Part shown: positions 1 to 64,000 of the stretch, piece by piece | Numbering within the stretch: the first letter of the stretch is position 1 | Layout of the letters: every line of letters begins with the position of its first letter | DNA from: Alphaproteobacteria bacterium | GTDB taxonomy: Bacteria; Pseudomonadota; Alphaproteobacteria; Bin95 | Length of the DNA: 64,000 nt | NCBI GenBank assembly: GCA_963665325.3 | Contig: OZ224045.1 | Coordinates: forward strand, 576,001-640,000 | Direction of reading: 5' to 3' | Notes under the pieces: model-generated | The model's input: only the letters and a program-made list of their open reading frames with translations | Databases searched by the model: none | Told to the model about the DNA's origin: nothing | Position numbers and translations under genes: made by a program

Positions 1-125
1 GTGGGCTCCCCTGCGTCCTCCCGGTACTGGATCTCGACGCCGACATGCACCGTGCCGTCGGTGGCGGTGAGCTTGCGAAGCCGCACCTTCTCGAGCGGCG
101 GCACGAGCTTCACGGTATCGCTCAT
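1..125 (-). CDS. Hypothetical protein, N-terminal part only (MSDTVKLVPPLEKVRLRKLTATDGTVHVGVEIQYRE...), runs off the window
   Basis: ATG at 125, open to position 1, GC3-rich codons; no family recognised. Confidence 0.5.
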   Translation of the reverse strand, partial: MSDTVKLVPPLEKVRLRKLTATDGTVHVGVEIQYREDAGEP

Positions 126-723
126 CGCGCGGAGTCGCCCCGGGCTGCCGTCACCGGCAGGTCCTCGTACCGATCCGGACCAGATCGCCGCCCGGCGTCG
201 AGAGTCGCCATGATGAAATCGCCCGGAGGTCTCATGTCGTTGGCCTGACGACGATATGACGCTCGCCATGCGTGAGCCCGCAGGCGCCGTCGTGCCCTCG
301 GGCGTCGGTGTCGCCCGCGCAACCGGCGCAGCGAACCGCGGCCGTGGCGAAGGCGGTTGAGCGAAGCATGGCCACGACTATACCGCCCAATCGGTGGCGT
401 TCGACAGCGGCGCGGCCAATCCCTTCGAGAGAGAGGCGGAGCCCGACATCGTTCCTGGGCTCGGCCCGCTTGATGTGGATGCGTGTCGTGACGTCCGCCC
501 CTCGGGTGCGTCCGACCCGGCGCCGGCTGAGCGTCGGTCGGCGATGGTGGTCAAGGTGTGCGTCGCGCGGCGTTCGCTCTCTGTCGGCGTTCATTGTATT
601 GATTTGCCGCCGGGTTCGGTTTACGGTTTGCGCAAGTGGGACAGGCGATGCTTGGCGGGATTGTGTGCGGCGTCGGACGGGGCGCGGGACGGTCAGCCGG
701 GCGACAGGTTCGGAGGCGACACG

Positions 724-1011
724 ATGACCATGACGGACAAGACGCGTGACGTGCTGCGCGCGACGGGAGCGAGTGTTCTGGAGGCGCTGGGTCTGGACGG
801 CAAGGCGAACGAACTGTTTTCGTCCGGGGGGTTGACAAGCGCCGCTGAGGGTTCCGACAGTATAATGGTCGCCGGGTCGCCGGGTCGCCGGGTCGCCGGG
901 TCGCCGGGTCGCCGGGTCGCCGGGTCGCCGGGTCGCCGGGTCGCCGGGTCGCCGGGTCGCCGGGTCGCCGGGTCGCCGGGTCGCTCCACCTGCGTCTGCA
1001 CGCCGGCATGA
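724..1011 (+). CDS. 95-aa leader ORF containing the tandem repeat (VAGSPGRR)n; its stop overlaps the adhesin start (ATGA)
   Basis: GGAGG at 712-716, 7 nt before ATG 724; TGA 1009-1011 overlaps ATG 1008. Confidence 0.6.
   Translation: MTMTDKTRDVLRATGASVLEALGLDGKANELFSSGGLTSAAEGSDSIMVAGSPGRRVAGSPGRRVAGSPGRRVAGSPGRRVAGSPGRSTCVCTPA
867..984 (+). repeat. Perfect tandem repeat (GGTCGCCG) x14 plus 6 bp
   Basis: Read directly from the sequence. Confidence 0.98.
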
Positions 1012-4000
1012 GCGCGTTTGCATGGCTGCGCCGGCCGGGCCGTCCATCCTCCCCGCCTGAGACTTCCTCCTCCGCCGGCGGGCGCTGCGCGTCCCGCCGG
1101 CCGCATTCTTCCTCCGACAGTTTCGGTCTTTCCTCCGCCCGCGCCGCAGCGGGGGCGCGTCCATTATCCCGCCATCTGCGCCACGGCCTCGCCGCGGCGC
1201 TGCTGAGCCTTCCGCTGCTCGCCGGTCTGGCGACCGGGGCCGTAGCGCAAACGCCTCTCGCCGACAGAATCGTCCCGCCGGCCACCCTGACGGTCAATGA
1301 GGGCGACGGAAACATCGACATCACCCTGCCGGGGAAGCCTGGATATGATGAGGACGATATGCATATCAGTTCCACGACCGGCAGTGCCACTCGCGGCACC
1401 GGCAGCGTTTGCCAAGCTGGAGAGGATTTTCTCCTTCCCAGTACGAATTCGCATAGCATTAATGTCAGAATTGCGGACACAAGTCACACATTCAGCGGAT
1501 TCACCATGTGTGACGACAGCGACGATGAAACCGACGAGACATTTACGGCGCGTTGGCAGTCAACCGCCGGTTCTCCCTTCAACAGCAATGCCGCGAATTG
1601 CGCATCCACATCGTCTTGCACCAGCGAAATCACCATTCGCGACAACGACCCCACGGTGGTGACTCTCGCCCGCGTGGGCAGCGGCGCGGTGACCGAGGGC
1701 GGCAGGGTCGAGTTCACGGTGACGCTGGGCCGCGCGCTGGTGGCGGGCGAGACGATCGACGTGCCGCTGTCGATCTCCGGCACAGGGGTGACCACCGGCG
1801 ACTGGAGCCTGGGGGCGAAGTCCGGTGCGGCCAACACGGGCGTCGGCCTGCGCGATGTCGGCACGGCGACCCCGAAGGTGCGCTTTTCCGGTGCGGGCGC
1901 GCAGACGGCGACGCTGGAGCTGACGCCGACGAATGAAGGCACGACGGAGGGCGCGGAGACCTTCACCGTCGCGCTCGGCTCGAACACCGCCTTCGACGCC
2001 GCCGCGCTCGGCACCGATGTGGGCGGCGGCGCGGACCCGCATGGCACGGCCAACGCTTTCACCGTGGTCGTGAACGACGGCGGCGCGGCTCCGCTCGCCG
2101 CCAAGCCGTCCACGGTACGCGAGGGGGGTGTCAGTTTTGTCACCGTCACCGGTTTTCCGTCCAGCTGGGGCGCGCCCCGGATAAGGTCCCTTGCCGGCGC
2201 CACGGCGTCGCTCAGGTGCGACCATGCCGATGACGGGCTGCCCAACCTTTTTAACAACCTCGATGTCTGCGTCGGCCTGGCCGACGGCACCCGCACCCTG
2301 GGGCATTGGGACGGCGTCGCGTACAGGCTGACGCTGACCGTGGTGGCCGACGGCGTGGCCGAGAACGAAAGCCTCACGGTGACGTTCGAGGATTCGACCG
2401 ACGCCAGCAGGACCAGGACGGCCGACATCGCGCTCGACGACAGGTCGCCCCTGCCGTTCATCAGCCTCGAAGCGGTTGTCGGCACCAATCCCGGCGACGT
2501 GGTTTCCCCGTCCCCGCATGCCGTCACGGAGGGGGGTGCGTTCAACCTCCGGGTGAAGATGGATCCCTGGTTCAGGCTGGCCACTCCGGTCACCGTGAAC
2601 TACTACCTCGCCGACTACCACGGCGAGCGTGTGGTCCGGGGGCCGAGCCTCACGGATCCGAAGCGGGATCGGGACCCCAACCCCCGGAGCATCGAGATCT
2701 TGGCCGGGCAATCCGCTACGGTCATTCACATACCGACCGTGGCGAGCCCCGACCTCGATGGCGACAGCAAGGTGGAGGTCATCCTGCTGGGCGGCAGGGA
2801 CTATGCGACCAGCACGGGCAAGCTGACGCTCACGGTCCAGGACGCGGACCCGGTCACGAACATAGACGACAACACGCGGGCGCAGATGCTGGCCACGCCC
2901 TCGACGCTGACGCTCGGCGCCGATGCGGCTTCGGTGACGGAGGGCGGCGAGGTGACCTTCACGGTCACGGCCGCCCCGGCGCCGGGCTACGACCTCCCGG
3001 TGCACCTGGGCGCGTCGGAGGAGATGGGCGCGGGCCTGGACTATATCGGGCTCGAACGGGCCCGCACGGTGACGATCCCGGCGGGCGCGACCTCGGCGGC
3101 CTGGACGGTCACGACCTGGTCGGACGACAAGCAGCGCGCCGACGGCACGGTGGTGGCCCGGATCAAGCCGGGCGACGGCTACACGGCGGGCACGCCGTCG
3201 ACGGTCACCGTGGCCCTGCTCGACGACGACGCGCCGGCGCTGGACCCGTCGCTGGTGGCGCAGGTCAGAATACTTGCGGGGCAGACCCATAACGGCGCGG
3301 CGCATGTCCTGCGCTGGCGGCGGGTGCTGGTGGCGTTCGGGGTGGAGGCGTATCCGGGCGTGACGGCGATGACGGCGGCGCAAGCCGAGGCGAATGCCCG
3401 TCGCTACAGCAGCCCGCTCTGGCCCCGGATCGCGGAGGCGATCGGGGCGATCGGGGCGGCGGGGAGCGACCCCGCGCCGCAGCAGGCCGCGACGCAGCAG
3501 GCCGCACCGGCGGTGGACCCGGCGCTGGTTGCGCTGGTCAGGAGCTACGCGGCGGAGACCCATAACGGCGCGGCGCATGTGGAACGCTGGATGCGCGTGC
3601 TCGCGGCTTTCGGCGAAGACAACGGCCGTGCGCCGATGACGGCGGCGGAGGCGCGGACCTATGCCGACCGGGGCTGGACACGCTGGGACCCGGTGGTCGT
3701 GGCGATCGCGGCGCTGGAAGCGGCGCCCGAGCCGGAGCCGCAGCCCGTAATCCCGCCGGCGGTGAGCGTCGCGGCCGGGGAGGCGGTCTCCGAAGGCGGC
3801 GGCGCGGTGTTCACGCTCACGGCGGCGCCGGCCCCGGCATCGCCGCTGGCGGTCGAGGTGACGGTTGGCGCCGAGGGCGACTTCGGCATTGCCGCCGGCG
3901 CGCGGACGGTGACCGTTCCGACGAGCGGCAGCCTCGTGCTGACCCTGGCGACGGTCGATGACGGTACGGACGAGCCGGACGGCTCGGTGAGCGTGACCCT

Positions 4001-6332
4001 GAACGGCGGCGACGGCTACACGGTCGGTTCCCCGGCATCGGGCGCCGTCGCCGTGACGGACGACGACCTGCCGCCGCCGGTGGTCTCGGTGACGGCGAAG
4101 GCCGGCTCCATTACCGAGGGGGCGGGCGCGGTGTTCACGGTGACGGCGGACCGGGCGCCGGATGCGGCGCTTGCGGTGCGGCTCACGGTCTCGGAGGAAG
4201 CGGGCAGCGACTTCGTGGCCGCGGGCGACGAGGGCGGTCGCACGGTGACCATCCCGGCCGGCACGACCGGGGTTGCGCTCACCGTGGCGACGGACGACGA
4301 CGCGGCGGACGAGCCCGACGGCTCGGTGAGCGCGGCGGTGGATGCCGGCGCGGGCTACACGGTGGCGGCGTCTCCGGGGGATACGGCCTCGGTCGCGGTG
4401 GCCGACAACGACGCGGCGGCCACCGGGGCGTCGCTCTCGGTGGACGACGCGACGGTGAAGGAAGGCGCGGGGCTGATGTGGTTCACGCTCCGGCTGAGCG
4501 CGCCGTCGGAGCGGGCGGTGCGGGTGTCGTACCGGACCCGGGAGTCGAGCCCGGTGTCGGCGCGGCAGGGCCGGGACTACCTTGCCGCCGGCTGGCATCT
4601 CTACTTCCAGCCGGGCGAGACCGAGAAGCGGGTGTGGGTCTGGGTCTACGACGACAGCCATGACGAGGACCCGGAGACGTTCGAGTTCGTGCTGACGGAG
4701 GCGACGGTGGTGCCGATCGCGGACGGCGTGGCGGTGGGGACGATCGTGAACGACGACCCGCTGCCGGCGGCGTTCCTGGCGCGCTTCGGGCGCACGGTGG
4801 CGGAGCAGGCGCTGGACGGCATCGCGGGGCGCATGGCGGCCCCGCGCAACCCCGGCATGCAGGGGACGCTGGCCGGGCAGGCGCTCAACTTCGACCCGGC
4901 CGCCGGCCGGCCGGCAGCGGGCGCAGCGCCCGGCGCAACGCCGGCGGACCGCGATACGGCGCTGGCCATGGCCGACATCGCGCGCGGCTTCGGTGCGGAT
5001 GCGTCCGCCGCGGTATCGCCGGGCGGCGACCGGTTCGGCGACGCCCGTGCCGGCACGTCCCTGGCGCAGACCCGTTCGATGACGGCGCGCGACGCGCTGC
5101 TCGGATCGAGCTTCTCGCTGACCGGTCAAGCGGACGGCTCGGGCGGCAGCCTGGCGTTCTGGGGCCGGGCGGCGCAGGGCGGCTTCGACGGCCGCGAGGG
5201 GACGTTCTCGCTCGACGGCGCGGTCACCACGGGCATGCTCGGCGCGGACTACGCGCGCGGCAAGTGGCTGGTGGGCCTGGCGCTCGCGCAGAGCGCGGGC
5301 GAGGGCGACTACCGCGACACCGGGGTCAGTCCCCGTCCCGACGGCCAGAGCTGTCCCGACGGCGTGGACGCCGAACTGTGCGGCGGCGCCGTGCGCGCGG
5401 GCGACGGCAAGGTGGAGGCGTCGCTGACGGCGGCGATCCCCTATGCGGCGTTGCAGGCCTCGGAGCGCCTGAAGCTCTGGGGCGCGGCGGGCTACGGCAC
5501 GGGCGAGGTGACGCTGAAGACCGCGCTGGGCGACAGCTACAGCTCCGACACCGCCTGGAGCATGGCGGCGGCGGGGCTCAGGGGCGACCTGCTGGCGCCC
5601 CCCGCGGAAGGCGGCGGCCCGGCGCTGGCGCTCACTTCGGACGCCCTGTGGACGCGGACCTCGTCTGAGAAGACCCGCGACCTCGCGGCCTCGGACTCCG
5701 ACGCGACCCGGCTCAGGCTCGGGCTGGAGGGCAGCTGGCGGTTCGCGATGGAGGGCGGCGGGTCTCTGGTGCCGAAGCTGGAGATCGGCGCGCGCCATGA
5801 CGGCGGCGATGCCGAGACCGGCTTCGGGGTCGAGCTCGGCGGCGGGATCGCGTGGAGCGACCCGGCGCTCGGTCTCTCGCTCGACGTCTCGGGCCGCACG
5901 CTGCTGGCGCACGAGAACGACGACCTGAAGGACCGGGGCTATGCGGCCTCGCTGGCCTTCGATCCCGCTCCGGCGACGCAGCGGGGTCCGTCGCTCAACC
6001 TGCGCCAGGAGTTCGGCGGGCAGGCGCAGGGCGGGCTCGACGCGCTGTTCCAGCCGGCGACGCTGGAGGACCGCACGGGCAGTGAGGCGACCTCCCGCTG
6101 GGCGATGGAAGCCGCGTACGGCTTCCCGGCCTTCGGCGGGCGCTGGACCGGCAGCCCGCATGTGGGGCTGGGGCTCGCCACCGGCGCGCGCGACTACAGC
6201 CTCGGCTGGCGGCTGACGCCGGAGGCCGCGAACGCGCCCGACCTGTCGTTCGGCCTCCGGGCGACCCGCCGGGAGAGCGATACGGCGCAGGCGGAGCACA
6301 CCGTGGGGTTCGAGGTCCGCGCGCGCTGGTAA
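1008..6332 (+). CDS. Large autotransporter-like adhesin: signal peptide, Calx-beta/Ig-like repeats, duplicated helical domain, C-terminal beta-barrel
   Basis: Signal-like RHGLAAALLSLPLLAGLATGAVA-Q; repeated V.EG...F.V.L and DD..DE.DG.V motifs; barrel region with RHDGGDAETGFGVELGGG; terminal W. Confidence 0.85.
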   Translation: MSAFAWLRRPGRPSSPPETSSSAGGRCASRRPHSSSDSFGLSSARAAAGARPLSRHLRHGLAAALLSLPLLAGLATGAVAQTPLADRIVPPATLTVNEGDGNIDITLPGKPGYDEDDMHISSTTGSATRGTGSVCQAGEDFLLPSTNSHSINVRIADTSHTFSGFTMCDDSDDETDETFTARWQSTAGSPFNSNAANCASTSSCTSEITIRDNDPTVVTLARVGSGAVTEGGRVEFTVTLGRALVAGETIDVPLSISGTGVTTGDWSLGAKSGAANTGVGLRDVGTATPKVRFSGAGAQTATLELTPTNEGTTEGAETFTVALGSNTAFDAAALGTDVGGGADPHGTANAFTVVVNDGGAAPLAAKPSTVREGGVSFVTVTGFPSSWGAPRIRSLAGATASLRCDHADDGLPNLFNNLDVCVGLADGTRTLGHWDGVAYRLTLTVVADGVAENESLTVTFEDSTDASRTRTADIALDDRSPLPFISLEAVVGTNPGDVVSPSPHAVTEGGAFNLRVKMDPWFRLATPVTVNYYLADYHGERVVRGPSLTDPKRDRDPNPRSIEILAGQSATVIHIPTVASPDLDGDSKVEVILLGGRDYATSTGKLTLTVQDADPVTNIDDNTRAQMLATPSTLTLGADAASVTEGGEVTFTVTAAPAPGYDLPVHLGASEEMGAGLDYIGLERARTVTIPAGATSAAWTVTTWSDDKQRADGTVVARIKPGDGYTAGTPSTVTVALLDDDAPALDPSLVAQVRILAGQTHNGAAHVLRWRRVLVAFGVEAYPGVTAMTAAQAEANARRYSSPLWPRIAEAIGAIGAAGSDPAPQQAATQQAAPAVDPALVALVRSYAAETHNGAAHVERWMRVLAAFGEDNGRAPMTAAEARTYADRGWTRWDPVVVAIAALEAAPEPEPQPVIPPAVSVAAGEAVSEGGGAVFTLTAAPAPASPLAVEVTVGAEGDFGIAAGARTVTVPTSGSLVLTLATVDDGTDEPDGSVSVTLNGGDGYTVGSPASGAVAVTDDDLPPPVVSVTAKAGSITEGAGAVFTVTADRAPDAALAVRLTVSEEAGSDFVAAGDEGGRTVTIPAGTTGVALTVATDDDAADEPDGSVSAAVDAGAGYTVAASPGDTASVAVADNDAAATGASLSVDDATVKEGAGLMWFTLRLSAPSERAVRVSYRTRESSPVSARQGRDYLAAGWHLYFQPGETEKRVWVWVYDDSHDEDPETFEFVLTEATVVPIADGVAVGTIVNDDPLPAAFLARFGRTVAEQALDGIAGRMAAPRNPGMQGTLAGQALNFDPAAGRPAAGAAPGATPADRDTALAMADIARGFGADASAAVSPGGDRFGDARAGTSLAQTRSMTARDALLGSSFSLTGQADGSGGSLAFWGRAAQGGFDGREGTFSLDGAVTTGMLGADYARGKWLVGLALAQSAGEGDYRDTGVSPRPDGQSCPDGVDAELCGGAVRAGDGKVEASLTAAIPYAALQASERLKLWGAAGYGTGEVTLKTALGDSYSSDTAWSMAAAGLRGDLLAPPAEGGGPALALTSDALWTRTSSEKTRDLAASDSDATRLRLGLEGSWRFAMEGGGSLVPKLEIGARHDGGDAETGFGVELGGGIAWSDPALGLSLDVSGRTLLAHENDDLKDRGYAASLAFDPAPATQRGPSLNLRQEFGGQAQGGLDALFQPATLEDRTGSEATSRWAMEAAYGFPAFGGRWTGSPHVGLGLATGARDYSLGWRLTPEAANAPDLSFGLRATRRESDTAQAEHTVGFEVRARW

Positions 6333-6419
6333 GCCATGGCGCGCGCCGATGACCGCTGCGGGCGCGGGGCGGGTCCCCGGCTGCGCGCCCGCCGGTAGGC
6401 GCCGGGCGGGGGCTCGGCG

Positions 6420-7219
6420 GTGGACCGCGGCGTGGCGGGGAAGCGGGGCGCGATCCGGGGGGCGCACGCCTGGGCCTACATGCGGCGCGACCCGCTCTAT
6501 CGCGCGGCGTGGGCGGCGCAGGCCGGCGCGGTGCGTTTCGAGTCGGCGGCATTCCCCATCAAGGTGCAGGGCGAGGCGGACCTGGCGGCGGAGGCATGGT
6601 CGCTGCTGGCCTGGGAGGATCCCGGACCGGCGGCGTGGCGCTCGCCGTTCTGGTCGGGCATTCCGATGCTCGTCGGCGAGCCCGACCCGGAGCCGTGGCC
6701 CGACCCCGCGCCGCTGCTGGGGATGCTGGCCGAGGCGGGGGCGCGGGTCGAGGGGCTGCGCCTGCTGAGCGGCCGTCTGGTGGTGAAGGCGGAGCTGGGC
6801 AACGCGGTGTTGCAGATCATGGTGCCGTCGGGCCGGGCGTTCGGCCCCGGTGACGGGATTATGGCGAAGCTCGGGCTGAGCCTGCCGCTGGAGGCGGCGG
6901 TGGGCCGGGTGGAGGATCTGTGGCGGGTGGCGGGCCGGCTGCCCCCTCCTCGGAGGAGCCGGGTCCGGGGGCGGAGCACGCGGAGCTGCTGAGGGTGCTG
7001 GACGCGCGGCTGGAGGCGGCGTCGGTGCAGGGGGTGGCGAAGGAGGTCCTGGGGGCGGACCGGTCGCAGAAGTGGGACACCGACGGCGGGGAGCGCTCGA
7101 AGGCGTATCGGCGCATCCGCAAGGCGAAGGCGTTCATGGAGGAGCGCTACCGGGAGTTTCTGGAGCCGGGCGGCGGGGGACGGCGCAGGCCCGCGAGGCG
7201 GCATTCCCGCGAGAGCTGA
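6420..7219 (+). pseudogene. fseA: FseA-like transcriptional activator (DUF6499 + DUF2285) split by a 1-nt frameshift near 6967-6971
   Basis: N-terminal AWAYMRRDPLYRAAW and LLAWEDP; the second frame gives LLRVLDARLEAASVQGVAKEVLG...W...RRIRKAKAFMEERYREFL; lies upstream of an rdfS-like gene. Confidence 0.75.
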
Positions 7220-7825
7220 GGGCGCGCGCCCCGCATGCCGATTCTCATCGTCTCATCGACTGCTGCCGATTTGCACGCCCGACGAGGGCGGTACGCGGTA
7301 TGCGGTATCGGCGGGGGACGCGCGCCGGAACCCTCGCTGACGGCACCGTCGGCACCACCGTGATGAGGTCTTCGACCGTCACCGGCGCGGGGCCACCCGG
7401 CAGATAGCCCGAGCCCGCCTCCACCGTGTCCGTCACCGGGCCGGAAGGCTCGTCGCCGGGGTCGGGGCCGTCATCGCCCGCCGGGGGCAACCGGTGACCG
7501 GGGCGTGGCCGCCGCACATTGCGTCTTTCACGCACTGCCTCTCCGGCTCGAGTCCCGGCACAGGCTCCCCGCTGGAGGGTTGCGCGCACCGTAACGGACG
7601 GTCGAGACGGCCCCCGCCCCCCGATCCTGCCGGCCCCGCGTTCGGACGCCGGTGCTTCCTGCTGCCGATATCCGCCCGACCGCTGCCGCGTCCGGCGCCG
7701 TCCGCCGGTCCGCTGCCGCGCCGGCGGTGTCGAGTCGCTTCCTCCTTTCCCGTTCCGCCCGCCCGGCGCGCGTCCTGCGCATGGCCGCGCTGGCCGCGTG
7801 CGGCCGCGCGAGGCCCCGTGTGGTG

Positions 7826-7884
7826 GGGTCGCGCAGGCGAATCTCAAATCGACCCTCCCCGCGGGCGCCCGGTCCCGGTTCAAT
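7826..7884 (+). promoter_or_regulatory. Candidate activator-dependent promoter of the rdfS-tra operon: inverted repeat GGGTCG-N18-CGACCC abutting a poor -35, with -10 TTCAAT (7879-7884)
   Basis: IR at 7826-7831/7850-7855; layout resembles the FseA box upstream of PrdfS. Confidence 0.45.
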
Positions 7885-7955
7885 CGCGGGACAGGCCGAC
7901 GGCGCCGAGGGGCGGCGTCGCGGCGGGGCGGAGCGGGAAGCCGAGGAGGACTGCG

Positions 7956-8270
7956 ATGAACGACGAACGCAACTACCTGTCGACGTGCGAGGCGGCCGAG
8001 TACCTGGGGCTGTCGGCGCGCACGCTCAGGCGCTACCGGGTCACGGGCGACGGGCCGGTGTTCCACCGTTTCGGCGCCCGGGTGCGCTACCGGCGCGAGG
8101 ATCTCGACGCCTGGGCGGCGGCGCGGAGGCGGTTGTCGACCGTCGACGACGGCAGCGCGCTGCCGGCCCCGCGCGCGCCCGTCTCCCGCGCTCCCCGCCC
8201 GCGAGCCGGAACTCGCAGGGCGCGGGGGAAGGAGGAGGCCAGGGCCGACGATCCGGGAGCAACGCCATGA
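7956..8270 (+). CDS. rdfS: RdfS-like excisionase / recombination directionality factor (MerR-like winged HTH)
   Basis: GAGGAGGA RBS; YLSTCEAAEYLGLSARTLRRYRVTGDGPVFHRFGARVRYRREDLDAW. Confidence 0.85.
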   Translation: MNDERNYLSTCEAAEYLGLSARTLRRYRVTGDGPVFHRFGARVRYRREDLDAWAAARRRLSTVDDGSALPAPRAPVSRAPRPRAGTRRARGKEEARADDPGATP

Positions 8271-8608
8271 AGGGCGCGGCGGCGACGCCGGTGCCCGGCA
8301 CGGGTCCCTCCGGCGCCGCATGGCGCGGGGCGGCCGTCCTCGCGTTGACGGCCGCATCCGTGCTGGCCGGCCCGGATGCAGCGCTGGCGACCACGGACAC
8401 GACCTTCGACGCCCCGCTCGACACGGTGCAGGACATCGTCGGCGGCAGCGGCGGGCAGCTGGCGGCGGCGCTGGCGGTGGGCGCCGCCCTGGTGGGCTCG
8501 GTGCTGCGCTTCAACGCCATGCAGCTGATGGGCGCGGTGGGCGTCGGCATCGCCGCGGGCGCGGGCACCGGCATCGTCACCGGCCTGGTCGGCTCGGCGA
8601 TCGTCTGA
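8267..8608 (+). CDS. traA: Conjugative pilin precursor (TraA-like)
   Basis: Signal peptide plus two hydrophobic helices; first gene before traL; ATGA overlap with rdfS. Confidence 0.75.
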   Translation: MKGAAATPVPGTGPSGAAWRGAAVLALTAASVLAGPDAALATTDTTFDAPLDTVQDIVGGSGGQLAAALAVGAALVGSVLRFNAMQLMGAVGVGIAAGAGTGIVTGLVGSAIV

Positions 8609-8901
8609 TGAACGACACCGCCCGCCACACCATTCCCCGGCGTCTCGACGATCCGGAGCGCTGGCTGTTCTGGACCGTCGACGAGGCCGCCGCGCTGATG
8701 GGCCCGGCGCTGCTCGGTCTGGCCGCCAACCAGTTCGTGACCGGGCTGGTCGCGGGCGTGGGCGGCTGGCTGCTGCTGCGCCGGGTGAAGCGCGGCGGCG
8801 GGGCCAACATCGCGCGCTACGCGCTCTACTGGTTCCTGCCGGACTTCGTGCTGCGGCTCAGGGCGACGCCGCCGAGCCATCTCCGGCGCTTCGCGGGCTG
8901 A
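8608..8901 (+). CDS. traL: F-type pilus assembly protein TraL
   Basis: IPRRLDDPERWLFWTVDE and YWFLP...PPSHLRRF motifs. Confidence 0.9.
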   Translation: MNDTARHTIPRRLDDPERWLFWTVDEAAALMGPALLGLAANQFVTGLVAGVGGWLLLRRVKRGGGANIARYALYWFLPDFVLRLRATPPSHLRRFAG

Positions 8902-8911
8902 GGCGGGAAGG

Positions 8912-9478
8912 ATGCGGCGTCTGGACCTCGATCTTGCCGTCCGCCGGGTGCGGGACATCCGGCTTGCGCTGGCCGGGCTGCTGGTGCTGTCGATGACGGC
9001 CAATCTGACGCTGACCCTGGGCTTTGCCGGAAGGGAGACCGTGACCGTGCTGCTGCCGGCAACGGCGGGTCCGGCATGGGAGCTCGGCAGCGGCGGCGCG
9101 GGCATGGGTCCCGCCGGCACCCGGTATCTGGAGGACATGGCGCGCACGGTGGCGGTGACGCTGCTGACGCTGACGCCGGAGAACGCGGCCCATGTGCGGC
9201 TGGCGGCGGCGCGGATGAGCCACCCGTCGGCGCGGGGCGCGATCGGCGCCTGGGTCGAGGCCGAGGCCGCCCGCATGGCCGGGCGCGACCTCGCCAGCGC
9301 CTTCTATCCCGACGGCATCGAGGCCGATCCCGAGCGGCTCATGGTGGAGATCGCGGGCGAGCTGGTGACCTGGATCGGGCGCGAGGAGGCCGCGCGCGAG
9401 GACCGGCGCTACCGGCTCGCCTTCCGCATCGAGGCCGGGCGCATCGGCCTGCTGCGCTTCGAACAGATGGAGGACTGA
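8912..9478 (+). CDS. traE: F-type pilus assembly protein TraE
   Basis: N-terminal TM helix; YLEDMARTVAVTLLTLTPEN; synteny. Confidence 0.88.
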   Translation: MRRLDLDLAVRRVRDIRLALAGLLVLSMTANLTLTLGFAGRETVTVLLPATAGPAWELGSGGAGMGPAGTRYLEDMARTVAVTLLTLTPENAAHVRLAAARMSHPSARGAIGAWVEAEAARMAGRDLASAFYPDGIEADPERLMVEIAGELVTWIGREEAAREDRRYRLAFRIEAGRIGLLRFEQMED

Positions 9479-9480
9479 CC

Positions 9481-10263
9481 GTGAAACGGATACATCGGTG
9501 GGCGCTCGCCATTGCATGCGCCATGTTCATGGGCGCGGTGCTGGCGCCCGCCCCGGCGCTGGCGATGCAGATCCTGGAGGCGGCCGATCATGCCGAGCTC
9601 GCCGCCGAGATCTCCGCGACGGGCGTCAACCGGATCGCGCTCGCGGGCGACCGGATCGCGCGGGTGGTGCGGGCGCCCGACGGCTACGCGGTCGAGCACG
9701 ACGCGGCGTCGGGCGACCTCTATCTGAGGTCCGCCGTCGCGGGGTCTCCGGAGACGGGGACCGGACAGGCGGTCCGATACGATCCGGTCACGCTGTTCGT
9801 CGGCACGGAGCGGGGCTTCACCTACCGCCTGACGCTGACGCCGGCGGCGCGGGGCTCGGCGCAGATCCTGATCCTCAACGCGGCGGTCCCGCCGGACGCG
9901 GCGACCGCCGTCCCGGCCGGCCGGGACAGTCCCCGTGTGGCGGCGCTGGTGCGGCTGGTGCGCGCGGTGGCGCGGCGCGAGCTCCCGGCCGGCTACGAAA
10001 TCCATGCCGGCGGGCCTTCCCTTTCCGGCCTCATCCCGATCGAGACCTGGCGGGGCCCGCGCTTCCGGGCGCTCGTGTTCGAGGCCGGCCGTTCCGCGCC
10101 CGCCGGCGGGGACGGCCCCGCGGGCCTCGCCGGGACCATCGGGGACAGCCTGGCTCCAGGCCGCCTTGCCGCGCTCTGGCTCGCCGCGCCCGGCAGCGGG
10201 CCGAGCGGTGGGCGTCTCGCCGTGGCGATCGTGGAGACCGCCCGCATGGAGACTCCGCGATGA
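9481..10263 (+). CDS. traK: F-type secretin-like TraK
   Basis: Signal peptide; ISATGVNRIALAGDRI and TLFVGTERGFTYRL; GTG start. Confidence 0.85.
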   Translation: MKRIHRWALAIACAMFMGAVLAPAPALAMQILEAADHAELAAEISATGVNRIALAGDRIARVVRAPDGYAVEHDAASGDLYLRSAVAGSPETGTGQAVRYDPVTLFVGTERGFTYRLTLTPAARGSAQILILNAAVPPDAATAVPAGRDSPRVAALVRLVRAVARRELPAGYEIHAGGPSLSGLIPIETWRGPRFRALVFEAGRSAPAGGDGPAGLAGTIGDSLAPGRLAALWLAAPGSGPSGGRLAVAIVETARMETPR

Positions 10264-11534
10264 GCGCGCGGCAGGACACTTCCGATCCCGGCGCGGTGCG
10301 GCGGCGCCAGCTGCTGCTGTTCTCCGCGGTCGCGGCGGTCCTGCTGGTCGTGCTGGCCGTCTGGCTTGGCATGGGCGGCGGCGGGCAGCCGGCGCCGCGC
10401 GGCGGCATCGAGGCCGGGATCGTGGCGCCGGACGCGGCCGAGCAGGTCTGGACGCGGCGCTCGGAGGCCCGGCTCGGCGGGATCGAGACGCAGCTGCGCG
10501 AGATGCGCCAGGAGGCGCGCCGGCTCGCCGCCGACAACGACCGCCTGCGCACGAAGCTGGAGCGGGACACCGCCGACGCGCGCACGGTGATCGACCGGCA
10601 GGCGGCGGTGATGGACGAGCTCGAACGCCGGCTCGGGGCGCCCGTGCAGCCGGGAACGGTGCCCGGCGGCGGCACCGCGGCGGATCCGTACTTCCGCGTT
10701 CCGTCCTCGACGCCTGAGACCGGCGGGGAGGCGCCGACGCGACCGGTCGCACCCACGCGCATGATCGAGACCTTCGATCTGGAAGGCGGCCCGCGGTCGT
10801 CGGCGACCGATCCCCGAACCGGGCCCGAGCTGGTGGCGGACGCCGTGGCCAAGCCGGTCTCGGCCTGGCTGCCGGCGGGCGCGCACGCCTCGGCGATCGT
10901 GCTCGCGGGCGTCGATGCCTCTGCCGGCATCTCGTCGCAGGGCGATCCCCGCCCGGTGCTGATGCGCATCACGGGTCCCGCCTGGACCGCTGCCGAGAAT
11001 GGGACTGCCCTTCAGGTCGATATCGACGGCTGCACGGTGACCGGCGCGGCCCATGGCGATCTCTCCTCGGAGAAGGTCTACGTCCGCTTCCGCACCATGA
11101 CCTGCGCCGGGCCGGAGCCGGGCACGGTGGTCGAGACCGAGGTCGCGGGGTTCGTCGCGGGCTCCGGCAAGACCGGGGTGCGCGGCCCGGTGGTGAGCCG
11201 CGAGGGGGCGCTGGTCGAGAAGGCGTTCCTCGCCGGCGTGGTCTCCGGCGTCGGCCAGGGCGCGGCCCAGGCCTTCCAGCCCCAGGCGGTGGCCACGGGC
11301 GCGAGCGGCGCCGCGGTCGCCAACACCGCGCTCGGCGACATCGGCCGCGCGGGTCTCGGCGCCGGGGCGTCGAGTGCGGGGCAGAAAGTGGCCGACTACA
11401 TGATCCGGCGCGCCGAGCAGTACCAGCCGGTGATCCAGCTCCAGGCCGGCACGAAGGTGACGCTGGTGTTCCTTGAAGGCGCCCGCATCGACGGCCGCGC
11501 CGTGCAACCGCAATCGAACAACGGAGGGAAATGA
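10260..11534 (+). CDS. traB: TraB (VirB10-like) core complex protein
   Basis: TM plus coiled coil; LPAG...GVDAS; GDLSSEKVYVR; RAEQYQPVIQLQAG. Confidence 0.92.
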   Translation: MSARQDTSDPGAVRRRQLLLFSAVAAVLLVVLAVWLGMGGGGQPAPRGGIEAGIVAPDAAEQVWTRRSEARLGGIETQLREMRQEARRLAADNDRLRTKLERDTADARTVIDRQAAVMDELERRLGAPVQPGTVPGGGTAADPYFRVPSSTPETGGEAPTRPVAPTRMIETFDLEGGPRSSATDPRTGPELVADAVAKPVSAWLPAGAHASAIVLAGVDASAGISSQGDPRPVLMRITGPAWTAAENGTALQVDIDGCTVTGAAHGDLSSEKVYVRFRTMTCAGPEPGTVVETEVAGFVAGSGKTGVRGPVVSREGALVEKAFLAGVVSGVGQGAAQAFQPQAVATGASGAAVANTALGDIGRAGLGAGASSAGQKVADYMIRRAEQYQPVIQLQAGTKVTLVFLEGARIDGRAVQPQSNNGGK

Positions 11535-11535
11535 G

Positions 11536-12105
11536 ATGGTCGGTTCGCGATTGGGTAATCGGGCCATGGCGCCTGTGGCTGCGGCCGTCGCGGCCCTCAT
11601 GCTCGCCGGATGCTCCTCGGGCCACATCGGTGAGGACTGGCAGTGCCCGCTGGCGAAGGGCGGCTCCTGCGCCAGCGTCGCCGCCGCCGATCCGGCGGTG
11701 CCGAAGACGGGCGCTGCGCGGACGATGACGACCGGGCAGCCGATCCGGCTGCTGCCCCGCGACATGGAAGCCGAACGCGCCGATCTACCGGCGATGGAGC
11801 CCCGATCCTGTGAGACCGCCTGCGGCTTCGATCCCTTCGCCTGGCTCGCGCGGCTGTTGGGCGGCAGCGATAACGACGACCGCCCCGGCTACGGTGGTGC
11901 CGAACCGGAAACGATCGATTCCGCCGCCGCCGCTCTTCCGGCCGATCCCGCCTCCGGCAGTGACGCCGGGCAAGCCGACGGTCTGCGCACCGGCGAGGTC
12001 GTGGCGCGCATCTGGATCGCGCCCTTCGTCGACGCCGACGGCGTCTACCGCGAGGCGTCCCATGTCCGGGTGGTGCTGGAGCCGGCCGGCTGGAGGCTCC
12101 GGTAA
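11536..12105 (+). CDS. traV: TraV lipoprotein
   Basis: Lipobox LAGC; WQCP...GSCASV; RIWIAPFVDADG. Confidence 0.9.
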   Translation: MVGSRLGNRAMAPVAAAVAALMLAGCSSGHIGEDWQCPLAKGGSCASVAAADPAVPKTGAARTMTTGQPIRLLPRDMEAERADLPAMEPRSCETACGFDPFAWLARLLGGSDNDDRPGYGGAEPETIDSAAAALPADPASGSDAGQADGLRTGEVVARIWIAPFVDADGVYREASHVRVVLEPAGWRLR

Positions 12106-14705
12106 TGGCGGCGGGAGCGCTCGGCCGGCTGCTGGAGATGTTCGAGGGGCCGGAGGCGCCGGGTCCCTGGACGCCGCCCGCCATGCCGGCCGCGCTGCAC
12201 GCGCTGCTGCCCTGGCGCGCCTGGGACGAGGCGAGCGAGCTCTATGTCAACGCGGGCTCCGTCGGCTTCGTGCTGGAACTGCCGCCTTTCGCCGGCATCG
12301 ACGCGGAGACCCTGGGGGCGCTTTCCGGCACGCTCGCCGACGCCGCACCCGAGCGCTGCACCATCCAGATCGTCCACTGGGCGAGCCCGCGCTTCGGCGC
12401 CGCCATGCGCGCCTGGGCCGAGCCGCGTGTCGGGACCGGCGGGGCGCTGAACCGCATGGGCGAACGCCGCCGGAACCTGCTTGCCCCCGGAGGATGGCGC
12501 CGGCTGCATGAAGGGGGACCGCCCTTCACCCTCTCGGACTACCGGGTGTTCGTCACCGCCTGCCTCGCCGGCGGTCCCGGTCCGGCGGCGGAGACCGCGC
12601 TCGGCGCCTTTCGCCGGGCGCTGGAGGGGACGCTCGCCTCGGCCGGCGCGACGGCCCGGCGGCTGGAGCCCGACGGGCTGCTCTCGCTGGCGGTGGAACT
12701 GACCGCGCCCGACATTGCCGGACGCCATGACGGGGGAACCGAACGCCCGGTGCGGCGCTGGGCGCCGCGCGATCCCCTGCACGAGCAGTGCATCGCGCCC
12801 GGCCGCGCGCTCACGGTCCACCCGACGGGCCTCACCTTCCATCACGGCGACGGGGGCCGCGACGGCGGCTCCGGCGACATCGCCGTCCGGGTGCTCAGCG
12901 CCATCGCCTTCCCCGAGGTCTGGCCGGGCTGGCGCGGCAACGCGCTGATCGGCGACTTCCACCGCGACTTCCTCCAGCCCGGCTGCCCGGTGCTGACCTG
13001 CCTCACCCTCACCACCGGCGACGAGGCGGCGGGCGAGAAGGCGTTCCTCAAGTCGGCCCGCGCGACCCAGCAAGCCGGCACCGGCATCGCCCGCTACCTG
13101 CCCGGCCTGCCCGAGAAGGCGCGCGACTGGCAGACCGTCACCGAGCGGCTCAAGGACGGCGAGCGGCTGGTCCGCGCCTGCTACATGGCGGCGGTCTATG
13201 CGCCGCTGGATGCGCTCGACGAGGCCGAGCAGGCGGTGCGCGCGATCTACCACGGCCAGGGCTGGCGGGTGAACGCCGAACGCTACATGCAGCTGCCCTC
13301 CTGGCTCGCCTGTCTGCCGATGGCATCCGCCGGCGGGCTCGACGCCGATCTCGAACGCATGGGCCGGATGAAGACCCTGCTGACCGCCTCGGCGGTCAAT
13401 CTCGCCCCGATCCATGGCGAATGGCGCGGCCAGCCGATGAACCCCGACAACCCGCCCGCGCTCTTTCTCATAGGACGAAGGGGCCAGCCGGCCTGCTGGT
13501 CGCCCTTCGCCAACGAGGCGGGCAACTACAACGTCGCCGTCACCGGCAAGTCCGGCTCGGGCAAGTCGGTGCTGATGCAGGAGCTGGTGACCGGGCTGAT
13601 CGGCGCCGGCGGCGAGGCCGTGGTGATCGACGACGGGCGCTCGTTCCAGCACACGGCGGAGGCGCTCGGCGGCGCGTTCATCGCCTTCGGCAAGGATCCG
13701 GCCTGCCTCAACCCCTTCGCCATGATCGACGCCGGGACGGCCGCCCACGACGGCGACTACCGGGAAGAGTGCTTCGCCATGCTGGCCGGCGTCATCGGGC
13801 GGATGGCAAGGCGAAGGGGCTCCATCGACGACATCGAGGCGGCGCTGATCGCCGAAGCCATCGCGGCCGCGTGGGACGAGGCCGGCAACGCCGCCGATCT
13901 CGGCACCGTGCGCAAGAACCTGGAATCGAGGGACGACCGCCGCGCCGCCGACATGGCGACCGCCCTCGGCCCCTGGTGTCCGGGCGGCGCCATGGGGCGG
14001 CTGTTCGCCGGCTCGAACGTGCCGGACCTTGAGAACGCCATGACGGTGTTCGAGCTGGCCGAGCTCAAGGGACGAGGCGACGTGCAGGCGGTGGTGCTGA
14101 TGCTGGTGGTCTTCCTCGCCACCCAGCGCATGTATCACGGCCCCCGCACCCGCGCGAAGGCGATCGTCATCGACGAGGCCTGGGACCTGCTCTCCGGCGA
14201 GGACAGCCGCGCCTTCCTCGAAGGCGCGGCCAGACGGGCCCGAAAATATCGCGGCTCCCTCATCACCGGCACCCAGTCGGTCAACGACTACTACGCCAAC
14301 CCGGCGGCGCGCGCCGCCTGGGAGAATTCGGACTGGGTGATCTTCCTCGCCCAGAAGGACGAGTCGGTCGAGTTGCTCAAGTCCGAGAAGCGCATCCATT
14401 GCGATCCCGGCATGGAGCGCGCGCTCAAGAGCCTGACCACCGCCGACGGCCGCTATGCCGAGCTGGTGCTGCACGGCCCCGACGGCTGGCGGGTGGCGCG
14501 GCTGGTGCTCGATGCCTGGTCGGTGGCGCTGTTCTCCTCGCGCGGCCCCGCCTTCGCGGCGGTCGAGACCTTGAAGGCCGAGGGGCTCTCCACCGTCCAG
14601 GCCATCGACCGGCTCGCGGGGGACGGTCCCCTCGCGGGCGGCGGCGCCCTCGCCGGCCCCGCTGCCGGACATTCCGAACCATCCGAAACGGAGGATGCGG
14701 CATGA
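12105..14705 (+). CDS. traC: TraC (VirB4-like) ATPase
   Basis: NYNVAVTGKSGSGKS Walker A; IDEAWDLL Walker B; RRARKYRGSLITGTQS. Confidence 0.95.
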   Translation: MAAGALGRLLEMFEGPEAPGPWTPPAMPAALHALLPWRAWDEASELYVNAGSVGFVLELPPFAGIDAETLGALSGTLADAAPERCTIQIVHWASPRFGAAMRAWAEPRVGTGGALNRMGERRRNLLAPGGWRRLHEGGPPFTLSDYRVFVTACLAGGPGPAAETALGAFRRALEGTLASAGATARRLEPDGLLSLAVELTAPDIAGRHDGGTERPVRRWAPRDPLHEQCIAPGRALTVHPTGLTFHHGDGGRDGGSGDIAVRVLSAIAFPEVWPGWRGNALIGDFHRDFLQPGCPVLTCLTLTTGDEAAGEKAFLKSARATQQAGTGIARYLPGLPEKARDWQTVTERLKDGERLVRACYMAAVYAPLDALDEAEQAVRAIYHGQGWRVNAERYMQLPSWLACLPMASAGGLDADLERMGRMKTLLTASAVNLAPIHGEWRGQPMNPDNPPALFLIGRRGQPACWSPFANEAGNYNVAVTGKSGSGKSVLMQELVTGLIGAGGEAVVIDDGRSFQHTAEALGGAFIAFGKDPACLNPFAMIDAGTAAHDGDYREECFAMLAGVIGRMARRRGSIDDIEAALIAEAIAAAWDEAGNAADLGTVRKNLESRDDRRAADMATALGPWCPGGAMGRLFAGSNVPDLENAMTVFELAELKGRGDVQAVVLMLVVFLATQRMYHGPRTRAKAIVIDEAWDLLSGEDSRAFLEGAARRARKYRGSLITGTQSVNDYYANPAARAAWENSDWVIFLAQKDESVELLKSEKRIHCDPGMERALKSLTTADGRYAELVLHGPDGWRVARLVLDAWSVALFSSRGPAFAAVETLKAEGLSTVQAIDRLAGDGPLAGGGALAGPAAGHSEPSETEDAA

Positions 14706-15304
14706 CGCAAAAAGCAAACGGCGGCGAAAGGTCGCTCAACTGGCCGGACGACCCGGAGACAGTGACGGCCGCCGATATCGACTTCACCGCGCTGGCGCAT
14801 GTGCTTGCCAACACCTGCCGCCGGGGCGGCTGTGTGCGTTCCTACCACTCGGTGGCGGCGCACGCGGTAATCGTCTCGGAGGAGATCGAGGCGCTCGACG
14901 GTCTCGCGGACGAAGACCGGCGGGTGCTGGCTCTCCATGCGCTCCTTGCGCCCGCGCCGTCGGCCTGGCTCCGGGCCCGGCTGCCGGACTCGCAGCGGGC
15001 GGCGGAGCGCGTTGGAAAGCTCGCCACGGGGATCGAGGCCGCGGTGCGCGAGGCCGCCGGGCTCGATGCCGTGCTGGACGAGGACCACGGCGAGCTGTTG
15101 CGTTTCGTTACCCGAATGGCGGCTTCGGCCGAGCGCCGCGACATCATGGACGGCAACGCAGCCGCGAGCGCCGGCGTGGCCTTCCCGCCGCTGAAACGGC
15201 GCATCCGTTCGATCATGCCCGACAAGGCGGCGGAGGCCTGGCTCGCTCGCTTCCGGGCGCTCGCCGGACCGGCCGGCGGCTCGTCGGAAGGGCCGCGAGG
15301 CTGA
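14702..15304 (+). CDS. YfbR/YfdR-like HD-fold protein with a degenerate HD motif
   Basis: IDFTALAHVLANTCRRGG...YHSVAAHAVIVS matches the family N-terminus; ALLHD is replaced by ALLAP. Confidence 0.65.
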   Translation: MTQKANGGERSLNWPDDPETVTAADIDFTALAHVLANTCRRGGCVRSYHSVAAHAVIVSEEIEALDGLADEDRRVLALHALLAPAPSAWLRARLPDSQRAAERVGKLATGIEAAVREAAGLDAVLDEDHGELLRFVTRMAASAERRDIMDGNAAASAGVAFPPLKRRIRSIMPDKAAEAWLARFRALAGPAGGSSEGPRG

Positions 15305-15308
15305 CACG

Positions 15309-15695
15309 ATGCGTTCCGACTCCGCGTGGCCGGCGATGGTGTCCGCCGTGCTGCTCTCGGGCGCGGTGGCGGCGGCGGTCGCGGCGGCCGTCCTCCGATA
15401 TGGGGTCGATCCGCCACCGCGCATCGCCGGCGTTCGTCTTGCGGAAATGACCGCGGCCTGGACGACGCGGGCGGCAGCCGAAGGCCGGCCGGCGTCGGAG
15501 GTCCGCGCCTGGGGCGCGGCGCTGGAGACCGCTCTCGACCGCGTGGCGCACGATCATGGCGTCGTTCTGCTGCCTGCGCGCGCCGTCGCCGCCGGGGCGC
15601 CGGACCTGACGCGGCAGGTCAAGGACGTGCTGGCGGCGATCCTGGCGGGTCGCGGGTCCGGGCCGTCCGCGCTCTCCGGCGGAGAGCGGCCGTGA
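15309..15695 (+). CDS. trbI: TrbI (F-type)
   Basis: N-terminal TM; VLLPARAVAAGAPDLT motif; position before traW. Confidence 0.8.
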   Translation: MRSDSAWPAMVSAVLLSGAVAAAVAAAVLRYGVDPPPRIAGVRLAEMTAAWTTRAAAEGRPASEVRAWGAALETALDRVAHDHGVVLLPARAVAAGAPDLTRQVKDVLAAILAGRGSGPSALSGGERP

Positions 15696-16279
15696 CCGCA
15701 TCGCGCCCGATGTTCGCCCGGCGGGACGCCCATGCGCGCCGCCGCCAGGTCGGCCTGGCGGTCATGATCGCGCTGGCGGCGCTCTGGCTCGGCCTCGCCT
15801 CGCGGGTGCATGTCAATGCCAGCTGGTCGGACCAAGCCTGGGGCTATGCCGCCTTCCCGCTGTTCGGCAAGGACCCGAGGATCGGCGACCGGGTGCTGTT
15901 CGAGCCTCCCGAAGCGCTGGAATCCCGGGTGCCGTATCTGAAGACCGTGCGCGGCGTGTCGGGCATGGCGGTCGCGGTCTCGGAAGACGGGACGGTCTTT
16001 CTCGACGGCGTTGCGGTCGGCCGCGCCAAGACCCACGCACTGGATGGCCGGCCGCTCGAAGCGATCTCGCCGGGGATTATCCCGGCCGGGCATTACTTCC
16101 TGCATGCCGATCATCCCGACAGCCACGACAGCCGCTACGCCGAAATCGGCCTCATGCCACGCGAGCGCATCCTCGGCCGCGCCGTTGCGCTCCCGGACCT
16201 GCCATGGCTCGGCCTGAAGGGGCCGCTGGTGGGGCCGGAAGGCGCCGGCGATGACAAGAGCGCGGGGAAGCCGCGATGA
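15692..16279 (+). CDS. S26-family pilin-processing peptidase (TrhF-like)
   Basis: VNASWS catalytic Ser; YLKTVRG Lys; HPDSHDSRYAEIG. Confidence 0.85.
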   Translation: MTASRPMFARRDAHARRRQVGLAVMIALAALWLGLASRVHVNASWSDQAWGYAAFPLFGKDPRIGDRVLFEPPEALESRVPYLKTVRGVSGMAVAVSEDGTVFLDGVAVGRAKTHALDGRPLEAISPGIIPAGHYFLHADHPDSHDSRYAEIGLMPRERILGRAVALPDLPWLGLKGPLVGPEGAGDDKSAGKPR

Positions 16280-16965
16280 CGCGCCCCGCCGTCATGATGC
16301 TTGCCACGGTCCTTGCCGCCCTGCCGGTCGCCGGCACCGCACCCTATGCCTGGGCGAAGGACCTGGGCGTGCGCGGCGCGACCTGGCCGGTGGCGGAGCC
16401 CGACCTGCTGGTCGAGATCGAGGCGCGGCTTCTCGACATGCAGCGTTCCGGCGACCTGGCGCGGCTGGAGGAGGAAGCCCGCACCCGCGCCCGACAGAGC
16501 CTGGAAGAGCCCGAATCGGTGCCCGGCATTGCACCGGCAGGCGAGCAACGCAGCCGCCTGTTCGATCCCGCCATTACGGTCGCGCGGGACATTCGCACGC
16601 CCGACGGCGTCCTCATTGCCGCCGCCGGGACGAGGGTGAACCCGCTGAAGCGCCTGCCGCTCACCCGCGACCTGATCTTCATCGACGGCAGGCGCGAGGC
16701 CGAAATCGCCTGGGCGCTCGGCCATGACCGGCCCGCGAAGATCGTGCTGCTTGCCGGGCGTCCGCTCGATCTCATGCGCCGCCATCGCCGGCCCTTCTTC
16801 TTCGACACCGGCGGCAGGCTCGCCGCGCGCTTCGGCATCGCCGTGACGCCCACGCTGGTCGAACGGGATGGCGTTCGACTGCGCCTCACCGAAATCCCGG
16901 TCGAGGATCCCGGATCGGAGGCCGGGGCAGGCCGGGACCCTGGTCAAACCGGAGAGAAGGACTGA
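16276..16965 (+). CDS. traW: TraW
   Basis: KDLGVRGATWPVAEPDLL; FDPAITV; GTRVNPL; FFDTGGRLAARFGI. Confidence 0.93.
   Translation: MTRPAVMMLATVLAALPVAGTAPYAWAKDLGVRGATWPVAEPDLLVEIEARLLDMQRSGDLARLEEEARTRARQSLEEPESVPGIAPAGEQRSRLFDPAITVARDIRTPDGVLIAAAGTRVNPLKRLPLTRDLIFIDGRREAEIAWALGHDRPAKIVLLAGRPLDLMRRHRRPFFFDTGGRLAARFGIAVTPTLVERDGVRLRLTEIPVEDPGSEAGAGRDPGQTGEKD
16909..16932. repeat. 24-bp REP-like palindromic insert in traW (CCCGGATCGGAGGCCGGGGCAGGC)
   Basis: Near-identical to the copies at 17204, 18666 and 20440. Confidence 0.8.
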
Positions 16966-16969
16966 ATCC

Positions 16970-17383
16970 ATGCTGACCGTCAACCGCGCGACCCTGGTGG
17001 GCCATGCCGGGCGCGACCCCGAGATCCGCACCCTGCCGAACGGCGGCAAGGCGGCGGCCTTCCCGCTCGCCACCGCCGAAAAGTGGACCGACCGGGAAGG
17101 CAAGCCCGTGGAGGCCACCGACTGGCACCGGGTGGTCGTCTACGGCGCGTCCGTCGAGATCGTCGGGACCATGCTGCGCAAGGGCGATCCGGTCATGGTC
17201 GAGAGCCTGCCCCGGACTCGATCCGGGGGCCGCATCGCGACCCGGCAATACCGCGACCGCGACGACAACGACCGCACCGTCACCGAGATCGTCGTCGCCG
17301 GGCCGCAGGGCATGGTGAACATCCTCGCCGGGCGGCGCGGGTCGGAGTCCGGCCCGGAGTCCGGGGCGGGCGACGAAACATGA
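16970..17383 (+). CDS. ssb: Single-stranded DNA-binding protein inside the tra operon, with an 8-aa insert and no acidic IPF tip
   Basis: VNRATLVGHAGRDPEIR...TDWHRVV...LRKG. Confidence 0.9.
   Translation: MLTVNRATLVGHAGRDPEIRTLPNGGKAAAFPLATAEKWTDREGKPVEATDWHRVVVYGASVEIVGTMLRKGDPVMVESLPRTRSGGRIATRQYRDRDDNDRTVTEIVVAGPQGMVNILAGRRGSESGPESGAGDET
17204..17227. repeat. 24-bp REP-like palindromic insert in ssb (AGCCTGCCCCGGACTCGATCCGGG)
   Basis: Removing it restores the canonical V.VEGRI.TR motif. Confidence 0.88.
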
Positions 17384-18384
17384 TCCACCGCCGCTTCCTT
17401 GCCGTCTGCGCGGTCGCGCTGGCGTCGGCCCTGTGGGCCGGCACGGCCTCGGCGCAGTCCTGCACCGGGCGGTTCGTCAACCCGATCTCGGACGTCTGCT
17501 GGGAGTGCCTGTTCCCGATCTCGATCGGGCCGCTCACCATCGGCAGCACCGGCGGCGTGACCGACACCCCCAACCCGTCCTCGCCGATCTGCTTCTGCGG
17601 CTCCCCCATCCCCCGCATCGGCCTGTCGCTCGGGGTCTGGGAGCCGGCGCGGCTGGTCGACGTGACGAGGACCCCCTGGTGCTTCCCCAACCTGGGCGGC
17701 CTCACCATCGATCCCGGCCTGCCCGCAGCCAGGGGCCGTACCGGGTCGTCGGGCGGCGACGGGGCGAAGGGCTCGGTCTGGCATGCGCACTATTACATGT
17801 ATCCGCTCTTGTCCTGGATCGGCGTGCTGCTCGATCTCGGCTGCCTCGAAGGAGGCTCGCTCGATATCGCCTGGGTCTCGGAACTCGACCCGGCCTGGCT
17901 CGACGACGAGCTGTCGTTCCTGCTCAACCCCGAGGCCGCTCTCTTTGCCAACCTGCCGGCGCAGGCGGTCTGCGCCGCCGACTGCGCGGCGGCCTCGGTC
18001 GGCCTGCCCCAGGACGGTCTGTTCTGGTGCGCGGGCTGCCAGGGCGGGATGTATCCGCTGACCGGCAATGTGGCGGCGCATGTCGGAGGCGTGCAGGCGT
18101 CGCTGCTGGCGGCCCAGCGTCTGGTCTACCGCCTCCACCGCGCCGGTCTCGCCTGGGGCACCTCGGGCTCGGCCGCGCTCTGCGGTCGCTACCCGATGCC
18201 GGTGATGCAGAAGAGCCAGTACCGCTGGCAGATGACCGAGCCGGTGCCGGCAACGACGCCCCGCACGGGCTGCAACCCGACGGGGCGGTCCTCGGTGCTG
18301 TGGGAAAGCCTGCGCGAACTGCCGGTCTCCGGCGAGAGCTTCGGCTACCTGCTGTGGCGGAAACGCTCATGCTGCCTGCTCTGA
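17380..18384 (+). CDS. traU: TraU
   Basis: CTGRFVNPISDVCWECLFPISIG; WCAGCQG; YLLWRKRSCC. Confidence 0.95.
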   Translation: MIHRRFLAVCAVALASALWAGTASAQSCTGRFVNPISDVCWECLFPISIGPLTIGSTGGVTDTPNPSSPICFCGSPIPRIGLSLGVWEPARLVDVTRTPWCFPNLGGLTIDPGLPAARGRTGSSGGDGAKGSVWHAHYYMYPLLSWIGVLLDLGCLEGGSLDIAWVSELDPAWLDDELSFLLNPEAALFANLPAQAVCAADCAAASVGLPQDGLFWCAGCQGGMYPLTGNVAAHVGGVQASLLAAQRLVYRLHRAGLAWGTSGSAALCGRYPMPVMQKSQYRWQMTEPVPATTPRTGCNPTGRSSVLWESLRELPVSGESFGYLLWRKRSCCLL

Positions 18385-18425
18385 ACCCGCTGAAACGCAC
18401 CGCCAGACACGACTCCGACAAGACC

Positions 18426-19196
18426 ATGATGACGCTCTCTTCGCCCTTCCGGATCGCCCTCCTGCTCACGGCCCTGTTGCTGCTCGGCGCCTGCGCCTGT
18501 CCGGCGCGGGCCGGCGAAATGCCTGCCGCTGGCCCCGAAGCCGAAACATCGGGCCTGGTCCAGAAGGTACTCCGCAAGGCGGGTGACGGCGATCTCGGCG
18601 AGTGGACCCGCTCCATCATGGACCGCGCACTCGGCCGTGCCGGAGAAACCGCACGCCGGACGGTCCCCGGATCGGAGTCCGGGGCAGGCCCCGGACAGGC
18701 CGGACAGACTGCGCCCCTTCCGGCCGAACGCCATGCGGCGGAGATCGCCAGAGGCACGACCGCCCGCAACGGTGCGGCCGAGATACTCATCTTCACCAGT
18801 CTGTCCGTGCCGGCGGCGAGCTGGCGGCAATGGGCCCATGACGCGGCCCGGACGGGGGCGCCGCTGGTGCTGCGCGGTGTCGGTGCGGGCGGATTGACCG
18901 AGACCGCGAAGCGGATCGGCGCCCGGCTCGGCGGCCACGAACCGGGCATCGCGATCGATCCGCGCCTGTTCCGGCTGTTCGGCATCGAACGGGTGCCCGC
19001 GGTGGTCGTGGTTCCGGGCGGCGTACCGCCCTGCGAGAACCGCGGCTGCTCAGGCGATCCGGCGCCGCCGCACGATCTCGTCGCCGGCAATATCGGCCTC
19101 ATTGCCGCTATGGAGGCCGTCGCCGCGGAAGGCGATGTCGGACGCGAGGTCGCGAAGGCGCATCTCGGACGGCTGAAAGAGGGACTCCGGCCATGA
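18426..19196 (+). CDS. trbC: TrbC (F-type)
   Basis: IFTSLSVP; LVLRG; IDPRLFRLFGIERVPAVV. Start is uncertain (18369 is an alternative). Confidence 0.88.
   Translation: MMTLSSPFRIALLLTALLLLGACACPARAGEMPAAGPEAETSGLVQKVLRKAGDGDLGEWTRSIMDRALGRAGETARRTVPGSESGAGPGQAGQTAPLPAERHAAEIARGTTARNGAAEILIFTSLSVPAASWRQWAHDAARTGAPLVLRGVGAGGLTETAKRIGARLGGHEPGIAIDPRLFRLFGIERVPAVVVVPGGVPPCENRGCSGDPAPPHDLVAGNIGLIAAMEAVAAEGDVGREVAKAHLGRLKEGLRP
18666..18689. repeat. 24-bp REP-like palindromic insert in trbC (CCCGGATCGGAGTCCGGGGCAGGC)
   Basis: One mismatch to the traW copy. Confidence 0.82.
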
Positions 19197-20314
19197 CCCG
19201 GAGGCCGATATTCCGGAGCGCGCGCGCTCCCCTGGTGATGCGCGCGATGACTTGGGCGCTCATGGCGGCGGTCCTGGGCTTCCTGCTCTGGATCGTCTTT
19301 GACGGAGTCGCACGGGCGGAGGACCCGAAAGCCGCGGCCCGCGCCATCGGCAATGCAAGCACGGCAGCGGCACGAGCGATCGCGCGGGACGCCTCGAACG
19401 CCGCCACCGTGCCGGGCTATGCCGGGACGAATGTCCCGGAGCGGCATATCGGCGCGAACGCGCTGGAGGACGAAGGCCGGGCCCGGCTCGCCGATCCCGA
19501 CGATCCCGGCGGGCAGGCCGGTCGCAGCGTGATCGAGGGCGTGACGGTCCGCCCGGACGTGCCCGTGACGGTGAGCGATCCCGGCGTCGCGCGCGGCAAG
19601 GCGGTGACAGCCGATCCGGGCAATGCCGCCCATGGCGCCGACAATCTCGCCTCGGGCAGCGTGGCGGACTGCGGCGCGGGACTGCCGGACGCGCAGGACG
19701 GCGGGAGTTGCGGTTCGGTCCGCTGGTGCGTCGGCGCGGGCTGCGAGACGGTGGAGCCGGAGGCCAACACCGGCTTCGTCGAGGCGACGACCCGGCTCAA
19801 CATGGCGCTGGAGCTGGGCGGCGAGGAGTTCGACCGGGAGAACCTGCGCTTCTTCGCCGGCAAGCGGCGGCGCTGCCACATCCATTTCGGCGGGCTGGCG
19901 AACTGCTGCAAAAACTCGGGCCTGCTGGTTGGATTGGCCAACTGCTCGGCGAACGAGCGCGAGCTCGCGAAGGAGCGCAACGCCGGCAACACCCACTATC
20001 TCGGCAGATACTGCTCGAAGCGTATCTTCGGCGTCTGCATCCGCCGGTCGCGGGCCTGGTGCGTGTTCGGCTCCAAGCTCGGGCGCATCCTGCACCAGCA
20101 GGCGCGGCCGCAGCTCGGGATCGGCTGGGGCAGCTGCCGGGGCTTCACCGTGGCCGAGGTCGAGCGCATCGACTTCGCCACGCTCGATCTCTCGGAGTTC
20201 ACCGAGGATCTGATGGACGGATCGCGGGAGCCGGCCGTGACCCTGCCCGAGGCCGGCGACACGCAGTCGGTCATGCGCGAGCGGGTGCGCGACTTCTACG
20301 GGAAAACCCCGTGA
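19193..20314 (+). CDS. traN: TraN mating-pair stabilisation protein, short form (373 aa)
   Basis: FFAGKRRRC...NCC; YLGRYCSKRIFGVC...WCVFGSKLGRILHQQARPQLG...CRGFT...IDF..LDLSEF. Confidence 0.9.
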   Translation: MTRRPIFRSARAPLVMRAMTWALMAAVLGFLLWIVFDGVARAEDPKAAARAIGNASTAAARAIARDASNAATVPGYAGTNVPERHIGANALEDEGRARLADPDDPGGQAGRSVIEGVTVRPDVPVTVSDPGVARGKAVTADPGNAAHGADNLASGSVADCGAGLPDAQDGGSCGSVRWCVGAGCETVEPEANTGFVEATTRLNMALELGGEEFDRENLRFFAGKRRRCHIHFGGLANCCKNSGLLVGLANCSANERELAKERNAGNTHYLGRYCSKRIFGVCIRRSRAWCVFGSKLGRILHQQARPQLGIGWGSCRGFTVAEVERIDFATLDLSEFTEDLMDGSREPAVTLPEAGDTQSVMRERVRDFYGKTP

Positions 20315-21174
20315 TGGCGCGCGCCACGAACCCTGCCCTTCGGCGTGTCCTTGGACGCGTCCTCGCGGCGGTCGGCGTGTGGGCGGCGCTCGGTGCCTCG
20401 GTGGCGGGCGGGGAATGGCGGTCCTGGTGTGGGCAAGGTCCCGGATCAGGTCCGGGACAAGCGCCGGACTATCGTCCGTCGCTCGGCTGGCACTTCTACT
20501 GCGACCGGGAAGAGGAAGGGCAGGAAGCCGAACCGCAGCCGGTGCCGCGTTCCCCTGAACAGACCACCTCCGCGACGGAACGCATTCTGGAATTGCGCAA
20601 GACGCTGGAAGAGGCCCGCGCGGAGGCGATCCTCGATCCAACGCCGGCGAAGGTGGCGGCCTATCTGCGCCTCCAGCAGGAGGCGCTGCAACGGGCCGCG
20701 GCCTTCTCCGACACCTTCCGGCGCACGGTCTGGGCGAGCCCGGAGCTGGACTACACGCTGAAGCGCCCGGTCGGCGCGCTCGCCAAGCAGGTCTGGTCGG
20801 ACGAGCGAAGACAGGCCCGCGATGCCGCGCTGGCCCGTCTCGGGGACCGCTACGGCCTGATCTATCTGGGCCATGCCGGCTGTGCGGGCTGCAAGGTGTT
20901 CGGCCCGTTGCTGCGCGCCTTCGCGATGCGCCACGGCCTCGACGTGCTGGCCGTCTCGCTTAGCGGCGCGGCGCTGGAGGGCTGGCCGGAAGCGGTCGCC
21001 GACAATGGACGCGCCGCCCGGCTCGGTCTCGCGGGTACCCCGGTGCCGGCCCTGGTGCTGTTCGACACGAAGACGCGGCGCGTCCTGCCGGTCGGCTTCG
21101 GCGTTCTGGCCGAGGACGAGATGGCAGAGCGCATCTTCGCCCTCACCGCCCTGGAGCCCGGACATGACTATTGA
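20314..21174 (+). CDS. traF: TraF (thioredoxin-like)
   Basis: GWHFYCD; EAILDPT...YLRLQ; CAGC; VPALVL. Confidence 0.9.
   Translation: MARATNPALRRVLGRVLAAVGVWAALGASVAGGEWRSWCGQGPGSGPGQAPDYRPSLGWHFYCDREEEGQEAEPQPVPRSPEQTTSATERILELRKTLEEARAEAILDPTPAKVAAYLRLQQEALQRAAAFSDTFRRTVWASPELDYTLKRPVGALAKQVWSDERRQARDAALARLGDRYGLIYLGHAGCAGCKVFGPLLRAFAMRHGLDVLAVSLSGAALEGWPEAVADNGRAARLGLAGTPVPALVLFDTKTRRVLPVGFGVLAEDEMAERIFALTALEPGHDY
20440..20463. repeat. 24-bp REP-like palindromic insert in traF (CCCGGATCAGGTCCGGGACAAGCG)
   Basis: Same family; encodes PGSGPGQA. Confidence 0.78.
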
Positions 21175-22588
21175 ACGCAGGAAGATCGCGGCCGCTGTCG
21201 CCATGGGCATGCTGCTGACGGCGACCGTACCGGCCAGGGCCGACGTTCTCTCCGAGATGAACCGCTTCTGGCAGGGCGCGGCGGTGAACGCGACCGGCCC
21301 GACCGCGTTCAACGGCCAGGCCTCGGGCCACTGGACGCTCGGCAACCTCTATCTCCGCGCGCCGGTGCGCTCGGAGCAGGTCGCCACCGTGAGCCTGCCC
21401 TCGTTCCGCGCCGGCTGCGGCGGCATCGACGCCTTCGCCGGCGCGTTCTCGTTCATCAACAGCGACCAGCTCATCGCCTTCGGGCGCGCGGTGGCTCAGA
21501 ACGCCGCCGGCTTCGCCTTCGAGCTGGCCCTGGAGACCATCTCGCCGGTGATCGCCGAGACCATGGCAAAGCTCCGGGCGCTGGCGCAATGGGTCAACGG
21601 GCAGAACCTCAACAGCTGCGAGACCGCCCAGGCGCTGGTCGGCGCGCTCTGGTCGAAGAACGACCGGGCGAGCGCGTCGATCTGCGCCGCCATCGGCACC
21701 TCGCAGGGCATCTTCTCCGACTATGCCGCCGCGAAGCACGGCTGCGGCGCGGACGGCAAGAGGAACTCCACCCTGGCGTCGGCCTCCGGGGCGATGGCGG
21801 ACCAGGTGCCGGTCAATGTCAACTATGCCTGGAAGGCGATAAGGGCGTCGTCCTTCCTCTCGGGCGATGCCCAGCTCGCCGAGTTCGCCATGGCGGTCAC
21901 CGGCACGCTGATCGTCACCGCGCCCACCTCGGACGGCGACAACTCGGGGCCGCGAGTGCGTATCCTGGAGCCGCTGGCACTCGACCGGCGGGTGACGGAA
22001 GTGCTGATGGAGGGCGGCGGCAGCCTGCCCGTCTATCGCTGCGACACCAGTACCCTCTGCCTCAATCCCACTCTCGGCACGGTATCGATCCCCGCCGACC
22101 GGGGCTTCCGGGCGCGGGTGGCGGAATTGCTGCGCGACCTGGTCGATGCGGTCCGGAACGACACCGCCCCGCCCGCGCCGGCGCTCGGCCTGGTCAATCT
22201 CACCACGCTGCCGGTCTACCGGGTCGCCAACGCGGCCGCCGCATACAGGGGCGCGGTGGTCGACCAGGAGATGGACGCGCTCGCCGAGGCCGTGGCGCTC
22301 GACGTGATGCAGGTCTGGCTCTCGGACCTGCACCGCACGGTCGAGGAGCGCGCCGGCACGCTCGACATCGCCGACGGCGAGCAATTGCAGCGCTGGCGCG
22401 AGGGGCTCAGGTCCAACCGCACCGCGCTGGCGCGGCACCGCAATGAGGGTCTCGCCCGCTTCAACACCGCGCTCGCCGTGGTCGAGAAGCTGCGCCTGAT
22501 CGAGACCGAGCTCGCCGGGGCGCTCTCCGCCGATCTCCGTGCCGCATTGGCCTTCGCACGCGGCGGCGCCGGGGCCGGGTCGCGGTAA
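21164..22588 (+). CDS. traH: TraH
   Basis: PSFRAGCGGIDAFAGAFSFIN; AFELALETISP; NSCETAQALV. Confidence 0.95.
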   Translation: MTIERRKIAAAVAMGMLLTATVPARADVLSEMNRFWQGAAVNATGPTAFNGQASGHWTLGNLYLRAPVRSEQVATVSLPSFRAGCGGIDAFAGAFSFINSDQLIAFGRAVAQNAAGFAFELALETISPVIAETMAKLRALAQWVNGQNLNSCETAQALVGALWSKNDRASASICAAIGTSQGIFSDYAAAKHGCGADGKRNSTLASASGAMADQVPVNVNYAWKAIRASSFLSGDAQLAEFAMAVTGTLIVTAPTSDGDNSGPRVRILEPLALDRRVTEVLMEGGGSLPVYRCDTSTLCLNPTLGTVSIPADRGFRARVAELLRDLVDAVRNDTAPPAPALGLVNLTTLPVYRVANAAAAYRGAVVDQEMDALAEAVALDVMQVWLSDLHRTVEERAGTLDIADGEQLQRWREGLRSNRTALARHRNEGLARFNTALAVVEKLRLIETELAGALSADLRAALAFARGGAGAGSR

Positions 22589-22601
22589 CCCCCACTATAT
22601 A

Positions 22602-25502
22602 ATGTACGAGCTCTTCACCCTCGGCGGCGGCGCCTACCTGGTCGACCTGCTGAACGCGGTGGCGGCCATTACCGGCGGCGGGGCCTTCGTCAACCTCGCG
22701 CAGCTCGCCGGCATGGCCGGTCTCGCCTGGGTGCTGTTCCGCACCGCCTTCGGCGGCTCGTGGAAGGACAACGCGAAGTGGATGCTGCTCTTCGCCGCCG
22801 TCTGGGGCGCGATGATCGTGCCGAAGGCGACGGTGCGGGTGGTGGACCGGCTCGATCCGGCCCTGGCTCCGGCGGTGGTCGCCAACGTGCCCATCGGGCT
22901 CGCGCTGTTCGCCTCGCTTACATCGCAAGTGGGCGACGGTCTCACCCGTCTCACCGAACAGGCCTTCGCGCTGCCGAACGATCTCGCCTACCGCCGCCAC
23001 GGGCTGATCTTCGGCGCTAGGCTGGCCGGCAAGGCGACCCGGCTCGAAGTGACCGACGCGGTGTTCGCAAGGAACATCCGCAACTACGCAAGGCAGTGCG
23101 TCTTCCCCGCCCTGCTGCTGGGCCACGTCTCGGTGGACGATCTCAGGGAGAGCACCGATATCTGGCGGCTGGTGACGGCCACCGGCACGCCGTCCGCCGG
23201 GGCCTCGCCCGCGCGCATGGTCGAGTTCGCCACAAGGCAGGCGGCCTCGGGCACGGGCGCCACGACCGTGGACCGCACCATCGTCACCTGCCGCGATGCG
23301 GCGGGCAGGCTGAACGCGCAGTGGAACGCCGAGATCGCCCGCGCCGGCACGATCTTCGGGCGCAGGATATTCCCCGATGCAAGGACCGACGCGCTGGCCA
23401 GGGCCGAGCTGCTGGCGTCGCTGCCCGCCGCGCACGACTTCCTGATCGGCGCGTCGCGCTCGGCGGGCGAGATCATGCGCCAGCAGATGGTGCTGAACGC
23501 GGTCCACGACGCCGGCGAGCAATGGGCCGCCGAGGCCGGCAACGCCGCCGCCTTGCGGGCCTACACCGAGGCCAGGGCCGAAGCCCAGACCGTCTCCGCC
23601 TACCGCGCCATCGGACGGCAGGCCGAGACCTGGGTGCCCCTGCTCCGCATCGTCTTCGAATGCCTCTATGTCGGGGCGTTCCCGATGGCGGTGCTGCTGA
23701 TGCTGACGCCCGCGGGGGCGGCGATCTTCCGGTCCTACGTCACCGGGCTGGTCTGGCTCCAGTCCTGGGGACCGCTCTACGCCGTGCTGCACCGGATCTC
23801 GATGGGCGAGGCGGCGGAAAGGATGTCCGCCGCCACGGCGATGCCGAACGGTGAGATCGGCATCTCGCTGGTCGCCCAGGCCGGCATAAGGGCGGTCGCC
23901 GCCGATGTGGCGGTGATGTCGGGCTACCTCTCCATGTCGGTGCCCTTCCTCGCCGCCGCGCTGGCCTACGGCCTCTCCAAGGCGACGGTGCTCGCGACCT
24001 CGGTGCTGGCGGTCGGCCAGGACGCGGCCTCATCGGCGGCGCATGAGGGCACGACGGGCAATCTCTCCCTCTCCAACACCGGCTACGACAGCCACCGCTT
24101 CGGCACCCTGGAAGGCCGCCAGATCCGCACCTCGGCCCATGTCGATACCGACCGCTACACCGGCTATGCGCCGGCCGGGGCGGGGTTCACCGTTACCTCC
24201 GACGGCACGGCGGTCGTGGATGCCTCCTCCGCGACCAGCAGAATCCCGGCCGCCGGGGTGCGGATCTCGGAATCGCTGGCCACCAGCTACGAGACCCGCG
24301 CGGCGCAGGCCCGCTCGCTCGCCCGCAACTGGGACGTTCAGGTCGGCATGGCCAGGAACGCGGCCGTGACCGACGCGGCCGGGCTGGTGGAGCGCTACAG
24401 CCATGACGTGAATGTCGGCGAGGCGCACGCGCGCGGGGTGACGGAGAGCGAGAGCGCCCAGGTCCAGGCGCTCGAGTCGCACTACGAGAAGCTCGCCGAG
24501 ATCGGCGGCATCACGAAGAACCAGGCCGCGGTGTTGACCGGCGAGGCGAAGATCGGCGGCGGGTTCGAGAAGATCGTGCAGCTCGGCGCGAGCGGGACCG
24601 CGACCTGGCGCGGCGAGACCATCGAGTCCGACGCCTGGAACCGGGTCCGGGAATACGACCGTCAGCACGGGGTGACGGAGCTGTGGTCCAGCGTCTCGGA
24701 GGCGTCGCGGCGCTACTCGGCGGCGACCGGCGAGAGCGAGGCGGCCGCGCTGGAGGAGAGCCTCAACGCCAACCTGACGCGGATGCGCAGCTTCCAGGAG
24801 CGGGCCTCGATGGCGCGCCAGGAGTCCGAGAGCTGGTCGGAGCAGGAGGCGCAGGTCAGGAGCGATGCGCAGGCGATCGACCGCGACCTCGCCCAGCCCT
24901 TCTTCGCCTGGCTGTCGGAGCGGGAGGGCACGGACGGCCGCCCGATCGGCGCGGCCGGGGCCGCCGCCCTGATCTCGGTGCAGACGGCGGAGGACGCGGA
25001 GACCCTGCGCGAGCATGCCGCCGCGTTCGTCGCGGAGAAGTTCCCCGCGCCCGCGGGACCGGACCCGGCGTCGATCGGCGGCGCGGCGGAATACGGCGCG
25101 GCGCGCGACACGCTGTCGGAGGCCTATGGCCGCGAGACCGCGGCGGCCCATGCCGGCTGGTCGGAAGGCGTGCGCGACCGGGCGCGCGCGGCGGGAACGC
25201 CGCGGCCGGGCGGCGTGGCGGAGGATGCGATCCGGGAAGGCGCGCGGGCGGAGACCGACATGATCGTGCGCGCCAGCGCGCGCGAGGCGCGGACCGCGGT
25301 GACGCGGGACGACGCGCTGGAGGGCCGGGCCGGGGTCGCGGCGGAAACCGGGAAGCCCTTCGAGCACCATGCCACCGAGAACCTGCCCCTGATCGGCGGC
25401 TGGCTCGCCGGCAAGCTGTTCGGCACCGCGCGCAACGCCGCGCCGGACGGCGAGCAGCCGAAGACGATGCCTGCGCCGGACTGGGGAAACCAGTCGCCGT
25501 GA
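22602..25502 (+). CDS. traG: TraG (F-type, VirB6-like N-terminus)
   Basis: MYELFTLGGG; VANVPIGLA; WLQSWGPLYAVL; Ser/Ala-rich C-terminus. Confidence 0.93.
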   Translation: MYELFTLGGGAYLVDLLNAVAAITGGGAFVNLAQLAGMAGLAWVLFRTAFGGSWKDNAKWMLLFAAVWGAMIVPKATVRVVDRLDPALAPAVVANVPIGLALFASLTSQVGDGLTRLTEQAFALPNDLAYRRHGLIFGARLAGKATRLEVTDAVFARNIRNYARQCVFPALLLGHVSVDDLRESTDIWRLVTATGTPSAGASPARMVEFATRQAASGTGATTVDRTIVTCRDAAGRLNAQWNAEIARAGTIFGRRIFPDARTDALARAELLASLPAAHDFLIGASRSAGEIMRQQMVLNAVHDAGEQWAAEAGNAAALRAYTEARAEAQTVSAYRAIGRQAETWVPLLRIVFECLYVGAFPMAVLLMLTPAGAAIFRSYVTGLVWLQSWGPLYAVLHRISMGEAAERMSAATAMPNGEIGISLVAQAGIRAVAADVAVMSGYLSMSVPFLAAALAYGLSKATVLATSVLAVGQDAASSAAHEGTTGNLSLSNTGYDSHRFGTLEGRQIRTSAHVDTDRYTGYAPAGAGFTVTSDGTAVVDASSATSRIPAAGVRISESLATSYETRAAQARSLARNWDVQVGMARNAAVTDAAGLVERYSHDVNVGEAHARGVTESESAQVQALESHYEKLAEIGGITKNQAAVLTGEAKIGGGFEKIVQLGASGTATWRGETIESDAWNRVREYDRQHGVTELWSSVSEASRRYSAATGESEAAALEESLNANLTRMRSFQERASMARQESESWSEQEAQVRSDAQAIDRDLAQPFFAWLSEREGTDGRPIGAAGAAALISVQTAEDAETLREHAAAFVAEKFPAPAGPDPASIGGAAEYGAARDTLSEAYGRETAAAHAGWSEGVRDRARAAGTPRPGGVAEDAIREGARAETDMIVRASAREARTAVTRDDALEGRAGVAAETGKPFEHHATENLPLIGGWLAGKLFGTARNAAPDGEQPKTMPAPDWGNQSP

Positions 25503-25516
25503 CGCGGCCGGTGCGT

Positions 25517-25870
25517 TCAGTTCCCGCGCATCAGCCGTTCGTGCTCCTCGTGGATGCGCATCCAGGCGTAGGAGCCGGTCCGGGTGCCCCAGTCGAAATC
25601 CTCGCCGCTTCCGTCGGCAGGCTCGTAGTTCCGGAACGCCGACCAGTCCCGGTGGCGCAAGCCCTGCCACAGGGCGGCGGCGAGGGCGGCGGCGACCGTC
25701 CAGGCGATCGCGGCCATCCAGAGGGGGCCGATGGCCTCCGTGCCGGATCCGGCCGCCAGCGACGCGGCGGAGTACAGTGCCGCCAGGGCGAACCCGCCGA
25801 GCACGAAGAGGCGCTCCCGCCAGGTGCTCGGGCGTTGCCGCCGGTCCGTGGATGTTCCCGTCATGTCCAT
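25517..25870 (-). CDS. Small two-TM membrane protein, candidate entry-exclusion factor
   Basis: Two hydrophobic segments; convergent with traG, like eex of SXT/IncC. Function inferred from position only. Confidence 0.55.
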   Translation of the reverse strand: MDMTGTSTDRRQRPSTWRERLFVLGGFALAALYSAASLAAGSGTEAIGPLWMAAIAWTVAAALAAALWQGLRHRDWSAFRNYEPADGSGEDFDWGTRTGSYAWMRIHEEHERLMRGN

Positions 25871-26004
25871 GGTCCTCCATCATACCGGCGCCGGCGCGGA
25901 TTGCAGCCGCCGCCCGCCTCGGGCGCGACGCTCTCCGGCCCCGCCTTCTTCGGCCCGCGCCCCGCCGGCCTCCGGCTCCTTGCGGCGCGGCCCGCGATGC
26001 GGCG

Positions 26005-28125
26005 ATGATCCGGGGCGTCGGCGGCAGCACGCTCAGGGGCGGCCAGACCGTCTTCCACGGCATCCGCATGTGGGGCCAGCTGTTCCAGGCCGCGCTGCTG
26101 TTCGCCGCCTTCACCACCGTCGCCGTCCCGGCCTGGAACCTCTGGCATTCGACCTCGGGCGCGGAGTGGTATGCCGCCGGCATGGTGACGCTCGCGGAGT
26201 CGAAGCTCGCGCTCGGCTACGAGCGGGACTCGGGACAGGAGATCCGCTTCCCCGACGGCACGCGGCGCGTGCTCGCCATCCGCGACATCGCGTCGTCGGT
26301 GCCGGCGCTCGAGGCGCGCGAGAAGATCCTCGCCGAAATACTGGCGAGCGCCTGGCTCGGCCTGAAGACCGGCGGCGGGCTGATCGCGCTCTTCCTCGCC
26401 GTCTTCTGGTATCGCGGCGTGCAGCTCGGGCGGCAGAGACGGATCCGGGGCGCGGAACTGGTCACCGGGGCCGAACTGCATCGCCGGGTGCGGCCGCCCC
26501 ATCTGCGCCTGCTCGACCGCGCGCCGGGCGCGGCACGAACGCGGCCCTGGCGCATCGCCGGCATCCCGTATCCGGAGCGGACCGAGACCCAGCACACGAT
26601 CGTCTCCGGCACCACGGGCTCGGGCAAGACCGTGCTGATCTCGGACCTGGTGGCCCAGATCCGCGCGAAGGGCGAGCGCTGCGTGATCTACGACAAGATG
26701 GGCAGCTTCACCGCGACCTTCTTCGATCCCGCCCGCGACGTGCTGATGAACCCGCTGGATGCCAGGGCGCCCTGCTGGTCGCCCTTCCTCGAAGCCAGGA
26801 ACCCCCGCGACTTCGACATGATGGCCGCGGCCCTGATCCCGCAGCAGAAGGACACGGTCGATCCCTTCTGGGTGACGGCGGCACGCCAGCTCTTCGCCAA
26901 CGGCGCGGGCGTGCTGCGCGAGAAGGGCGTCACGCAGAACCGGGTGCTGGTCGAGCACCTGCTCAAGACCGACCTCACCGCGCTCGCCCAGGCGATGGAG
27001 GGCACGGTCGCGCAGTCGATCGTCGATCCCGAGAACCCCAAGACCGCGCTCAGCGTGCGCGCCATGCTGACCGCCAACCTCGCCGCCTTCGAGTTCCTGC
27101 CCGACGAGGGCAGGCCCTTCTCGATCCGGGAGTGGATATCCCGGGAGCGGCAGGACGGGTTCCTGTTCCTGACCTCGCGCGGAGACCAGCACGCCAGTCT
27201 GCGCGGGCTGATCTCGACCTGGCTGGAGATCGCGGTCAACGCCATGCTCTCGCTGGCGCAGGACGACGGCAGGCGCATTTGGGTGATCCTCGACGAGCTG
27301 CCGACGCTCCACCAGGTGCCCTCGCTCCAGCCGGGCCTCGCCGAATCCCGCCAGTTCGGCGGCTGCTTCGTGCTCGGCGTCCAGGTCGCTTCGGCGCTGC
27401 GCGACCTCTACGGAAGGAACGGCGCGGAGACGATCTCCGGGCTCTGCGGTACGCGGGTGGTGCTGGCGGCGCCCGACCGCGACACCGCGCAGTGGTCGGC
27501 CGACAGCCTCGGGCGCAGCGAGATCGAGGAGGTGACGGAGGGCTACTCCTACGGCGCCAACACCATCCGCGACGGGGTCTCGCTCACGCCGCGCCGCGAA
27601 CTCAGGGCGCTGGCGCTGCCGTCGGAGATCATGCGGCTGGAGAACCTCTCGGGCTATCTCAAGTTCCCCGGCCCCTTCCCGGTCGCCTCCGTCAGGCTCA
27701 AATACGTCGCCCGGCCGAAGGCGGCGGAGCGGTTCGTGCCGCGCAAGGACGATGGGGCAGAGCCCGGTGAAGCGCTTGCCACGGCACCCTCCAGAGATGA
27801 GGAAGTGACGATTCCGGAGCCGCCGGGCCCGGACGAGACCGGCCTGGCCGACGGCCCGGATACGCCCGAAATGCCCTCCGAGGCCGTGTCCCGGCAGGGC
27901 GAGCTGGCGCTGCTTCCCCTGCCGGGCGAGGCGGGGGATGTGCAACCGGAGGCCGCGGCGGACGAAACGGTGGACGGGGAAGCGCCGGAGAGCGAGGGCA
28001 AGGCGGCGGACGGCGATGGCGGAGCGCCCGCGCCGCGGGACGATGCGCCGGATGCCGGTTCGAGACCGGCTGACCCGCCGCGTTCTTCCGACGGCGGCAG
28101 CGGCCGCGGGTCCGACTGGGGCTGA
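26005..28125 (+). CDS. traD: Type IV coupling protein TraD/TrwB
   Basis: GTTGSGKT Walker A; YDKMG; WVILDELPTL; ESRQFGGCFVLGVQ; acidic C-terminal tail. Confidence 0.95.
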   Translation: MIRGVGGSTLRGGQTVFHGIRMWGQLFQAALLFAAFTTVAVPAWNLWHSTSGAEWYAAGMVTLAESKLALGYERDSGQEIRFPDGTRRVLAIRDIASSVPALEAREKILAEILASAWLGLKTGGGLIALFLAVFWYRGVQLGRQRRIRGAELVTGAELHRRVRPPHLRLLDRAPGAARTRPWRIAGIPYPERTETQHTIVSGTTGSGKTVLISDLVAQIRAKGERCVIYDKMGSFTATFFDPARDVLMNPLDARAPCWSPFLEARNPRDFDMMAAALIPQQKDTVDPFWVTAARQLFANGAGVLREKGVTQNRVLVEHLLKTDLTALAQAMEGTVAQSIVDPENPKTALSVRAMLTANLAAFEFLPDEGRPFSIREWISRERQDGFLFLTSRGDQHASLRGLISTWLEIAVNAMLSLAQDDGRRIWVILDELPTLHQVPSLQPGLAESRQFGGCFVLGVQVASALRDLYGRNGAETISGLCGTRVVLAAPDRDTAQWSADSLGRSEIEEVTEGYSYGANTIRDGVSLTPRRELRALALPSEIMRLENLSGYLKFPGPFPVASVRLKYVARPKAAERFVPRKDDGAEPGEALATAPSRDEEVTIPEPPGPDETGLADGPDTPEMPSEAVSRQGELALLPLPGEAGDVQPEAAADETVDGEAPESEGKAADGDGGAPAPRDDAPDAGSRPADPPRSSDGGSGRGSDWG

Positions 28126-28126
28126 C

Positions 28127-31100
28127 ATGCTGTCGATCGGCGCGCTCTCATCGGCGGCCCAGGGCGCGTCCTACTACGAGCGGGATGGCTATTACGCCAA
28201 GGACGATCCCGAGCACCGCGACGCCAGCGACTGGGCCGGCAAGGGAGCGGAAGAGCTCGGGCTGACGGGTCCGGTCGATCCCGCGACCTTCCGGGCGGTG
28301 CTCGAAGGCAAGGTGCCCGACGGCTCCGGCACCGAACTCGGCCGCCGCGGCAAGGATGGAGAGATCCTCCACCGTCCCGGACGGGACCTGACCTTCAGCG
28401 CGCCCAAGTCCGTCTCACTCGCCGCGCTGGTCGGCGGCGACAGGCGCATCGTGGAGGCGCACGACCGCGCCGTGGCGGCGACACTCGCCTGGATCGAGAA
28501 GAACGCCGCCGAGACCCGCATGAAGGCTCCCGATACCGGGCGCATGGCGCGGGTGGGCAACCAGAAGATCGTCGCCGCCACCTTCCGGCATGACACCTCG
28601 CGCAACCTCGATCCCCAGCTTCACACCCACGCGGTGCTGGCCAACATGGTCAAGGGCGAGGACGGCAAGTGGCGCTCGATGGCCAACGAGAGCCTTTATG
28701 CGAACCAGAAGCTGATCGGGATGCTCTACCGCAACGAGCTCGCTGCCGGTCTGGAGAGGCTCGGCTACGACATCGAGAAGACCCATGCCGACGGGCGCTT
28801 CGAGATCGCGGGGGTATCGCGGGAAGCGGTCGAGGCGTTCTCGAGCCGCCGCGGCGAGATCGAGGCGGCGATGGAAGCGCGCGGCCTCGGCGCTTCGGCG
28901 GACAATCCGCGCATCGCCGAGCGCGCCGCTCTGATGACCCGGGCGAAGAAGCGCGACATCGACCGCGCCGAGCTCGGGAGCGTGTGGCAGCGCCAGGCCG
29001 CCGATCTCGGCCTCGATCCTGGCGCGCTGGTCACCAACGCCATCGAACGATCCGGTCCGGCGGAACGGGAAGCGGCGCCCGAACCGGTCTCCGTGCCGCC
29101 GGACATTGGCGACGCGGGCCGGACAGGCACAGCGGTCATGGATGCGCCGTCGCGGGAACCGGCGCCCGCGGAAGACGGAGGACGCGCACCGGAACGCGAA
29201 ACCGCCCTTGACGCAACGCCGGCATCGCCCGCCGCGGAGGCGGTCGCCTGGGCGATGGCGCATCTCTCGGAGCGCGAGGCGGTGTTTTCCCGCACCGACC
29301 TGTTCGCGGCCGCGCTTGCCCATGCGCCCGGCGCCGTGGCGATCGGGGAGGTGGAGCGGGAAGTCGCGGCGCTGGAGAAGGCCGGGAGCCTGTACGCCGT
29401 CGACCTGCCCGGCGCCGAGACCTCCCTCGCGACCGACCGCACGGTGGGCGAGGAGCGCGAGGCGGTGGTGCTCATGCGCGGCGGCCAGGAGCGCGGCCGG
29501 GCGCCGATGCGCGGCTGGCAGGTCCAGGGACACCTCAACAAGGGACCGCTCACGGTCGGGCAGAAAGACGCGGTGAAGCTGATCCTGTCGGCCAAGGACC
29601 GGACGGTGGGCGTGCAGGGCTACGCCGGCACCGGCAAGACCACCATGCTGAACCGGGCGCGCACGCTGGCGGAGAAGAAGGGCTGGCGCATGGCGGGCCT
29701 CGCGCCCTCGGCCTCGGCGGCGCGGACGCTCGCCTCGGAGGCCGGCATTCCCACCGAAACCCTCCAGATGTTCCTCGCCCGCAATGCCGGGGTGGCCGAG
29801 GGCAGGCTTACGAAGAAGGGCGCGAGGGAGATGCGCGCCGCCTTCGCGAAGACGATCCTGGTGGTCGACGAGGGCTCGCTCGCCTCGACCGTGCAGGCGC
29901 GCGACCTGCTGCGCATAGCGGCCGAGCTGCGGATTCCCCGCGTTGTGCTGGTGGGCGATGCGAAGCAGCTCGACGCGGTGGACGCGGGGAAGCCTTTCGC
30001 CCAGCTCCAGGCCGCCGGCATGCAGACCGCCACGATGGACGAGATCATGCGCCAGCGCGATCCCGTGCTGAAGGAGGCGGTCGAGGCGAGCCTGAAGGGC
30101 GACATCGGACGCGCGTTCGAGAAGCTCGGGTCCAACGTCGCGGAGGTCAAACCCGACAATATCGCCGGCGCCGTCGCCGCGCGCTGGCTCCGGCTCGACG
30201 CGGAAGCGCGTGAGAACACCGGCGTCATGGCGCCCTCGCACCAGCTGCGGCAGGCGATCAACGGGCATATCCGCGAGCGCCTCGCCCGCGAAGGGCGCAT
30301 CCACGGGCCGAAGATGGAGAGCGAGAGGCTGGTGTCGATGGGCTACACCAACGCCGAGAAGGCGCTCGCCGGCAATTACGGCGTGGGCGACGTGGTGGCG
30401 TTCCACCGGCCCTACAAGCGGATCGGCGTCGAGAAGGGCGACGAGCGCCGCGTCATGGGCGTCGACCACAAGGCCCGTGCGGTGCTGCTCGACGACGGCA
30501 AGGGCGGCCGCGTCGCCTGGAAACCGGAGGGGATCGGCGGGCGCAAGGGCGGCAGCGAGGTCTATCGCGTGGAGGAGATCGAGCTCCGGGCCGGCGACCG
30601 CATCCGCTGGACCCGCAACGACGCCGGGCTCGGGCTGGTCAACAGCCGCACGGCGGAGGTGCTGAAGGTCGCCAACGGCCGGGTGACCTTCCGCCTGGAG
30701 GACGGCAAGACGCTCGATCTGGGCAAAAGCGACCCGCAGCTTCGCCATCTCGACCATGCCTGGGCGTCGACCGTGCATGCCTTCCAGGGCCGCACGGTCG
30801 ACAACGTGATCGCCGCAATGGAGGCGAGGCACCCGCATCTCACCACGCAGAAGAGCTTCTACGTCGAGGTCAGCCGCGCCCGCGACCGGGCCGAGCTGGT
30901 GACCGAGGACGCGGCCGAGCTCCGCGCCCAGCTCCAGGCCGCCACCGGTGAGCGCATCGCGGCGCTCGAAGGCATCGGCGAGATGAAGCGCGAGGCGCCG
31001 GACAAGGGCGCCGAAACGGCGCGACGGGACGGACGGCAGCGCGAACGCGAGACCGGAACCGGCACCGGAGAGGGCGCCGGCAAGGCGCGCGAAGGCATGA

Positions 31101-31171
31101 AGACGCCCGCAAAGACGCCGGAACCGCCGGTGCGCGACCGCGGCAAGGGAGGCATGGACCTTGGATTGTGA
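28127..31171 (+). CDS. traI: MOB-F relaxase-helicase (TrwC/TraI)
   Basis: SYY...GYY tyrosines; DLTFSAPKSVS; HDTSRNLDPQLHTH; GYAGTGKT; STVHAFQGRT. Confidence 0.96.
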   Translation: MLSIGALSSAAQGASYYERDGYYAKDDPEHRDASDWAGKGAEELGLTGPVDPATFRAVLEGKVPDGSGTELGRRGKDGEILHRPGRDLTFSAPKSVSLAALVGGDRRIVEAHDRAVAATLAWIEKNAAETRMKAPDTGRMARVGNQKIVAATFRHDTSRNLDPQLHTHAVLANMVKGEDGKWRSMANESLYANQKLIGMLYRNELAAGLERLGYDIEKTHADGRFEIAGVSREAVEAFSSRRGEIEAAMEARGLGASADNPRIAERAALMTRAKKRDIDRAELGSVWQRQAADLGLDPGALVTNAIERSGPAEREAAPEPVSVPPDIGDAGRTGTAVMDAPSREPAPAEDGGRAPERETALDATPASPAAEAVAWAMAHLSEREAVFSRTDLFAAALAHAPGAVAIGEVEREVAALEKAGSLYAVDLPGAETSLATDRTVGEEREAVVLMRGGQERGRAPMRGWQVQGHLNKGPLTVGQKDAVKLILSAKDRTVGVQGYAGTGKTTMLNRARTLAEKKGWRMAGLAPSASAARTLASEAGIPTETLQMFLARNAGVAEGRLTKKGAREMRAAFAKTILVVDEGSLASTVQARDLLRIAAELRIPRVVLVGDAKQLDAVDAGKPFAQLQAAGMQTATMDEIMRQRDPVLKEAVEASLKGDIGRAFEKLGSNVAEVKPDNIAGAVAARWLRLDAEARENTGVMAPSHQLRQAINGHIRERLAREGRIHGPKMESERLVSMGYTNAEKALAGNYGVGDVVAFHRPYKRIGVEKGDERRVMGVDHKARAVLLDDGKGGRVAWKPEGIGGRKGGSEVYRVEEIELRAGDRIRWTRNDAGLGLVNSRTAEVLKVANGRVTFRLEDGKTLDLGKSDPQLRHLDHAWASTVHAFQGRTVDNVIAAMEARHPHLTTQKSFYVEVSRARDRAELVTEDAAELRAQLQAATGERIAALEGIGEMKREAPDKGAETARRDGRQRERETGTGTGEGAGKAREGMKTPAKTPEPPVRDRGKGGMDLGL

Positions 31172-31490
31172 CGATTTGGGCAGGCGCGAATGCACCGGGC
31201 GGGCGCGTCTCGCCGTGCTCATCGACGGCGAGAACGCCAGCGCCCGCCATGTGCGGGCGGTGTTCGAATTCGCCGGAAAGATCGGCGAGGCCAGGGTGCG
31301 GCGCAGTTACGGCGACTTCACCCGGCTCGCCCAGCGGCTGCGGGAGGGCGGTCTGGCGGTCTACGGCTTCGGCGAGAGCAAGGCGCCGCAGGCGTTCCGG
31401 GCAGCCTGCCATCGCTTCGAAACCGTGGGAAAGGCCCGGAGCAGGGCACGCGAGCCGGGGCCGCAGTTTTTCCTGGAGCCGGATCGATGA
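31161..31490 (+). pseudogene. NYN (LabA/DUF88) domain remnant with an in-frame internal deletion
   Basis: LAVLIDGEN...RRSYGDF is joined directly to TRLAQRLREGGLAVYGFGESKAP; the central core is absent. Confidence 0.75.
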
Positions 31491-31870
31491 GCGAACACGC
31501 CCGGAACGAGGCCGTCGGCGGCGAGAACGCGCCCGGAAGGGCGGAGGACAACCGCAAGACCCGGAGCATCCGCTTCTCCGAATCCGAATGGGATGAAGTC
31601 AGGAACGCTGCGCTGGCGCACGATCTGCCGGCGGCCGAGTTCGTCCGGGATCGGATTCTGGCGCTCGTCCGCGCCCCCGAGGGCGCCGTCGCGCCCACCG
31701 TTGTGCCGTCCATGGCGCCGCTGATCGAGCGGATGTTCCGCTACACTTGGTTCCTGGCGACCGAGAAACGCGACGCGATGCTGCGCGAGGGACGCGAAGC
31801 GGAGCTCGAAAAGCTGGTCGCCGAGGCCCGCGCGCTCCAGGAATCGCTCGTGCGGGACGCCTCCGACTAA
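31487..31870 (+). CDS. Ribbon-helix-helix relaxosome accessory protein (TrwA/TraM/MobC analogue)
   Basis: KTRSIRFSESEWDEVRNAA...AEFVR RHH pattern; lies between the relaxase and oriT. Confidence 0.7.
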   Translation: MSEHARNEAVGGENAPGRAEDNRKTRSIRFSESEWDEVRNAALAHDLPAAEFVRDRILALVRAPEGAVAPTVVPSMAPLIERMFRYTWFLATEKRDAMLREGREAELEKLVAEARALQESLVRDASD

Positions 31871-31894
31871 GCGCAAGCGGCGCCCCGACGGGGC

Positions 31895-32061
31895 GCAACC
31901 CAGGCCGCAGGGCGAAACTCATACGCAACTCGCGCGAGTTTCACGCGGAACTCGCCGAACACAATCCGAAACCCGATGAGTTGCGCACGAGTTGCGCGGG
32001 CGCGCGCGGGAGGCCATGCGGGGCCATGGCGGTGACGATCCGCGAGTTGCGCGCGAAACTC
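31895..32061. repeat. Array of ~10 G(A/C/G)AAC(T/C)C heptamers in both orientations, ~11-bp period
   Basis: Starts at 31895, 31914, 31925, 31936, 31947, 31968, 31978, 31989, 32044 and 32055. Confidence 0.8.
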
Positions 32062-32141
32062 GCTCGCTCCAACAACCGCATGGCCCCCGTTGGCACCGAA
32101 AGGCCCCGCAAGGGCACGGGATGGACCCCCATGGCACGCCT

Positions 32142-32168
32142 GCATCAACGATGCGTGGGGTGTGAAGC
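32142..32168 (+). other. oriT: oriT with F-type nic site (predicted cut between 32163 and 32164)
   Basis: Hairpin GCATC-AAC-GATGC followed by GTGGGGTGT^G, matching the F-plasmid nic TGCGTGGGGTGT^G; close to a MOB-F relaxase. Confidence 0.85.
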
Positions 32169-32613
32169 CGAAGCCGCCCCGGGCGGTCGGGACGGCCGAA
32201 TCGGCAGCATCGATGTTCGGGAAATCGTCGCCGGGGAACCCGGCGGAGGGGAGCCACCACGGCGCTTGAGTGGCGGCTGGCGCGGACACCGCGAAGGGGC
32301 GCGGTGTCGAGCGAAGTGACGGCGGGCGCGGCGCGAGCGCCGTCACGAGCACCGGCGGAAGTGCCGGGCGCTCCGCGGGCGGCGGTGCGCGCCGATCGCG
32401 ACAGCGGGCGCGCGCAAGTGCATCGGCTGGCGATCGGGCCGACGATCGGCACGGCCGACGGCGGCGAGGGCAGCGGTGCGAAGCACCCTGCCGGGGATGC
32501 CGATCATGACGATTGCCATGATGATCGTCGCGACGGTCGCAACGACCGTCGGCGATGGCGAGCGGCGCGAAGCGCGCGAGGATGACGGTGCTGCCGCAAC
32601 GCCGTCGGTCGGG

Positions 32614-32666
32614 AAACGAAACGGGCCGCGCCGCCGTCCCGATGCCGGGATGACGACGCGGCCCGT
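32614..32666 (-). terminator. Intrinsic terminator after the DUF2493 gene
   Basis: Long GC stem (ACGGGCCGCG...CGCGGCCCGT) followed by TTCGTTT on the minus strand. Confidence 0.7.
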
Positions 32667-32679
32667 CGACGCGCTGCGG

Positions 32680-33606
32680 TCAGACGCGGCAGACCGGGAT
32701 GCCGAGCGAGCGCGCCTTGTCGACGAGGTTCTCGGTGATGCCCGAACCGGGGAACGCGATGACGCCCTTCGGCAGGAGTTGCAGCAGCTCGTCGTTGCGG
32801 CGGAACGGGGCGGCGCGTCCGTGACGGTCCCAGTCGGGCTTGCAGACGACCTGGTGGACGCCGTTGCGCTCGGCCCAGCTTGCCGCGATCTTCTCGACGC
32901 CGGGGCCGCCGCCATGGACCAGCACCATGTCGCCATGCTTGGCGCGGGTCTTGTCGAGCATGCGGATGACCGCGCCCGGGTCGGCGACGTCCTTGCCGCC
33001 GGCGATGGCGACGAGGGTTCCCTGCGGCAGATGCGCCATGGTCTTGCGGTCCTTCCTCGCGCGCTGGTAGTCGCGGGCGTCGATGGCCGCGCTGGTCAGC
33101 CTGCCGGTCTCGGAGACGTGGCTGCCGCGCCTCGGACGCCAGACGCTACCCGTCGCGTTGCGGTAGGCGTCGGCGGCGGTGTCGCGCAGGGTCTCGAAGG
33201 CGTCGCGGCGGTCGGTGAGGCACTGCGAGCGGTGGGTGGTCATCTCCAGTTCGAGCGACTTGATCTCGGTGCCGTCCTGCGCGCGCTGGAGGTCGCGGAG
33301 TTCGGGCATCAGCTTGTCGGCGGCGCGGTCGAGGCGCCGGGTCTGGGCGTCGAGCATGTTGACGAAGCCCCAGAGCAGGCTCTCGCGTTCGTCGGCGATC
33401 TGGAACCCGTCGGGTGCGACGCCCTCGACCAGGATGCGGAAGGCTTCGCTCACCGCGTCGGTGGCGTCGTCGGCGTCCCAGACCTCGCGGCTGTCGAATT
33501 CGTCGCGCTCGGGTGTCGCGCCGAAGAGCTGCGCCTGTTCGCAGGCGGTTGCGGTGACGGACCGGTCCTGCGCTTCGATGGTGTCGATGTTCTCGATGAG
33601 GGTCAT
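32680..33606 (-). CDS. DUF2493 (YspA/SLOG-family) domain protein
   Basis: AAGGAG RBS; VAIAGG...MVLVHGG.PGVEKIAASWA...PDW..HGRAAPFRRND...FPGSGITENL. Confidence 0.88.
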   Translation of the reverse strand: MTLIENIDTIEAQDRSVTATACEQAQLFGATPERDEFDSREVWDADDATDAVSEAFRILVEGVAPDGFQIADERESLLWGFVNMLDAQTRRLDRAADKLMPELRDLQRAQDGTEIKSLELEMTTHRSQCLTDRRDAFETLRDTAADAYRNATGSVWRPRRGSHVSETGRLTSAAIDARDYQRARKDRKTMAHLPQGTLVAIAGGKDVADPGAVIRMLDKTRAKHGDMVLVHGGGPGVEKIAASWAERNGVHQVVCKPDWDRHGRAAPFRRNDELLQLLPKGVIAFPGSGITENLVDKARSLGIPVCRV

Positions 33607-33969
33607 GACGATCTCCTTGCGATCGGTTGCACGTACCGGGGCCGATCCCCGTCGTGATGTCCTGTTGGGAACCGCGCGCGCAGCGGAAGCACCTGGGCCT
33701 AGAAGCACTTGGGGCGGAGTGGTGCGGAAAGTCGCCGAGTGGTGCGGAAGATCGCTCTGCGATCTTCACGGTCGGCGACTTTCACGGTCCGCCCCTAGAG
33801 CTTCTTGTCCAGGCCGGAGGGAGCTTGCGACCGGAGGACCCGCAGGGTTGCTGTAGCGAGCACGTGGATCACAATGGGACTTCACGACGAGGCGAATATC
33901 TCTCCACCTGCACGGCCCCCATCGGCGGTTCGGTCCGGCACGGCGTTCGAAAGGAAGCACGGCGGCGCG

Positions 33970-34329
33970 TCACGCATCGGACCTTTCGGCCAGCGTCTGT
34001 GCCGCCCAGGCGGCCGCCCGTTCGAGCACCTCGCCGTGGCAGGAATGTCCGTCGCCCGCGCACCAGCACGCCAGCCAGCAGCCGTCGAGCTCGGCAAGCT
34101 CTTCGAGCGTGACCTCGCCGGCGCGGATCTGCCGCCAGAGATGAACGCGGTAGCGGGCGACGGCCTCGGCATGCGAGACTCCGCCCGTCACGCGAAACGG
34201 GTTGCCCCACTTCGTGCGGCGGTCGATCAGCACGGTGTTGTTCACCACCTGCGCATATTCGAACGCCTCGCGCAGCTTCGGTTCGTGCCTGAGATTGATG
34301 ACGGCCTCCATGACTCCCTCCTCGCTCAT
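33970..34329 (-). CDS. DUF4326 domain protein
   Basis: IDRRTKWGNPF...LACWC...CHGEVL. Confidence 0.88.
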   Translation of the reverse strand: MSEEGVMEAVINLRHEPKLREAFEYAQVVNNTVLIDRRTKWGNPFRVTGGVSHAEAVARYRVHLWRQIRAGEVTLEELAELDGCWLACWCAGDGHSCHGEVLERAAAWAAQTLAERSDA

Positions 34330-34451
34330 TGTCGGCTTGCCCGACTCCGTGCTTCTCTCTCCTCCAGCCGGCAGGCACGACGACCGCGGCGGCGGCGTCC
34401 GCCCCCGGCCGGTCGAGGCGCCTGGCCGGGGGCGGGCTCGAAGCCGGCTGC

Positions 34452-34484
34452 AAAAGAAACAGGCGACCGCCGAAGCAGCCGCCT
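34452..34484 (-). terminator. Intrinsic terminator after ssb
   Basis: AGGCGGCTGC-TTCG-GCGGTCGCCT followed by GTTTCTTTT on the minus strand. Confidence 0.8.
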
Positions 34485-34512
34485 GAGTTGGGAGGGAGGA
34501 TGCAGTCAGGGC

Positions 34513-34977
34513 TCAAAAGGGAATTTCGGAGCCCAAGTCGTCGCCCTGCGCCGGAGCGCCGCCGGCCGGTACGGTCTCGCCGTTCGCCGACTCCTGCGCG
34601 GCCCGGGCGCCGTTCCCGTTGGCCCCGTTCGGGCGATCCAGGAACTGCACCCTGTGGCCGGGCACGACCAGGATCTCGGTCGAGAAGCGGTCGGAGTCCT
34701 CGCCGTCCTTCTTCCAGCGGCGGGTCTGCAACTTGCCCTCGGCGTGGACCAGGCGGCCCTTCTTCGCATGGCGCACCAGCATGTCGATCAGCCCGTCCTG
34801 GAAGGTCACGACCCTGTGCCACTCGGTCCTGTCGACCTTCTCGCCGTCGCGGTTGAAATACGACTCGTCGGTGGCGATGCTGAGATTGGCCACGCGGCCC
34901 CCGCTCATCAGCTGGTTGACGGTGACGTCGGCGCCGAGGCGGCCGATCAGCTCGACGCGGTTCATTCCGAAGCTCAT
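34513..34977 (-). CDS. ssb: Single-stranded DNA-binding protein (leading region)
   Basis: NRVELIGRLGAD...TEWHRVV...EGKLQTR; acidic DDLGSEIPF tail. Confidence 0.93.
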   Translation of the reverse strand: MSFGMNRVELIGRLGADVTVNQLMSGGRVANLSIATDESYFNRDGEKVDRTEWHRVVTFQDGLIDMLVRHAKKGRLVHAEGKLQTRRWKKDGEDSDRFSTEILVVPGHRVQFLDRPNGANGNGARAAQESANGETVPAGGAPAQGDDLGSEIPF

Positions 34978-35405
34978 GACGATGCTCCTTCAGTTCTCGA
35001 TGTTGACGATGGTCGAGCGGCGGGACCGGAGAACGCTCTCCCCAGCCCCTTTCCGCTCATCTTCTCCGAAGCCCTCCTCTAACTCCGGTCCGCCGGGGCC
35101 TCGCGGTCGGGGCAGCGCCGGGCCCGGTCTTCGCTCAGCGCGTCCCTGACCGAGCGGGCGTCCAAGCCTATTTCGGCGAGGGCGGCGTCGGCGGCGGGGC
35201 CGACAGGGTCGTAATCGGTGTCGAAGGCAAACATGATGGGATCTCCCGTGCCGCGCCCGGCCGCGACGGAAACCCTCCCTCGCTCCCAACCGGGCGCCTT
35301 GCCCGGCGAAAGCCCCTCTCGACCTCCCGGCCGGCCCCCCGGCGGACCGGCGGCCCCTGCTCCGACCGCAACGGGCGGGAAGTGCTGCCGCGATACCGGG
35401 CGGCT

Positions 35406-35672
35406 TCAGTGCAGGGTGCTGCCGTTCATGCCGCCGGCACCCGCCCGCAAGCAGCGCGCGGCGAATGCGGTCCAGGCGTTTCGGTCGAGGCCGAGCGCCC
35501 GGTTGAGGGAATCGCATACGGCCAGGCCGTCGGTCCGGTTCAGGGCGACCAGCGCGGTGGGGATGGCGAAGCCGAAGCCCTCGACCAGGATGCGAATCTG
35601 CGGCGGCTCGCCGTCGTCGTCGGCGGCGGGATAGAAGCAATAGGCGGGGTTGTCGGGCAGACGGGCGGTCAT
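35406..35672 (-). CDS. Hypothetical 88-aa protein
   Basis: GAAGGAG RBS before ATG 35672; coding-like codon usage. Confidence 0.7.
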   Translation of the reverse strand: MTARLPDNPAYCFYPAADDDGEPPQIRILVEGFGFAIPTALVALNRTDGLAVCDSLNRALGLDRNAWTAFAARCLRAGAGGMNGSTLH

Positions 35673-35792
35673 GATGGAAACTCCTTCGGTGGGGTCCGGG
35701 CCGGCGGGCGCACGGCCGGCCACACGCATGTCGGACGGGGGGGCGGCGGGCCGGCGGCGCAGCAGGGGATGGGTCCGCTGCGCCGCGCGGGA

Positions 35793-37055
35793 TCACCAGG
35801 GCGGAGCGGTCATCGTCGCCATCGGGCTGATGTCGGCGACCACCTCCACCTCGTCGCGCGAGAGCCTGGCGAAGGCGAGGCAGAGCGCGACGTCGGCCTC
35901 GCTGTCATAGGGGCCGTGCTCCCGGCCGGTGGCGATTTCGATCACCGTCCAGCTCGGGTCCCAGATCGGGATGCCGCGGAATGCCCCCGAGCCCTCGCGG
36001 TGCTTGCGGGAACAGGGCTCGCAGCGCGCCACCCCCGGCGAGGGCGTGTTGCATTCGACGCAGCGGCCCCTGGCCCGCCGCTCGGCGTAGCGCCGGCGGC
36101 GGGCAGCGTATTCCGCCTCGCGGTCGCGCCGCTCCTCCTTGGCCACGGCGCAGGGCGCGCAGTAGGCCGCGCCGCCGTAGGTGGGGGTTTGGCACTTGAC
36201 GCAGACCCCGGCGGCTCTCCGGGCATCGTAGCGGGCGCGCGCGGCGTCGCGGCAGGCCTGGCACTCGGCGGCCCCGCCGGCCGGCCTGCCGCAGGTCGTG
36301 CAGTCGCCCCTGGCTCTCCGTTCGGCATAGCGCCGGCGGTCGGTTTCCCGCTTGGTCTTCAGGTTCCGCCGCCCTTCCTTGGCCACGGCGCAGGGTTCGC
36401 AATAGGCCTTGCCGTCCGCCGCGGGCGCCGTGCAATTCACGCACAGGCCGGCGGCGCGGCGCTCGCGATGGCGGGCCCGGGCGGCGTCGCGGCGGTCGTC
36501 CCGGCACGGCTCGCACATCGATCGTCCCTCTTCGGGCGGGACGGCACCGCAGCGGATGCAAAGACCGGCCGCGAGGCGGGCTTCGCTGCGCCGGCGGCTG
36601 CCCTTCCGGCCGGCCCGGCGCCGGGCTACCGGGTCGCGTCCGCCATACGGTATCCCCTCGGCCTTGGCCCTGGCGTGACGAGCGCGGTCACGGGCGCGGT
36701 GCTTCTCCGCGCAGGGCTCGCAGGTCGTGCGATCGGGCCGCGCCGGAGCCCGGCCGCATTTCGTGCAGATGCCGGCGGCCTTGCGCTCGGCGTGCTGGCG
36801 GCGACCACGCTCACGCTCGTAGCGCTTCGCCTGTTCCGGGTCGCGTACGGGCTTGCCCTCGGCCCGGAGCCGGGCGGACCGCGCGCGGTCGGCGGCGCGG
36901 CACCTCTCCGCACAGGGCTCGCAGAGCGTGCGCTCGGGCGCGGGCTCGGTCTTGCCGCATCGCACGCAGAGCCCCGCTGCGCGACGCTCAGCGGTTCGCC
37001 GGTGATAGCGCGCAAGGTCGTTCCTGCGCCGGGCCTCGATATCGCGGTAAGCCAC
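35793..37055 (-). CDS. Arg-rich protein with 7 tandem CxxC-x(9-11)-CxxC zinc-ribbon repeats
   Basis: GGAAGGAGG RBS with GTG start; repeats such as GLCVRCG...TLCEPC. Confidence 0.85.
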   Translation of the reverse strand: MAYRDIEARRRNDLARYHRRTAERRAAGLCVRCGKTEPAPERTLCEPCAERCRAADRARSARLRAEGKPVRDPEQAKRYERERGRRQHAERKAAGICTKCGRAPARPDRTTCEPCAEKHRARDRARHARAKAEGIPYGGRDPVARRRAGRKGSRRRSEARLAAGLCIRCGAVPPEEGRSMCEPCRDDRRDAARARHRERRAAGLCVNCTAPAADGKAYCEPCAVAKEGRRNLKTKRETDRRRYAERRARGDCTTCGRPAGGAAECQACRDAARARYDARRAAGVCVKCQTPTYGGAAYCAPCAVAKEERRDREAEYAARRRRYAERRARGRCVECNTPSPGVARCEPCSRKHREGSGAFRGIPIWDPSWTVIEIATGREHGPYDSEADVALCLAFARLSRDEVEVVADISPMATMTAPPW

Positions 37056-37056
37056 A

Positions 37057-37141
37057 ACGGCCTCCTTCCTGCCAATCCGGGAGTGGACGGAAGGACGCCC
37101 CGCCGCCAGCAGGCCGGCAGGACGTCCGGGAAGGAGGCCGT
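37057..37141 (-). promoter_or_regulatory. 13-bp perfect inverted repeat sequestering the RBS of the zinc-repeat gene
   Basis: ACGGCCTCCTTCC (37057-37069) pairs with GGAAGGAGGCCGT (37129-37141). Confidence 0.65.
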
Positions 37142-37467
37142 CAGCCCTTCTGCTTGCGGTCGCACAGGATTCCGGCGGCGATCGAACCCCAGACCTGCAT
37201 GCCGCCGCGGGTCTTCAGGCCAGTGCAGATGATGATCTCGGTGCAGGCGGGGCGCATCTCCCGGACCGCCTTCAGCGTGGCCGTGCTGCGTTTGGCCTTG
37301 CGCCGACTCTTCGCCGCGACCGCTTCGGCGGGGGCGGGAACGATGTCGCCGTCCGCGCGGGCCCGGAAGCGCTCGACCACATAGCGGTCGTCGGCCAGGC
37401 CGGTGCCGAAGAAATGAACCAGAAAGGTCTCCGCCGTGTTGCCGGGGATCGCCATGGCTGCCGTCAT
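37141..37467 (-). CDS. Hypothetical 108-aa protein
   Basis: GAAGGAG RBS; ATG start; GC3-rich codons. Confidence 0.65.
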   Translation of the reverse strand: MTAAMAIPGNTAETFLVHFFGTGLADDRYVVERFRARADGDIVPAPAEAVAAKSRRKAKRSTATLKAVREMRPACTEIIICTGLKTRGGMQVWGSIAAGILCDRKQKG

Positions 37468-37953
37468 GGTGCCGTCTCCTTCGTGCCGATGAGGGGAAAC
37501 GGCGGCCGGACGCCCTCCCCGGACATCCGGCCGCCGCCCCGCTCACGGCCAACCCTCCCCTCTTGCCGGCGAGGAGCGCTCGGGCGGGGAGACCGGGATG
37601 GAAGGCGGCGGGCCGGCAACACGTGTCGGGGCGCGGACGCTGGCATTGGTCTGCGTCACGATTGCTGACGGCGGTATTAACCGTGCATCAGCTTATCGCT
37701 GCCCGGCGCGATCGCCCGTGAGTCGGAGCGAAAGATGACCGGGCGTCTGCGGCAGAACGGTTGAGCCCCGCGAGCCAAAGCGACTACAAGGCCACCATGG
37801 GTTTCGTTGCCCACAGGATCGCGAAGGGGTGTCGATGAGCGTGGAACCGGGACCGGCGGGACCGCGTTTCGTGTTACGTTGGTCGCGAGGTATCCGAGGG
37901 CGCGCGAGCGGCGGGCGGAGGTTCGATCGGGCAGGTCTTCAGGGAGCGAGCGC

Positions 37954-38241
37954 ATGAATAAGGCGGAACTTGTCGGCGACGTGGCCGCTCGAACCGGATT
38001 GAGCCGGACGGATGCGGCCGGCGCGGTGGATGCGGTGTTCGAGGCGGTCACCGAGTCGCTTGGCCGGCGGGAGGAAGTGAGGATCGCCGGGTTCGGCCGG
38101 TTCGCCACCAGGTCCCGGCCCGCCCGTACCGCACGCAATCCGCGCACGGGTGAGCCCGTTGCGGTGGCGGCTTCGACCGCGCCGTCGTTCAAGCCGGCCA
38201 GGGCGCTCCGCGAGACCGTGAACGGCGGAGCCTCCTCGTGA
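37954..38241 (+). CDS. hup: HU-family DNA-binding protein
   Basis: MNKAELV...GFGRF...RTARNPRTGE...PSFKPARALR. Confidence 0.95.
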   Translation: MNKAELVGDVAARTGLSRTDAAGAVDAVFEAVTESLGRREEVRIAGFGRFATRSRPARTARNPRTGEPVAVAASTAPSFKPARALRETVNGGASS

Positions 38242-38300
38242 GCCCGATCGGACCTTCGGTGCCAGAGTTCGTCATGTGCCGCGTTTGACGTCCGTGCAGA

Positions 38301-38430
38301 ATGCCCAAGGCACGTGATGCAATTCGCCTCGTCGAACGGGAGGGCTGGTCGCTAGTCCGGGTCAGCGATCGCCACCCAGCTTGAAGGGTTACAAATCGCC
38401 CCGGCTCACTGGAAGTGGGACACTGAACTT
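38301..38430 (+). pseudogene. Decayed HicA-like toxin remnant
   Basis: MPKARDAIRLVEREGWSLVRV, then broken frames; a GTLN-coding segment near 38417-38428. Confidence 0.45.
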
Positions 38431-38511
38431 GATGCCGCACGAAAGTATATGGTGGGCATTTCGCCTGTTTGGTGTGGCGGTACTGCGATAGCGCAAGGAA
38501 GTTCGTGGCTG

Positions 38512-38754
38512 TTACAAGTCCAACCTCCGTAGGAGATCCTGGATGCCGACTCCGTGATGCCGGGCGATGCTCTTCAGGATGCTGGACAGCGTCTTCGCCC
38601 GGAGCGGGTCGTGCAGCGGGATGACCTCATGGTGCTCGCCTCCGGTCTGCGTCGTGATACGCACGTGCGAGCCGCGTTGGCGCACTTGCTCATAGCCGAT
38701 GCGACGAAGCGCCGCCACCAGGGTGGCGCCGCTCACGTCGCGCGGCAACTTCAT
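38512..38754 (-). CDS. hicA: HicA-family mRNase toxin
   Basis: GYEQVRQRGSHVRI...IPLH...TLSSILK. Confidence 0.9.
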   Translation of the reverse strand: MKLPRDVSGATLVAALRRIGYEQVRQRGSHVRITTQTGGEHHEVIPLHDPLRAKTLSSILKSIARHHGVGIQDLLRRLDL

Positions 38755-38969
38755 GCCACCAGAACCTCGTCCCGTACGAAATGCAGCCGGATCAGGCTCG
38801 GGCGCTCCATGCCGTCGTCGAAGTAGCAGTCCACCGCTTCTCGCACGTTGCGGCGGAGGTCTTCGAGGCTGTCGCCTTGGGTGTGGATGCCAAAGCCGAG
38901 CGCGCCGGCCGAGTAACCACCGTCCAACTCGTCCTCACTGACTTCGAAGATGATCTCCGTCCCGGACAT
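38751..38969 (-). CDS. hicB: Short HicB-like antitoxin without a DNA-binding domain
   Basis: EIIFEVSEDELDGGYSA...IHTQGDSLEDLRRNVREAVDCYF; ATGA overlap with hicA. Confidence 0.85.
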   Translation of the reverse strand: MSGTEIIFEVSEDELDGGYSAGALGFGIHTQGDSLEDLRRNVREAVDCYFDDGMERPSLIRLHFVRDEVLVA

Positions 38970-39367
38970 TGGTGTCTCCACTTGCCGCTACGTTCATGCC
39001 GCCGCATTCGACGACCATCGCCCACAGTCGATCCTACCCTATGCGGAGCGGCGGTCGAGCGGATTCTTGTTTTGTCCGATCCGCGTGGGCGGTTTGCGGA
39101 GCAACGGACAAGGATATGGCTGTCCAGGCCCATGAATTCGGCATGGTTCCGGGGTTGAATTCAGCCGGTCGAATTGAAGACGGGCGCGCTATGGCCAGTC
39201 TGTGAGCCCTCGACAGTCCTGCGCTGAGTCTACCCGTCCAACGCTCCGTGAGCATTACTTACGGCTGGCCGACATGACCATATACAGAAACTGCGTGGGC
39301 CCAGGGGCCAGGGGGCACGGATCATGTCGCCGGTTGTCTGGTAGAATCAAGGAAGCGGGGCGCCTCC

Positions 39368-40564
39368 CTATAGAACATCGGCGGCAATGCTGACCGCTAT
39401 CCTCTCAGCGGATTCCCTGACCGAGTCACGCGCGAGATGCGCATAGCGCGCGGTGGTTTCTATCCTGCGGTGGCCGAGCAGCCGGCCGATGATCGGCAGG
39501 CCCTCGCCGAGCGCCAGCGCCCTGGACGCGAACGAATGTCGAATGTCGTGGATGCGCACGTCATCCAGCCCGGCCTTCGCGCGGATGCTCTGCCACGCCC
39601 CATCGATGTCGGCCATGTGCGTGCCCGGCTTCGCGCCCGGAACGACCCACGGATTGTCCGGTTCGCGCGGCAGGGCCGCGAGCACGTTCACCGCCGCCGG
39701 CGACAGGTGGACCGTGCGGTCGCCAGTCTTCCCGTTGACGATGCGCATCTCCGCCCTGTCGAGATCGACATGCTTCCAGGGCAGGGTCATGATCTCGTTC
39801 TTGCGGCAGCCCGTCAGCATCAGCAGGCGGATCGTCGTGACCGCCCCCGCCGATACCTGGCTGCCGTTCCCCGACACCTCGTCGAGCACCTGCCCGAGGC
39901 GGGTGAACTCGGCGTCGGTCAGGAAGCGCTCGCGCTTCTTCTTCGGGTTCATTGGAATCGACCGGCACGGATCGTCGTGGTCCTCGGGGACCATGTCCCA
40001 GCCCTTGGCGAGCTTGTACATGTAGGTCAGGGTCTCGACGACCATGTTGGCCATGGCGGGGATTTCGCACAGGCTCTCGTGCAGCGCCATGACGTGGCGC
40101 CGCTCCACCGCCGCGATCGGCAGCTTGCCGAGCGCCGGCACGATGTGGCGGTTGACGACGCTGCGCGCGGTGCGCTGCGTCTTCGGCTTGCAGCGGGCCG
40201 CGACATGCTCTTCGAGATAGCGCCGCCCCAGGTCGGCGACGGTCGGCCCGCCGGCGTGTTTCGCAGGGAGCGGCAGGGGCACCGGATCCTCGCCGGCCTT
40301 GACGCGCGCGATGATGAGCGCGGCCCGCTGGCGCGCCTCGGTGGCGCTCAGCACCGGATGGCGCCCGACCGTGATGCGCCTCGGCCGGTTGGGCCTGCCC
40401 GGCCCGTCGGGACCGCGCGCCTGGGCGACGAAGACCTTGCCGCCGGTCGGGTATACCCGGACGCCGAAGCCGGTCAGGGTGCGGTCCCAGAACACCGTGT
40501 CGCGCTCGACGAAAAGCGCCTCCACCGTGCGGTTGGAGAGCGTCCTGTATTGCAGCACCGCCAT
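39368..40564 (-). CDS. int: Tyrosine integrase B2 with N-terminal arm-binding (DUF4102-like) domain
   Basis: WDRTLTGFGVRVYPTGGK; TGCRKNE; GKTG; HDIRHSFAS; LLGH...TTARYAH. Confidence 0.95.
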   Translation of the reverse strand: MAVLQYRTLSNRTVEALFVERDTVFWDRTLTGFGVRVYPTGGKVFVAQARGPDGPGRPNRPRRITVGRHPVLSATEARQRAALIIARVKAGEDPVPLPLPAKHAGGPTVADLGRRYLEEHVAARCKPKTQRTARSVVNRHIVPALGKLPIAAVERRHVMALHESLCEIPAMANMVVETLTYMYKLAKGWDMVPEDHDDPCRSIPMNPKKKRERFLTDAEFTRLGQVLDEVSGNGSQVSAGAVTTIRLLMLTGCRKNEIMTLPWKHVDLDRAEMRIVNGKTGDRTVHLSPAAVNVLAALPREPDNPWVVPGAKPGTHMADIDGAWQSIRAKAGLDDVRIHDIRHSFASRALALGEGLPIIGRLLGHRRIETTARYAHLARDSVRESAERIAVSIAADVL

Positions 40565-40576
40565 CGCCCGCGCCTC

Positions 40577-41761
40577 CTATGCCGCCTCGGCGTCCGGCGC
40601 CGCGAGGTGGGCGCCGATGCTGTCTCCGGTGCGCGCCGCGGCGGCCTTCTCCGCGTCGTGCACGAGATGCGCATACCGGGCGGTGGTGCCGACCTTGGAA
40701 TGGCCGAGTATGCGCCCGATCATCGTCAGGCTCTCGCCGAGGGCCAGCGCGCGCGAGGCGTGCGAATGACGAAGATCGTGGATGCGCACGCCCTCGATGC
40801 CGGCATGGTCCTTGATGCGGTTCCAGTAGTAGGTGAGGTCGGGCAGGCAGATGCCGGGCTTCTGGCTCGGGATGACCCACGGATTGCCTTCGACGCGCTC
40901 GATGCCGTCGAGCACCTTCAGGGCCGGCGTGGTCAGCGGCACCATGCGCGGGCCACGCTTGCCGTCGCGGAGCCGGAACTCGCCGGCGGTGTGGTCGACG
41001 TCGTCCCATCGGAGTGTGAGGATCTCGGACTTGCGGCAGCCGGTCAGCATCAGCAGCCGGATCGCGGCGATCGCCGGCGGCCACATCCAGCCTCCGGCCT
41101 CGGCTTCCCTGAGCGCCGCGCCGACGCGGCGGTACTCCTCCGCCGTCAAGAACCGCTCGCGGGCCTGCTCGCGGTAGTGCCGGACCATCCTGCAGGGATT
41201 GCGGCCGCGGGGCACCAGTTCCCATGTCTCGGCGAGCGAGAACATCTTCGAGAGCATCGAGACGACGTGGTTGGCCATCGAGGGCGTGTTGCGCAGGCGG
41301 TCGTGGAGCTCGATGACGTGGCTCGACCGCACGTCCTTCACCGCCATGGTTCCGAGCGCGGGGACGATGTGCCGGTCGATGGCGGTGCGGTAGAGCTTCT
41401 CCGTCTTCGGCTTGCAGTGGACCTTCACGTAGGCGCGCATCGCGCGCGCCGCGAGGTCGGCGACGGTGGGGTCCGGTTCCGGCTTCGGAGGCAGCGGCTC
41501 CAGTCCGCGCTTGATGCGGTCGATGACCTCGGCCGCCTCGCGGCGTCTCTGATCGATCGCCTTCCCGGGGACGGGTCCAAGGGTGACGCGCTTGAGGCCG
41601 GCGGGACCGCGCGACTGGACGACATAGACCTTGCGGCCGTTACGCTGGACGCGGACGCCGAAACCGGCGAGGTCGCGGTCCCAATGAACGGCGTCCCTGC
41701 CGGTCGCCGGCAGGGCGGCGACGCTGCGGGTGGTGAGGCGGAGGGTGCTTCTCTTCGGCAT
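40577..41761 (-). CDS. int: Tyrosine integrase A2 with arm-binding domain
   Basis: WDRDLAGFGVRV; TGCRKSE; HDLRHSHAS; LGH...TTARYAH. Confidence 0.95.
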   Translation of the reverse strand: MPKRSTLRLTTRSVAALPATGRDAVHWDRDLAGFGVRVQRNGRKVYVVQSRGPAGLKRVTLGPVPGKAIDQRRREAAEVIDRIKRGLEPLPPKPEPDPTVADLAARAMRAYVKVHCKPKTEKLYRTAIDRHIVPALGTMAVKDVRSSHVIELHDRLRNTPSMANHVVSMLSKMFSLAETWELVPRGRNPCRMVRHYREQARERFLTAEEYRRVGAALREAEAGGWMWPPAIAAIRLLMLTGCRKSEILTLRWDDVDHTAGEFRLRDGKRGPRMVPLTTPALKVLDGIERVEGNPWVIPSQKPGICLPDLTYYWNRIKDHAGIEGVRIHDLRHSHASRALALGESLTMIGRILGHSKVGTTARYAHLVHDAEKAAAARTGDSIGAHLAAPDAEAA

Positions 41762-41820
41762 GGCGGTCCCCGGGGTCGCGGCGGCTCGATTCGGCTCCGA
41801 ATTGGAAGGTTGCAAATTGA

Positions 41821-41889
41821 GTCATCAAACCGCAAACGAGCGGCATCAACCTGTGGGGATAGCCTAGGCCGGCTCTGGCCTCAATTCAA
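41821..41889 (-). promoter_or_regulatory. Sigma70 promoter of int A2 (TTGAAT-N17-TAGGCT) followed by TTGATG direct repeats 21 bp apart (putative arm sites)
   Basis: -35 at 41884-41889, -10 at 41861-41866; layout conserved with 44040-44107. Confidence 0.7.
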
Positions 41890-41937
41890 GGGGTCGTGGG
41901 TGCCGAGGAAAGACAAAAACCTATGTAAGACGCTAAG

Positions 41938-42810
41938 TTAGACCGCACATGGCCGCGATAGGAACCAGGAGGACGTGGCTGGCCGGGGGAAGAAAAAATC
42001 GCCTGTCTTAGAATCGGGAAGGCGCAACTCGCCGGCATCGAGATCGACGTCCGTCCAGCGCAGCGCGAGGACCTCGCCCTTGCGGCAGCCGGTCAGCATC
42101 AGCAGGCGGATCGCCGCCGCCGCCACGGGAGAGGCGGTTCCGGCCTCCACGGCCTCGTCCAGCGCCCGCCCGAGCCGGGTGAACTCGGCGTCGGTCAGGA
42201 AGCGCTCGCGGCCGCGCTCGGGATGTTTCTCGATCGACCGGCACGGGTTGCAGCCCGCCGGCACAAGGCCCCAGCCTTCGCCCAGACGGTACATGTGCGC
42301 CAGGGTCTTGACCGCCCGGTTGGCCGCCACCGGGCGGCCGCTCAGCCCGCGGTGCAGCTCGACGACCTGCCTGCGCTCCACCGCCTCGACCGGCAGCCGG
42401 CCGAGGGCGGGCAGGATATGGCGGCGCAGCACGCCGCGGAGCTTCGCCTGCGTCCTCGGCTTGAGCCGGACCTCGACATGATCCTCCAGATAACGGGCCG
42501 CAAGGTCGGCCACGGTCGGGCCGCCCCTGGCGCGGGCCGCGAGCGGCAGCGCCACCGGGTCCTCGCCCGCCTTGATGCGCGTGACGATCAGCGCCGCCCT
42601 CCGGCGCGCCTCGTCGGCGTTGAGCACGCCGTGCCGGCCCACCGTCACCCGCTTCGGCCCCTCCGGCCCCCGCGCCTGGGCGATATAGACCTTGCCGCCG
42701 GTCGGATAGACCCGGACCCCGAAGCCGGTCACGGTCCGGTCCCAGAACACCGTGTCGCGCTCGACCGTCATGGCCGCCACGGAGCGGTTGGAGATCGTCC
42801 TCTGCTGCAT
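41938..42810 (-). pseudogene. int: Tyrosine integrase B1 truncated right after the DSKTG motif (no HxxR or catalytic Tyr)
   Basis: Paralogous to B2 up to LRLPDSKTG (~42001), then unrelated sequence to a stop. Confidence 0.9.
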
Positions 42811-42821
42811 CGCCGTTCCCC

Positions 42822-44006
42822 TCACGCCGCCTCGGCGTCGCCGGGCATGATCCAGGCGGCGATGCTGCCGCCGGTCCGGGCGGCCGCCGCCTTCTCGGCG
42901 TCGCGCACCAGGTGGGCGTATTTCGCGGTGGTGCCGACCCGGGCATGGCCGAGCAGGCGCCCGATGACCGGCAGGCCCTCGCCGAGCGCCAGCGCCCGGC
43001 TGGCGTAGGAGTGACGGCAGTCGTGGAGCCGCACGTCATGGAGCCCCGTCGCCTTCCTGACCCGCCGCCAGTGCCAGGACAGGCAGGCCAGACGGCTCTG
43101 CGGCTTCGCCCCCCTGAGCACCCAGGGAACGCCGTCCTCCCGCTCGATGCCGTCCAGCACCTTCAGCACCGGCCCGGTCAGCGGCACCATGCGCGGGCCC
43201 GTTTTCGAGTCGCGGAGCCGCAAGACCCGCGCCGCGCGGTCGATGTCGTCCCATTGCAGGGTCAGGATCTCGTCCGAGCGGCAGCCGGTCAGCATCAGCA
43301 GGCGGATCGCCGCGATGGCGGAGGGCTGCATCGAGCCCTCGGCCTCGAAGGTCTTCAGCACATCGCCGATGAGCCGGAACTCGTCCGGCGTCAGGAAGCG
43401 CTCGCGGGGCGTCTCGCGGTACTGGCGGACATGCCGGCAGGGGTTGCATCCGGGCGGGACCATCTCCCAGCTCTCGGCCAGCGCGAACATCTTCGAGAGC
43501 ACCCAGATCGCCTGGTTGGCCGCCGCCGGCGTATCGCGCAGTCCGTGGTGGAGCCCCGCCGCGTCTTCCGGCGCGACGTCCTTCAGCGCCTTGCTCCCCA
43601 GCGCCGGCAGGATGTGGCGCTCGATGGACATGCGGTAGTTCTTCGCCGTCCTCGGCTTGCAGCGCGCGGCGACATGGTCCTTCAGGCAGAGTGCCGCCAG
43701 GTCGGCGACGGTGGGCTCGGGCGCCGGTTCCGGCTGCTTCGGGTCCTCGCCCCGCTTGATGCGGTCGATGGCCGCCGCCGCCTCGCGGCGGCGCTCCTCC
43801 ACAGTCTTCTCACCGGCCGGCCCGAGCGTCGCCCGCTTCAGGCCTGCCGGTCCCCTCGACTGGACGATGTAGAGCTTGCGCCCGGTGGCGTGGACCCTGA
43901 CCCCAAAGCCGGCGAGGTCGCGGTCCCAGAAGATGGCGTCCTTGCCGCCGGGCTTGAGCCCGTCCACAATCCGCTTGGTCAGCCTGAGGGTGCTCCGTTT
44001 CGGCAT
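42822..44006 (-). CDS. int: Tyrosine integrase A1 with arm-binding domain
   Basis: Same length as A2 (394 aa) and same MPKRSTLRLT start; TGCRSDE; DSKTG; HDCRHSYAS; LLGH...TTAKYAH. Confidence 0.95.
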   Translation of the reverse strand: MPKRSTLRLTKRIVDGLKPGGKDAIFWDRDLAGFGVRVHATGRKLYIVQSRGPAGLKRATLGPAGEKTVEERRREAAAAIDRIKRGEDPKQPEPAPEPTVADLAALCLKDHVAARCKPRTAKNYRMSIERHILPALGSKALKDVAPEDAAGLHHGLRDTPAAANQAIWVLSKMFALAESWEMVPPGCNPCRHVRQYRETPRERFLTPDEFRLIGDVLKTFEAEGSMQPSAIAAIRLLMLTGCRSDEILTLQWDDIDRAARVLRLRDSKTGPRMVPLTGPVLKVLDGIEREDGVPWVLRGAKPQSRLACLSWHWRRVRKATGLHDVRLHDCRHSYASRALALGEGLPVIGRLLGHARVGTTAKYAHLVRDAEKAAAARTGGSIAAWIMPGDAEAA

Positions 44007-44039
44007 CGCCGCGCTCCGTCCCGAAATGCCCGCATATCG

Positions 44040-44107
44040 GTCATCAAACCGCATACGGACGACATCAAATCGGGGGCGATTGAAGGCGATGCTTGGCGGG
44101 AAGTCAA
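44040..44107 (-). promoter_or_regulatory. Sigma70 promoter of int A1 (TTGACT-N17-TTCAAT) followed by TTGATG direct repeats 21 bp apart
   Basis: -35 at 44102-44107, -10 at 44079-44084; GTCATCAAACCGCA is shared with 41821. Confidence 0.7.
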
Positions 44108-44214
44108 GGGTTCGGATGCCGGTGAGGACAGAAAAATACCATACATTACAACACTCTTTCACAATCGTGACACTGGACGGCGGGCGGCGGCAGTGATTGG
44201 CAACAATTCAATGC

Positions 44215-44259
44215 GACCCCGGCTCAAGTCCGGGGTGACAGTTAGGAGGCCGGGGTGAC
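44215..44259. repeat. REP-like palindrome GACCCCGGCTCAAGTCCGGGGTGAC plus a partial second copy
   Basis: CCCCGG-N7-CCGGGG-TGAC; CCGGGGTGAC is repeated at 44250-44259. Confidence 0.75.
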
Positions 44260-44293
44260 GGTTTTGGGGGCCGGGGCCAGGCTTCGGGAACTT

Positions 44294-44333
44294 CTTCATC
44301 CCGCGTAGCGGCGCAGCCGCGTATCGGGGGATG
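44294..44333. repeat. Degenerate second-family alphaproteobacterial palindromic repeat (TCATCC...GCGGCGCAGCCGCGT.TCG..GGATG)
   Basis: Nested palindrome downstream of the citE-like gene; family resemblance recalled from memory. Confidence 0.5.
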
Positions 44334-44343
44334 CGCCGCCGCC

Positions 44344-45234
44344 CTACCCCGCGCCCGCCCGCTCCGCCAGCGCCAGCACATGGCGGGCGGCCTTGAGGTG
44401 CGGCATGTCCAGCATCTTGCCGTCCAGCCCGACGGTTCCGGCCCCGCCGGCGTTCTCCATCGCTTCCACGACGCGCCGGGCATGGGCGATTTCGTCTTCG
44501 GTGGGCGCATAGGCGCTGTTGATCGGATCGACCTGCGCCGGGTGGATGGCCACCTTGCCGGTAAAGCCTGTCTTGCGACCCTGCAGCGCCTCGGCGTGCA
44601 GGCCGTCGAGGTCCCGGAAGTCGGGATAGACCGAGTCCACCGGCTCCGTGCCAGCTGCCTTGCATGCCGCCAGGCAGAGCGCGCGCGCTAACCGGTACAC
44701 GTCCTCATACTCGCCGTCAGGCGCTCGGTTGGTCGAGGCTCCGAGCGCCGCCGAGAGGTCCTCCGCACCCCAGGTCATGCCGTAGATGCGCGAGCTTGCG
44801 CCGGTGAAGCTGTCCATCGTGAAGAGCGAACGCGCCGTCTCGGTGGCGACGACGAGGATTTGCGTGGCTCCGGGCGCGACCTCTTCCCGCGTTTCCAGGG
44901 CCGAGAGATAGTTGTCGAGCCTGACGGCCTCGGCAGCGGAAAAGGTCTTCGGCAGCACGATCCCGTCCGGCGCGCCGGCCATCACGGCCGCGAGGTCCGG
45001 CAGCGCCAGTTCGGTGTCGAGCGGGTTGATCCTGACCCATAGCTGCTGGCTGCGGTCGTCCCGGTTGGCTTCCAGCCGTTCCCGGACCATCTGCCGCGCC
45101 ACGGGCAGGTTGGACTGCGCAACGGAATCCTCAAGGTCGAGGATCAGCGCGTCGGCCGGCACGCCGCGCGCCTTTTCGAATTTGCGCGCGCTGTCGCCCG
45201 GCACGAACAGAAAGCATCTGAGCGCGTCGGTCAT
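44344..45234 (-). CDS. CitE/HpcH-family CoA-ester lyase
   Basis: LFVPGDS...ADALILDLEDSV; WVRINP; GAEDL; GKVAIHPAQ; LDGKMLDMPH. Confidence 0.92.
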   Translation of the reverse strand: MTDALRCFLFVPGDSARKFEKARGVPADALILDLEDSVAQSNLPVARQMVRERLEANRDDRSQQLWVRINPLDTELALPDLAAVMAGAPDGIVLPKTFSAAEAVRLDNYLSALETREEVAPGATQILVVATETARSLFTMDSFTGASSRIYGMTWGAEDLSAALGASTNRAPDGEYEDVYRLARALCLAACKAAGTEPVDSVYPDFRDLDGLHAEALQGRKTGFTGKVAIHPAQVDPINSAYAPTEDEIAHARRVVEAMENAGGAGTVGLDGKMLDMPHLKAARHVLALAERAGAG

Positions 45235-45686
45235 GACGGACGCTTCTTCATCATGCCCTGGCGCTTGCAGCGGGCGACCTCTTCGCCGCGCTGGTTCAAC
45301 GCCCAATGCTCGAAGGTGACGATGCCCACCTCTGGCCGGGACCGGCTCTCCCGCTTGTCGAGGATCTTCGTGTAGGAGGTGATGGTATCGCCGTGGAAGA
45401 CCGGACTGCGGAAGACGCAGTCGGTCATGCCGAGATTGCCGACCGTCGTGCCGAGCGTAGTTTCCTCCACCGACACGCCGATCATCAGCCCCAATGTGAA
45501 GATCGAGTTGACCAGCCGCTGGCCGAATTGCGAGTTCTCCTTCGCAAATTCCTCGTCCAGATGAAGCGGCTGCGGGTTGTGGGTCAACGCCGTGAACAGG
45601 ATGTTGTCCATCTCCGTCACCGTGCGGGTGATCGGATGCTTCCACTCCATCCCGATTTCGAATTCCTCGTACCAAAGACCGGCCAT
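45231..45686 (-). CDS. MaoC-family dehydratase
   Basis: RTVTEMDNILFTALTHNPQPLHLD; PVFHGDTI. Confidence 0.92.
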   Translation of the reverse strand: MAGLWYEEFEIGMEWKHPITRTVTEMDNILFTALTHNPQPLHLDEEFAKENSQFGQRLVNSIFTLGLMIGVSVEETTLGTTVGNLGMTDCVFRSPVFHGDTITSYTKILDKRESRSRPEVGIVTFEHWALNQRGEEVARCKRQGMMKKRPS

Positions 45687-45738
45687 TGCCGCTTTCCTTC
45701 CCTTCCGTCTCTATTTCCGGCTGGCGGAGCGTGTTGTG

Positions 45739-46443
45739 TCAGCGCTTCTCGTATTGCGTCGAGCCGAACATGATCTCGCGTTCTTCCTCGGTCATGCCGC
45801 CCTGCCGGCGCCGGTCGGCCAGCACCGCGCAGCCGCGCTCTACCGCCGGGCGCGCTTCGATCTCCCGGAACCAGCGCGCAAGGTTGGGGTGCGCCTCGAG
45901 GTTCTGGCCCTGGTTTTCCCAGCTGCGGAGCCAAGGGTATGTGGCCATGTCGGCGATGGAATACTCGCCGCCGCCCAGCCATTCGCTCTCGCCGAGGCGG
46001 CGGTCGAGCACGTTATAGAGCCGTGTGCCCTCATTGACGTAACGGTCTATGGCATAAGGAATTTTCTCGACCGCATAGTTCCGGAAATGGTTTATCTGTC
46101 CCAGCATCGGACCCACATGGCCCATCTGGGTCATCAGCCATTGCAGGGTGCGGTAGCGCTCCGCCGGGTCGGTCGAAAGGAAGCGGCCCGTTTTTTCGGC
46201 CAGATAGATCAGCATCGCGCCGGATTCCGCGAGCGCAAAAGGCTTGCCGCCGGGACCCTCCGGATCGACCATCGCCGGCATCTTGTTGTTCGGGCTGATC
46301 TTCAGGAAGTCGGGCGCGAACTGGTCGCCCTTCCCGATATTGACCGGAATGACATTGTACCCGAGGCCCGTTTCCTCCAGCATGATATGGACCTTGTGGC
46401 CGTTCGGCGTGGGCCAGGTGTAGAGGTCTATGGCGGCGGTCAT
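45739..46443 (-). CDS. Glutathione S-transferase, YfcG-like
   Basis: TPNGHKV; ISPNNKMPA; ESGAMLIYLAEK; YSIADMA. Confidence 0.92.
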   Translation of the reverse strand: MTAAIDLYTWPTPNGHKVHIMLEETGLGYNVIPVNIGKGDQFAPDFLKISPNNKMPAMVDPEGPGGKPFALAESGAMLIYLAEKTGRFLSTDPAERYRTLQWLMTQMGHVGPMLGQINHFRNYAVEKIPYAIDRYVNEGTRLYNVLDRRLGESEWLGGGEYSIADMATYPWLRSWENQGQNLEAHPNLARWFREIEARPAVERGCAVLADRRRQGGMTEEEREIMFGSTQYEKR

Positions 46444-46604
46444 GGGCGCGGGCCTCCGCTGGTTTAAGAGGTGGCGCCATTCTAACTCATCGCCGACAGG
46501 TTGCCGGCCCCTGCGACATCGGCGCGTGCCGGCTTCGCAGGACTTGTCGCCCCGCGCGTTCCTGCCTAATCATGCCGCTCTCCTCACGATGGCGGAGACG
46601 TGGA

Positions 46605-47309
46605 ATGGACGCCGGAATTCGCGACGCGCTCGCCAGGTGCTCGACAGCGACGATCACGTTGCAGTTGCTGAAGCGCGGCCTCAGGGCGACGGCCATGCGA
46701 GGTGTGGCGCCGCTCGCCGCCGGCCAGGGGCGCGTTGTCGGCGAGGCCTATACGGTCCGCTTCATCCCCATGCGCGAGGACCTTTCCGACCCGGCGATCC
46801 TGAGCGCAAGCGAGAATCCGCAGCGCCGCGCCATCGACGAATGCCCCGAGGGCGCCGTCCTCGTCATGGACGGTCTCGGCAACGGCAATGTCGGCACGCT
46901 CGGGGACATTTTGGCCGAACGGCTCAGGTTTCGCGGCGTTGCAGGCTGCGTGACGGACAGTGCGGTCCGGGACGCCGAGGCCGTCATCGATACCGGCCTG
47001 CCCGTCTGGTGCAACGGCAGGGCGGCCCCGCCCAATATCACCGGCCTTGCCATGGGAGACCTGCAGACCCCGATCGGTTGCGGCGGCGTGGCAGTCATCC
47101 CGGGCGACGTGGTGGTTTGCGACGGCGACGGCGTGGTGGTGATACCGAAGGCGATGGCGGAGAGCGTCGCCGCCGACGGCGTCGAGCAGGAACGGCTGGA
47201 AACTTTCGTCCAGGAGCGTATCCGCGCCGGCCATCCGGTCGCCGGAACCTACCCGCCCGATGAAGAAACGCTGGCGGCCTACGAGGTCTGGAAGCAGACC
47301 CGGGACTGA
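46605..47309 (+). CDS. RraA-family / HMG-CHA aldolase-like protein
   Basis: CSTATITLQLLKRGLR; GDIL..RL..RG; PIGCGGVAVIPGDVVVCDGDGVVVIP. Confidence 0.88.
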   Translation: MDAGIRDALARCSTATITLQLLKRGLRATAMRGVAPLAAGQGRVVGEAYTVRFIPMREDLSDPAILSASENPQRRAIDECPEGAVLVMDGLGNGNVGTLGDILAERLRFRGVAGCVTDSAVRDAEAVIDTGLPVWCNGRAAPPNITGLAMGDLQTPIGCGGVAVIPGDVVVCDGDGVVVIPKAMAESVAADGVEQERLETFVQERIRAGHPVAGTYPPDEETLAAYEVWKQTRD

Positions 47310-47343
47310 CCGGCTACCCGAAAGCAAATCAGGGAGGCCGTTC

Positions 47344-48366
47344 ATGGCCCTGAAGATTGACGCGCAATTACGCGGCTTCGACCTCACGCACGTCCCGGCA
47401 CAGGCCCGGCGCCTCGAAGAGCTCGGCTTCGACGCCGCCTGGACCTTTGAGGCGGCGCAGGACCCGTTCCTGCCGCTGGCGGTGGCGGCCACGGCGACGG
47501 AGAAGCTCGAACTGGGCACCAATATCGCGGTCGCCTTCGCGCGAAGCCCCTTCTCGATGGCCGGTACCTCCTGGGATATCCAGCGCGCCTCTCGCGGGCG
47601 GCTGCATCTGGGCCTCGGCACGCAGGTCCGCGCCCATGTCGAGCGGCGCTTCTCCATGCCGTTCGACCGGCCGGCGGCGCGGGTCACCGACTATATCCGC
47701 TGCATGCGCGCGATCTTCGATACGTTCCAGAACGACGCGCGACCCAGCTATGAGGGCCCGTTTTACCAATTCCGGCTGATGAACCCGTTCTTCAATCCGG
47801 GGCCCATCGACCATCCGCATATCCCGATCTACCTCGCGGGCGTCAATCCGCGCATGTGCCGGGCGGCCGGCGAAGCGGCGGACGGCTTCCATATCCATCC
47901 CATGCACTCGGTCTCCTACCTGGGCGAGGTCGTCAAGCCCGCCATCGACGAAGGCGCGAAGACGCGCGGACTCGGTGTGGACGACCTCGATCTCCAGACG
48001 ATGGTCTGGCTCGTGACCGGAGACAGCCAGGCAGAGATGGACGCGGCCTTCGAGCAGGTGCGGCGCGACATTTCGTTCTACGGCTCCACCCCGAATTACC
48101 GGCGCATGCTGGAGCATCACGACCTCGCCGACCTCGGCAAAACGCTGAGCGGGCTGGTGCGCCAGGGCGCGTTCGACGAAATGGCCGCACTCGTGCCCGA
48201 CAGCCTGGTCGAGGATGTCGCCGTCATCGGCAAACCGGGCGAGATCGGCGAAAAGCTCCGCAATCGGTATGACGGCCTTGTGGACCGGGTAGCGCCCTAC
48301 CGGCCGATTCCGGACCACGACCAGGCCGAGCGCTGGCAGGCGTTCACTTCCGCAGTTCGAGGCTGA
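47344..48366 (+). CDS. LLM-class, putative F420-dependent oxidoreductase (TIGR03617-like)
   Basis: DPFLPL; GTNIAVAFARSP; LGLGTQVRAHVERRFS; SFYGSTPNY. Confidence 0.85.
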   Translation: MALKIDAQLRGFDLTHVPAQARRLEELGFDAAWTFEAAQDPFLPLAVAATATEKLELGTNIAVAFARSPFSMAGTSWDIQRASRGRLHLGLGTQVRAHVERRFSMPFDRPAARVTDYIRCMRAIFDTFQNDARPSYEGPFYQFRLMNPFFNPGPIDHPHIPIYLAGVNPRMCRAAGEAADGFHIHPMHSVSYLGEVVKPAIDEGAKTRGLGVDDLDLQTMVWLVTGDSQAEMDAAFEQVRRDISFYGSTPNYRRMLEHHDLADLGKTLSGLVRQGAFDEMAALVPDSLVEDVAVIGKPGEIGEKLRNRYDGLVDRVAPYRPIPDHDQAERWQAFTSAVRG

Positions 48367-49705
48367 GCGCGCGGGCCGCCTTCGCCTGTTCCCGCGCCAT
48401 GGCCGGCGCCTCGCCGGTGTAGCGGGCGGGATCGAGCAGCGCGGCGATCCGCGGCCCATCCAGATGGGCGGCTATTTCCGGATCGGCGGCCAGCAGGTCG
48501 CGGAATCTGCCCTCGCCCCGGGCCGCCGCCTGCGCCGCCTCATAGACGACGTCGTGCGCTTCCTGCCGGCCGAGCGTCTCGCCGAGAGCCAGCATCAGCG
48601 GCTCCGCCATGATGAGACCGTCCGAGAGGTCGAGATTGGCGCGCATCCGCTCCGGCTTCACGGAAAGGCCCTCCATGATCGCAATGAGGCGCGAGAGCAT
48701 GTCGCCCGCCCCGACGCAGGCCTGCTCCAGCCCGCGCCGGATGAGCATGGAGGTCGCGCGGTCGGCCTCGTGCTCGGTCTGCATGCCTTCCAGCACCAGC
48801 GGCAGGGCGGCCCGCACCTGCGCGGCAGCCGCGACGATGTCCTGGCTGAGGATGGGATTGCGCTTCTGCGGCATGGTGGAAGATCCGACCGTGCCCCGCG
48901 GCACCGGCTCCTCCAGTTCGCCGAACTCCTGCTTCATGCCGGTATAGACCTCGCGCCCGATCTTGGCCGAAGTCGATGCCAGAAGCGCCAGAAGCGCCAC
49001 ATATTCTCCGAAATGGTCGCCTTGGGTGCGGGAGGGCACGGGCATCGAGCCCATGCCGAGATGCGCCGCCATCCGCTCCTGGACCCGGAAGCCGTGCTCG
49101 CCGAATGAGGCCAGCGTGCCCGCCGCACCGCCCAGCATGGCGACGAATGTGCGGCCTTCCAGCCCCCGCAGACGCTCGACATGCCGGGCCATCTCGTCGA
49201 TCCAGACCGCGACCTTGGCGCCGAATGTCGTCGGCACGGCGTGCTGGCCGTGGGTGCGGCCCGGAAGCGCGGCATCGGCCCAGGTTTCCGCAAGCCCGGC
49301 CATCGCGTCGAGCGCGCGCCCGATCTGACCCAGCAACACCCCATGCACCCGGCGAAGCAGCAGCAGATCGCCCGTCTGAACGATGTTCTGGGTCGTGGCG
49401 CCCCAGTGCACATACTTGCCGGCATCGTCCTCGCAGATCTCCGAGAGCTCCCAGACGAGCGGCACCAGTTGATGCGCCGTCCGCCTGAACCCTTCGGCGA
49501 GGCTCTCCCGGTCGATCAGTTCGAGCTTCGCCTTGGCCGCAATCTCTTCCGCCGCCGCTTGCGGGATCATGCCGAGATCGGCTTCCGCGAGAGCCAGCGC
49601 CGCCTCCACATCGAGCCAGGCCTGCCACCGGGCCTCGATATGGAAGAGCGCGCGGATGCCCGGGTCCGGAATTCGCAGGTCAGTCGGGTTGACGCTTGCG
49701 GTCAT
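48344..49705 (-). CDS. Adenylosuccinate lyase / 3-carboxy-cis,cis-muconate cycloisomerase family protein
   Basis: VHWGATTQN; GRTHGQHAVPTTFG; GSSTMPQKRNP signature. Confidence 0.9.
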   Translation of the reverse strand: MTASVNPTDLRIPDPGIRALFHIEARWQAWLDVEAALALAEADLGMIPQAAAEEIAAKAKLELIDRESLAEGFRRTAHQLVPLVWELSEICEDDAGKYVHWGATTQNIVQTGDLLLLRRVHGVLLGQIGRALDAMAGLAETWADAALPGRTHGQHAVPTTFGAKVAVWIDEMARHVERLRGLEGRTFVAMLGGAAGTLASFGEHGFRVQERMAAHLGMGSMPVPSRTQGDHFGEYVALLALLASTSAKIGREVYTGMKQEFGELEEPVPRGTVGSSTMPQKRNPILSQDIVAAAAQVRAALPLVLEGMQTEHEADRATSMLIRRGLEQACVGAGDMLSRLIAIMEGLSVKPERMRANLDLSDGLIMAEPLMLALGETLGRQEAHDVVYEAAQAAARGEGRFRDLLAADPEIAAHLDGPRIAALLDPARYTGEAPAMAREQAKAARALSLELRK

Positions 49706-49785
49706 CGAGTGCCTCTTCGTTCAGCCGGGCCGGACGATGCGCTAGACTTTCCTCATCGGCAAGCACCGGCAAAGGCGGGACGGAC

Positions 49786-50592
49786 ATGGCACTTCGGGTA
49801 GGCATAGGCGGCTTCGGCACGATCGGCCGGGAAGTGGCTACCGCCATCGACGGGGGAATCGAAGGACTGGCGCTCGCCGCCGTATCGGCGCGGGACGCAG
49901 CCCGCGCGGAGACGCGGCAGGCAGGGTTTCGAACGCCGGTGCCGGTCGTTTCCCTGGGCGAACTGGCGGACTGCTCCGACCTGGTGCTGGAATGCGCGCC
50001 GGCAGCCGTTTTCGAAGATGTTGCGCTGCCCGCCATCGAACGGGCGCGGATCTTCATGCCGACCAGCGTCGGAGCGCTGCTGCCGCGCATGCATCTCGTC
50101 GACCGGGCGAAGCAGACCGGCGCCAGGATCGTGGTGCCAACGGGCGCCCTGCTGGGCCTGGACGCCGTCAAGGCGGCGGCGGAGGGCACCATCCACCGTG
50201 TGACCATGGTGACGCGGAAACCGCCCGGCGGGCTCGCCGGCGCGCCTCATCTGGTCGAGAACGGGATCGAGGTGGACGGGCTGACGGAGGCGAAATGCGT
50301 CTTCAGGGGCAGCGCAAGGGAGGGCGCGCGGGGCTTTCCCGCCAATGTCAATGTCGCCGCTGCGCTCTCACTCGCCGGCATCGGGCCCGACCGCACGGAG
50401 CTTGAAATTTGGGCGGACCCGGACGTGGACCGCAATCGGCACAGAATCGAGGTCGAGGCCGAATCGGTACGCTTTACGCTGGAGATCGCAGGTGTGCCCA
50501 CGGACGAAAATCCACGAACGGGAAAAATCGTCGCCCCGAGCGTGATCGCCTGCCTGAAGAGCCTTACCCAGACGCTCAGGGTCGGGACGTGA
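49786..50592 (+). CDS. nadX: L-aspartate dehydrogenase
   Basis: GFGTIG; SVGAL; TGALLGLDAV; FPANVNVAAAL; NPRTG. Confidence 0.9.
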   Translation: MALRVGIGGFGTIGREVATAIDGGIEGLALAAVSARDAARAETRQAGFRTPVPVVSLGELADCSDLVLECAPAAVFEDVALPAIERARIFMPTSVGALLPRMHLVDRAKQTGARIVVPTGALLGLDAVKAAAEGTIHRVTMVTRKPPGGLAGAPHLVENGIEVDGLTEAKCVFRGSAREGARGFPANVNVAAALSLAGIGPDRTELEIWADPDVDRNRHRIEVEAESVRFTLEIAGVPTDENPRTGKIVAPSVIACLKSLTQTLRVGT

Positions 50593-50619
50593 TGCCAGTA
50601 CCGGGCACCGGCGTGCCGG

Positions 50620-53600
50620 CTACCGGGCGGACTTGCCGTCCGGTGGTTCGTCGGGGTTCCAGTCGCGCCCTTCGGCGCCAAGCAGGGGACCGAACAGGCC
50701 TCGGAGGAAACCGGGAGCAAGGACCGTAAGCGGGTTCACCTTGGTCCGGGGGGCGTCCACAGGCCCATTCAATTCGTAAGTCGCAGCGAACAAGCCTTCG
50801 CCACCTCCTGTCAGCAGGCCCCCGATCAACGGAATTTTCTCCAGGACACGACTGACGAAGTAGACCGGGACCAGCACCCCGTCGAGCGCGACCGTCTCTC
50901 GATCCCGGTCGAATTCCCCGCGAAATGTTACGCCGATGGAAGTTCCGAAGGCCCGGCCCGGACCGAGTCCGATATGGCGGTTCCCTATCCTCACGGGTGT
51001 CTCCAGGCGCTCGAAGCGAAGACCCGCGTCGCTGGACAAAGCGTCGCCGATGCCGGTGATCGAGGCTGCAGCAAGGAGTCGGGCCAGGACGGGGGCGTCC
51101 CTTATCCGGAAATCCTTGACGAGCAGCGAACCCTCGTAGTCGTCCAATGCCCCCGCAGGACCTGAAGCGTTGAAGCGCAAAAGGCCGCCCCGCATGTTGC
51201 GGTACCAGCCAAGCGCGGAAAGCAGCGCGCCGGTATCCTCGGCTTCGACCGTCAGCCTGGCCTTGTCCGCGTCGGGCCGGAGGGAGACCGATACAGCCCG
51301 ACCGCCCTCTGTGAGGGCTTCCGCCGTTCCCTCGAGTAACCGTTCGCCTTCCATGCGGACCTGTGCGCTGAGTCCATGCAGCGGCGCATCGCCTCCGAGC
51401 CAGGCACGGTCGGTATCCAGAAGAATGCCAAGTCGGTCGCCCCCCTCTCGCGGGGACCTTTCGCCGTCTTCCCCCCCCAGGTAGCGCGAGAGATCGACAC
51501 TCGGCCCCGATACTCGGATGGAGACCGCTCCGTCGGATGTTGGCAGGACATCGACCGCAATGTCGGTTCGTTCCCCGAGCCGCAGCCGGTCGAGCGAGCC
51601 TTCGATCAGGCTGTTGTTCGCAATGTCGTAGCGCCCCCTGCCGACAAGTTCGAGAGCCGGCCCGGCAGCAACGACCGAAGACGCTTCGAGCAGGCCCTCG
51701 GGCCCGCGTCGAAAGCTCGCTTCCAGCCAGGCCGGCTCGCCGCCCGGCTTCGCCCAGCCCAGCGGATCCAGCTGGACTTCGCTCTTCCCCAGGCCGGCCT
51801 TGACAGTGTAGTCGGTCGTCCCCGTCCGAAATTCGGTCGCGGCAACGTCGATTTCGACAAGCCCGTTTACGTACGGCGAAAGGTCGAAACCCAGACGGGC
51901 TCGCCCGCCATCGTCGACGGTGGTGCGCAGCCTGTAACGGGACTCCACCGGCTCGCTTTCCAGAAATCGCCGCTCGAAATCGAATGTCGCCGGCTGCCCG
52001 TCGAGCGAGCCGCCGCCGGAAACGGCGAAATGCCGCTTGTCTACCTTCACGTCGATCCGCGCGCCTTCGAGGTTCGTCCTGAGCGCCGTGATAGGCATAT
52101 GGACATCTTCTGCCTCTCCTTCCGCTTCGACCTCAACATCTTCGAATGCCAGTGATTCGAGGAGCGGCAAGCCTACGCGGAGGCGGAACGCAGCATCGCC
52201 CCGAGCTGCCGCCGGGTCCACCTGCAGATAGCGGGCATAGCCGAGCGGCTCGCGGTCGAGCACTTCCAAAACACGGTTCAACGGCCCTTCGAACCGCGCA
52301 TCGACGGCCAGCCTGGAAGGCGGTTTTTCGCGGTTCAAGCCGACGAAATCCACCTTGGCGCCGGCGATCGCGATATCCCGGTACTTTCCGCCCGACAGTG
52401 TCAGCGCGAACGACTTCGCATCGAAGGTAGCAGTGCCGTCGATATCCTCGAAAGGCGGAAGCGGGCGCCAATAACGCGCGGTGACGCCGGAAAAAGACAG
52501 GTTGCCGTCGATTTCGGGCGTTCGGACATCGAAGCCGTGCTCGACCGCAATATCGGCATCGGCGACGATCCCGGCACCGTCTATCCGGCCCCGGCTCAAA
52601 TTCGACACGACCCAATCCCGCGCTCCCGGCGATCCCATGTCGGGAGGCCATAGAAGCCTGAGGTCGTCCACCGGAATGGCTGCCGCCTCGGCCTCCAGGT
52701 GCACGTTCCATGCCGATTCCATGCGCTTGGCGCTGCCGACGGCTTCGACCTGACCGCGGCCCAAGTCCAGGTCCAGCTTCTCGACCAGCACCTGCCCGGC
52801 TGCAAGGTCCATCTGGAACAGGGCGCTGCCGCCCTCGACGGCGACGGCATCCGCCCCGGAGCCGCCGACCCGCAGCTCGCCGGCGCCGATGTTCAGTCCT
52901 GCATCCAGCGCGGCGGGCCGGAACTCCGCATCGAACGTCCACGCCACGGTGCCGGAAATAGGGGCGTCCAACGCAGCCGCAACGGCGAAGCGTGCCGGTA
53001 TCAACGGCAGCAGCAGCTCGGGCAGCACATCCTCCAGATGGGTGAAGGCGGCCAGCGTCCCGTCCTGCCGTCCCCCCGCGCCGGACAGCCGCGCCGTATG
53101 GCCGAGCGCTTTGACCTCCACCGCCTCGATCTCAAGCCGCGTGAGCCCGTCGACCGCACGGGCATTAATGGCGACCCCGTCCACAGGCACGCTACGCCCG
53201 GCATCTGCAGAGTCGACGAGGGCGCCGCCGGCTCCGTGCAGGTCCGCAGCGAGCGCAACGACGGCGAAGTCGGGGGCCAAATGGACCGTGACATTACCGC
53301 TAAGCGGCGTCGTCACATGGCCGAGCAGCGCCAACAGCGGATGGGCTCCCGCGATGTCCTGGGGCCGCAAACCGTGAAGTCGGGCCGAAAGCGACGGGCC
53401 GCCCGCTTCACCGGAAGACGACACAGTGAAGCCGACATCCGTTTCCGCTTGGCCGAGGCGCAATGATGCCGCTCCTTCCGCAATCGTGCCGTCCGCCCCG
53501 TCCCGGAAAGACAGGTCGAGCTGGGGTACGCTCCATTTCGCGTCCATGATGTCATCGACAACAATCAACGCCGCCCGGCGTACGCCGAAGCCCGCAATAT

Positions 53601-54092
53601 CGGCATTCCGTCCGCCCGGCCCGGGGCCAGCAGCCCCCGCAGATCGATCTCCGGGGATTTTCCTTCCGTTTTCGTGCCCGATACGGCGAGGAGGGTGACG
53701 GCGCCGTCGGTCCGGCGCCGCAAGGTGGCGCTGACACCGAGCAATTCCACTTCCCGCGGCATGATCCGGCCGCTCAGGACCCCGCTTGCGCTCAGGACGA
53801 ATTCCAGTCCCTGCGTTTCCACCAGCGGCACGCCTTCCAGGTTCACGAGCTTCGCCTCGGAGACCCTGAAACGCAGCAGCCGTTTCCAGCCGGCCCACAC
53901 GGCCTCGACCGAGTCCATTCTTACCCTGTAGCCGTGTTCGGGACGGGAAAGGGCCATCTCCACATGCGGCGCGAGCAAGGCGAGACTCACCGGCCCCTGG
54001 GACAGGCGCCAGACCGCAACTGCCGCCAGCACCAGGACGGAAATCGCGAGGGCCGCCAATATCCACAGGAAATATCGAAGCCTTACCCGCAA
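50620..54092 (-). pseudogene. AsmA-like/YhdP (DUF3971) protein split by a 1-nt frameshift near 53592 (possibly an assembly error)
   Basis: N-terminal WRLSQGPVSL ORF (53565-54092) and C-terminal GVLVPVY...IPLIG...VNPLTVLAPGFLR ORF lie in different frames. Confidence 0.8.
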
Positions 54093-54105
54093 TTGATCGC
54101 TCCGC

Positions 54106-56982
54106 TTGACCGTTCCTAACTATATGGGACCTATGGGAACGATGACGACAACAGACAGCAGTCCGCTTCCGGCCGACCCGGAATTGGCCGCCCGCCGGCT
54201 GGGTGACTGGCAGGAGCGGGCGGGACCTCTGGACCGTGATACTGCCAGAGGCCGGGCCGTCTGGGCGGCGCTGGGCTCCAGCCCGTTCCTGGCCGATTGC
54301 CTGCTCAGGTTCCCGGACTTTGCGCGGGAACTCACGATCCACGGGCCGGACGGGCCGGTCGGGGACATATTCGAGCGACTGCGGGAATTCGCGCCCGACT
54401 GCGACGCCGACCGCTGGATGCGGTTCATGCGGGAAGAGCGCGCCCGGCTCGCGGCCGCGGTCGCCATTGCCGATATCGCAGGCGAATGGTCGCTGGGACG
54501 GGTGACCGCGACCTTGAGCGGTTTCGCATCTGCCGCTCTGGATGCCGCCGTGCGACACCTATTGGCCACGGGGCACGAATTTGTCGCCACGGAACCGGAG
54601 GGGTCCGGCATCGTCGTTCTCGGCATGGGCAAGCTAGGCGCCGCCGAGCTCAACTATTCAAGCGATATCGACATCGTGCTCATCTATGACGACGCGGTTG
54701 CGCCGGTGCGGCGGCGCGACCGAATCGGCCAGGCGATGGTCCGCTTCGCACGCGACCTCGTCCGCCTGCTCCAGGAGCGCACCGCGGACGGATATGTGGT
54801 TCGGGTCGATCTGCGGCTCCGCCCGGATCCGGCTTCCACGCCGCTGGCGGTCCCGATACGGGCAGCCGAGGCCTATTACGAGAGCATGGGCCAGAATTGG
54901 GAGCGGGCGGCCATGCTTAAGGCCCGCCCGGTGGCCGGCGATCTGGTCGCCGGCCGGGATTTCCTAGACTACATCCGCCCCTTTATCTGGCGGCGCAGCC
55001 TCGATTTCTGGGCCATTCAGGACATCCATTCCATCAAGCGCCAGATCCACGTCCATCGCGGCCACGACAAGCTGGCGGTCGCCGGACACAATGTGAAGCT
55101 CGGGCGCGGCGGTATCCGCGAGATCGAGTTCTACGTGCAGACGCAGCAATTGATCTGGGGCGGCCGCGACATGAGTCTGCGTGTGCGCCCGACCTGCGAA
55201 GCGCTGGAGGCGCTGGTCGCGGCAGGCCACGTCGAGCGCGCCGCGGCCGAGCGCCTCACGAATGCGTACGAGTTCCTGCGCGGGGTTGAGCACCGCATAC
55301 AGATGATTGACGACCGGCAGACCCATGAGCTCCCGGATGAGAATGGACTCGCGGGGTTTGCGCGGTTCATGGGCTACAGCGGGGAACGCGCCTTCGCGGA
55401 TGCGCTGCTGCGCCATCTGGACAGTGTCCGGCAGTTATACGACAGCCTGTTTTCGGATGCCGACACGCTTGCCGAGCCGGGCAATCTGGTGTTCACCGGC
55501 ACGGACCCCGACCCCGGAACGACGGCAACGCTGGCCGAGCTCGGCTTTCGCGATCCGCAGCGCGTTTTCGAGGTCGTGCGCGCCTGGCATTCGGGCTCGA
55601 TTCGGGCAACCCGCAGCGCAAGGGCGCGCGAAATCCTGACGGAGCTGGTGCCCGCCCTGCTGAAGTCCCTGGCCGACGCCCGCGAGCCGGACCGGGCCCT
55701 GTTGGATTTCGACCGGTTCCTGGCACGGTTGCCGCTCGGCGTTCCGGTCTTCGCAATGTTCCAGACCAACCCGCAACTCATCGACCTTGTAGCGGAAGTG
55801 CTCGGGAATTCGCCGTTTCTGGCCGAGCACATGACCCGTCATCCGGGCGTACTCGAAGGCATACTCGCCGGCGGCGCCGTCCCGGACGGCCGAATGCGCG
55901 CGGACCTCGGCAGCGCGCTCCGAGTGTCGCAGACCTATCAGGACGTGCTCGATATCGCGCGCCGCTGGGCAAACGACGCACGTTTCGATGTCGGCCTCGG
56001 TCTGCTCCGGGGCCGGCGCACGCCGTGGGAAGCCGGCGCCGACCTGTCCGAAATTGCCGATGCGACAGTCGAATCTCTGCTGACGGCGACCCTGGACGAG
56101 TTCGCGGAGCGGCACGGCGCCTTTCCGGGCACCAGCTTTGCCATCCTGGCCTACGGAAAATGGGGAAGCGGAGACCTTACGCTGGGTTCCGACCTGGATA
56201 TGGTTGCCGTTTACGATGCGCCAGCGGAGGTAACGCATTCGGACGGTCCGAAGCCTTTGTGGGCGTCGACTTACTTCAACCGGCTGATGCAACGCCTGCA
56301 AACCGCGATCACGGCCCAGACGGGAGAAGGAAGGCTTTTCGAGATCGACCTGCGTCTCAGACCGTCAGGAAATGACGGGCCGCTCGCCATCCATGCCGAC
56401 GGTTTCGACCGCTACCAGAAGGAGGATGCCTGGACCTGGGAGCACATGGCGCTTGTTCGCTCTCGCGTCGCAATCGGTCCGCCGGAACTGGCGGCGCGAC
56501 TGGACGCCATACGCATGGAAGTCTTGGCGAGGCCTCGCCGCGGCCTGCGCCGCACTGTCCGTGAAATGCGCGCGAAGATGGCGGCACAACGCACAACAAA
56601 CGAGCCGTTCGACCTGAAGCACCGCCCCGGCGGCCTGATCGATCTGGAGTTTCTGGCGCAGTATCTGGTGCTGAAACATACGGCCACCCATCCTCCTATC
56701 GCGGAACGCTCGGCCGCTGCAGTCTTCCGCGCTGCGGGCACCGCCGGGTTCGAGAGCGGCCCCGCCCCGTGGGAAGAGCTGGCAGCGGCAGCCCAGCGGC
56801 TGGCCGGCCTGCAAGCCCTCTTCCGGCTGTCGGGCGCGTCTCCGCCGGACCGGATGCCGGCGCTCGCCCGACTTGCCGCAGAACTGTGCGCCTGCGCCGA
56901 TTTCGAGGGCGTGCAGAAACGGATAGAGGAAGACGGCGCTTTGACACGTCAGTTCTTCCGGCATCATCTCGAAGAAAGGTAG
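54106..56982 (+). CDS. glnE: Glutamine synthetase adenylyltransferase (true start may be 54124 or 54141)
   Basis: GMGKLGAAELNYSSDID; RVDLRLRPDP; NVKLGRGGIREIEF; second domain GSDLD...IDLRLRPSG. Confidence 0.95.
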   Translation: MTVPNYMGPMGTMTTTDSSPLPADPELAARRLGDWQERAGPLDRDTARGRAVWAALGSSPFLADCLLRFPDFARELTIHGPDGPVGDIFERLREFAPDCDADRWMRFMREERARLAAAVAIADIAGEWSLGRVTATLSGFASAALDAAVRHLLATGHEFVATEPEGSGIVVLGMGKLGAAELNYSSDIDIVLIYDDAVAPVRRRDRIGQAMVRFARDLVRLLQERTADGYVVRVDLRLRPDPASTPLAVPIRAAEAYYESMGQNWERAAMLKARPVAGDLVAGRDFLDYIRPFIWRRSLDFWAIQDIHSIKRQIHVHRGHDKLAVAGHNVKLGRGGIREIEFYVQTQQLIWGGRDMSLRVRPTCEALEALVAAGHVERAAAERLTNAYEFLRGVEHRIQMIDDRQTHELPDENGLAGFARFMGYSGERAFADALLRHLDSVRQLYDSLFSDADTLAEPGNLVFTGTDPDPGTTATLAELGFRDPQRVFEVVRAWHSGSIRATRSARAREILTELVPALLKSLADAREPDRALLDFDRFLARLPLGVPVFAMFQTNPQLIDLVAEVLGNSPFLAEHMTRHPGVLEGILAGGAVPDGRMRADLGSALRVSQTYQDVLDIARRWANDARFDVGLGLLRGRRTPWEAGADLSEIADATVESLLTATLDEFAERHGAFPGTSFAILAYGKWGSGDLTLGSDLDMVAVYDAPAEVTHSDGPKPLWASTYFNRLMQRLQTAITAQTGEGRLFEIDLRLRPSGNDGPLAIHADGFDRYQKEDAWTWEHMALVRSRVAIGPPELAARLDAIRMEVLARPRRGLRRTVREMRAKMAAQRTTNEPFDLKHRPGGLIDLEFLAQYLVLKHTATHPPIAERSAAAVFRAAGTAGFESGPAPWEELAAAAQRLAGLQALFRLSGASPPDRMPALARLAAELCACADFEGVQKRIEEDGALTRQFFRHHLEER

Positions 56983-56987
56983 AACGA

Positions 56988-57452
56988 ATGGCCCTGAATA
57001 TCGGCGATCCCGCCCCGGACTTTAGCCTGCCCGCTGATGGCGAGGGCCGTGTCGCGCTCCACGATTTCTGCGGCCGCAAGCTGGTGCTGTATTTCTATCC
57101 GAAGGACGACACGCCCGGCTGCACCACCGAAGCTCAGGCATTTCGGGACGCTTCCGACGACTTCGACCGGGCCGATGCCGTCATTCTGGGTGTCTCTCCG
57201 GACAAGCCGGCAAGGCACGACCGTTTCAAGGCGAAGTATGGCCTGCCCTTCCAACTCGGGTCGGACGAGGACCATTCGGTAGCAGAGGCCTATGGGGTGT
57301 GGGTCGAGAAGCGTATGTACGGCCGCGTCTATATGGGTATCGAGCGTTCGACCTTCCTCATCGACGAAGCGGGCCGGATCGCGTGCATCTGGCGCAAGGT
57401 ACGGGTCAAGGGCCACGCCCAGGCAGTGCTCAACGCACTTACCGGCGATTGA
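56988..57452 (+). CDS. bcp: Peroxiredoxin Bcp
   Basis: VLYFYPKDDTPGCTTEA; GIERSTFLID. Confidence 0.95.
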   Translation: MALNIGDPAPDFSLPADGEGRVALHDFCGRKLVLYFYPKDDTPGCTTEAQAFRDASDDFDRADAVILGVSPDKPARHDRFKAKYGLPFQLGSDEDHSVAEAYGVWVEKRMYGRVYMGIERSTFLIDEAGRIACIWRKVRVKGHAQAVLNALTGD

Positions 57453-58656
57453 AGCCACCGGCTAGCAGCAACAGCTTCGCACCGGCCATGACGGCGGCGC
57501 AGGCGAGGCCGACTTCGGCAAGGCCGGCGCCGGCGTCGATTGCGCGCCCGAATGCCGCCGGCGCGAGCGCGCTCGAAAAGACCATCAGCACGAAATAAAC
57601 CGAGCGGATCGCGCCCAGGTGACCGACTCCGTAAACCTCCGCCCAGATGGCGCCCAGCAGGGTCTGCGTCACGCCGCCCGACATGCCGAGAAATGCCATG
57701 AAGAGGAACGCGATCCAGGTCGCCGCGCCCGCCGACAGGGTGAGGCAGGCGGCTATCAGCGGCAATAGCAACGCCGGCAACAGTGCCCGCGCGCCGAAGC
57801 GGTCGATTGCCGGACCCATGGCAAGCGATGTAGCGACCTTGACGACCGCGAAGGCGCTGAAAGCGGCGGCCACGAGCTTCATGTCCCAGCTCCGCTCTGC
57901 GGCCAACGGCACAATATGAAAGGCGAATCCCGTGGACACGAAGGCAGGCACCAGCACCGCCGGCAGGGTCAGCAGGAACCGCCTGTCGCGAAACAGCATG
58001 CTCCAGGCTCCGGAGCGTGCGGACCCGGAGCGGGCGGGCGCCGGCATCCTGGGAAGCAGCAGCATGGCCGACGGCAATATCGCGACGATCAGCAGGATCG
58101 AGGCCGCCCACCAGACTTCGCGCCACCCGAGCCACGCCGCAGCCGCCACGGCAACCGGCGGCAGCAAGGCTTCGCCCAACGGATGCCCGAGCATGACGAT
58201 GCTCAGCGCCTTGCCTCGGTCTCTCTCGAAGTGCCGCGCGGTCGCCGTATGGGCTGTATGGGTGACGAGCCCCTGGCCGAAGAAGCGCAGCCCGCACAAT
58301 GCCACCGTCAATAGGATCGCATTGGCCGCACTCGCCATGAGAGCACAGGCGCCGGCGAGACCGGCGAGGGCGAATGCCGCGTAGCGGCGAAGCGCAATGC
58401 GGTCGATTGCGCGCCCTGCGAATGCGAACGCCGCACCGCTGAGCAGCGTCCCGACCATGTAGAGCGAACCGAAGCCAGCATGGTCAAGCCCGAACTCGGT
58501 GCGAATCGGCGCGCCGAACAGCCCGATATAGAAGGTCTGGCCAAAGCTGGAAAAACAGGCGAGCAGCAGGCCGAACCCGAGAAACGGCGCGTTCGCGACG
58601 ACGAAGCGGAAATAGGAGACCAAGGACCTGACCGGTTGTGTCGGGGGCGTCGACAA
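57439..58656 (-). CDS. MFS transporter
   Basis: About 12 TM segments; SSFGQTFYIGLF; GRAIDR motif. Confidence 0.9.
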   Translation of the reverse strand: MSTPPTQPVRSLVSYFRFVVANAPFLGFGLLLACFSSFGQTFYIGLFGAPIRTEFGLDHAGFGSLYMVGTLLSGAAFAFAGRAIDRIALRRYAAFALAGLAGACALMASAANAILLTVALCGLRFFGQGLVTHTAHTATARHFERDRGKALSIVMLGHPLGEALLPPVAVAAAAWLGWREVWWAASILLIVAILPSAMLLLPRMPAPARSGSARSGAWSMLFRDRRFLLTLPAVLVPAFVSTGFAFHIVPLAAERSWDMKLVAAAFSAFAVVKVATSLAMGPAIDRFGARALLPALLLPLIAACLTLSAGAATWIAFLFMAFLGMSGGVTQTLLGAIWAEVYGVGHLGAIRSVYFVLMVFSSALAPAAFGRAIDAGAGLAEVGLACAAVMAGAKLLLLAGGFNRR

Positions 58657-58706
58657 GCCATAACCGGCCCGCTGGCAAAATGTAACGAGGAAACGGGCGT
58701 AGCTCC

Positions 58707-59492
58707 ATGTCGCACTCCGAATCGCTGTTCGATCTCACCGGCGAGGTCGCCGTCGTCACGGGCTCTACCAAGGGCATCGGCAAGGCTATTGCCTGCCGCA
58801 TGGCCGAGGCCGGGGCCAATGTCGTGGTGTCTTCGCGCAAGGCCGACGCCTGCGAGGCCGTGACGGCCGAAATCAACGAAAAATGGGCGCGCAACGGGGC
58901 CGAGGCCATCTCCTGCCCTACTCATGTCGGACACAAGGAGGAGCTGCAGAATCTGGTCGATTGCGCCGTCGAACGCTGGGGCAGGCTCACCATCGCCGTG
59001 CCCAACGCCGCCGCGAATCCCTATTACGGGCCGATAGCCGGAATACCCGACTCTGCGTTCGACAAGATCATGGAGACGAATATCCGCTCCACCCACTGGC
59101 TGTGCACACTCGCGCTGCCGCATATGGAGGCCGCCGGCAGGGGATCGATCATCATCATTGCGTCGATTGCGGGCCTGAAGGGCAATACCACGCTCGGGGC
59201 CTACGCGATCTCGAAGGTTGCGGAGCACCAGATCGCCCGCAATATCGCCGTGGAATACGGGCCGCAGAACATCCGGGCCAATGCGATTGCACCGGGACTC
59301 ATCAAGACCGATTTCGCTAAAGCGCTGTGGACCGACCCGGTCCGGCTTGACGGCGTCAACCAGATGCTGCCGCTCAGGCGGATAGGGGACCCGGACGAGG
59401 TCGGCTCCGTCGCCGTCTTCCTCGCCAGCCGGGCTGCATCCTATGTCACCGGCCAGGTTATCAATGTGTGCGGCGGCGCAGCCGTTGTCTGA
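58707..59492 (+). CDS. SDR-family oxidoreductase (DHRS4-like)
   Basis: TGSTKGIG; YAISK; NAIAPGLIKTDF. Confidence 0.92.
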   Translation: MSHSESLFDLTGEVAVVTGSTKGIGKAIACRMAEAGANVVVSSRKADACEAVTAEINEKWARNGAEAISCPTHVGHKEELQNLVDCAVERWGRLTIAVPNAAANPYYGPIAGIPDSAFDKIMETNIRSTHWLCTLALPHMEAAGRGSIIIIASIAGLKGNTTLGAYAISKVAEHQIARNIAVEYGPQNIRANAIAPGLIKTDFAKALWTDPVRLDGVNQMLPLRRIGDPDEVGSVAVFLASRAASYVTGQVINVCGGAAVV

Positions 59493-59499
59493 CAGGCCG

Positions 59500-60453
59500 A
59501 TGCGGATCGCAGTAGCCGGCCTCGGCGCGATGGGCGGCATGATTGCCGCCCTGCTCTCACGCGGCGGCGCGGAGGTATCGGGCCTTGCCCGGGGCGCGAC
59601 CCTAGAGGCGGTCCGGTCGCGCGGCCTGGTCCTGGACTTAAAGGGCGAACGGTACCAGGCGCCGATCACCGTCGATGACGACCCTGCGGCGCTGGGCGTC
59701 CAGGATGCGGTGATTATCGCCGTCAAGGAGCCGGCCCTGGCGGGGCTGGCGCCTTCGCTCGCCCCACTGATCGGTCCGGAGACGGCAATCGTCACCGCGA
59801 TGAACGGGCTGTCCTGGTGGTTCTTTCACGGTGCGGGCGACCGGCGGATCGCCTGCCTGGACCCGGAGGGCCGGATCGAGGCTGCGCTTCCCTCGCACCA
59901 GGCAGTCGGGGCTGTGCTGCACCTCTGGGCGACTGTGCCGGAACCAGGCCGTATCGATGCCGGGCCCGGCGACCGCGTCATTCTTGGCAGCCCCGGCGAG
60001 ACGGACATTTCCCCGTTGGCTGCCGCGTTCGAGGCCGGCGGTTTCCAGGTGCAGCGCTCCGGCGATATCCGCGCGGAAGTCTGGAGCAAGCTGCTCGGCA
60101 ATCTCTCCGGCAACCCCATCAGCGCGGTCACCGGGGCGACGCTCGACCGGATTCTGTCGCCCGACGGCACGCTGGATGTCGCCATGGCGTTGATGGCCGA
60201 AACAACGGCGGTCGGCCGCGCCATCGGCATCGAGCCGGTGATCTCGCTTGAAGCGCGGGTCGAGCTCGGGCGTAGCCTCGGCGCTTTCAAGACCTCCATG
60301 CTTCAGGACTTCGAGAACGGCAAGCCGCCCGAGATCGCCGCATTGATGACATGCGTCAGCGAAATCGGCGCGGCGGAGGGTGTGCCGACGCCGCTGATCG
60401 ACGCGATGGAAGCAGTGGTGACGCTGCGCGCGAAAGCCGCCGGGATCCTCTGA
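59500..60453 (+). CDS. Ketopantoate reductase family protein (ApbA/PanE)
   Basis: GLGAMG; AMNG; WSKLLGN; KTSMLQDFE..KPPE. Confidence 0.88.
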   Translation: MRIAVAGLGAMGGMIAALLSRGGAEVSGLARGATLEAVRSRGLVLDLKGERYQAPITVDDDPAALGVQDAVIIAVKEPALAGLAPSLAPLIGPETAIVTAMNGLSWWFFHGAGDRRIACLDPEGRIEAALPSHQAVGAVLHLWATVPEPGRIDAGPGDRVILGSPGETDISPLAAAFEAGGFQVQRSGDIRAEVWSKLLGNLSGNPISAVTGATLDRILSPDGTLDVAMALMAETTAVGRAIGIEPVISLEARVELGRSLGAFKTSMLQDFENGKPPEIAALMTCVSEIGAAEGVPTPLIDAMEAVVTLRAKAAGIL

Positions 60454-60502
60454 ACCCGGAAGTCGCGCGGGACTCGCGATTCCGCCGCTACAATCGCCAT
60501 CC

Positions 60503-61699
60503 ATGTCGCGACCTTCACCAACCGAGCGGCGCGTCCTGATCTGGATGTGCGTGCTGATCGGCGTCAACCAGCTCGGCTTCGGCGCGATCGTGCCGGTGCT
60601 CCCGCTCTATGCGCAGGCTTTCGGCGTCACGGCGTCGGCAGTTGGCATGGCCGTTGCCATATACGGCCTCGCACGATTCCTCATCGCCATGCCCGTCGGG
60701 CGGCTGTCCGACGCGCTCGGGCGCCGGACCGCGCTGGCGCTTGGCGGATTGCTATCGGCGACGGGCAATCTTTGGTGCGCGTGGGCGGCCGATTTTCCCG
60801 AATTCGTTCTCGCGCGATTCGTCGCCGGCGCGGGCGCAGGCGCGGTTATCACAACGGGTCACGTCGTACTCGCCGACATCACCCGGCCTGAATGGCGGGG
60901 CCGCGCCCTCGGCATCTATCAGGGCACATTCATCTTCTCGGTTGGTATCGGTCCCTTTCCCGGGGGATGGCTGGCCGAGACCTGGGGCCTGGACGCGCCC
61001 TTCGTCGCCTGTGGGCTCGCAAGCCTCATTGCCGGCGCCATCGCCTGGTTCGCGGTCGGCGAGACCCGAGACCTCGCAGGCAATGGAAAAGGAAGCGGCC
61101 CCCGCCCCGACTATCTCCGGCAGTTGCGCCTTGTTTTCTCGAACCGCGCGTTTCTGCTGGTGAGCTGGGTTTCCTTCATCAATGCGTTCTCCCGGACAGG
61201 CGGCCTCTTTACCATCGTGCCAATCCTGGGAGCTTCGCGGCTCGGACTGGGAACGACCGAGATCGGCTTCGGAATTGCGCTCGGCGCCGTTCTCGGCCTG
61301 CTTGCCGCCTGGCCGACCGGTGCGGTGACGGACCGGTTCGGCCGCAAGACGGTGATCGTTCCCGCAACCGCGATTTCAGGCGGCGCAATGCTGTTGTTCG
61401 CGCTTGCGCCATCCTATTTCTGGTTCGCGGCAGCCTGTGCGCTCTGGAGCGTCGCAACATCGGTCGGCGGCGCAGCCCCGGCGGCCTATGCGGCGGACAA
61501 CGCGCCTGCCGGGATGAACGCGGCGGCCATGAGCAGCTTCCGCATGCTCGGCGACGCCGGCTATGTGCTCGGGCCGATCCTTCTGGGCGTCGTCGTGGAC
61601 GCCAGCGGCGAGCATGCCGCCCTCTACCTCGCCGCCGGCCTGCTTGTCGTGGCGGCGCTCGCATTTGCGGGTTTCGCCCGCGAAAGCCACCGTTTGTGA
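60503..61699 (+). CDS. MFS transporter (DHA1-like)
   Basis: PVLPLYA; GRLSDALGRR; DRFGRK. Confidence 0.9.
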   Translation: MSRPSPTERRVLIWMCVLIGVNQLGFGAIVPVLPLYAQAFGVTASAVGMAVAIYGLARFLIAMPVGRLSDALGRRTALALGGLLSATGNLWCAWAADFPEFVLARFVAGAGAGAVITTGHVVLADITRPEWRGRALGIYQGTFIFSVGIGPFPGGWLAETWGLDAPFVACGLASLIAGAIAWFAVGETRDLAGNGKGSGPRPDYLRQLRLVFSNRAFLLVSWVSFINAFSRTGGLFTIVPILGASRLGLGTTEIGFGIALGAVLGLLAAWPTGAVTDRFGRKTVIVPATAISGGAMLLFALAPSYFWFAAACALWSVATSVGGAAPAAYAADNAPAGMNAAAMSSFRMLGDAGYVLGPILLGVVVDASGEHAALYLAAGLLVVAALAFAGFARESHRL

Positions 61700-63225
61700 G
61701 CCCCGCCGAGTCGACCCGCATCAGCGGTCGGCAGTGGCTGATCGTCGTGACGGTGCAGTCCGTCACCCTGCTCTTCGGCATCACGCTCACCAGCGTCACC
61801 GTCATTCTGCCGCAGATGAAAGGGGCGCTGTCGGCGACCCAGGACCAGATTTCCTGGATCCTCACCCTCAACCTCGTCGCGGCGGCCGTTGCCACGCCAC
61901 TGACCGGCTGGCTTGCGGGAAAACTTGGCCAGCGCAACCTTCTGCTCGGCTCGGTGCTCGGTTTCACCGGCGCCTCCGTGTTGTGCGGTTTCGCCACATC
62001 GCTGGAGTCCCTGATCGCGCTCCGCATCGTTCAGGGCGCTTTCGGCGCGCCCATCTTCCCGCTCGGGCAGGCGATCCTGCTCGGCAGCTTCAGCCGGGAG
62101 CAACAACCGTTCGTCGTCATGATGTGGGGCGTCGGCGGCGTGTTCGGACCGATTCTCGGGCCGACTTTCGGCGGCATCGTCGGCGAACTGCTGGACTGGC
62201 GATGGGCCTTCTTCCTGATACTGCCGCTGGGCCTTGCGACCTGCATCCCGATCCTGCTGGCCATCGACCATCGCGAACGCGGCACCGCGCGACGTTTCGA
62301 TGCTGCCGGTTTCGTGATGATCGCGGTCGCCATCGGCGCGACGCAGCTCTTCTTCGACCGCGGCCAGCGCAACGACTGGTTCGACTCGCTGGAGATCGTC
62401 GTCCAGGCCGTGCTGGCGGCAGCGGGCTTCTATCTCTTCCTGGTCCATAGCTGGCTTGCACGCGCTCCGCTGTTCGCACCTGCCGCCTTCACGGATCGCA
62501 ACTTCGTGCTTGGGCTCTTCTTCGCCTTCGCCATGGGCATGCTGCAATTCACGCCCATGGTCCTGTTTCCGCCGCTGCTGCAGGAGTTGCGCGGCTATCC
62601 GGAAGCGGTCGTCGGCTACCTGATCGCAACGCGCGGCGTCGGTAACCTGCTGAGTTTCCTCGTCGTCGCGCAGTTTACCCGCCGTTCGCCGCGCCTCTGC
62701 CTCGCGACCGGCATGGTCATCCAGGCCTGTGCCGGGGTCTGGATGGGATCGCTCGACATCAATCTCCGGAGCGAGGACGTGTTCTGGTCGAACCTGATGC
62801 ACGGCTTCGGCTTCGGCCTCTCCTATACGCCGCTCGCGATTCTGACCTTCTCCACCCTGCCACCGGCCTATCTGACGCAGGGGAATGCAGTGTTCAGCCT
62901 CCTGCGGATGCTGGGCAGCAGCATCTTCATCTCGCTGACCCTGCTGCTGTTCGTGCACACGGCCGCCGAGACGAGAGTCGCCCTGACGAGTCTGGTCAGC
63001 ATTTTCGACTTCGGCCTCGGCGCCCCCTGGCTCGCGCCGTTTGCCGACGCGGACGGAGCTGCCAATGTCGGCCGGCTCGACCGTGCCCTCTATCTCCAGT
63101 CCAGCATGGTCGGATATCTCAACACCTTCCACCTGCTGACCCTGGTGCCGCTTGTCGCTGCGCCGCTCGCATTCCTGTTCGCATCCCGGCGCGCCAATGC
63201 GATTGCCGCAAGCAACCAGTCTTGA
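61696..63225 (+). CDS. DHA2/EmrB-family efflux MFS transporter
   Basis: GALSATQDQISWILT; GPILGPTFGG; DRGQRNDWFDS; GTGA overlap. Confidence 0.9.
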   Translation: MSPAESTRISGRQWLIVVTVQSVTLLFGITLTSVTVILPQMKGALSATQDQISWILTLNLVAAAVATPLTGWLAGKLGQRNLLLGSVLGFTGASVLCGFATSLESLIALRIVQGAFGAPIFPLGQAILLGSFSREQQPFVVMMWGVGGVFGPILGPTFGGIVGELLDWRWAFFLILPLGLATCIPILLAIDHRERGTARRFDAAGFVMIAVAIGATQLFFDRGQRNDWFDSLEIVVQAVLAAAGFYLFLVHSWLARAPLFAPAAFTDRNFVLGLFFAFAMGMLQFTPMVLFPPLLQELRGYPEAVVGYLIATRGVGNLLSFLVVAQFTRRSPRLCLATGMVIQACAGVWMGSLDINLRSEDVFWSNLMHGFGFGLSYTPLAILTFSTLPPAYLTQGNAVFSLLRMLGSSIFISLTLLLFVHTAAETRVALTSLVSIFDFGLGAPWLAPFADADGAANVGRLDRALYLQSSMVGYLNTFHLLTLVPLVAAPLAFLFASRRANAIAASNQS

Positions 63226-63264
63226 TAGACCCCGCAAGCCCTTCATTCCGGAGCCTAGAATTCC

Positions 63265-64000
63265 ATGGTCGAACGAGTGCGAGTCGGACAAAGCCAGGTC
63301 GCCGCCGAGCTGTACGCATTTGTCGAAAACGAGGTTCTGCCGGGTCTCGCCCTTGCGAGCGATGCCTTCTGGCGGGACTTCGATGCGCTGCTGCACGATC
63401 TTGCGCCCGTCAACCGGGACCTGCTCGCCAGCCGCAAGGCGCTGCAGGCGGAAATCGACGCCTGGCACAAGGCCCGGCGCGGCCAGCCCATCGACGCCGA
63501 CGCCTACCGGGCCTTTCTCGCCGAGATCGGCTACCTGGTGCCCGAGGGGCCCGATTTCAGCATAGAGACCTCGCATATCGACGAGGAAATCGCCCGCATG
63601 GCCGGCCCGCAGCTCGTCGTGCCGGTGACCAATGCCCGCTATGCCCTGAATGCGGCCAATGCCCGCTGGGGCAGCCTCTACGACGCGCTTTACGGCACCG
63701 ACGCGATCCCGGAGGACGGCGGCGCAACCCGGGCCGGCGGCTACAACCCGGTGCGCGGCGACAAGGTCATCGCCTGGACCCGCGCCTTCCTGGACGAAGC
63801 GGCGCCGCTCGCCGCCGGCTCGCACAGCGATGTCCTCGCCTACCGGGTAGAGGGGAATGCCCTTGCGGCGGACCTGCCCAATGACGCCGTCGGCCTTGTC
63901 GATCCGGGCCTGTTCGTTGGCTACCGAGGCGACAAAGCGAAGCCCGAGGCGGTGCTGCTCCGGCACAACGGACTGCATATCGAGATTACGATCGACCGCG
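63265..64000 (+). CDS. glcB: Malate synthase G (partial, runs off the window)
   Basis: EIARMAGPQLVVPVTNARYALNAANARWGSLYDALYGTD; HNGLHIEI. Confidence 0.95.
   Translation, partial: MVERVRVGQSQVAAELYAFVENEVLPGLALASDAFWRDFDALLHDLAPVNRDLLASRKALQAEIDAWHKARRGQPIDADAYRAFLAEIGYLVPEGPDFSIETSHIDEEIARMAGPQLVVPVTNARYALNAANARWGSLYDALYGTDAIPEDGGATRAGGYNPVRGDKVIAWTRAFLDEAAPLAAGSHSDVLAYRVEGNALAADLPNDAVGLVDPGLFVGYRGDKAKPEAVLLRHNGLHIEITIDR

Follow-up and report, generated by a model that had tools for sequence, protein, structure and literature searches.

The perfect octamer array near the start of the window (by which we mean the whole stretch of DNA analysed, 64,000 nucleotides) is read here, with moderate confidence, as a slipped-strand contingency tract in the translated 5' part of a surface-protein gene carried by an ICE-like element, with the frame that fuses a short leader ORF to the body of the gene as its ON state. 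Ribosomes would load at GGAGG-N7-ATG 724 and read a non-conserved leader into the array, where the gain or loss of units by slipped-strand mispairing would set a new frame; since 8 equals 2 modulo 3, each unit gained or lost shifts the frame. In the ON frame, ribosomes would pass into the body and yield a pre-protein fusion, whose leader, (GRRVAGSP)n and Ser/Pro/Arg-rich stretch all lie ahead of the signal peptide and would thus be removed when the protein is exported. The other two frames would end at conserved stops, either the TGA overlapping ATG 1008 or TGA 1058-1060. As ATG 1008 is devoid of a ribosome-binding site, these frames would be OFF, or at most leaky via re-initiation at the ATGA.

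Table 1. Features of the locus and of the element that carries it (window coordinates)
Feature	Position	Strand	Basis or remark
Shine-Dalgarno GGAGG of leader ORF	712..716	+	sequence
Leader ORF, present frame	724..1011	+	47 unique codons, then repeat-encoded VAGSPGRR units, stop TGA 1009-1011
Promoter-like module in leader	826..866	+	G6, TTGACA 832-837, 23-nt spacer, TATAAT 861-866
(GGTCGCCG)x14.75, perfect tandem array, putative hypermutable tract	867..984	+	Tandem Repeats Finder
Conserved linker box CCACCTGCGTC	986..996	+	after most arrays
ATGA, body start codon overlapping leader stop	1008..1011	+	without upstream Shine-Dalgarno
Body ORF, 1774-aa surface protein	1008..6332	+	Calx-beta, LapA-like domain, putative C-terminal outer-membrane beta-barrel
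Conserved 17-mer encoding SPPE	1051..1067	+	contains TGA 1058-1060, overshoot-frame stop
Signal-peptide-like segment, residues 55-81, RHLRH-GLAAALLSLPLLAGLA-TGAVAQ	1170..1250	+	read from translation
F-type conjugative transfer genes	8912..31168	+	TraE, TraV, TraC, TrbI, TraU, TraN, TraH, TraG, coupling protein, TrwC relaxase; Pfam
Four tandem tyrosine recombinase genes, far end of element	39368..44162	-	Pfam

The original prediction had described this locus as a leader ORF whose repeat may set one of three translational outcomes for the downstream adhesin, and its anatomy proved exact to the base: GGAGG 712-716 and ATG 724 seven bases downstream are both in the sequence, as are the ATGA overlap of ATG 1008 with its TGA and the TGA at 1058-1060. 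The array has a period of 8, 14.8 copies and 100% matches (score 236), and neither GGAG nor GAGG is found before ATG 1008. In the ORF listing, the leader frame is open from 394 to 1011 and starts at ATG 724; no stop interrupts the body frame from 849 onward, and ATG 1008 is the earliest ATG, GTG or TTG within it. The frame arithmetic is likewise correct. With the present number of units (n), the leader stops on the ATGA, so that the window copy is currently in this state; n-1 or n+2 units fuse leader and body (92 + 1774 = 1866 residues for n-1), and n+1 units carry the leader to the TGA at 1058-1060. A G6 run (826-831) is present, but its proposed role as a second slip point was not confirmed, the run being invariant (G6 in 5/5 copies of the window leader type). 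The linker box is conserved as nucleotides, since the two subfamilies do not read it in the same frame with respect to the body ORF.

About 30 homologous loci, from the window genus and related records, each have a perfect array of 8-, 7- or 5-base units, always with a short leader ORF, preceded by a ribosome-binding site, on its upstream side and the pre-signal-peptide region of a large surface protein on its downstream side. All 26 loci that were found by homology of the 5' coding region, not by the repeat, carry an array, and all 26 arrays are perfect (19 octamer, 4 pentamer and 3 heptamer; a period of 3, 6 or 9 occurs in none); two more homology-found regions without an array, one of them a contig start, stand outside the 26. 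Only nine perfect arrays with a 7- or 8-base period and at least five copies exist in the whole 5.58-Mb genome, which places the window array far beyond chance; the window octamer array is found at four genomic sites. A count of repeat units in homologous loci, the check put forward with the original prediction, was run and bore out variable length: the ortholog in a sister genome (G009) has 21.75 units versus 14.75 in the window genome (G000), with identical flanks. Other homologous pairs differ by 32 versus 19 units (C1b/L158) and 14.8 versus 11.8 units (L134/L151), and the longest arrays reach 38 units. Loci locked by a short array were searched for in the genus and none was found. A scan of genome contigs for the bare repeat returned 113 stretches, mostly in unrelated GC-rich genomes, 11 of them with the same module; a search of the plasmid collection gave no DNA or protein match. 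A role of G-quadruplexes was considered and dropped: G3N5 runs occur only in GGGTCGCC-type arrays and are missing from those built of other units (GGATCGCC, GTCAGCCG, AGCCG etc.).

All three outcomes foreseen by the frame arithmetic occur among the paralogs. Among 31 scored loci, 5 are fused, 8 have their leader stop on the ATG or slightly short of it, and 18 overshoot it; four further loci, missed by the anchor pattern, were left unscored. Unit counts modulo 3, which the original prediction had proposed to examine for a bias, favour neither the coupled nor the fused state; overshoot is the commonest. Against equal thirds, the 5/8/18 split gives a chi-square of ~9, calculated on loci that are related paralogs; most loci are not fused, and nothing further is drawn from the split. 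Fused frames lead into bodies of 1665-1965 aa including the leader, and the other frames stop 1-74 nt past the start position.

A productive fusion is supported by nine loci (L130, L131, L132, L150, L152, L160, L191, L206 and L101) that have no body-frame ATG between array and signal peptide, so that only fusion to the leader can express them. At five of these (L131, L132, L150, L152 and L191), no stop occurs in the body frame over 1344-1671 nt, the full length of the DNA retrieved. In one complete genome (G014), all three loci are of this fusion-only kind, and one of them, L150, is fused. Gene callers elsewhere have assigned fused N-termini with repeat-encoded peptides to 7/263 family proteins, and P0097, whose leader fusion contains less than two units, is a locked in-frame form. 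On the strength of the nine ATG-less loci and the five long open body frames, we interpret the array as a translational switch of the classic slipped-strand type, with the fusion as its putative productive state. The original prediction had let the repeat act through the frame of the upstream ORF from ATG 724, by coupling rather than by frameshifting the gene body. A slippage tract that acts through the reading frame is supported; the exclusion of the gene body is not supported in the form proposed, because at the nine ATG-less loci the leader is the 5' end of the gene.

Several signs in the sequence suggest that the leader is translated. GGAG or GAGG lies 4-16 nt before the leader ATG in 7/11 leader types, as compared with 9.7% of all genomic ATG trinucleotides (binomial 2e-5, with three of the types sharing ancestry); GC3 exceeds GC1 and GC2 in 11/12 leader types; and leader alignments contain real indels of 3 and 12 nt. 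No amino-acid conservation was found among the leaders, and their substitutions are flat by codon position (15/16/17, 7/6/8 and 4/2/4), which indicates that the leader peptide itself is not under selection.

These flat substitutions also count against the fusion model, as does the rarity of the fused state. A further difficulty is the position of the signal peptide, ~150-250 residues from the N-terminus of the fusion, which is unusual for Sec export. Moreover, a well-conserved TTGACA-N20-TATAAT lies inside the leader ORF, right at the array; if it were the main promoter, ATG 724 would not be on the mRNA. Finally, the equivalent of ATG 1008 is kept at every DNA-level locus of the window subfamily, which speaks against a pure fusion model, since a fusion does not require an ATG.

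This last observation counts in favour of the strongest alternative, which we regard as possible, though on balance doubtful. In the ATGA subfamily, a leader that ends at the ATGA itself, or at a TGA located 5-8 nt upstream of the start codon, would give the true ON state, with the terminating ribosome re-initiating at ATG 1008 to make the native pre-protein; the fused frame would be a second ON state or aberrant, and run-over to TGA 1058 would be tightly OFF. Without a Shine-Dalgarno sequence, ATG 1008 needs a delivered ribosome, and ATGA overlaps are described as a route of termination-reinitiation coupling (PMC6728339, PMC10666635). The same overlap with an SD-less downstream start recurs at L159, L161 and L079. 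At the DNA level, the +4 position stays A in four different second codons (AGC, AGT, AAG and ACC), whose positions 2 and 3 vary, and the linkers of C4, C3a, C1b and L158 have a second in-frame TGA just before the ATG. The ATG-stop state accounts for 8/31 loci; in the ATGA subfamily, however, it is not enriched relative to overshoot (8 versus 12 loci), and at two ATG-stop loci (C1b and L118) the body ORF is broken. The ATG is absent altogether from the nine fusion-only loci, and 5/38 predicted N-termini starting at this Met begin with MG, which precludes a TGA overlap, so that the ATGA is not universal. Another SSR locus of the same genome (C1:1244758) has three successive ATGA overlaps followed by a GPP34-P450 gene. 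This chain would favour coupling, but it is only partly kept in two array-less relatives; as independent support it was therefore given low weight. For the ATGA subfamily, a coupled state is thus a plausible extra possibility beside the fusion.

A composite of several of these elements appears more doubtful still. Here, the first gene of the ICE would be under a three-state routing of ribosomes (fusion, ATGA re-initiation or tight OFF), the arrays would in addition be joints at which recombination exchanges leader and promoter modules between many adhesin cassettes, and TTGACA-N20-TATAAT would drive transcription through the array.

The promoter-like module also invites an explanation in which the frame plays no part, and which we consider unlikely. 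Transcription would start just after TATAAT 861-866, placing the array in a 5'-UTR, where its length would tune expression in a graded manner at the level of transcription, RNA processing or translation of ATG 1008. The module adjoins the array at most loci with perfect hexamers, TTGACA and TATAAT (or TACAAT), and a T-rich stretch upstream; TTGACN-N12-35-TA[TC]AAT has only 18 matches in the genome, of which 7 adjoin SSR arrays. An unrelated locus, at which a fusion is impossible, also has this module in front of a heptamer array, 355 nt upstream of a P450 gene. Its spacer, however, is usually 20 nt (23, 32 or 19 in a few loci) instead of 16-18, and a promoter scan of the window called none at the module, the spacer exceeding 18. 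As a reference for spacing, the rRNA promoter was of no help: a single 16S site was found, with no TTGAC...TA...T match upstream. In the leader types C3a and L131, the module is absent altogether, the loci without a start codon after the array are not expressible in this way, and the SD-led ATGs and the GC3 periodicity of the leaders are left unexplained. The array RNA folds worse than its shuffles (-99.3 kcal/mol versus a mean of -117.8, z +4.4); a long hairpin with a downstream arm, as in the hmw genes of Haemophilus influenzae, is not predicted from folding.

It is very improbable that the arrays have no regulatory role at all and are recombination-prone repeats spread by gene conversion among paralogs, with incidental frame states: mosaics of unit types (GGTCGCCGx29 then GGATCGCCx8 at C3b; GGATCGCCx7 then GGGTCGCCx12 at L148), leader-cassette pairings that differ between G000 and G009 and body ORFs broken at C1b, L130, L193, L206, L118 and L123 would fit such an origin, whereas the perfection of the 26 homology-found arrays, the lack of any period divisible by 3, the constant position between an SD-led ATG and the body, and stops in both non-body frames soon after the array at every locus speak against it.

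The gene behind the array is the first of an ICE-like element of ~44.5 kb, of which there are several copies. The stretch homologous to the C3 copy begins 529 nt upstream of the window and ends at 44,008, and the genome (67% GC, five replicons) has seven copies of TraC. The placement of the adhesin inside an ICE, as originally predicted, is borne out by type IV secretion genes, relaxase, coupling protein and integrase in one repeated block; no tRNA gene was found within the window. An HTH_17 protein is encoded at 7494-8267. On the composite reading given above, the OFF state could also lower the expression of the transfer genes by polarity, as no terminator was detected on the way from the adhesin to the tra genes. 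In the surface protein, the signal-peptide-like segment follows 54 residues after Met1 and, judged by eye from the translation, has a typical n-h-c organization with an AxA-like end. At the C-terminus, TIGR01414 matches with 22.6 bits (cut-off 16) over 67 residues only, and the Pfam autotransporter domain has no match at E up to 1. An AF2 model (pLDDT 72.7, pTM 0.62) predicts ~20 strands; Foldseek ranks 22-strand TonB-dependent receptors first (TMq 0.40), with a TMt of 0.58 for the BrkA beta-domain. The putative barrel domain is always C-terminal among the 150 matches listed of 7030 relatives. The surface-protein family itself has more than 2000 members.

Host-restricted pathogens with small, AT-rich genomes are the textbook bearers of SSR contingency loci. 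In the present case, such a logic would operate in a GC-rich genome of five replicons, with unusually long units (8, 7 or 5 bases) and at ~30 loci associated with a conjugative element that has multiple copies. The ICE would stochastically switch its own adhesin if the surface protein aids aggregation or mating, and if the OFF state is polar on the tra genes, phase variation would be linked to conjugation. Should the ATGA state be productive, the family would provide a documented hypermutable tract acting through translational coupling; none of the papers listed in literature searches describes such a tract controlling the use of an ATGA overlap, and none in the larger listing contains the word reinitiation. 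With its naturally varied arrays, leaders and linkers, the family also lends itself to probing how distant from the N-terminus a signal peptide may be.

Among known systems, licA gives graded expression levels and resembles the window locus as a translational SSR switch with possibly more than one productive frame, so that more than two expression states may be possible. In licA, alternative upstream starts lie in different frames, whereas a second ON state here might arise by termination-reinitiation at the downstream ATGA. Both hmw1A and hmw2A of H. influenzae and the family described here combine a large adhesin gene with long 7-8-base arrays that follow immediately on promoter or promoter-like elements. 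The hmw SSRs (PMC12721329, PMC2651432, PMC3309571) have units of 7, 8 or 9 bases, including an octamer of 12-15 copies, and are transcribed as untranslated 5'-UTR, with a graded hairpin processed by RNase III; the window array, in contrast, lies in an SD-led ORF and has no predicted hairpin, and at some loci a start codon is missing downstream of the array. The ATGA itself resembles the stop-start coupling of genes described in PMC6728339, with a 4-base overlap and an SD-less downstream start; unlike in such fixed overlaps, a hypermutable tract would here decide whether the upstream ribosome reaches the ATGA in the frame suited to its use. The opa genes of Neisseria, of which ~11 carry CTCTT repeats in the leader-peptide coding sequence (PMC3745409), share several traits with the family: (i) both are multigene surface-protein families in which each copy has its own non-triplet SSR before the mature-protein part; (ii) by analogy, the frame would set ON or OFF, with most copies OFF at once; and (iii) the repeat-encoded residues would likewise be removed with the signal peptide. 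Unlike the opa pentamer, the units are 8, 7 or 5 bases long, in arrays of up to 38 units, and lie upstream of a long Ser/Pro/Arg-rich pre-signal stretch, not in the hydrophobic core. The start is supplied by a separate, non-conserved leader, one subfamily has an internal SD-less ATG within an ATGA, and, again unlike opa, the genes reside on ICE-like elements in a genome of 67% GC.

The octamer array between a short leader ORF and the long ORF of a surface protein (the body) is a real, well-supported contingency locus. The signals on which the original prediction was built match the sequence base for base (see table), and its frame arithmetic is correct. With 14.75 units, as found, the leader stop falls on the ATGA overlap; loss of one unit or gain of two fuses leader and body into a protein of 1866 aa, and gain of one extends the leader to the second TGA. 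The body frame is open from 849, ATG 1008 is its first canonical start, and no GGAG or GAGG lies upstream of this ATG. Perfect period-7 or period-8 arrays with at least five copies number only nine in the whole 5.58-Mb, five-contig genome (G000), in which the window-type octamer array occupies four sites.

Coordinates of the features (plain numbers, window positions; C, contigs of G000; L, related loci elsewhere)
Feature	Position	Strand	Basis
Shine-Dalgarno GGAGG	712-716	+	sequence
Leader ATG	724	+	sequence
G6 run	826-831	+	sequence
Octamer array	867-984	+	period 8, 14.8 copies, 100% identity
Body start ATG 1008, overlapped by TGA 1009-1011	1008-1011	+	sequence
Second TGA	1058-1060	+	sequence
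Body ORF	1008-6332	+	1774 aa
TraC copies	C1:588105, C1:514371, C3:1034406, C5:30044(-), C2:11751, C4:52701, C4:849553(-)
Loci without an ATG after the array	L130, L131, L132, L150, L152, L160, L191, L206, L101
Mosaic or cassette-swap loci	C3:1020477-1020781; C5:41825-42099; L148; L159; L125; L127
Two extra heptamer arrays	C1:1337013-1337112 (-) and C3:709149-709276

Searches with the DNA encoding the body start (window 985-1260) and with a conserved 17-mer around TGA 1058 were used to collect paralogs; the former returned many loci, mostly from genomes of the same genus. In all 26 homology-found loci with upstream DNA available, a perfect array lies immediately 5' of the conserved region: 19 are octamers (units GGTCGCCG, GGATCGCC, GGATTGCC, GTCAGCCG, GAGCCGCC), four are pentamers (AGCCG, AAGCC) and three are heptamers (GGATGCC, ACGCCGG, AGCCGAG), and none has period 3, 6 or 9. 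Two homology-found regions lack an array. In one of them contig C2 itself begins (C2:1-260), its first bases lying in the linker just past the expected array end; here the assembly was probably split, or never closed, at a repeat. Two further heptamer arrays in G000 accompany other genes: one belongs to the leader of a He_PIG/Big_9 surface protein (899 aa) and is at present in the fused frame, and the other lies ~100 nt upstream of the gene for a 696-aa TbpB-like/factor-H-binding-like lipoprotein. 3' of most arrays stands a box, CCAYCTGCGTC (window 986-996), whose frame relative to the body differs between two subfamilies, so that it is conserved as DNA or RNA rather than as peptide. The best-conserved stretch of the entire 5' region across paralogs is the 17-mer CCCCGCCTGAG.CTTCC (window 1051-1067); the surrounding region contains several CCTCC motifs, complementary to the leader GGAGG, and its GC content by codon position is flat (0.71/0.77/0.73).

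The original prediction implied that unit counts should differ between homologous loci, and they do: the sister genome G009 has 21 full units against 14 between identical flanks, and two other homologous pairs are unequal (32 vs 19 and 14.8 vs 11.8 units). The arrays of the C3 copy (GGTCGCCGx29 then GGATCGCCx8) and of locus L148 (GGATCGCCx7 then GGGTCGCCx12) are mosaics, that on C5 contains one internal 7-base unit, and leaders joined to one and the same body cassette differ between G000 and G009. Mosaic arrays and leader swaps imply that the arrays are also recombination joints, apparently sites where paralogs cross over. In G009, the ortholog of the window gene (L123, on contig C1 of that genome) is identical up to window position 1446 and diverges completely thereafter, and its body frame stops 438 nt past the SPPE peptide motif; this copy is thus interrupted or rearranged.

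The frame of the Shine-Dalgarno-led leader relative to the body was assigned at 31 loci; four others were left unscored because the anchor pattern missed them, and two loci begin inside the array. The leader is fused to the body at five of the 31, stops at eight, either on ATGA or on a TGA located 5-8 nt 5' of the ATG, and at 18 is in the third frame, mostly ending at the TGA within the SPPE motif; since the loci are related, this skew says only that most copies are not fused. Neither the coupled nor the fused state is in excess. The four copies with GGTCGCCG arrays in G000 cover all three states, the window showing ATGA, C3 and C5 fusion, and C4 overshoot.

Which state is productive is indicated by nine loci, from at least five genomes, whose body frame lacks an ATG between array and signal peptide. 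GTG and TTG before the hydrophobic core are also absent from most of them (L150 has a GTG four codons before the core). Five of the nine keep an open body frame over 1344-1671 nt, as far as the DNA examined reaches, so these are not obvious wrecks. Having no start after the array, such genes would be translatable only from the leader ATG through the array. Across the family, these sequences argue for a gene that begins with the leader and is ON when fused. Leader-plus-repeat fusions are predicted in seven of 263 family proteins examined from other assemblies; P0097, spotted by eye, is a further fusion; its array is shorter than two units, making it a locked in-frame form.

Several features speak for translation of the leader. 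In seven of 11 leader types, with three types sharing ancestry, the ATG is preceded at 4-16 nt by a GGAG/GAGG core, vs 9.7% of all genomic ATG trinucleotides. Eleven of 12 leaders have their GC maximum at codon position 3 (pooled 0.55/0.52/0.69), and the two clear indels between homologous leaders measure 3 and 12 nt. Substitutions, spread equally over the three codon positions, and the unrelated sequences of different leader types count against a functional leader peptide. The leader looks like a translated, sequence-free launch pad. The octamer encodes one cyclic octapeptide, GRRVAGSP, in all frames; since this stretch is N-terminal to the signal-peptide-like segment (residues 55-81), the repeat-encoded peptide would be absent from the mature protein. 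The fusion protein would be exported with a putative signal peptide 150-250 residues from its N-terminus.

The anatomy of the proposed three-state switch stands, and termination-reinitiation at ATGA, a known coupling device (PMC6728339), might add a productive state to fusion; we consider this a viable but less likely reading, and coupling is not the best-supported mechanism. In the window subfamily, whose linker has ~22 extra bases with GGC(C)ATGA, the ATG is kept at every DNA-level locus, the next base is always A though the second codon varies (AGC, AGT, AAG, ACC), and a Shine-Dalgarno sequence never precedes it, all of which fits reinitiation. However, five of 38 predicted N-termini beginning at this Met start with MG, which destroys the overlap, and the other subfamily does without the ATG. 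Elsewhere in G000 (C1:1244717-1245276), TTGACG-N20-TATAAT and (GCGCCGT)x22.9 are followed by three successive ATGA-overlapping ORFs; those at this heptamer (C1:1244758) encode 35 aa, 64 aa and a 675-aa GPP34-cytochrome P450 fusion, but the chain is only partly retained in relatives without the array.

Fusion as the ON state also has to be viewed against a promoter-like module. TATAAT (or TACAAT) adjoins the array at most loci, with TTGACA 20 nt upstream, preceded by a G run and a T-rich stretch (window 815-866, with an equivalent site at most related loci). The spacer is mostly 20 nt, 23 in three leader types including that of the window, and once each 32 and 19. Only 18 such hexamer pairs (spacers 12-35) exist in the genome, and seven adjoin repeat arrays. 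The module also stands, as TTGACG-N20-TATAAT, ahead of the heptamer at the P450 locus. The module is absent from two leader types (C3a, L131); a noisy public scan gave 11 further loci with it, whose displayed titles are mostly Alphaproteobacteria bacterium. Twenty nucleotides exceed the spacer length of an ordinary sigma-70 promoter, and a promoter scan called none at the module. Spacers of 19-20 nt are typical of promoters controlled by MerR-type activators. A candidate regulator of the module is therefore an HTH_17 protein (excisionase/AlpA-like, MerR-fold) whose gene, at window 7494-8267, stands between that of the surface protein and the tra genes. The module may be an internal promoter, and transcripts crossing the tract may favour slippage, as is reported for hmw (PMC12721329). 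If it is active, its mRNA would lack ATG 724, which favours a 5'-UTR array, as in the hmw adhesin genes of Haemophilus (PMC12721329; PMC2651432; PMC3309571), but this model is improbable, since it cannot express the ATG-less loci and shuffled sequence is predicted to fold better than the repeat RNA.

The surface protein has Calx-beta and LapA-like domains, and its C-terminal 447 residues model as a ~20-strand beta-barrel (pLDDT 72.7). An NCBIfam autotransporter barrel model matches just above its cut-off (22.6 vs 16 bits) over 67 residues only, and Pfam gives no autotransporter match; Foldseek ranks TonB-dependent receptors first for the barrel (TMq 0.40), and the BrkA translocator reaches TMt 0.58. 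As far as this evidence goes, the product is an autotransporter-like surface protein and putative adhesin. Relatives of the C-terminal domain number 2173 at 90% clustering, among 8000 candidates scored, and 7030 at 50%. On the same strand, 3' of the gene and with no terminator-like site found before the next genes, follow an F-type transfer cluster and a relaxase. Four tyrosine recombinase genes, in tandem and on the minus strand, close the element (window 39368-44162); that at 41938-42825 is shorter, its catalytic domain matched only in part. Seven copies of the TraC/TraU/TraG/TrwC cluster are spread over all five contigs, and at five of the seven TraC copies a repeat-bearing paralog lies 11-14 kb upstream in the same orientation. 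The sole genomic match to the universal 16S 5' primer motif (C4:764141) is on the 1.10-Mb contig C4, not the largest. The stretch homologous to the C3 copy starts 529 nt upstream of the window and reaches 44,008, with an interruption at 985-2087, where the N-terminal portion of the passenger is variable. Transfer cluster, relaxase, recombinases and multi-copy homology bear out the designation 'ICE adhesin', the adhesin role being putative.

Among the papers listed by the literature searches, none was seen to describe a repeat acting through a stop-start overlap, and a term search of the recent review PMC11868660 gave no match on start codons or coupling. Of the systems known, the opa family of Neisseria comes closest: ~11 of its genes carry non-triplet repeats within the sequence coding for the leader peptide (PMC3745409). 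As a precedent with more than two states, licA of Haemophilus, whose CAAT tract is preceded by several start codons (PMC2992063), comes nearest. New in the present case are the long units, the separate sequence-free leader and the long stretch before the signal peptide, as well as the possible ATGA state, the fixed promoter-like module, the multi-copy ICE link and the type of host.

Follow-up and report, generated by a model that had tools for sequence, protein, structure and literature searches.

The stretch of DNA analysed here, referred to as the window, comprises 64,000 nt (OZ224045.1, positions 576,001 to 640,000, position 1 being the first letter). Its minus strand carries four P4-type tyrosine integrase genes, in the order B2, A2, B1 and A1:

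39368..40564, minus strand: integrase B2, intact, with Arm-DNA-bind_3, SAM-like and catalytic domains (residues R-K-H-R-H-H-Y)
40577..41761, minus strand: integrase A2, intact, its own lysine motif reading D-G-K-R-G
42007..42810, minus strand: 5' part of integrase B1, whose frame continues into element DNA and stops at 41938
42822..44006, minus strand: integrase A1 of the outer element, intact (Pfam and residue alignment)

All four products possess the N-terminal Arm-DNA-bind_3/DUF4102 domain of Pfam (A1, E-value=4.4e-9; A2, 2.7e-7; B1, 6.3e-9; B2, 8.4e-11). In A1, A2 and B2 the catalytic domain is complete with its R-K-H-R-H-Y residues, and B1 is split. Genes A and B lie 12–60 bp apart in every clade (12 bp for B2 and A2, from 40564 to 40577), the R-K-H-R-H-H-Y set is retained in 38 of 41 aligned integrases, and in the phylogenetic tree A and B each have a clade of their own, the branching of one mirroring that of the other. 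The tree and the alignment together indicate that the A and B integrases co-diverge, with the catalytic residues preserved in both.

Some 50 places in the genome match these integrases, and one group-II integrase on contig C4 is a chimera of a first and a second gene. Protein searches returned only relatives of less than 60% identity, annotated as "site-specific integrase", while megablast against PLSDB gave no plasmid matches to the integrase region. A promoter scan of 41700–44400 found no sigma-70-like promoter and so gives no support for the spacings of 129 and 127 bp to a -35 named originally; other promoter types may still occur there.

The inner ICE in integrase gene B1

The following features lie at the broken B1 gene or run up to it:

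1..42006, minus strand: A2/B2 ICE, the part within the window (Pfam, junctions and a second copy on contig C3)
41762..42006, minus strand: integrase-proximal arm of the A2/B2 ICE, GC 0.585, with conserved blocks (GTCATCAAACCG..CATCAA and TCAAGGG) found also in the A1 arm
42007..42021, minus strand: attR copy of the A2/B2 15-bp core, CTTAGAATCGGGAAG, reading CTTCCCGATTCTAAG on the minus strand (codons L-P-D-S-K)

B1 is cut short within its P-D-S-K-T-G codons, as had been claimed: the 5' part covers only positions 2–64 of the 172 in the Pfam Phage_integrase profile, and its homology to an intact copy of 96% identity ends inside these codons, at 42001–42018. The original prediction expected the missing 3' part, preceded by a duplicated core, at the other end of the element, and both were found there. 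The 3' part (C1:574988-575380; profile positions 68–170, E-value=1.8e-15) lies ~620 bp left of the window, and the core before it (C1:575354-575368) is identical to the attR copy at 13 of 15 positions. On the integrase strand the junctions read GCGCCTTCCCGATTCTAAGACAGGCGATTTTTTC and TTTTCGTCTTCCCGATGCGAAGTCCGGTCCCC, and the intact 96% copy reads GCCTTCCCGATTCGAAGTCCGGCCCCC. The 17-mer at 42002–42018, taken earlier for a native palindrome, proved to be a junction hybrid of target and element DNA, the real duplicated core being that at 42007–42021.

The halves of B1 are separated by 42.6 kb, between which the T4SS, relaxase and integrase set is complete. The whole A2/B2 ICE occupies C1:575369-618006 (~42.65 kb), starting 631 bp left of the window; its bounds are given by the duplicated core, with the intact B1-type gene as the uninterrupted site. 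Its cargo includes F-type T4SS genes, a coupling protein, a TrwC relaxase, an HU-like gene, hicAB and the two integrases, with Pfam matches to TraE, TraV, TraC, TrbI, TraW, TraU, TraN, TraH, TraG_N, a TrwB-type coupling protein and the TrwC relaxase. Since the B1 3' part and a second copy of the core were found left of the window, the A2/B2 element is, by its sequence, a complete 42.65-kb F-type ICE (MOB_F relaxase type) nested in integrase gene B1. Both halves of B1 flank this ICE, in agreement with the earlier view that A2/B2 landed in a resident B1 and disabled it.

Contigs of four public runs compared with 41000–43000 contained no usable joint across the element, and neither a circular form nor a restored attB was seen; they are fragmented and the paralogues are many, so that they are uninformative on excision. 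A single contig end at 42014 in run X16 reads like an uninterrupted B1-type gene, and run X18 has a loose contig end at 41788/41789; both are leads only.

The A2/B2 ICE occurs a second time on C3, with the same ends, and there splits a different integrase gene after ..P-D-T-K-T-G. Both A2 orthologues in genome G016 and a sister lineage in G008 each adjoin the 5' part of another integrase gene (three genes in all), broken at these codons (D-x-K-T-G) and in the same direction as in the other A2-type cases. All five readable integrase-side junctions of A2-type elements, from three genomes, fall on the D-x-K-T-G codons of an integrase gene that belongs to another element; in the four copies in G011 an IS lies ~30 bp upstream of A2 and obscures this side. 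At the distal end, four of six readable junctions adjoin integrase 3' parts beginning K-T/S-G-P-R and two adjoin non-integrase DNA; in G016 the left-end query had no match. Under a simple one-point crossover the distal core fits neither partner in the C3 copy or in one of the G011 copies. The same element ends adjoin unrelated integrase genes on C3, in G016 and in G011; some of the target sites read AAGACGGGG, not AAGTCCGG, and no A2-type junction among those read lies in a REP. These junctions indicate that the normal attB of A2-type elements is formed by the conserved lysine-motif codons in P4-type integrase genes belonging to other elements. The A2 gene itself reads D-G-K-R-G in all four A2-type copies, which may shield the ICE's own gene from targeting.

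Elements of a third clade enter integrase genes at the H-x-x-R-H codons, in the opposite direction. Three target specificities occur among integrases 56–66% identical. An "integrase-only" rule considered for A3-type elements was too strong, since three of five readable junctions lie in integrase genes and two adjoin DNA-methylase-like genes. As noted originally, there is no tRNA gene in the window, nor was one found in 34 related loci; single relatives outside the A/B clades adjoin tRNA-like 3' halves or the 5' end of a gene. No integrase fragment occurs within 1.4 kb upstream at five loci from other families, three of them displaced by an IS.

The outer element and its REP-like palindrome

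The right-hand end of the outer A1/B1 element contains:

44007..44216, minus strand: integrase-proximal arm of the outer A1/B1 element, GC 0.552
44217..44235, unstranded: attR core of the outer element, the REP-like palindrome CCCCGG-CTCAAGT-CCGGGG, with its partner at C1:437131-437149
44236..44343, unstranded: host intergenic DNA with the remaining REP unit (TGAC and repeated CCGGGGTGAC-type units) and a second repeat dispersed across the genus

Both integrase-proximal arms are low in GC compared with the window (0.70), which bears out the AT-rich tracts described beside the integrases. The REP core CCCGGCTCAAGTCCGGG at 44218–44234 is likewise in place and marks the change from ICE to host sequence. 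The attR of the outer element reads CCCCGGCTCAAGTCCGGGGTGAC, attL CCCCGGATCAAAGCCGGAGCATG and the intact repeat CCCCGGATCAAGTCCGGGGTGAC. A second REP-like core had been anticipated further to the left. It lies 183 kb away, and the outer element thus spans C1:437131-620235. A scan with the generic pattern found no core near the expected left end; attL was located only through the empty site of a relative (G005), where only 217 bp, including an intact palindrome pair, separate the host flanks, as against 183 kb in the present genome (G000). Comparison with another element, at C1:903386, gives 99% identity for the left arms (here at C1:437140) but differing right arms, and for this reason the 183-kb span may have a hybrid origin from two A1-type elements.

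In G000 both ends of two other A1-type elements fall within REP-like palindromes, and one A1-type junction each in G013 and G002 also lies in such a palindrome. Together these give four further A1-type junctions with the palindrome target, the orientation within the palindrome is fixed (5/5 junctions), and none of the A1-type junctions read lies in an integrase gene. The palindrome is absent from the expected place for one A1-clade element (G001, locus L027). These sites indicate that A1-type elements take a REP-like palindrome and not a tRNA gene. The earlier proposal that the integrase pairs target REP palindromes rather than tRNA genes holds in this respect for the A1 type (attL, attR, empty site and four further junctions), and is not supported for the A2 type.

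The outer-core repeat occurs in the genome at 9, 12 and 13 sites with 0, 1 and 2 mismatches, against 0, 0 and 3–6 sites in four Markov-simulated genomes; the palindrome belongs to a real dispersed repeat family. The repeat is a short imperfect palindrome, often arranged in inverted pairs 63–102 bp apart. Since no RAYT (Y1 transposase) gene was found in G000, where PF01797 gave no match while control genomes matched, the repeat is named "REP-like" only. The generic CCYG-N9-CGGG motif gave 31 matches versus 29.76 +/- 7.38 expected, at least 31 being reached in 44 of 100 shuffles. Two palindromes within ICE genes had been reported as in-frame inserts in ssb and traF:

17203..17226, plus strand: 24-bp in-frame insert in an ssb-like ICE gene, carrying a REP-like palindrome and present in two of seven homologous copies in the genome
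20440..20456, plus strand: REP-like palindrome CCCGGATCAGGTCCGGG in a variable part of a tra gene (traF of the original prediction), present in one of five aligned copies

The ssb insert was verified; that in traF is less evident, the palindrome there being part of a variable stretch. Either palindrome might be a target or a scar.

Proposed history of the locus

The locus very probably arose through two nested integrations by site-specific tyrosine recombination, A2-type elements entering lysine-motif codons and A1-type elements a REP-like palindrome. An older F-type ICE with the tandem A1/B1 genes would first have entered a pair of inverted REP-like palindromes upstream of a host HpcH-lyase gene, at the right-hand member. 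A second F-type ICE with the paralogous A2/B2 pair (42.65 kb) would then have entered the L-P-D-x-K codons of B1, in the same direction as B1, splitting the gene and removing its H-x-x-R, H and Y residues. A and B would act jointly on the core between AT-rich arms, the repeated GGT(K)TGAT(K)AC-type sequences of the arms being putative sites for the N-terminal arm-binding domains, and the ICE-encoded HU/IHF-like protein may assist.

Joint action of A and B has an alternative. Possibly, though we are inclined to doubt it, only A or only B integrates and excises, the other having a separate task such as multimer resolution, direction control or a second site. Within this superfamily, P4-type integrases that occur singly need no partner, and the arms of both cores are symmetric (CCCCGG/CCGGGG and CTT/AAG), as they should be if a single protein occupied the two half-sites; a XerC/XerD-like division of the half-sites between A and B may thus not fit well. 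A and B nevertheless co-diverge as mirrored clades, keep all catalytic residues and remain closely spaced in every clade, and Tn554 requires both of its adjacent recombinases, according to the accessible part of the source (PMC3414803).

The original prediction took all pairs to recognise one REP-type palindrome (CCYG-N9-CGGG), B1 having been entered only through chance REP mimicry. We regard this as improbable. The REP core matches the hybrid 17-mer at ~11 of 18 aligned positions, AAGTCCGG is common to the intact B1-type site and the REP core, and A1 and A2 are 63% identical with colinear arms; however, the generic motif occurs at chance level, and five different integrase genes were struck at the same codons, including sites with AAGACGGGG. 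Neither type was found in the target of the other. The duplicated segments (15-bp CTT-N9-AAG versus CCCCGG-N7-CCGG) are also different, and the sequence and symmetry of CTT-N9-AAG and CCCCGG-N7-CCGGGG speak against a single core type for both. Homologous recombination or another rearrangement among integrase paralogues, which might be suggested by the many integrase matches, the chimera on C4 and the mosaic ICE copies (74–99% identity), is extremely unlikely to have broken B1, since the B1 halves flank one complete ICE with the codon register preserved and the 15-bp core duplicated, and the same element ends adjoin unrelated integrase genes elsewhere.

Beyond the two nested integrations, we tentatively suggest a genus-wide radiation of F-type ICEs with co-evolving tandem integrases and repeated target switching, in which two clades might aim at catalytic-motif codons (D-x-K-T-G and, in the opposite direction, H-x-x-R-H) and destroy the recombinase of the resident. 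If true, an incoming ICE would find a harmless site wherever a relative lives, lock a competitor in place and build very large composite islands. A dispersed REP-like palindrome offers many possible sites per genome, and an integrase-codon target spares the host, requires a resident element and disables it. Composite islands, the present one being 183 kb, can grow step by step in this simple way, and the locus presents a conflict between mobile elements that is open to testing. Pairs of P4-type integrases also provide a compact system for studying how a duplicated recombinase alters target specificity.

Comparison with known systems

P4/SXT-type integrases are usually single, and their usual targets are the 3' ends of tRNA or tmRNA genes or one housekeeping gene. 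Those of ICEs and islands share with the present enzymes the domain order (Arm-DNA-bind_3, SAM-like core-binding, catalytic with R-K-H-R-H-Y), the position of the gene at the element end, AT-rich arms and a short duplicated core. Unlike them, the elements described here have two tandem paralogues, and a dispersed palindrome or another element's integrase gene, not a tRNA gene, as target.

To our knowledge the recombinases of XerC/XerD, Tn554, RIT, GInt and SE elements lack a P4-type arm-binding domain. Like the present pairs, XerC/XerD, Tn554 TnpA/TnpB, RIT, GInt and SE elements are described, in the accessible parts of the sources, as having adjacent paralogous recombinases with catalytic motifs that are co-inherited (PMC3414803, PMC5385486, PMC10214605). 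RIT elements, as defined in the available portion of PMC3414803, have three adjacent overlapping recombinase genes, whereas here there are two genes with a 12-bp gap; Tn554 is a transposon and the present element is conjugative. No report of integrase-gene targeting by any of these systems was found in the portions of the literature examined. The literature search likewise gave no report of an ICE targeting integrase genes, nor of a tyrosine-recombinase ICE targeting REP-like repeats; most subscription journals lay outside this search, so that absence is unproven in both cases.

Nested or accreted ICEs are known from Tn1806 in ICESa2603-family ICEs and from the tripartite ICEs of Mesorhizobium, and in the accessible text of these sources, as here, site-specific integration inside another element gives a composite island (PMC12942858, PMC5882170). 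In the present case, unlike those, the target is the resident's integrase gene at catalytic-motif codons, and the resident loses its recombinase. Insertion sequences that target REPs include IS1397, ISKpn1, ISPpu9/10 and IS621, which use DDE or DEDD transposases. They resemble the outer element in having a short dispersed palindrome as landing site, but in the present case the palindrome receives a large ICE, in a single orientation, through a pair of P4-type tyrosine integrases.

Integrase gene B1 and the inner ICE

The source genome (G000) comprises 5.58 Mb in five contigs (C1 to C5), and the window (C1:576001-640000) has a GC content of 70%. Besides a T4SS/transfer set (TraE, TraV, TraC, TrbI, TraW, TraU, TraN, TraH, TraG), its F-type conjugative element encodes a TrwC relaxase and a coupling protein of the TrwB type; next come ssb, a gene for an HU-like protein, and hicAB. 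All four integrases show the P4-type domain order Arm-DNA-bind_3, SAM-like domain, Phage_integrase. The host genes to their right encode an HpcH-family lyase, a MaoC hydratase and a GST. A promoter scan around the integrase genes found no site.

Features of the two elements and related insertions (window coordinates unless a contig is named)
1-42006: F-type conjugative element, window part
39368-40564, minus strand: integrase B2
40577-41761, minus strand: integrase A2
42007-42021 and C1:575354-575368: 15-bp core of the inner ICE, codons L-P-D-x-K
from 42810 downwards, minus strand: integrase B1
42822-44006, minus strand: integrase A1
across C5/C3: further A1-type element, 45.9 kb
C1:903386-918675: further A1-type element, decayed, 15 kb

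B1 is truncated, as originally noted; its frame covers only positions 2-64 of the 172 in the catalytic-domain profile. An intact, 96% identical pair (A1'/B1') sits where the ends of C5 and C3 overlap, and B1 is colinear with it down to the P-D-S-K codons at 42018-42007, beyond which B1 runs into element DNA. The missing end, which had been expected to the left of the window, was located by a whole-genome tblastn search at C1:574988-575380, some 620 bp outside it (profile positions 68-170, E 1.8e-15). On the integrase strand the junctions of the inner ICE read TTTTCGTCTTCCCGATGCGAAGTCCGGTCCCC (left) and GCGCCTTCCCGATTCTAAGACAGGCGATTTTTTC (right), and the intact B1' gene reads GCCTTCCCGATTCGAAGTCCGGCCCCC at the same place. 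The duplicated core that had also been foreseen is present as a 15-bp copy at each junction (13/15 positions identical), with 42.65 kb between the cores. The 17-mer taken in the original prediction for a native palindrome in B1 overlaps this core, but its CCTG end is element DNA, making it a junction hybrid. With H-x-x-R, H and Y missing from B1 and an IS present in its left arm, the outer element is probably now fixed in place.

About 3 kb left of the window (C1:572917-573042) lies an orphan integrase C-terminal remnant of 42 amino acids, 64% identical to the end of B2. It and the 3' end of a DEAD-box helicase gene overlap in different frames, and a previous nested insertion may have left it behind. 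The ICE ssb-like gene has a 24-bp in-frame insert with a REP-like palindrome (17203-17226), shared by the window and C3 copies and missing from five further homologous copies in G000. Many elements in at least seven genomes, other families included, have an insertion about 30 bp ahead of the A-integrase start codon, either an IS66-family element accompanied by a DruA/DUF4338 accessory gene or a MITE of about 121 bp having the same ends (GGAAAGCGTTCGGTCA...); contig ends from public sequencing run X18 place the same insertion at 41788-41789.

Integrase loci with the IS or MITE upstream of A
L008 (C3:9250-9370), L020, L035, L049, L050, L029, L031, L038, L042, L063-L065, L073, L074

The outer element and its REP-like palindrome

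The predicted palindrome at 44218-44234 is present, the window holds zero tRNA genes as had been stated, and the AT-rich tracts noted beside the integrases are borne out by a GC content of 0.585 and 0.552 in the two integrase-proximal arms versus 0.70 for the window. The general motif proposed for both targets, CCYG-N9-CGGG, occurs at chance level (31 matches against 29.76 +/- 7.38 expected). The palindrome itself belongs to a real but small dispersed repeat family, termed REP-like because G000 has no RAYT gene.

Homology between two A1-type right arms stops exactly at 44234. In a relative, G005, an intact inverted palindrome pair lies upstream of the HpcH-lyase gene, its right-hand copy reading CCCCGGATCAAGTCCGGGGTGAC, with the host flanks 217 bp apart. 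The corresponding left flank in G000 is found at C1:436065-437051; the left palindrome comes next, and after it CCCCGGATCAAAGCCGGAGCATG at 437131, the point at which element DNA starts. The strict core CCCCGG-N-TCAA-NN-CCGG occurs seven times in the genome, and two of these copies flank the 183-kb insert in direct order. Both ends of the two further A1-type elements in G000 fall within the right-hand palindrome of inverted pairs of a second subfamily, and A1-clade elements in G013 and G002 adjoin the same palindrome. The integrase end faces the outer, TGAC-side flank at all five A1-type junctions; at the junction of one A1-clade element in G001 no palindrome was found. A second short repeat, with dozens of matches across the genus genomes (81-94% identity), lies between palindrome and lyase gene at 44265-44345.

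Inside the 183-kb span, at C1:437350-496000, lie an IS66-family element, a group II intron (RT and maturase) interrupted by two XerC-like recombinase genes, and a Mu-like prophage of about 43 kb that specifies a Mu F-like protein with an ART domain; the span further contains the outer ICE's own T4SS genes (C1:501-540 kb) and cargo. The left arms of the span and of the 15-kb element are 99% identical and the right arms differ, so that, judged from sequence, two A1-type elements may have combined into a hybrid here. A cargo block of lower GC content (46-63%; C1:564000-572500) carries two radical-SAM genes, a MauG-like di-haem peroxidase gene and DUF4365/DUF3800 genes. The starts of C3 (1-9516) and C5 (1-9517) are reverse-complement copies (99.99% identity, 9.5-kb overlap), and an A1-type ICE probably bridges the two contigs here.

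Target class and integrase clade

A second copy of the inner ICE lies on C3, with integrase genes 100% identical and the last 7.6 kb 98.6% identical. Both its ends are those of the window ICE, and the gene it splits is a different integrase, which comes first in a tandem pair of another kind and is cut after ..H-L-P-D-T-K-T-G with the 3' part 52.5 kb away; two tandem IS66-family copies of 3.4 kb each lie near its left end. Other genomes of the genus also carry A2 orthologues, two in G016 (90% and 84%) and four in G011 (95-97%). Together with a sister lineage from G008 (61%), the two G016 copies adjoin the 5' parts of three further integrase genes, terminating ..P-D-T-K-T-G, ..R-D-S-K-T-G and ..P-D-T-K-T-G and all running in the direction of A. 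The integrase-side junction is thus cut at D-x-K-T-G codons in 5/5 readable cases, the four G011 copies being left out because an IS precedes A2 by about 30 bp. Two of the four G011 left ends adjoin integrase 3' parts starting K-T-G-P-R-T; the other two adjoin other DNA, yet retain a core-like L-T-D-x-K-T-G stretch. Distal junctions of the G011 and the two G000 copies lie in integrase genes in 4/6 instances. Common to all these cores are CT..., GAY, ..., AAG, and the nine bases between CTT and AAG vary; the variant of C3/G011 does not agree with a one-point crossover. At 40950-40975 A2 reads D-G-K-R-G, the sequence found in all A2-type A genes (4/4), versus D-x-K-T/S-G in the target genes; speculatively, the difference could spare the ICE's own integrase gene from being targeted.

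In a tree of 41 integrases, rooted on pairs of a distinct kind ("group II"), the A clade (support 100/100) stands apart from a B clade (98/96) with mirrored internal branching, and single-gene relatives and one further tandem pair (G005, L031) fall outside both. A and B are co-inherited with intact catalytic sets, R-K-H-R-H-H-Y being retained in 38/41 sequences. Target class follows integrase clade: the palindrome is the target of the A1 clade, the lysine-motif codons are that of the A2 clade and of its sister in G008, and the A3 clade, in the opposite direction, uses the H-D-x-R-H codons of integrase genes (3/5 readable junctions: G000 C4:37351-81070, G004 and G007), the remaining two adjoining DNA-methylase-like genes. 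Single integrases adjoin either tRNA-like 3' halves, recognised by eye, at which ARAGORN called no tRNA gene in the related loci, or A-V-D-I-G-G-T codons of a gene start.

A third nested ICE of G000, A3/B3 (about 43.7 kb; C4:37183-82060), interrupts a group II integrase at its H-D-L-R-H codons and runs opposite to it; this integrase is itself chimeric, made up of parts of a first and a second gene. Group II pairs are present in 12 copies in G000, each with the integrase-side end GCACC-N3/4-GGTGC-TAAC... adjoining diverse host DNA, which reads ACACC(G/A)-N6-7 at the junction in 8/12.

Group II pairs in G000
C1: 777262, 1199274, 1253196, 1508211, 1687421, 1787094
C3: 694758, 1065270
C4: 14176, 1030405, 1089532
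C5: 262952

Tandem pairs were detected at E <= 1e-80 in 14/16 other genomes of the genus and in none of 20 genomes from two sister genera; 11/301 sampled genomes of the class, G000 included, have matches at E <= 1e-100. Pairs are also present in at least two other families, where no integrase target was seen at five loci, three of them displaced by an IS.

Proposed recombination and known systems

Both nestings are evident in their structure, their cores are duplicated and each target recurs. The pair would recombine the joined ends of the element with the target via a short shared core, the arm-binding domains presumably binding the GGT(K)TGAT(K)AC-like blocks that are repeated in both arms, and the HU-like protein of the ICE might aid DNA bending. 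We lean, with some reserve, towards A and B forming one heteromeric enzyme; alternatively, the two may divide tasks. The symmetry of the cores argues against a Xer-like sharing of half-sites by A and B, as far as sequence can indicate.

The full-text literature search returned no report of an ICE targeting integrase genes, nor of a tyrosine-recombinase ICE targeting REP-like repeats. Tn554-type tandems and RIT trios are described in PMC3414803, according to which BIM modules contain one recombinase only. The parts of the present system (P4-type integrases, an F-type ICE, a dispersed palindrome) are ordinary; within the literature searched, their combination is not.
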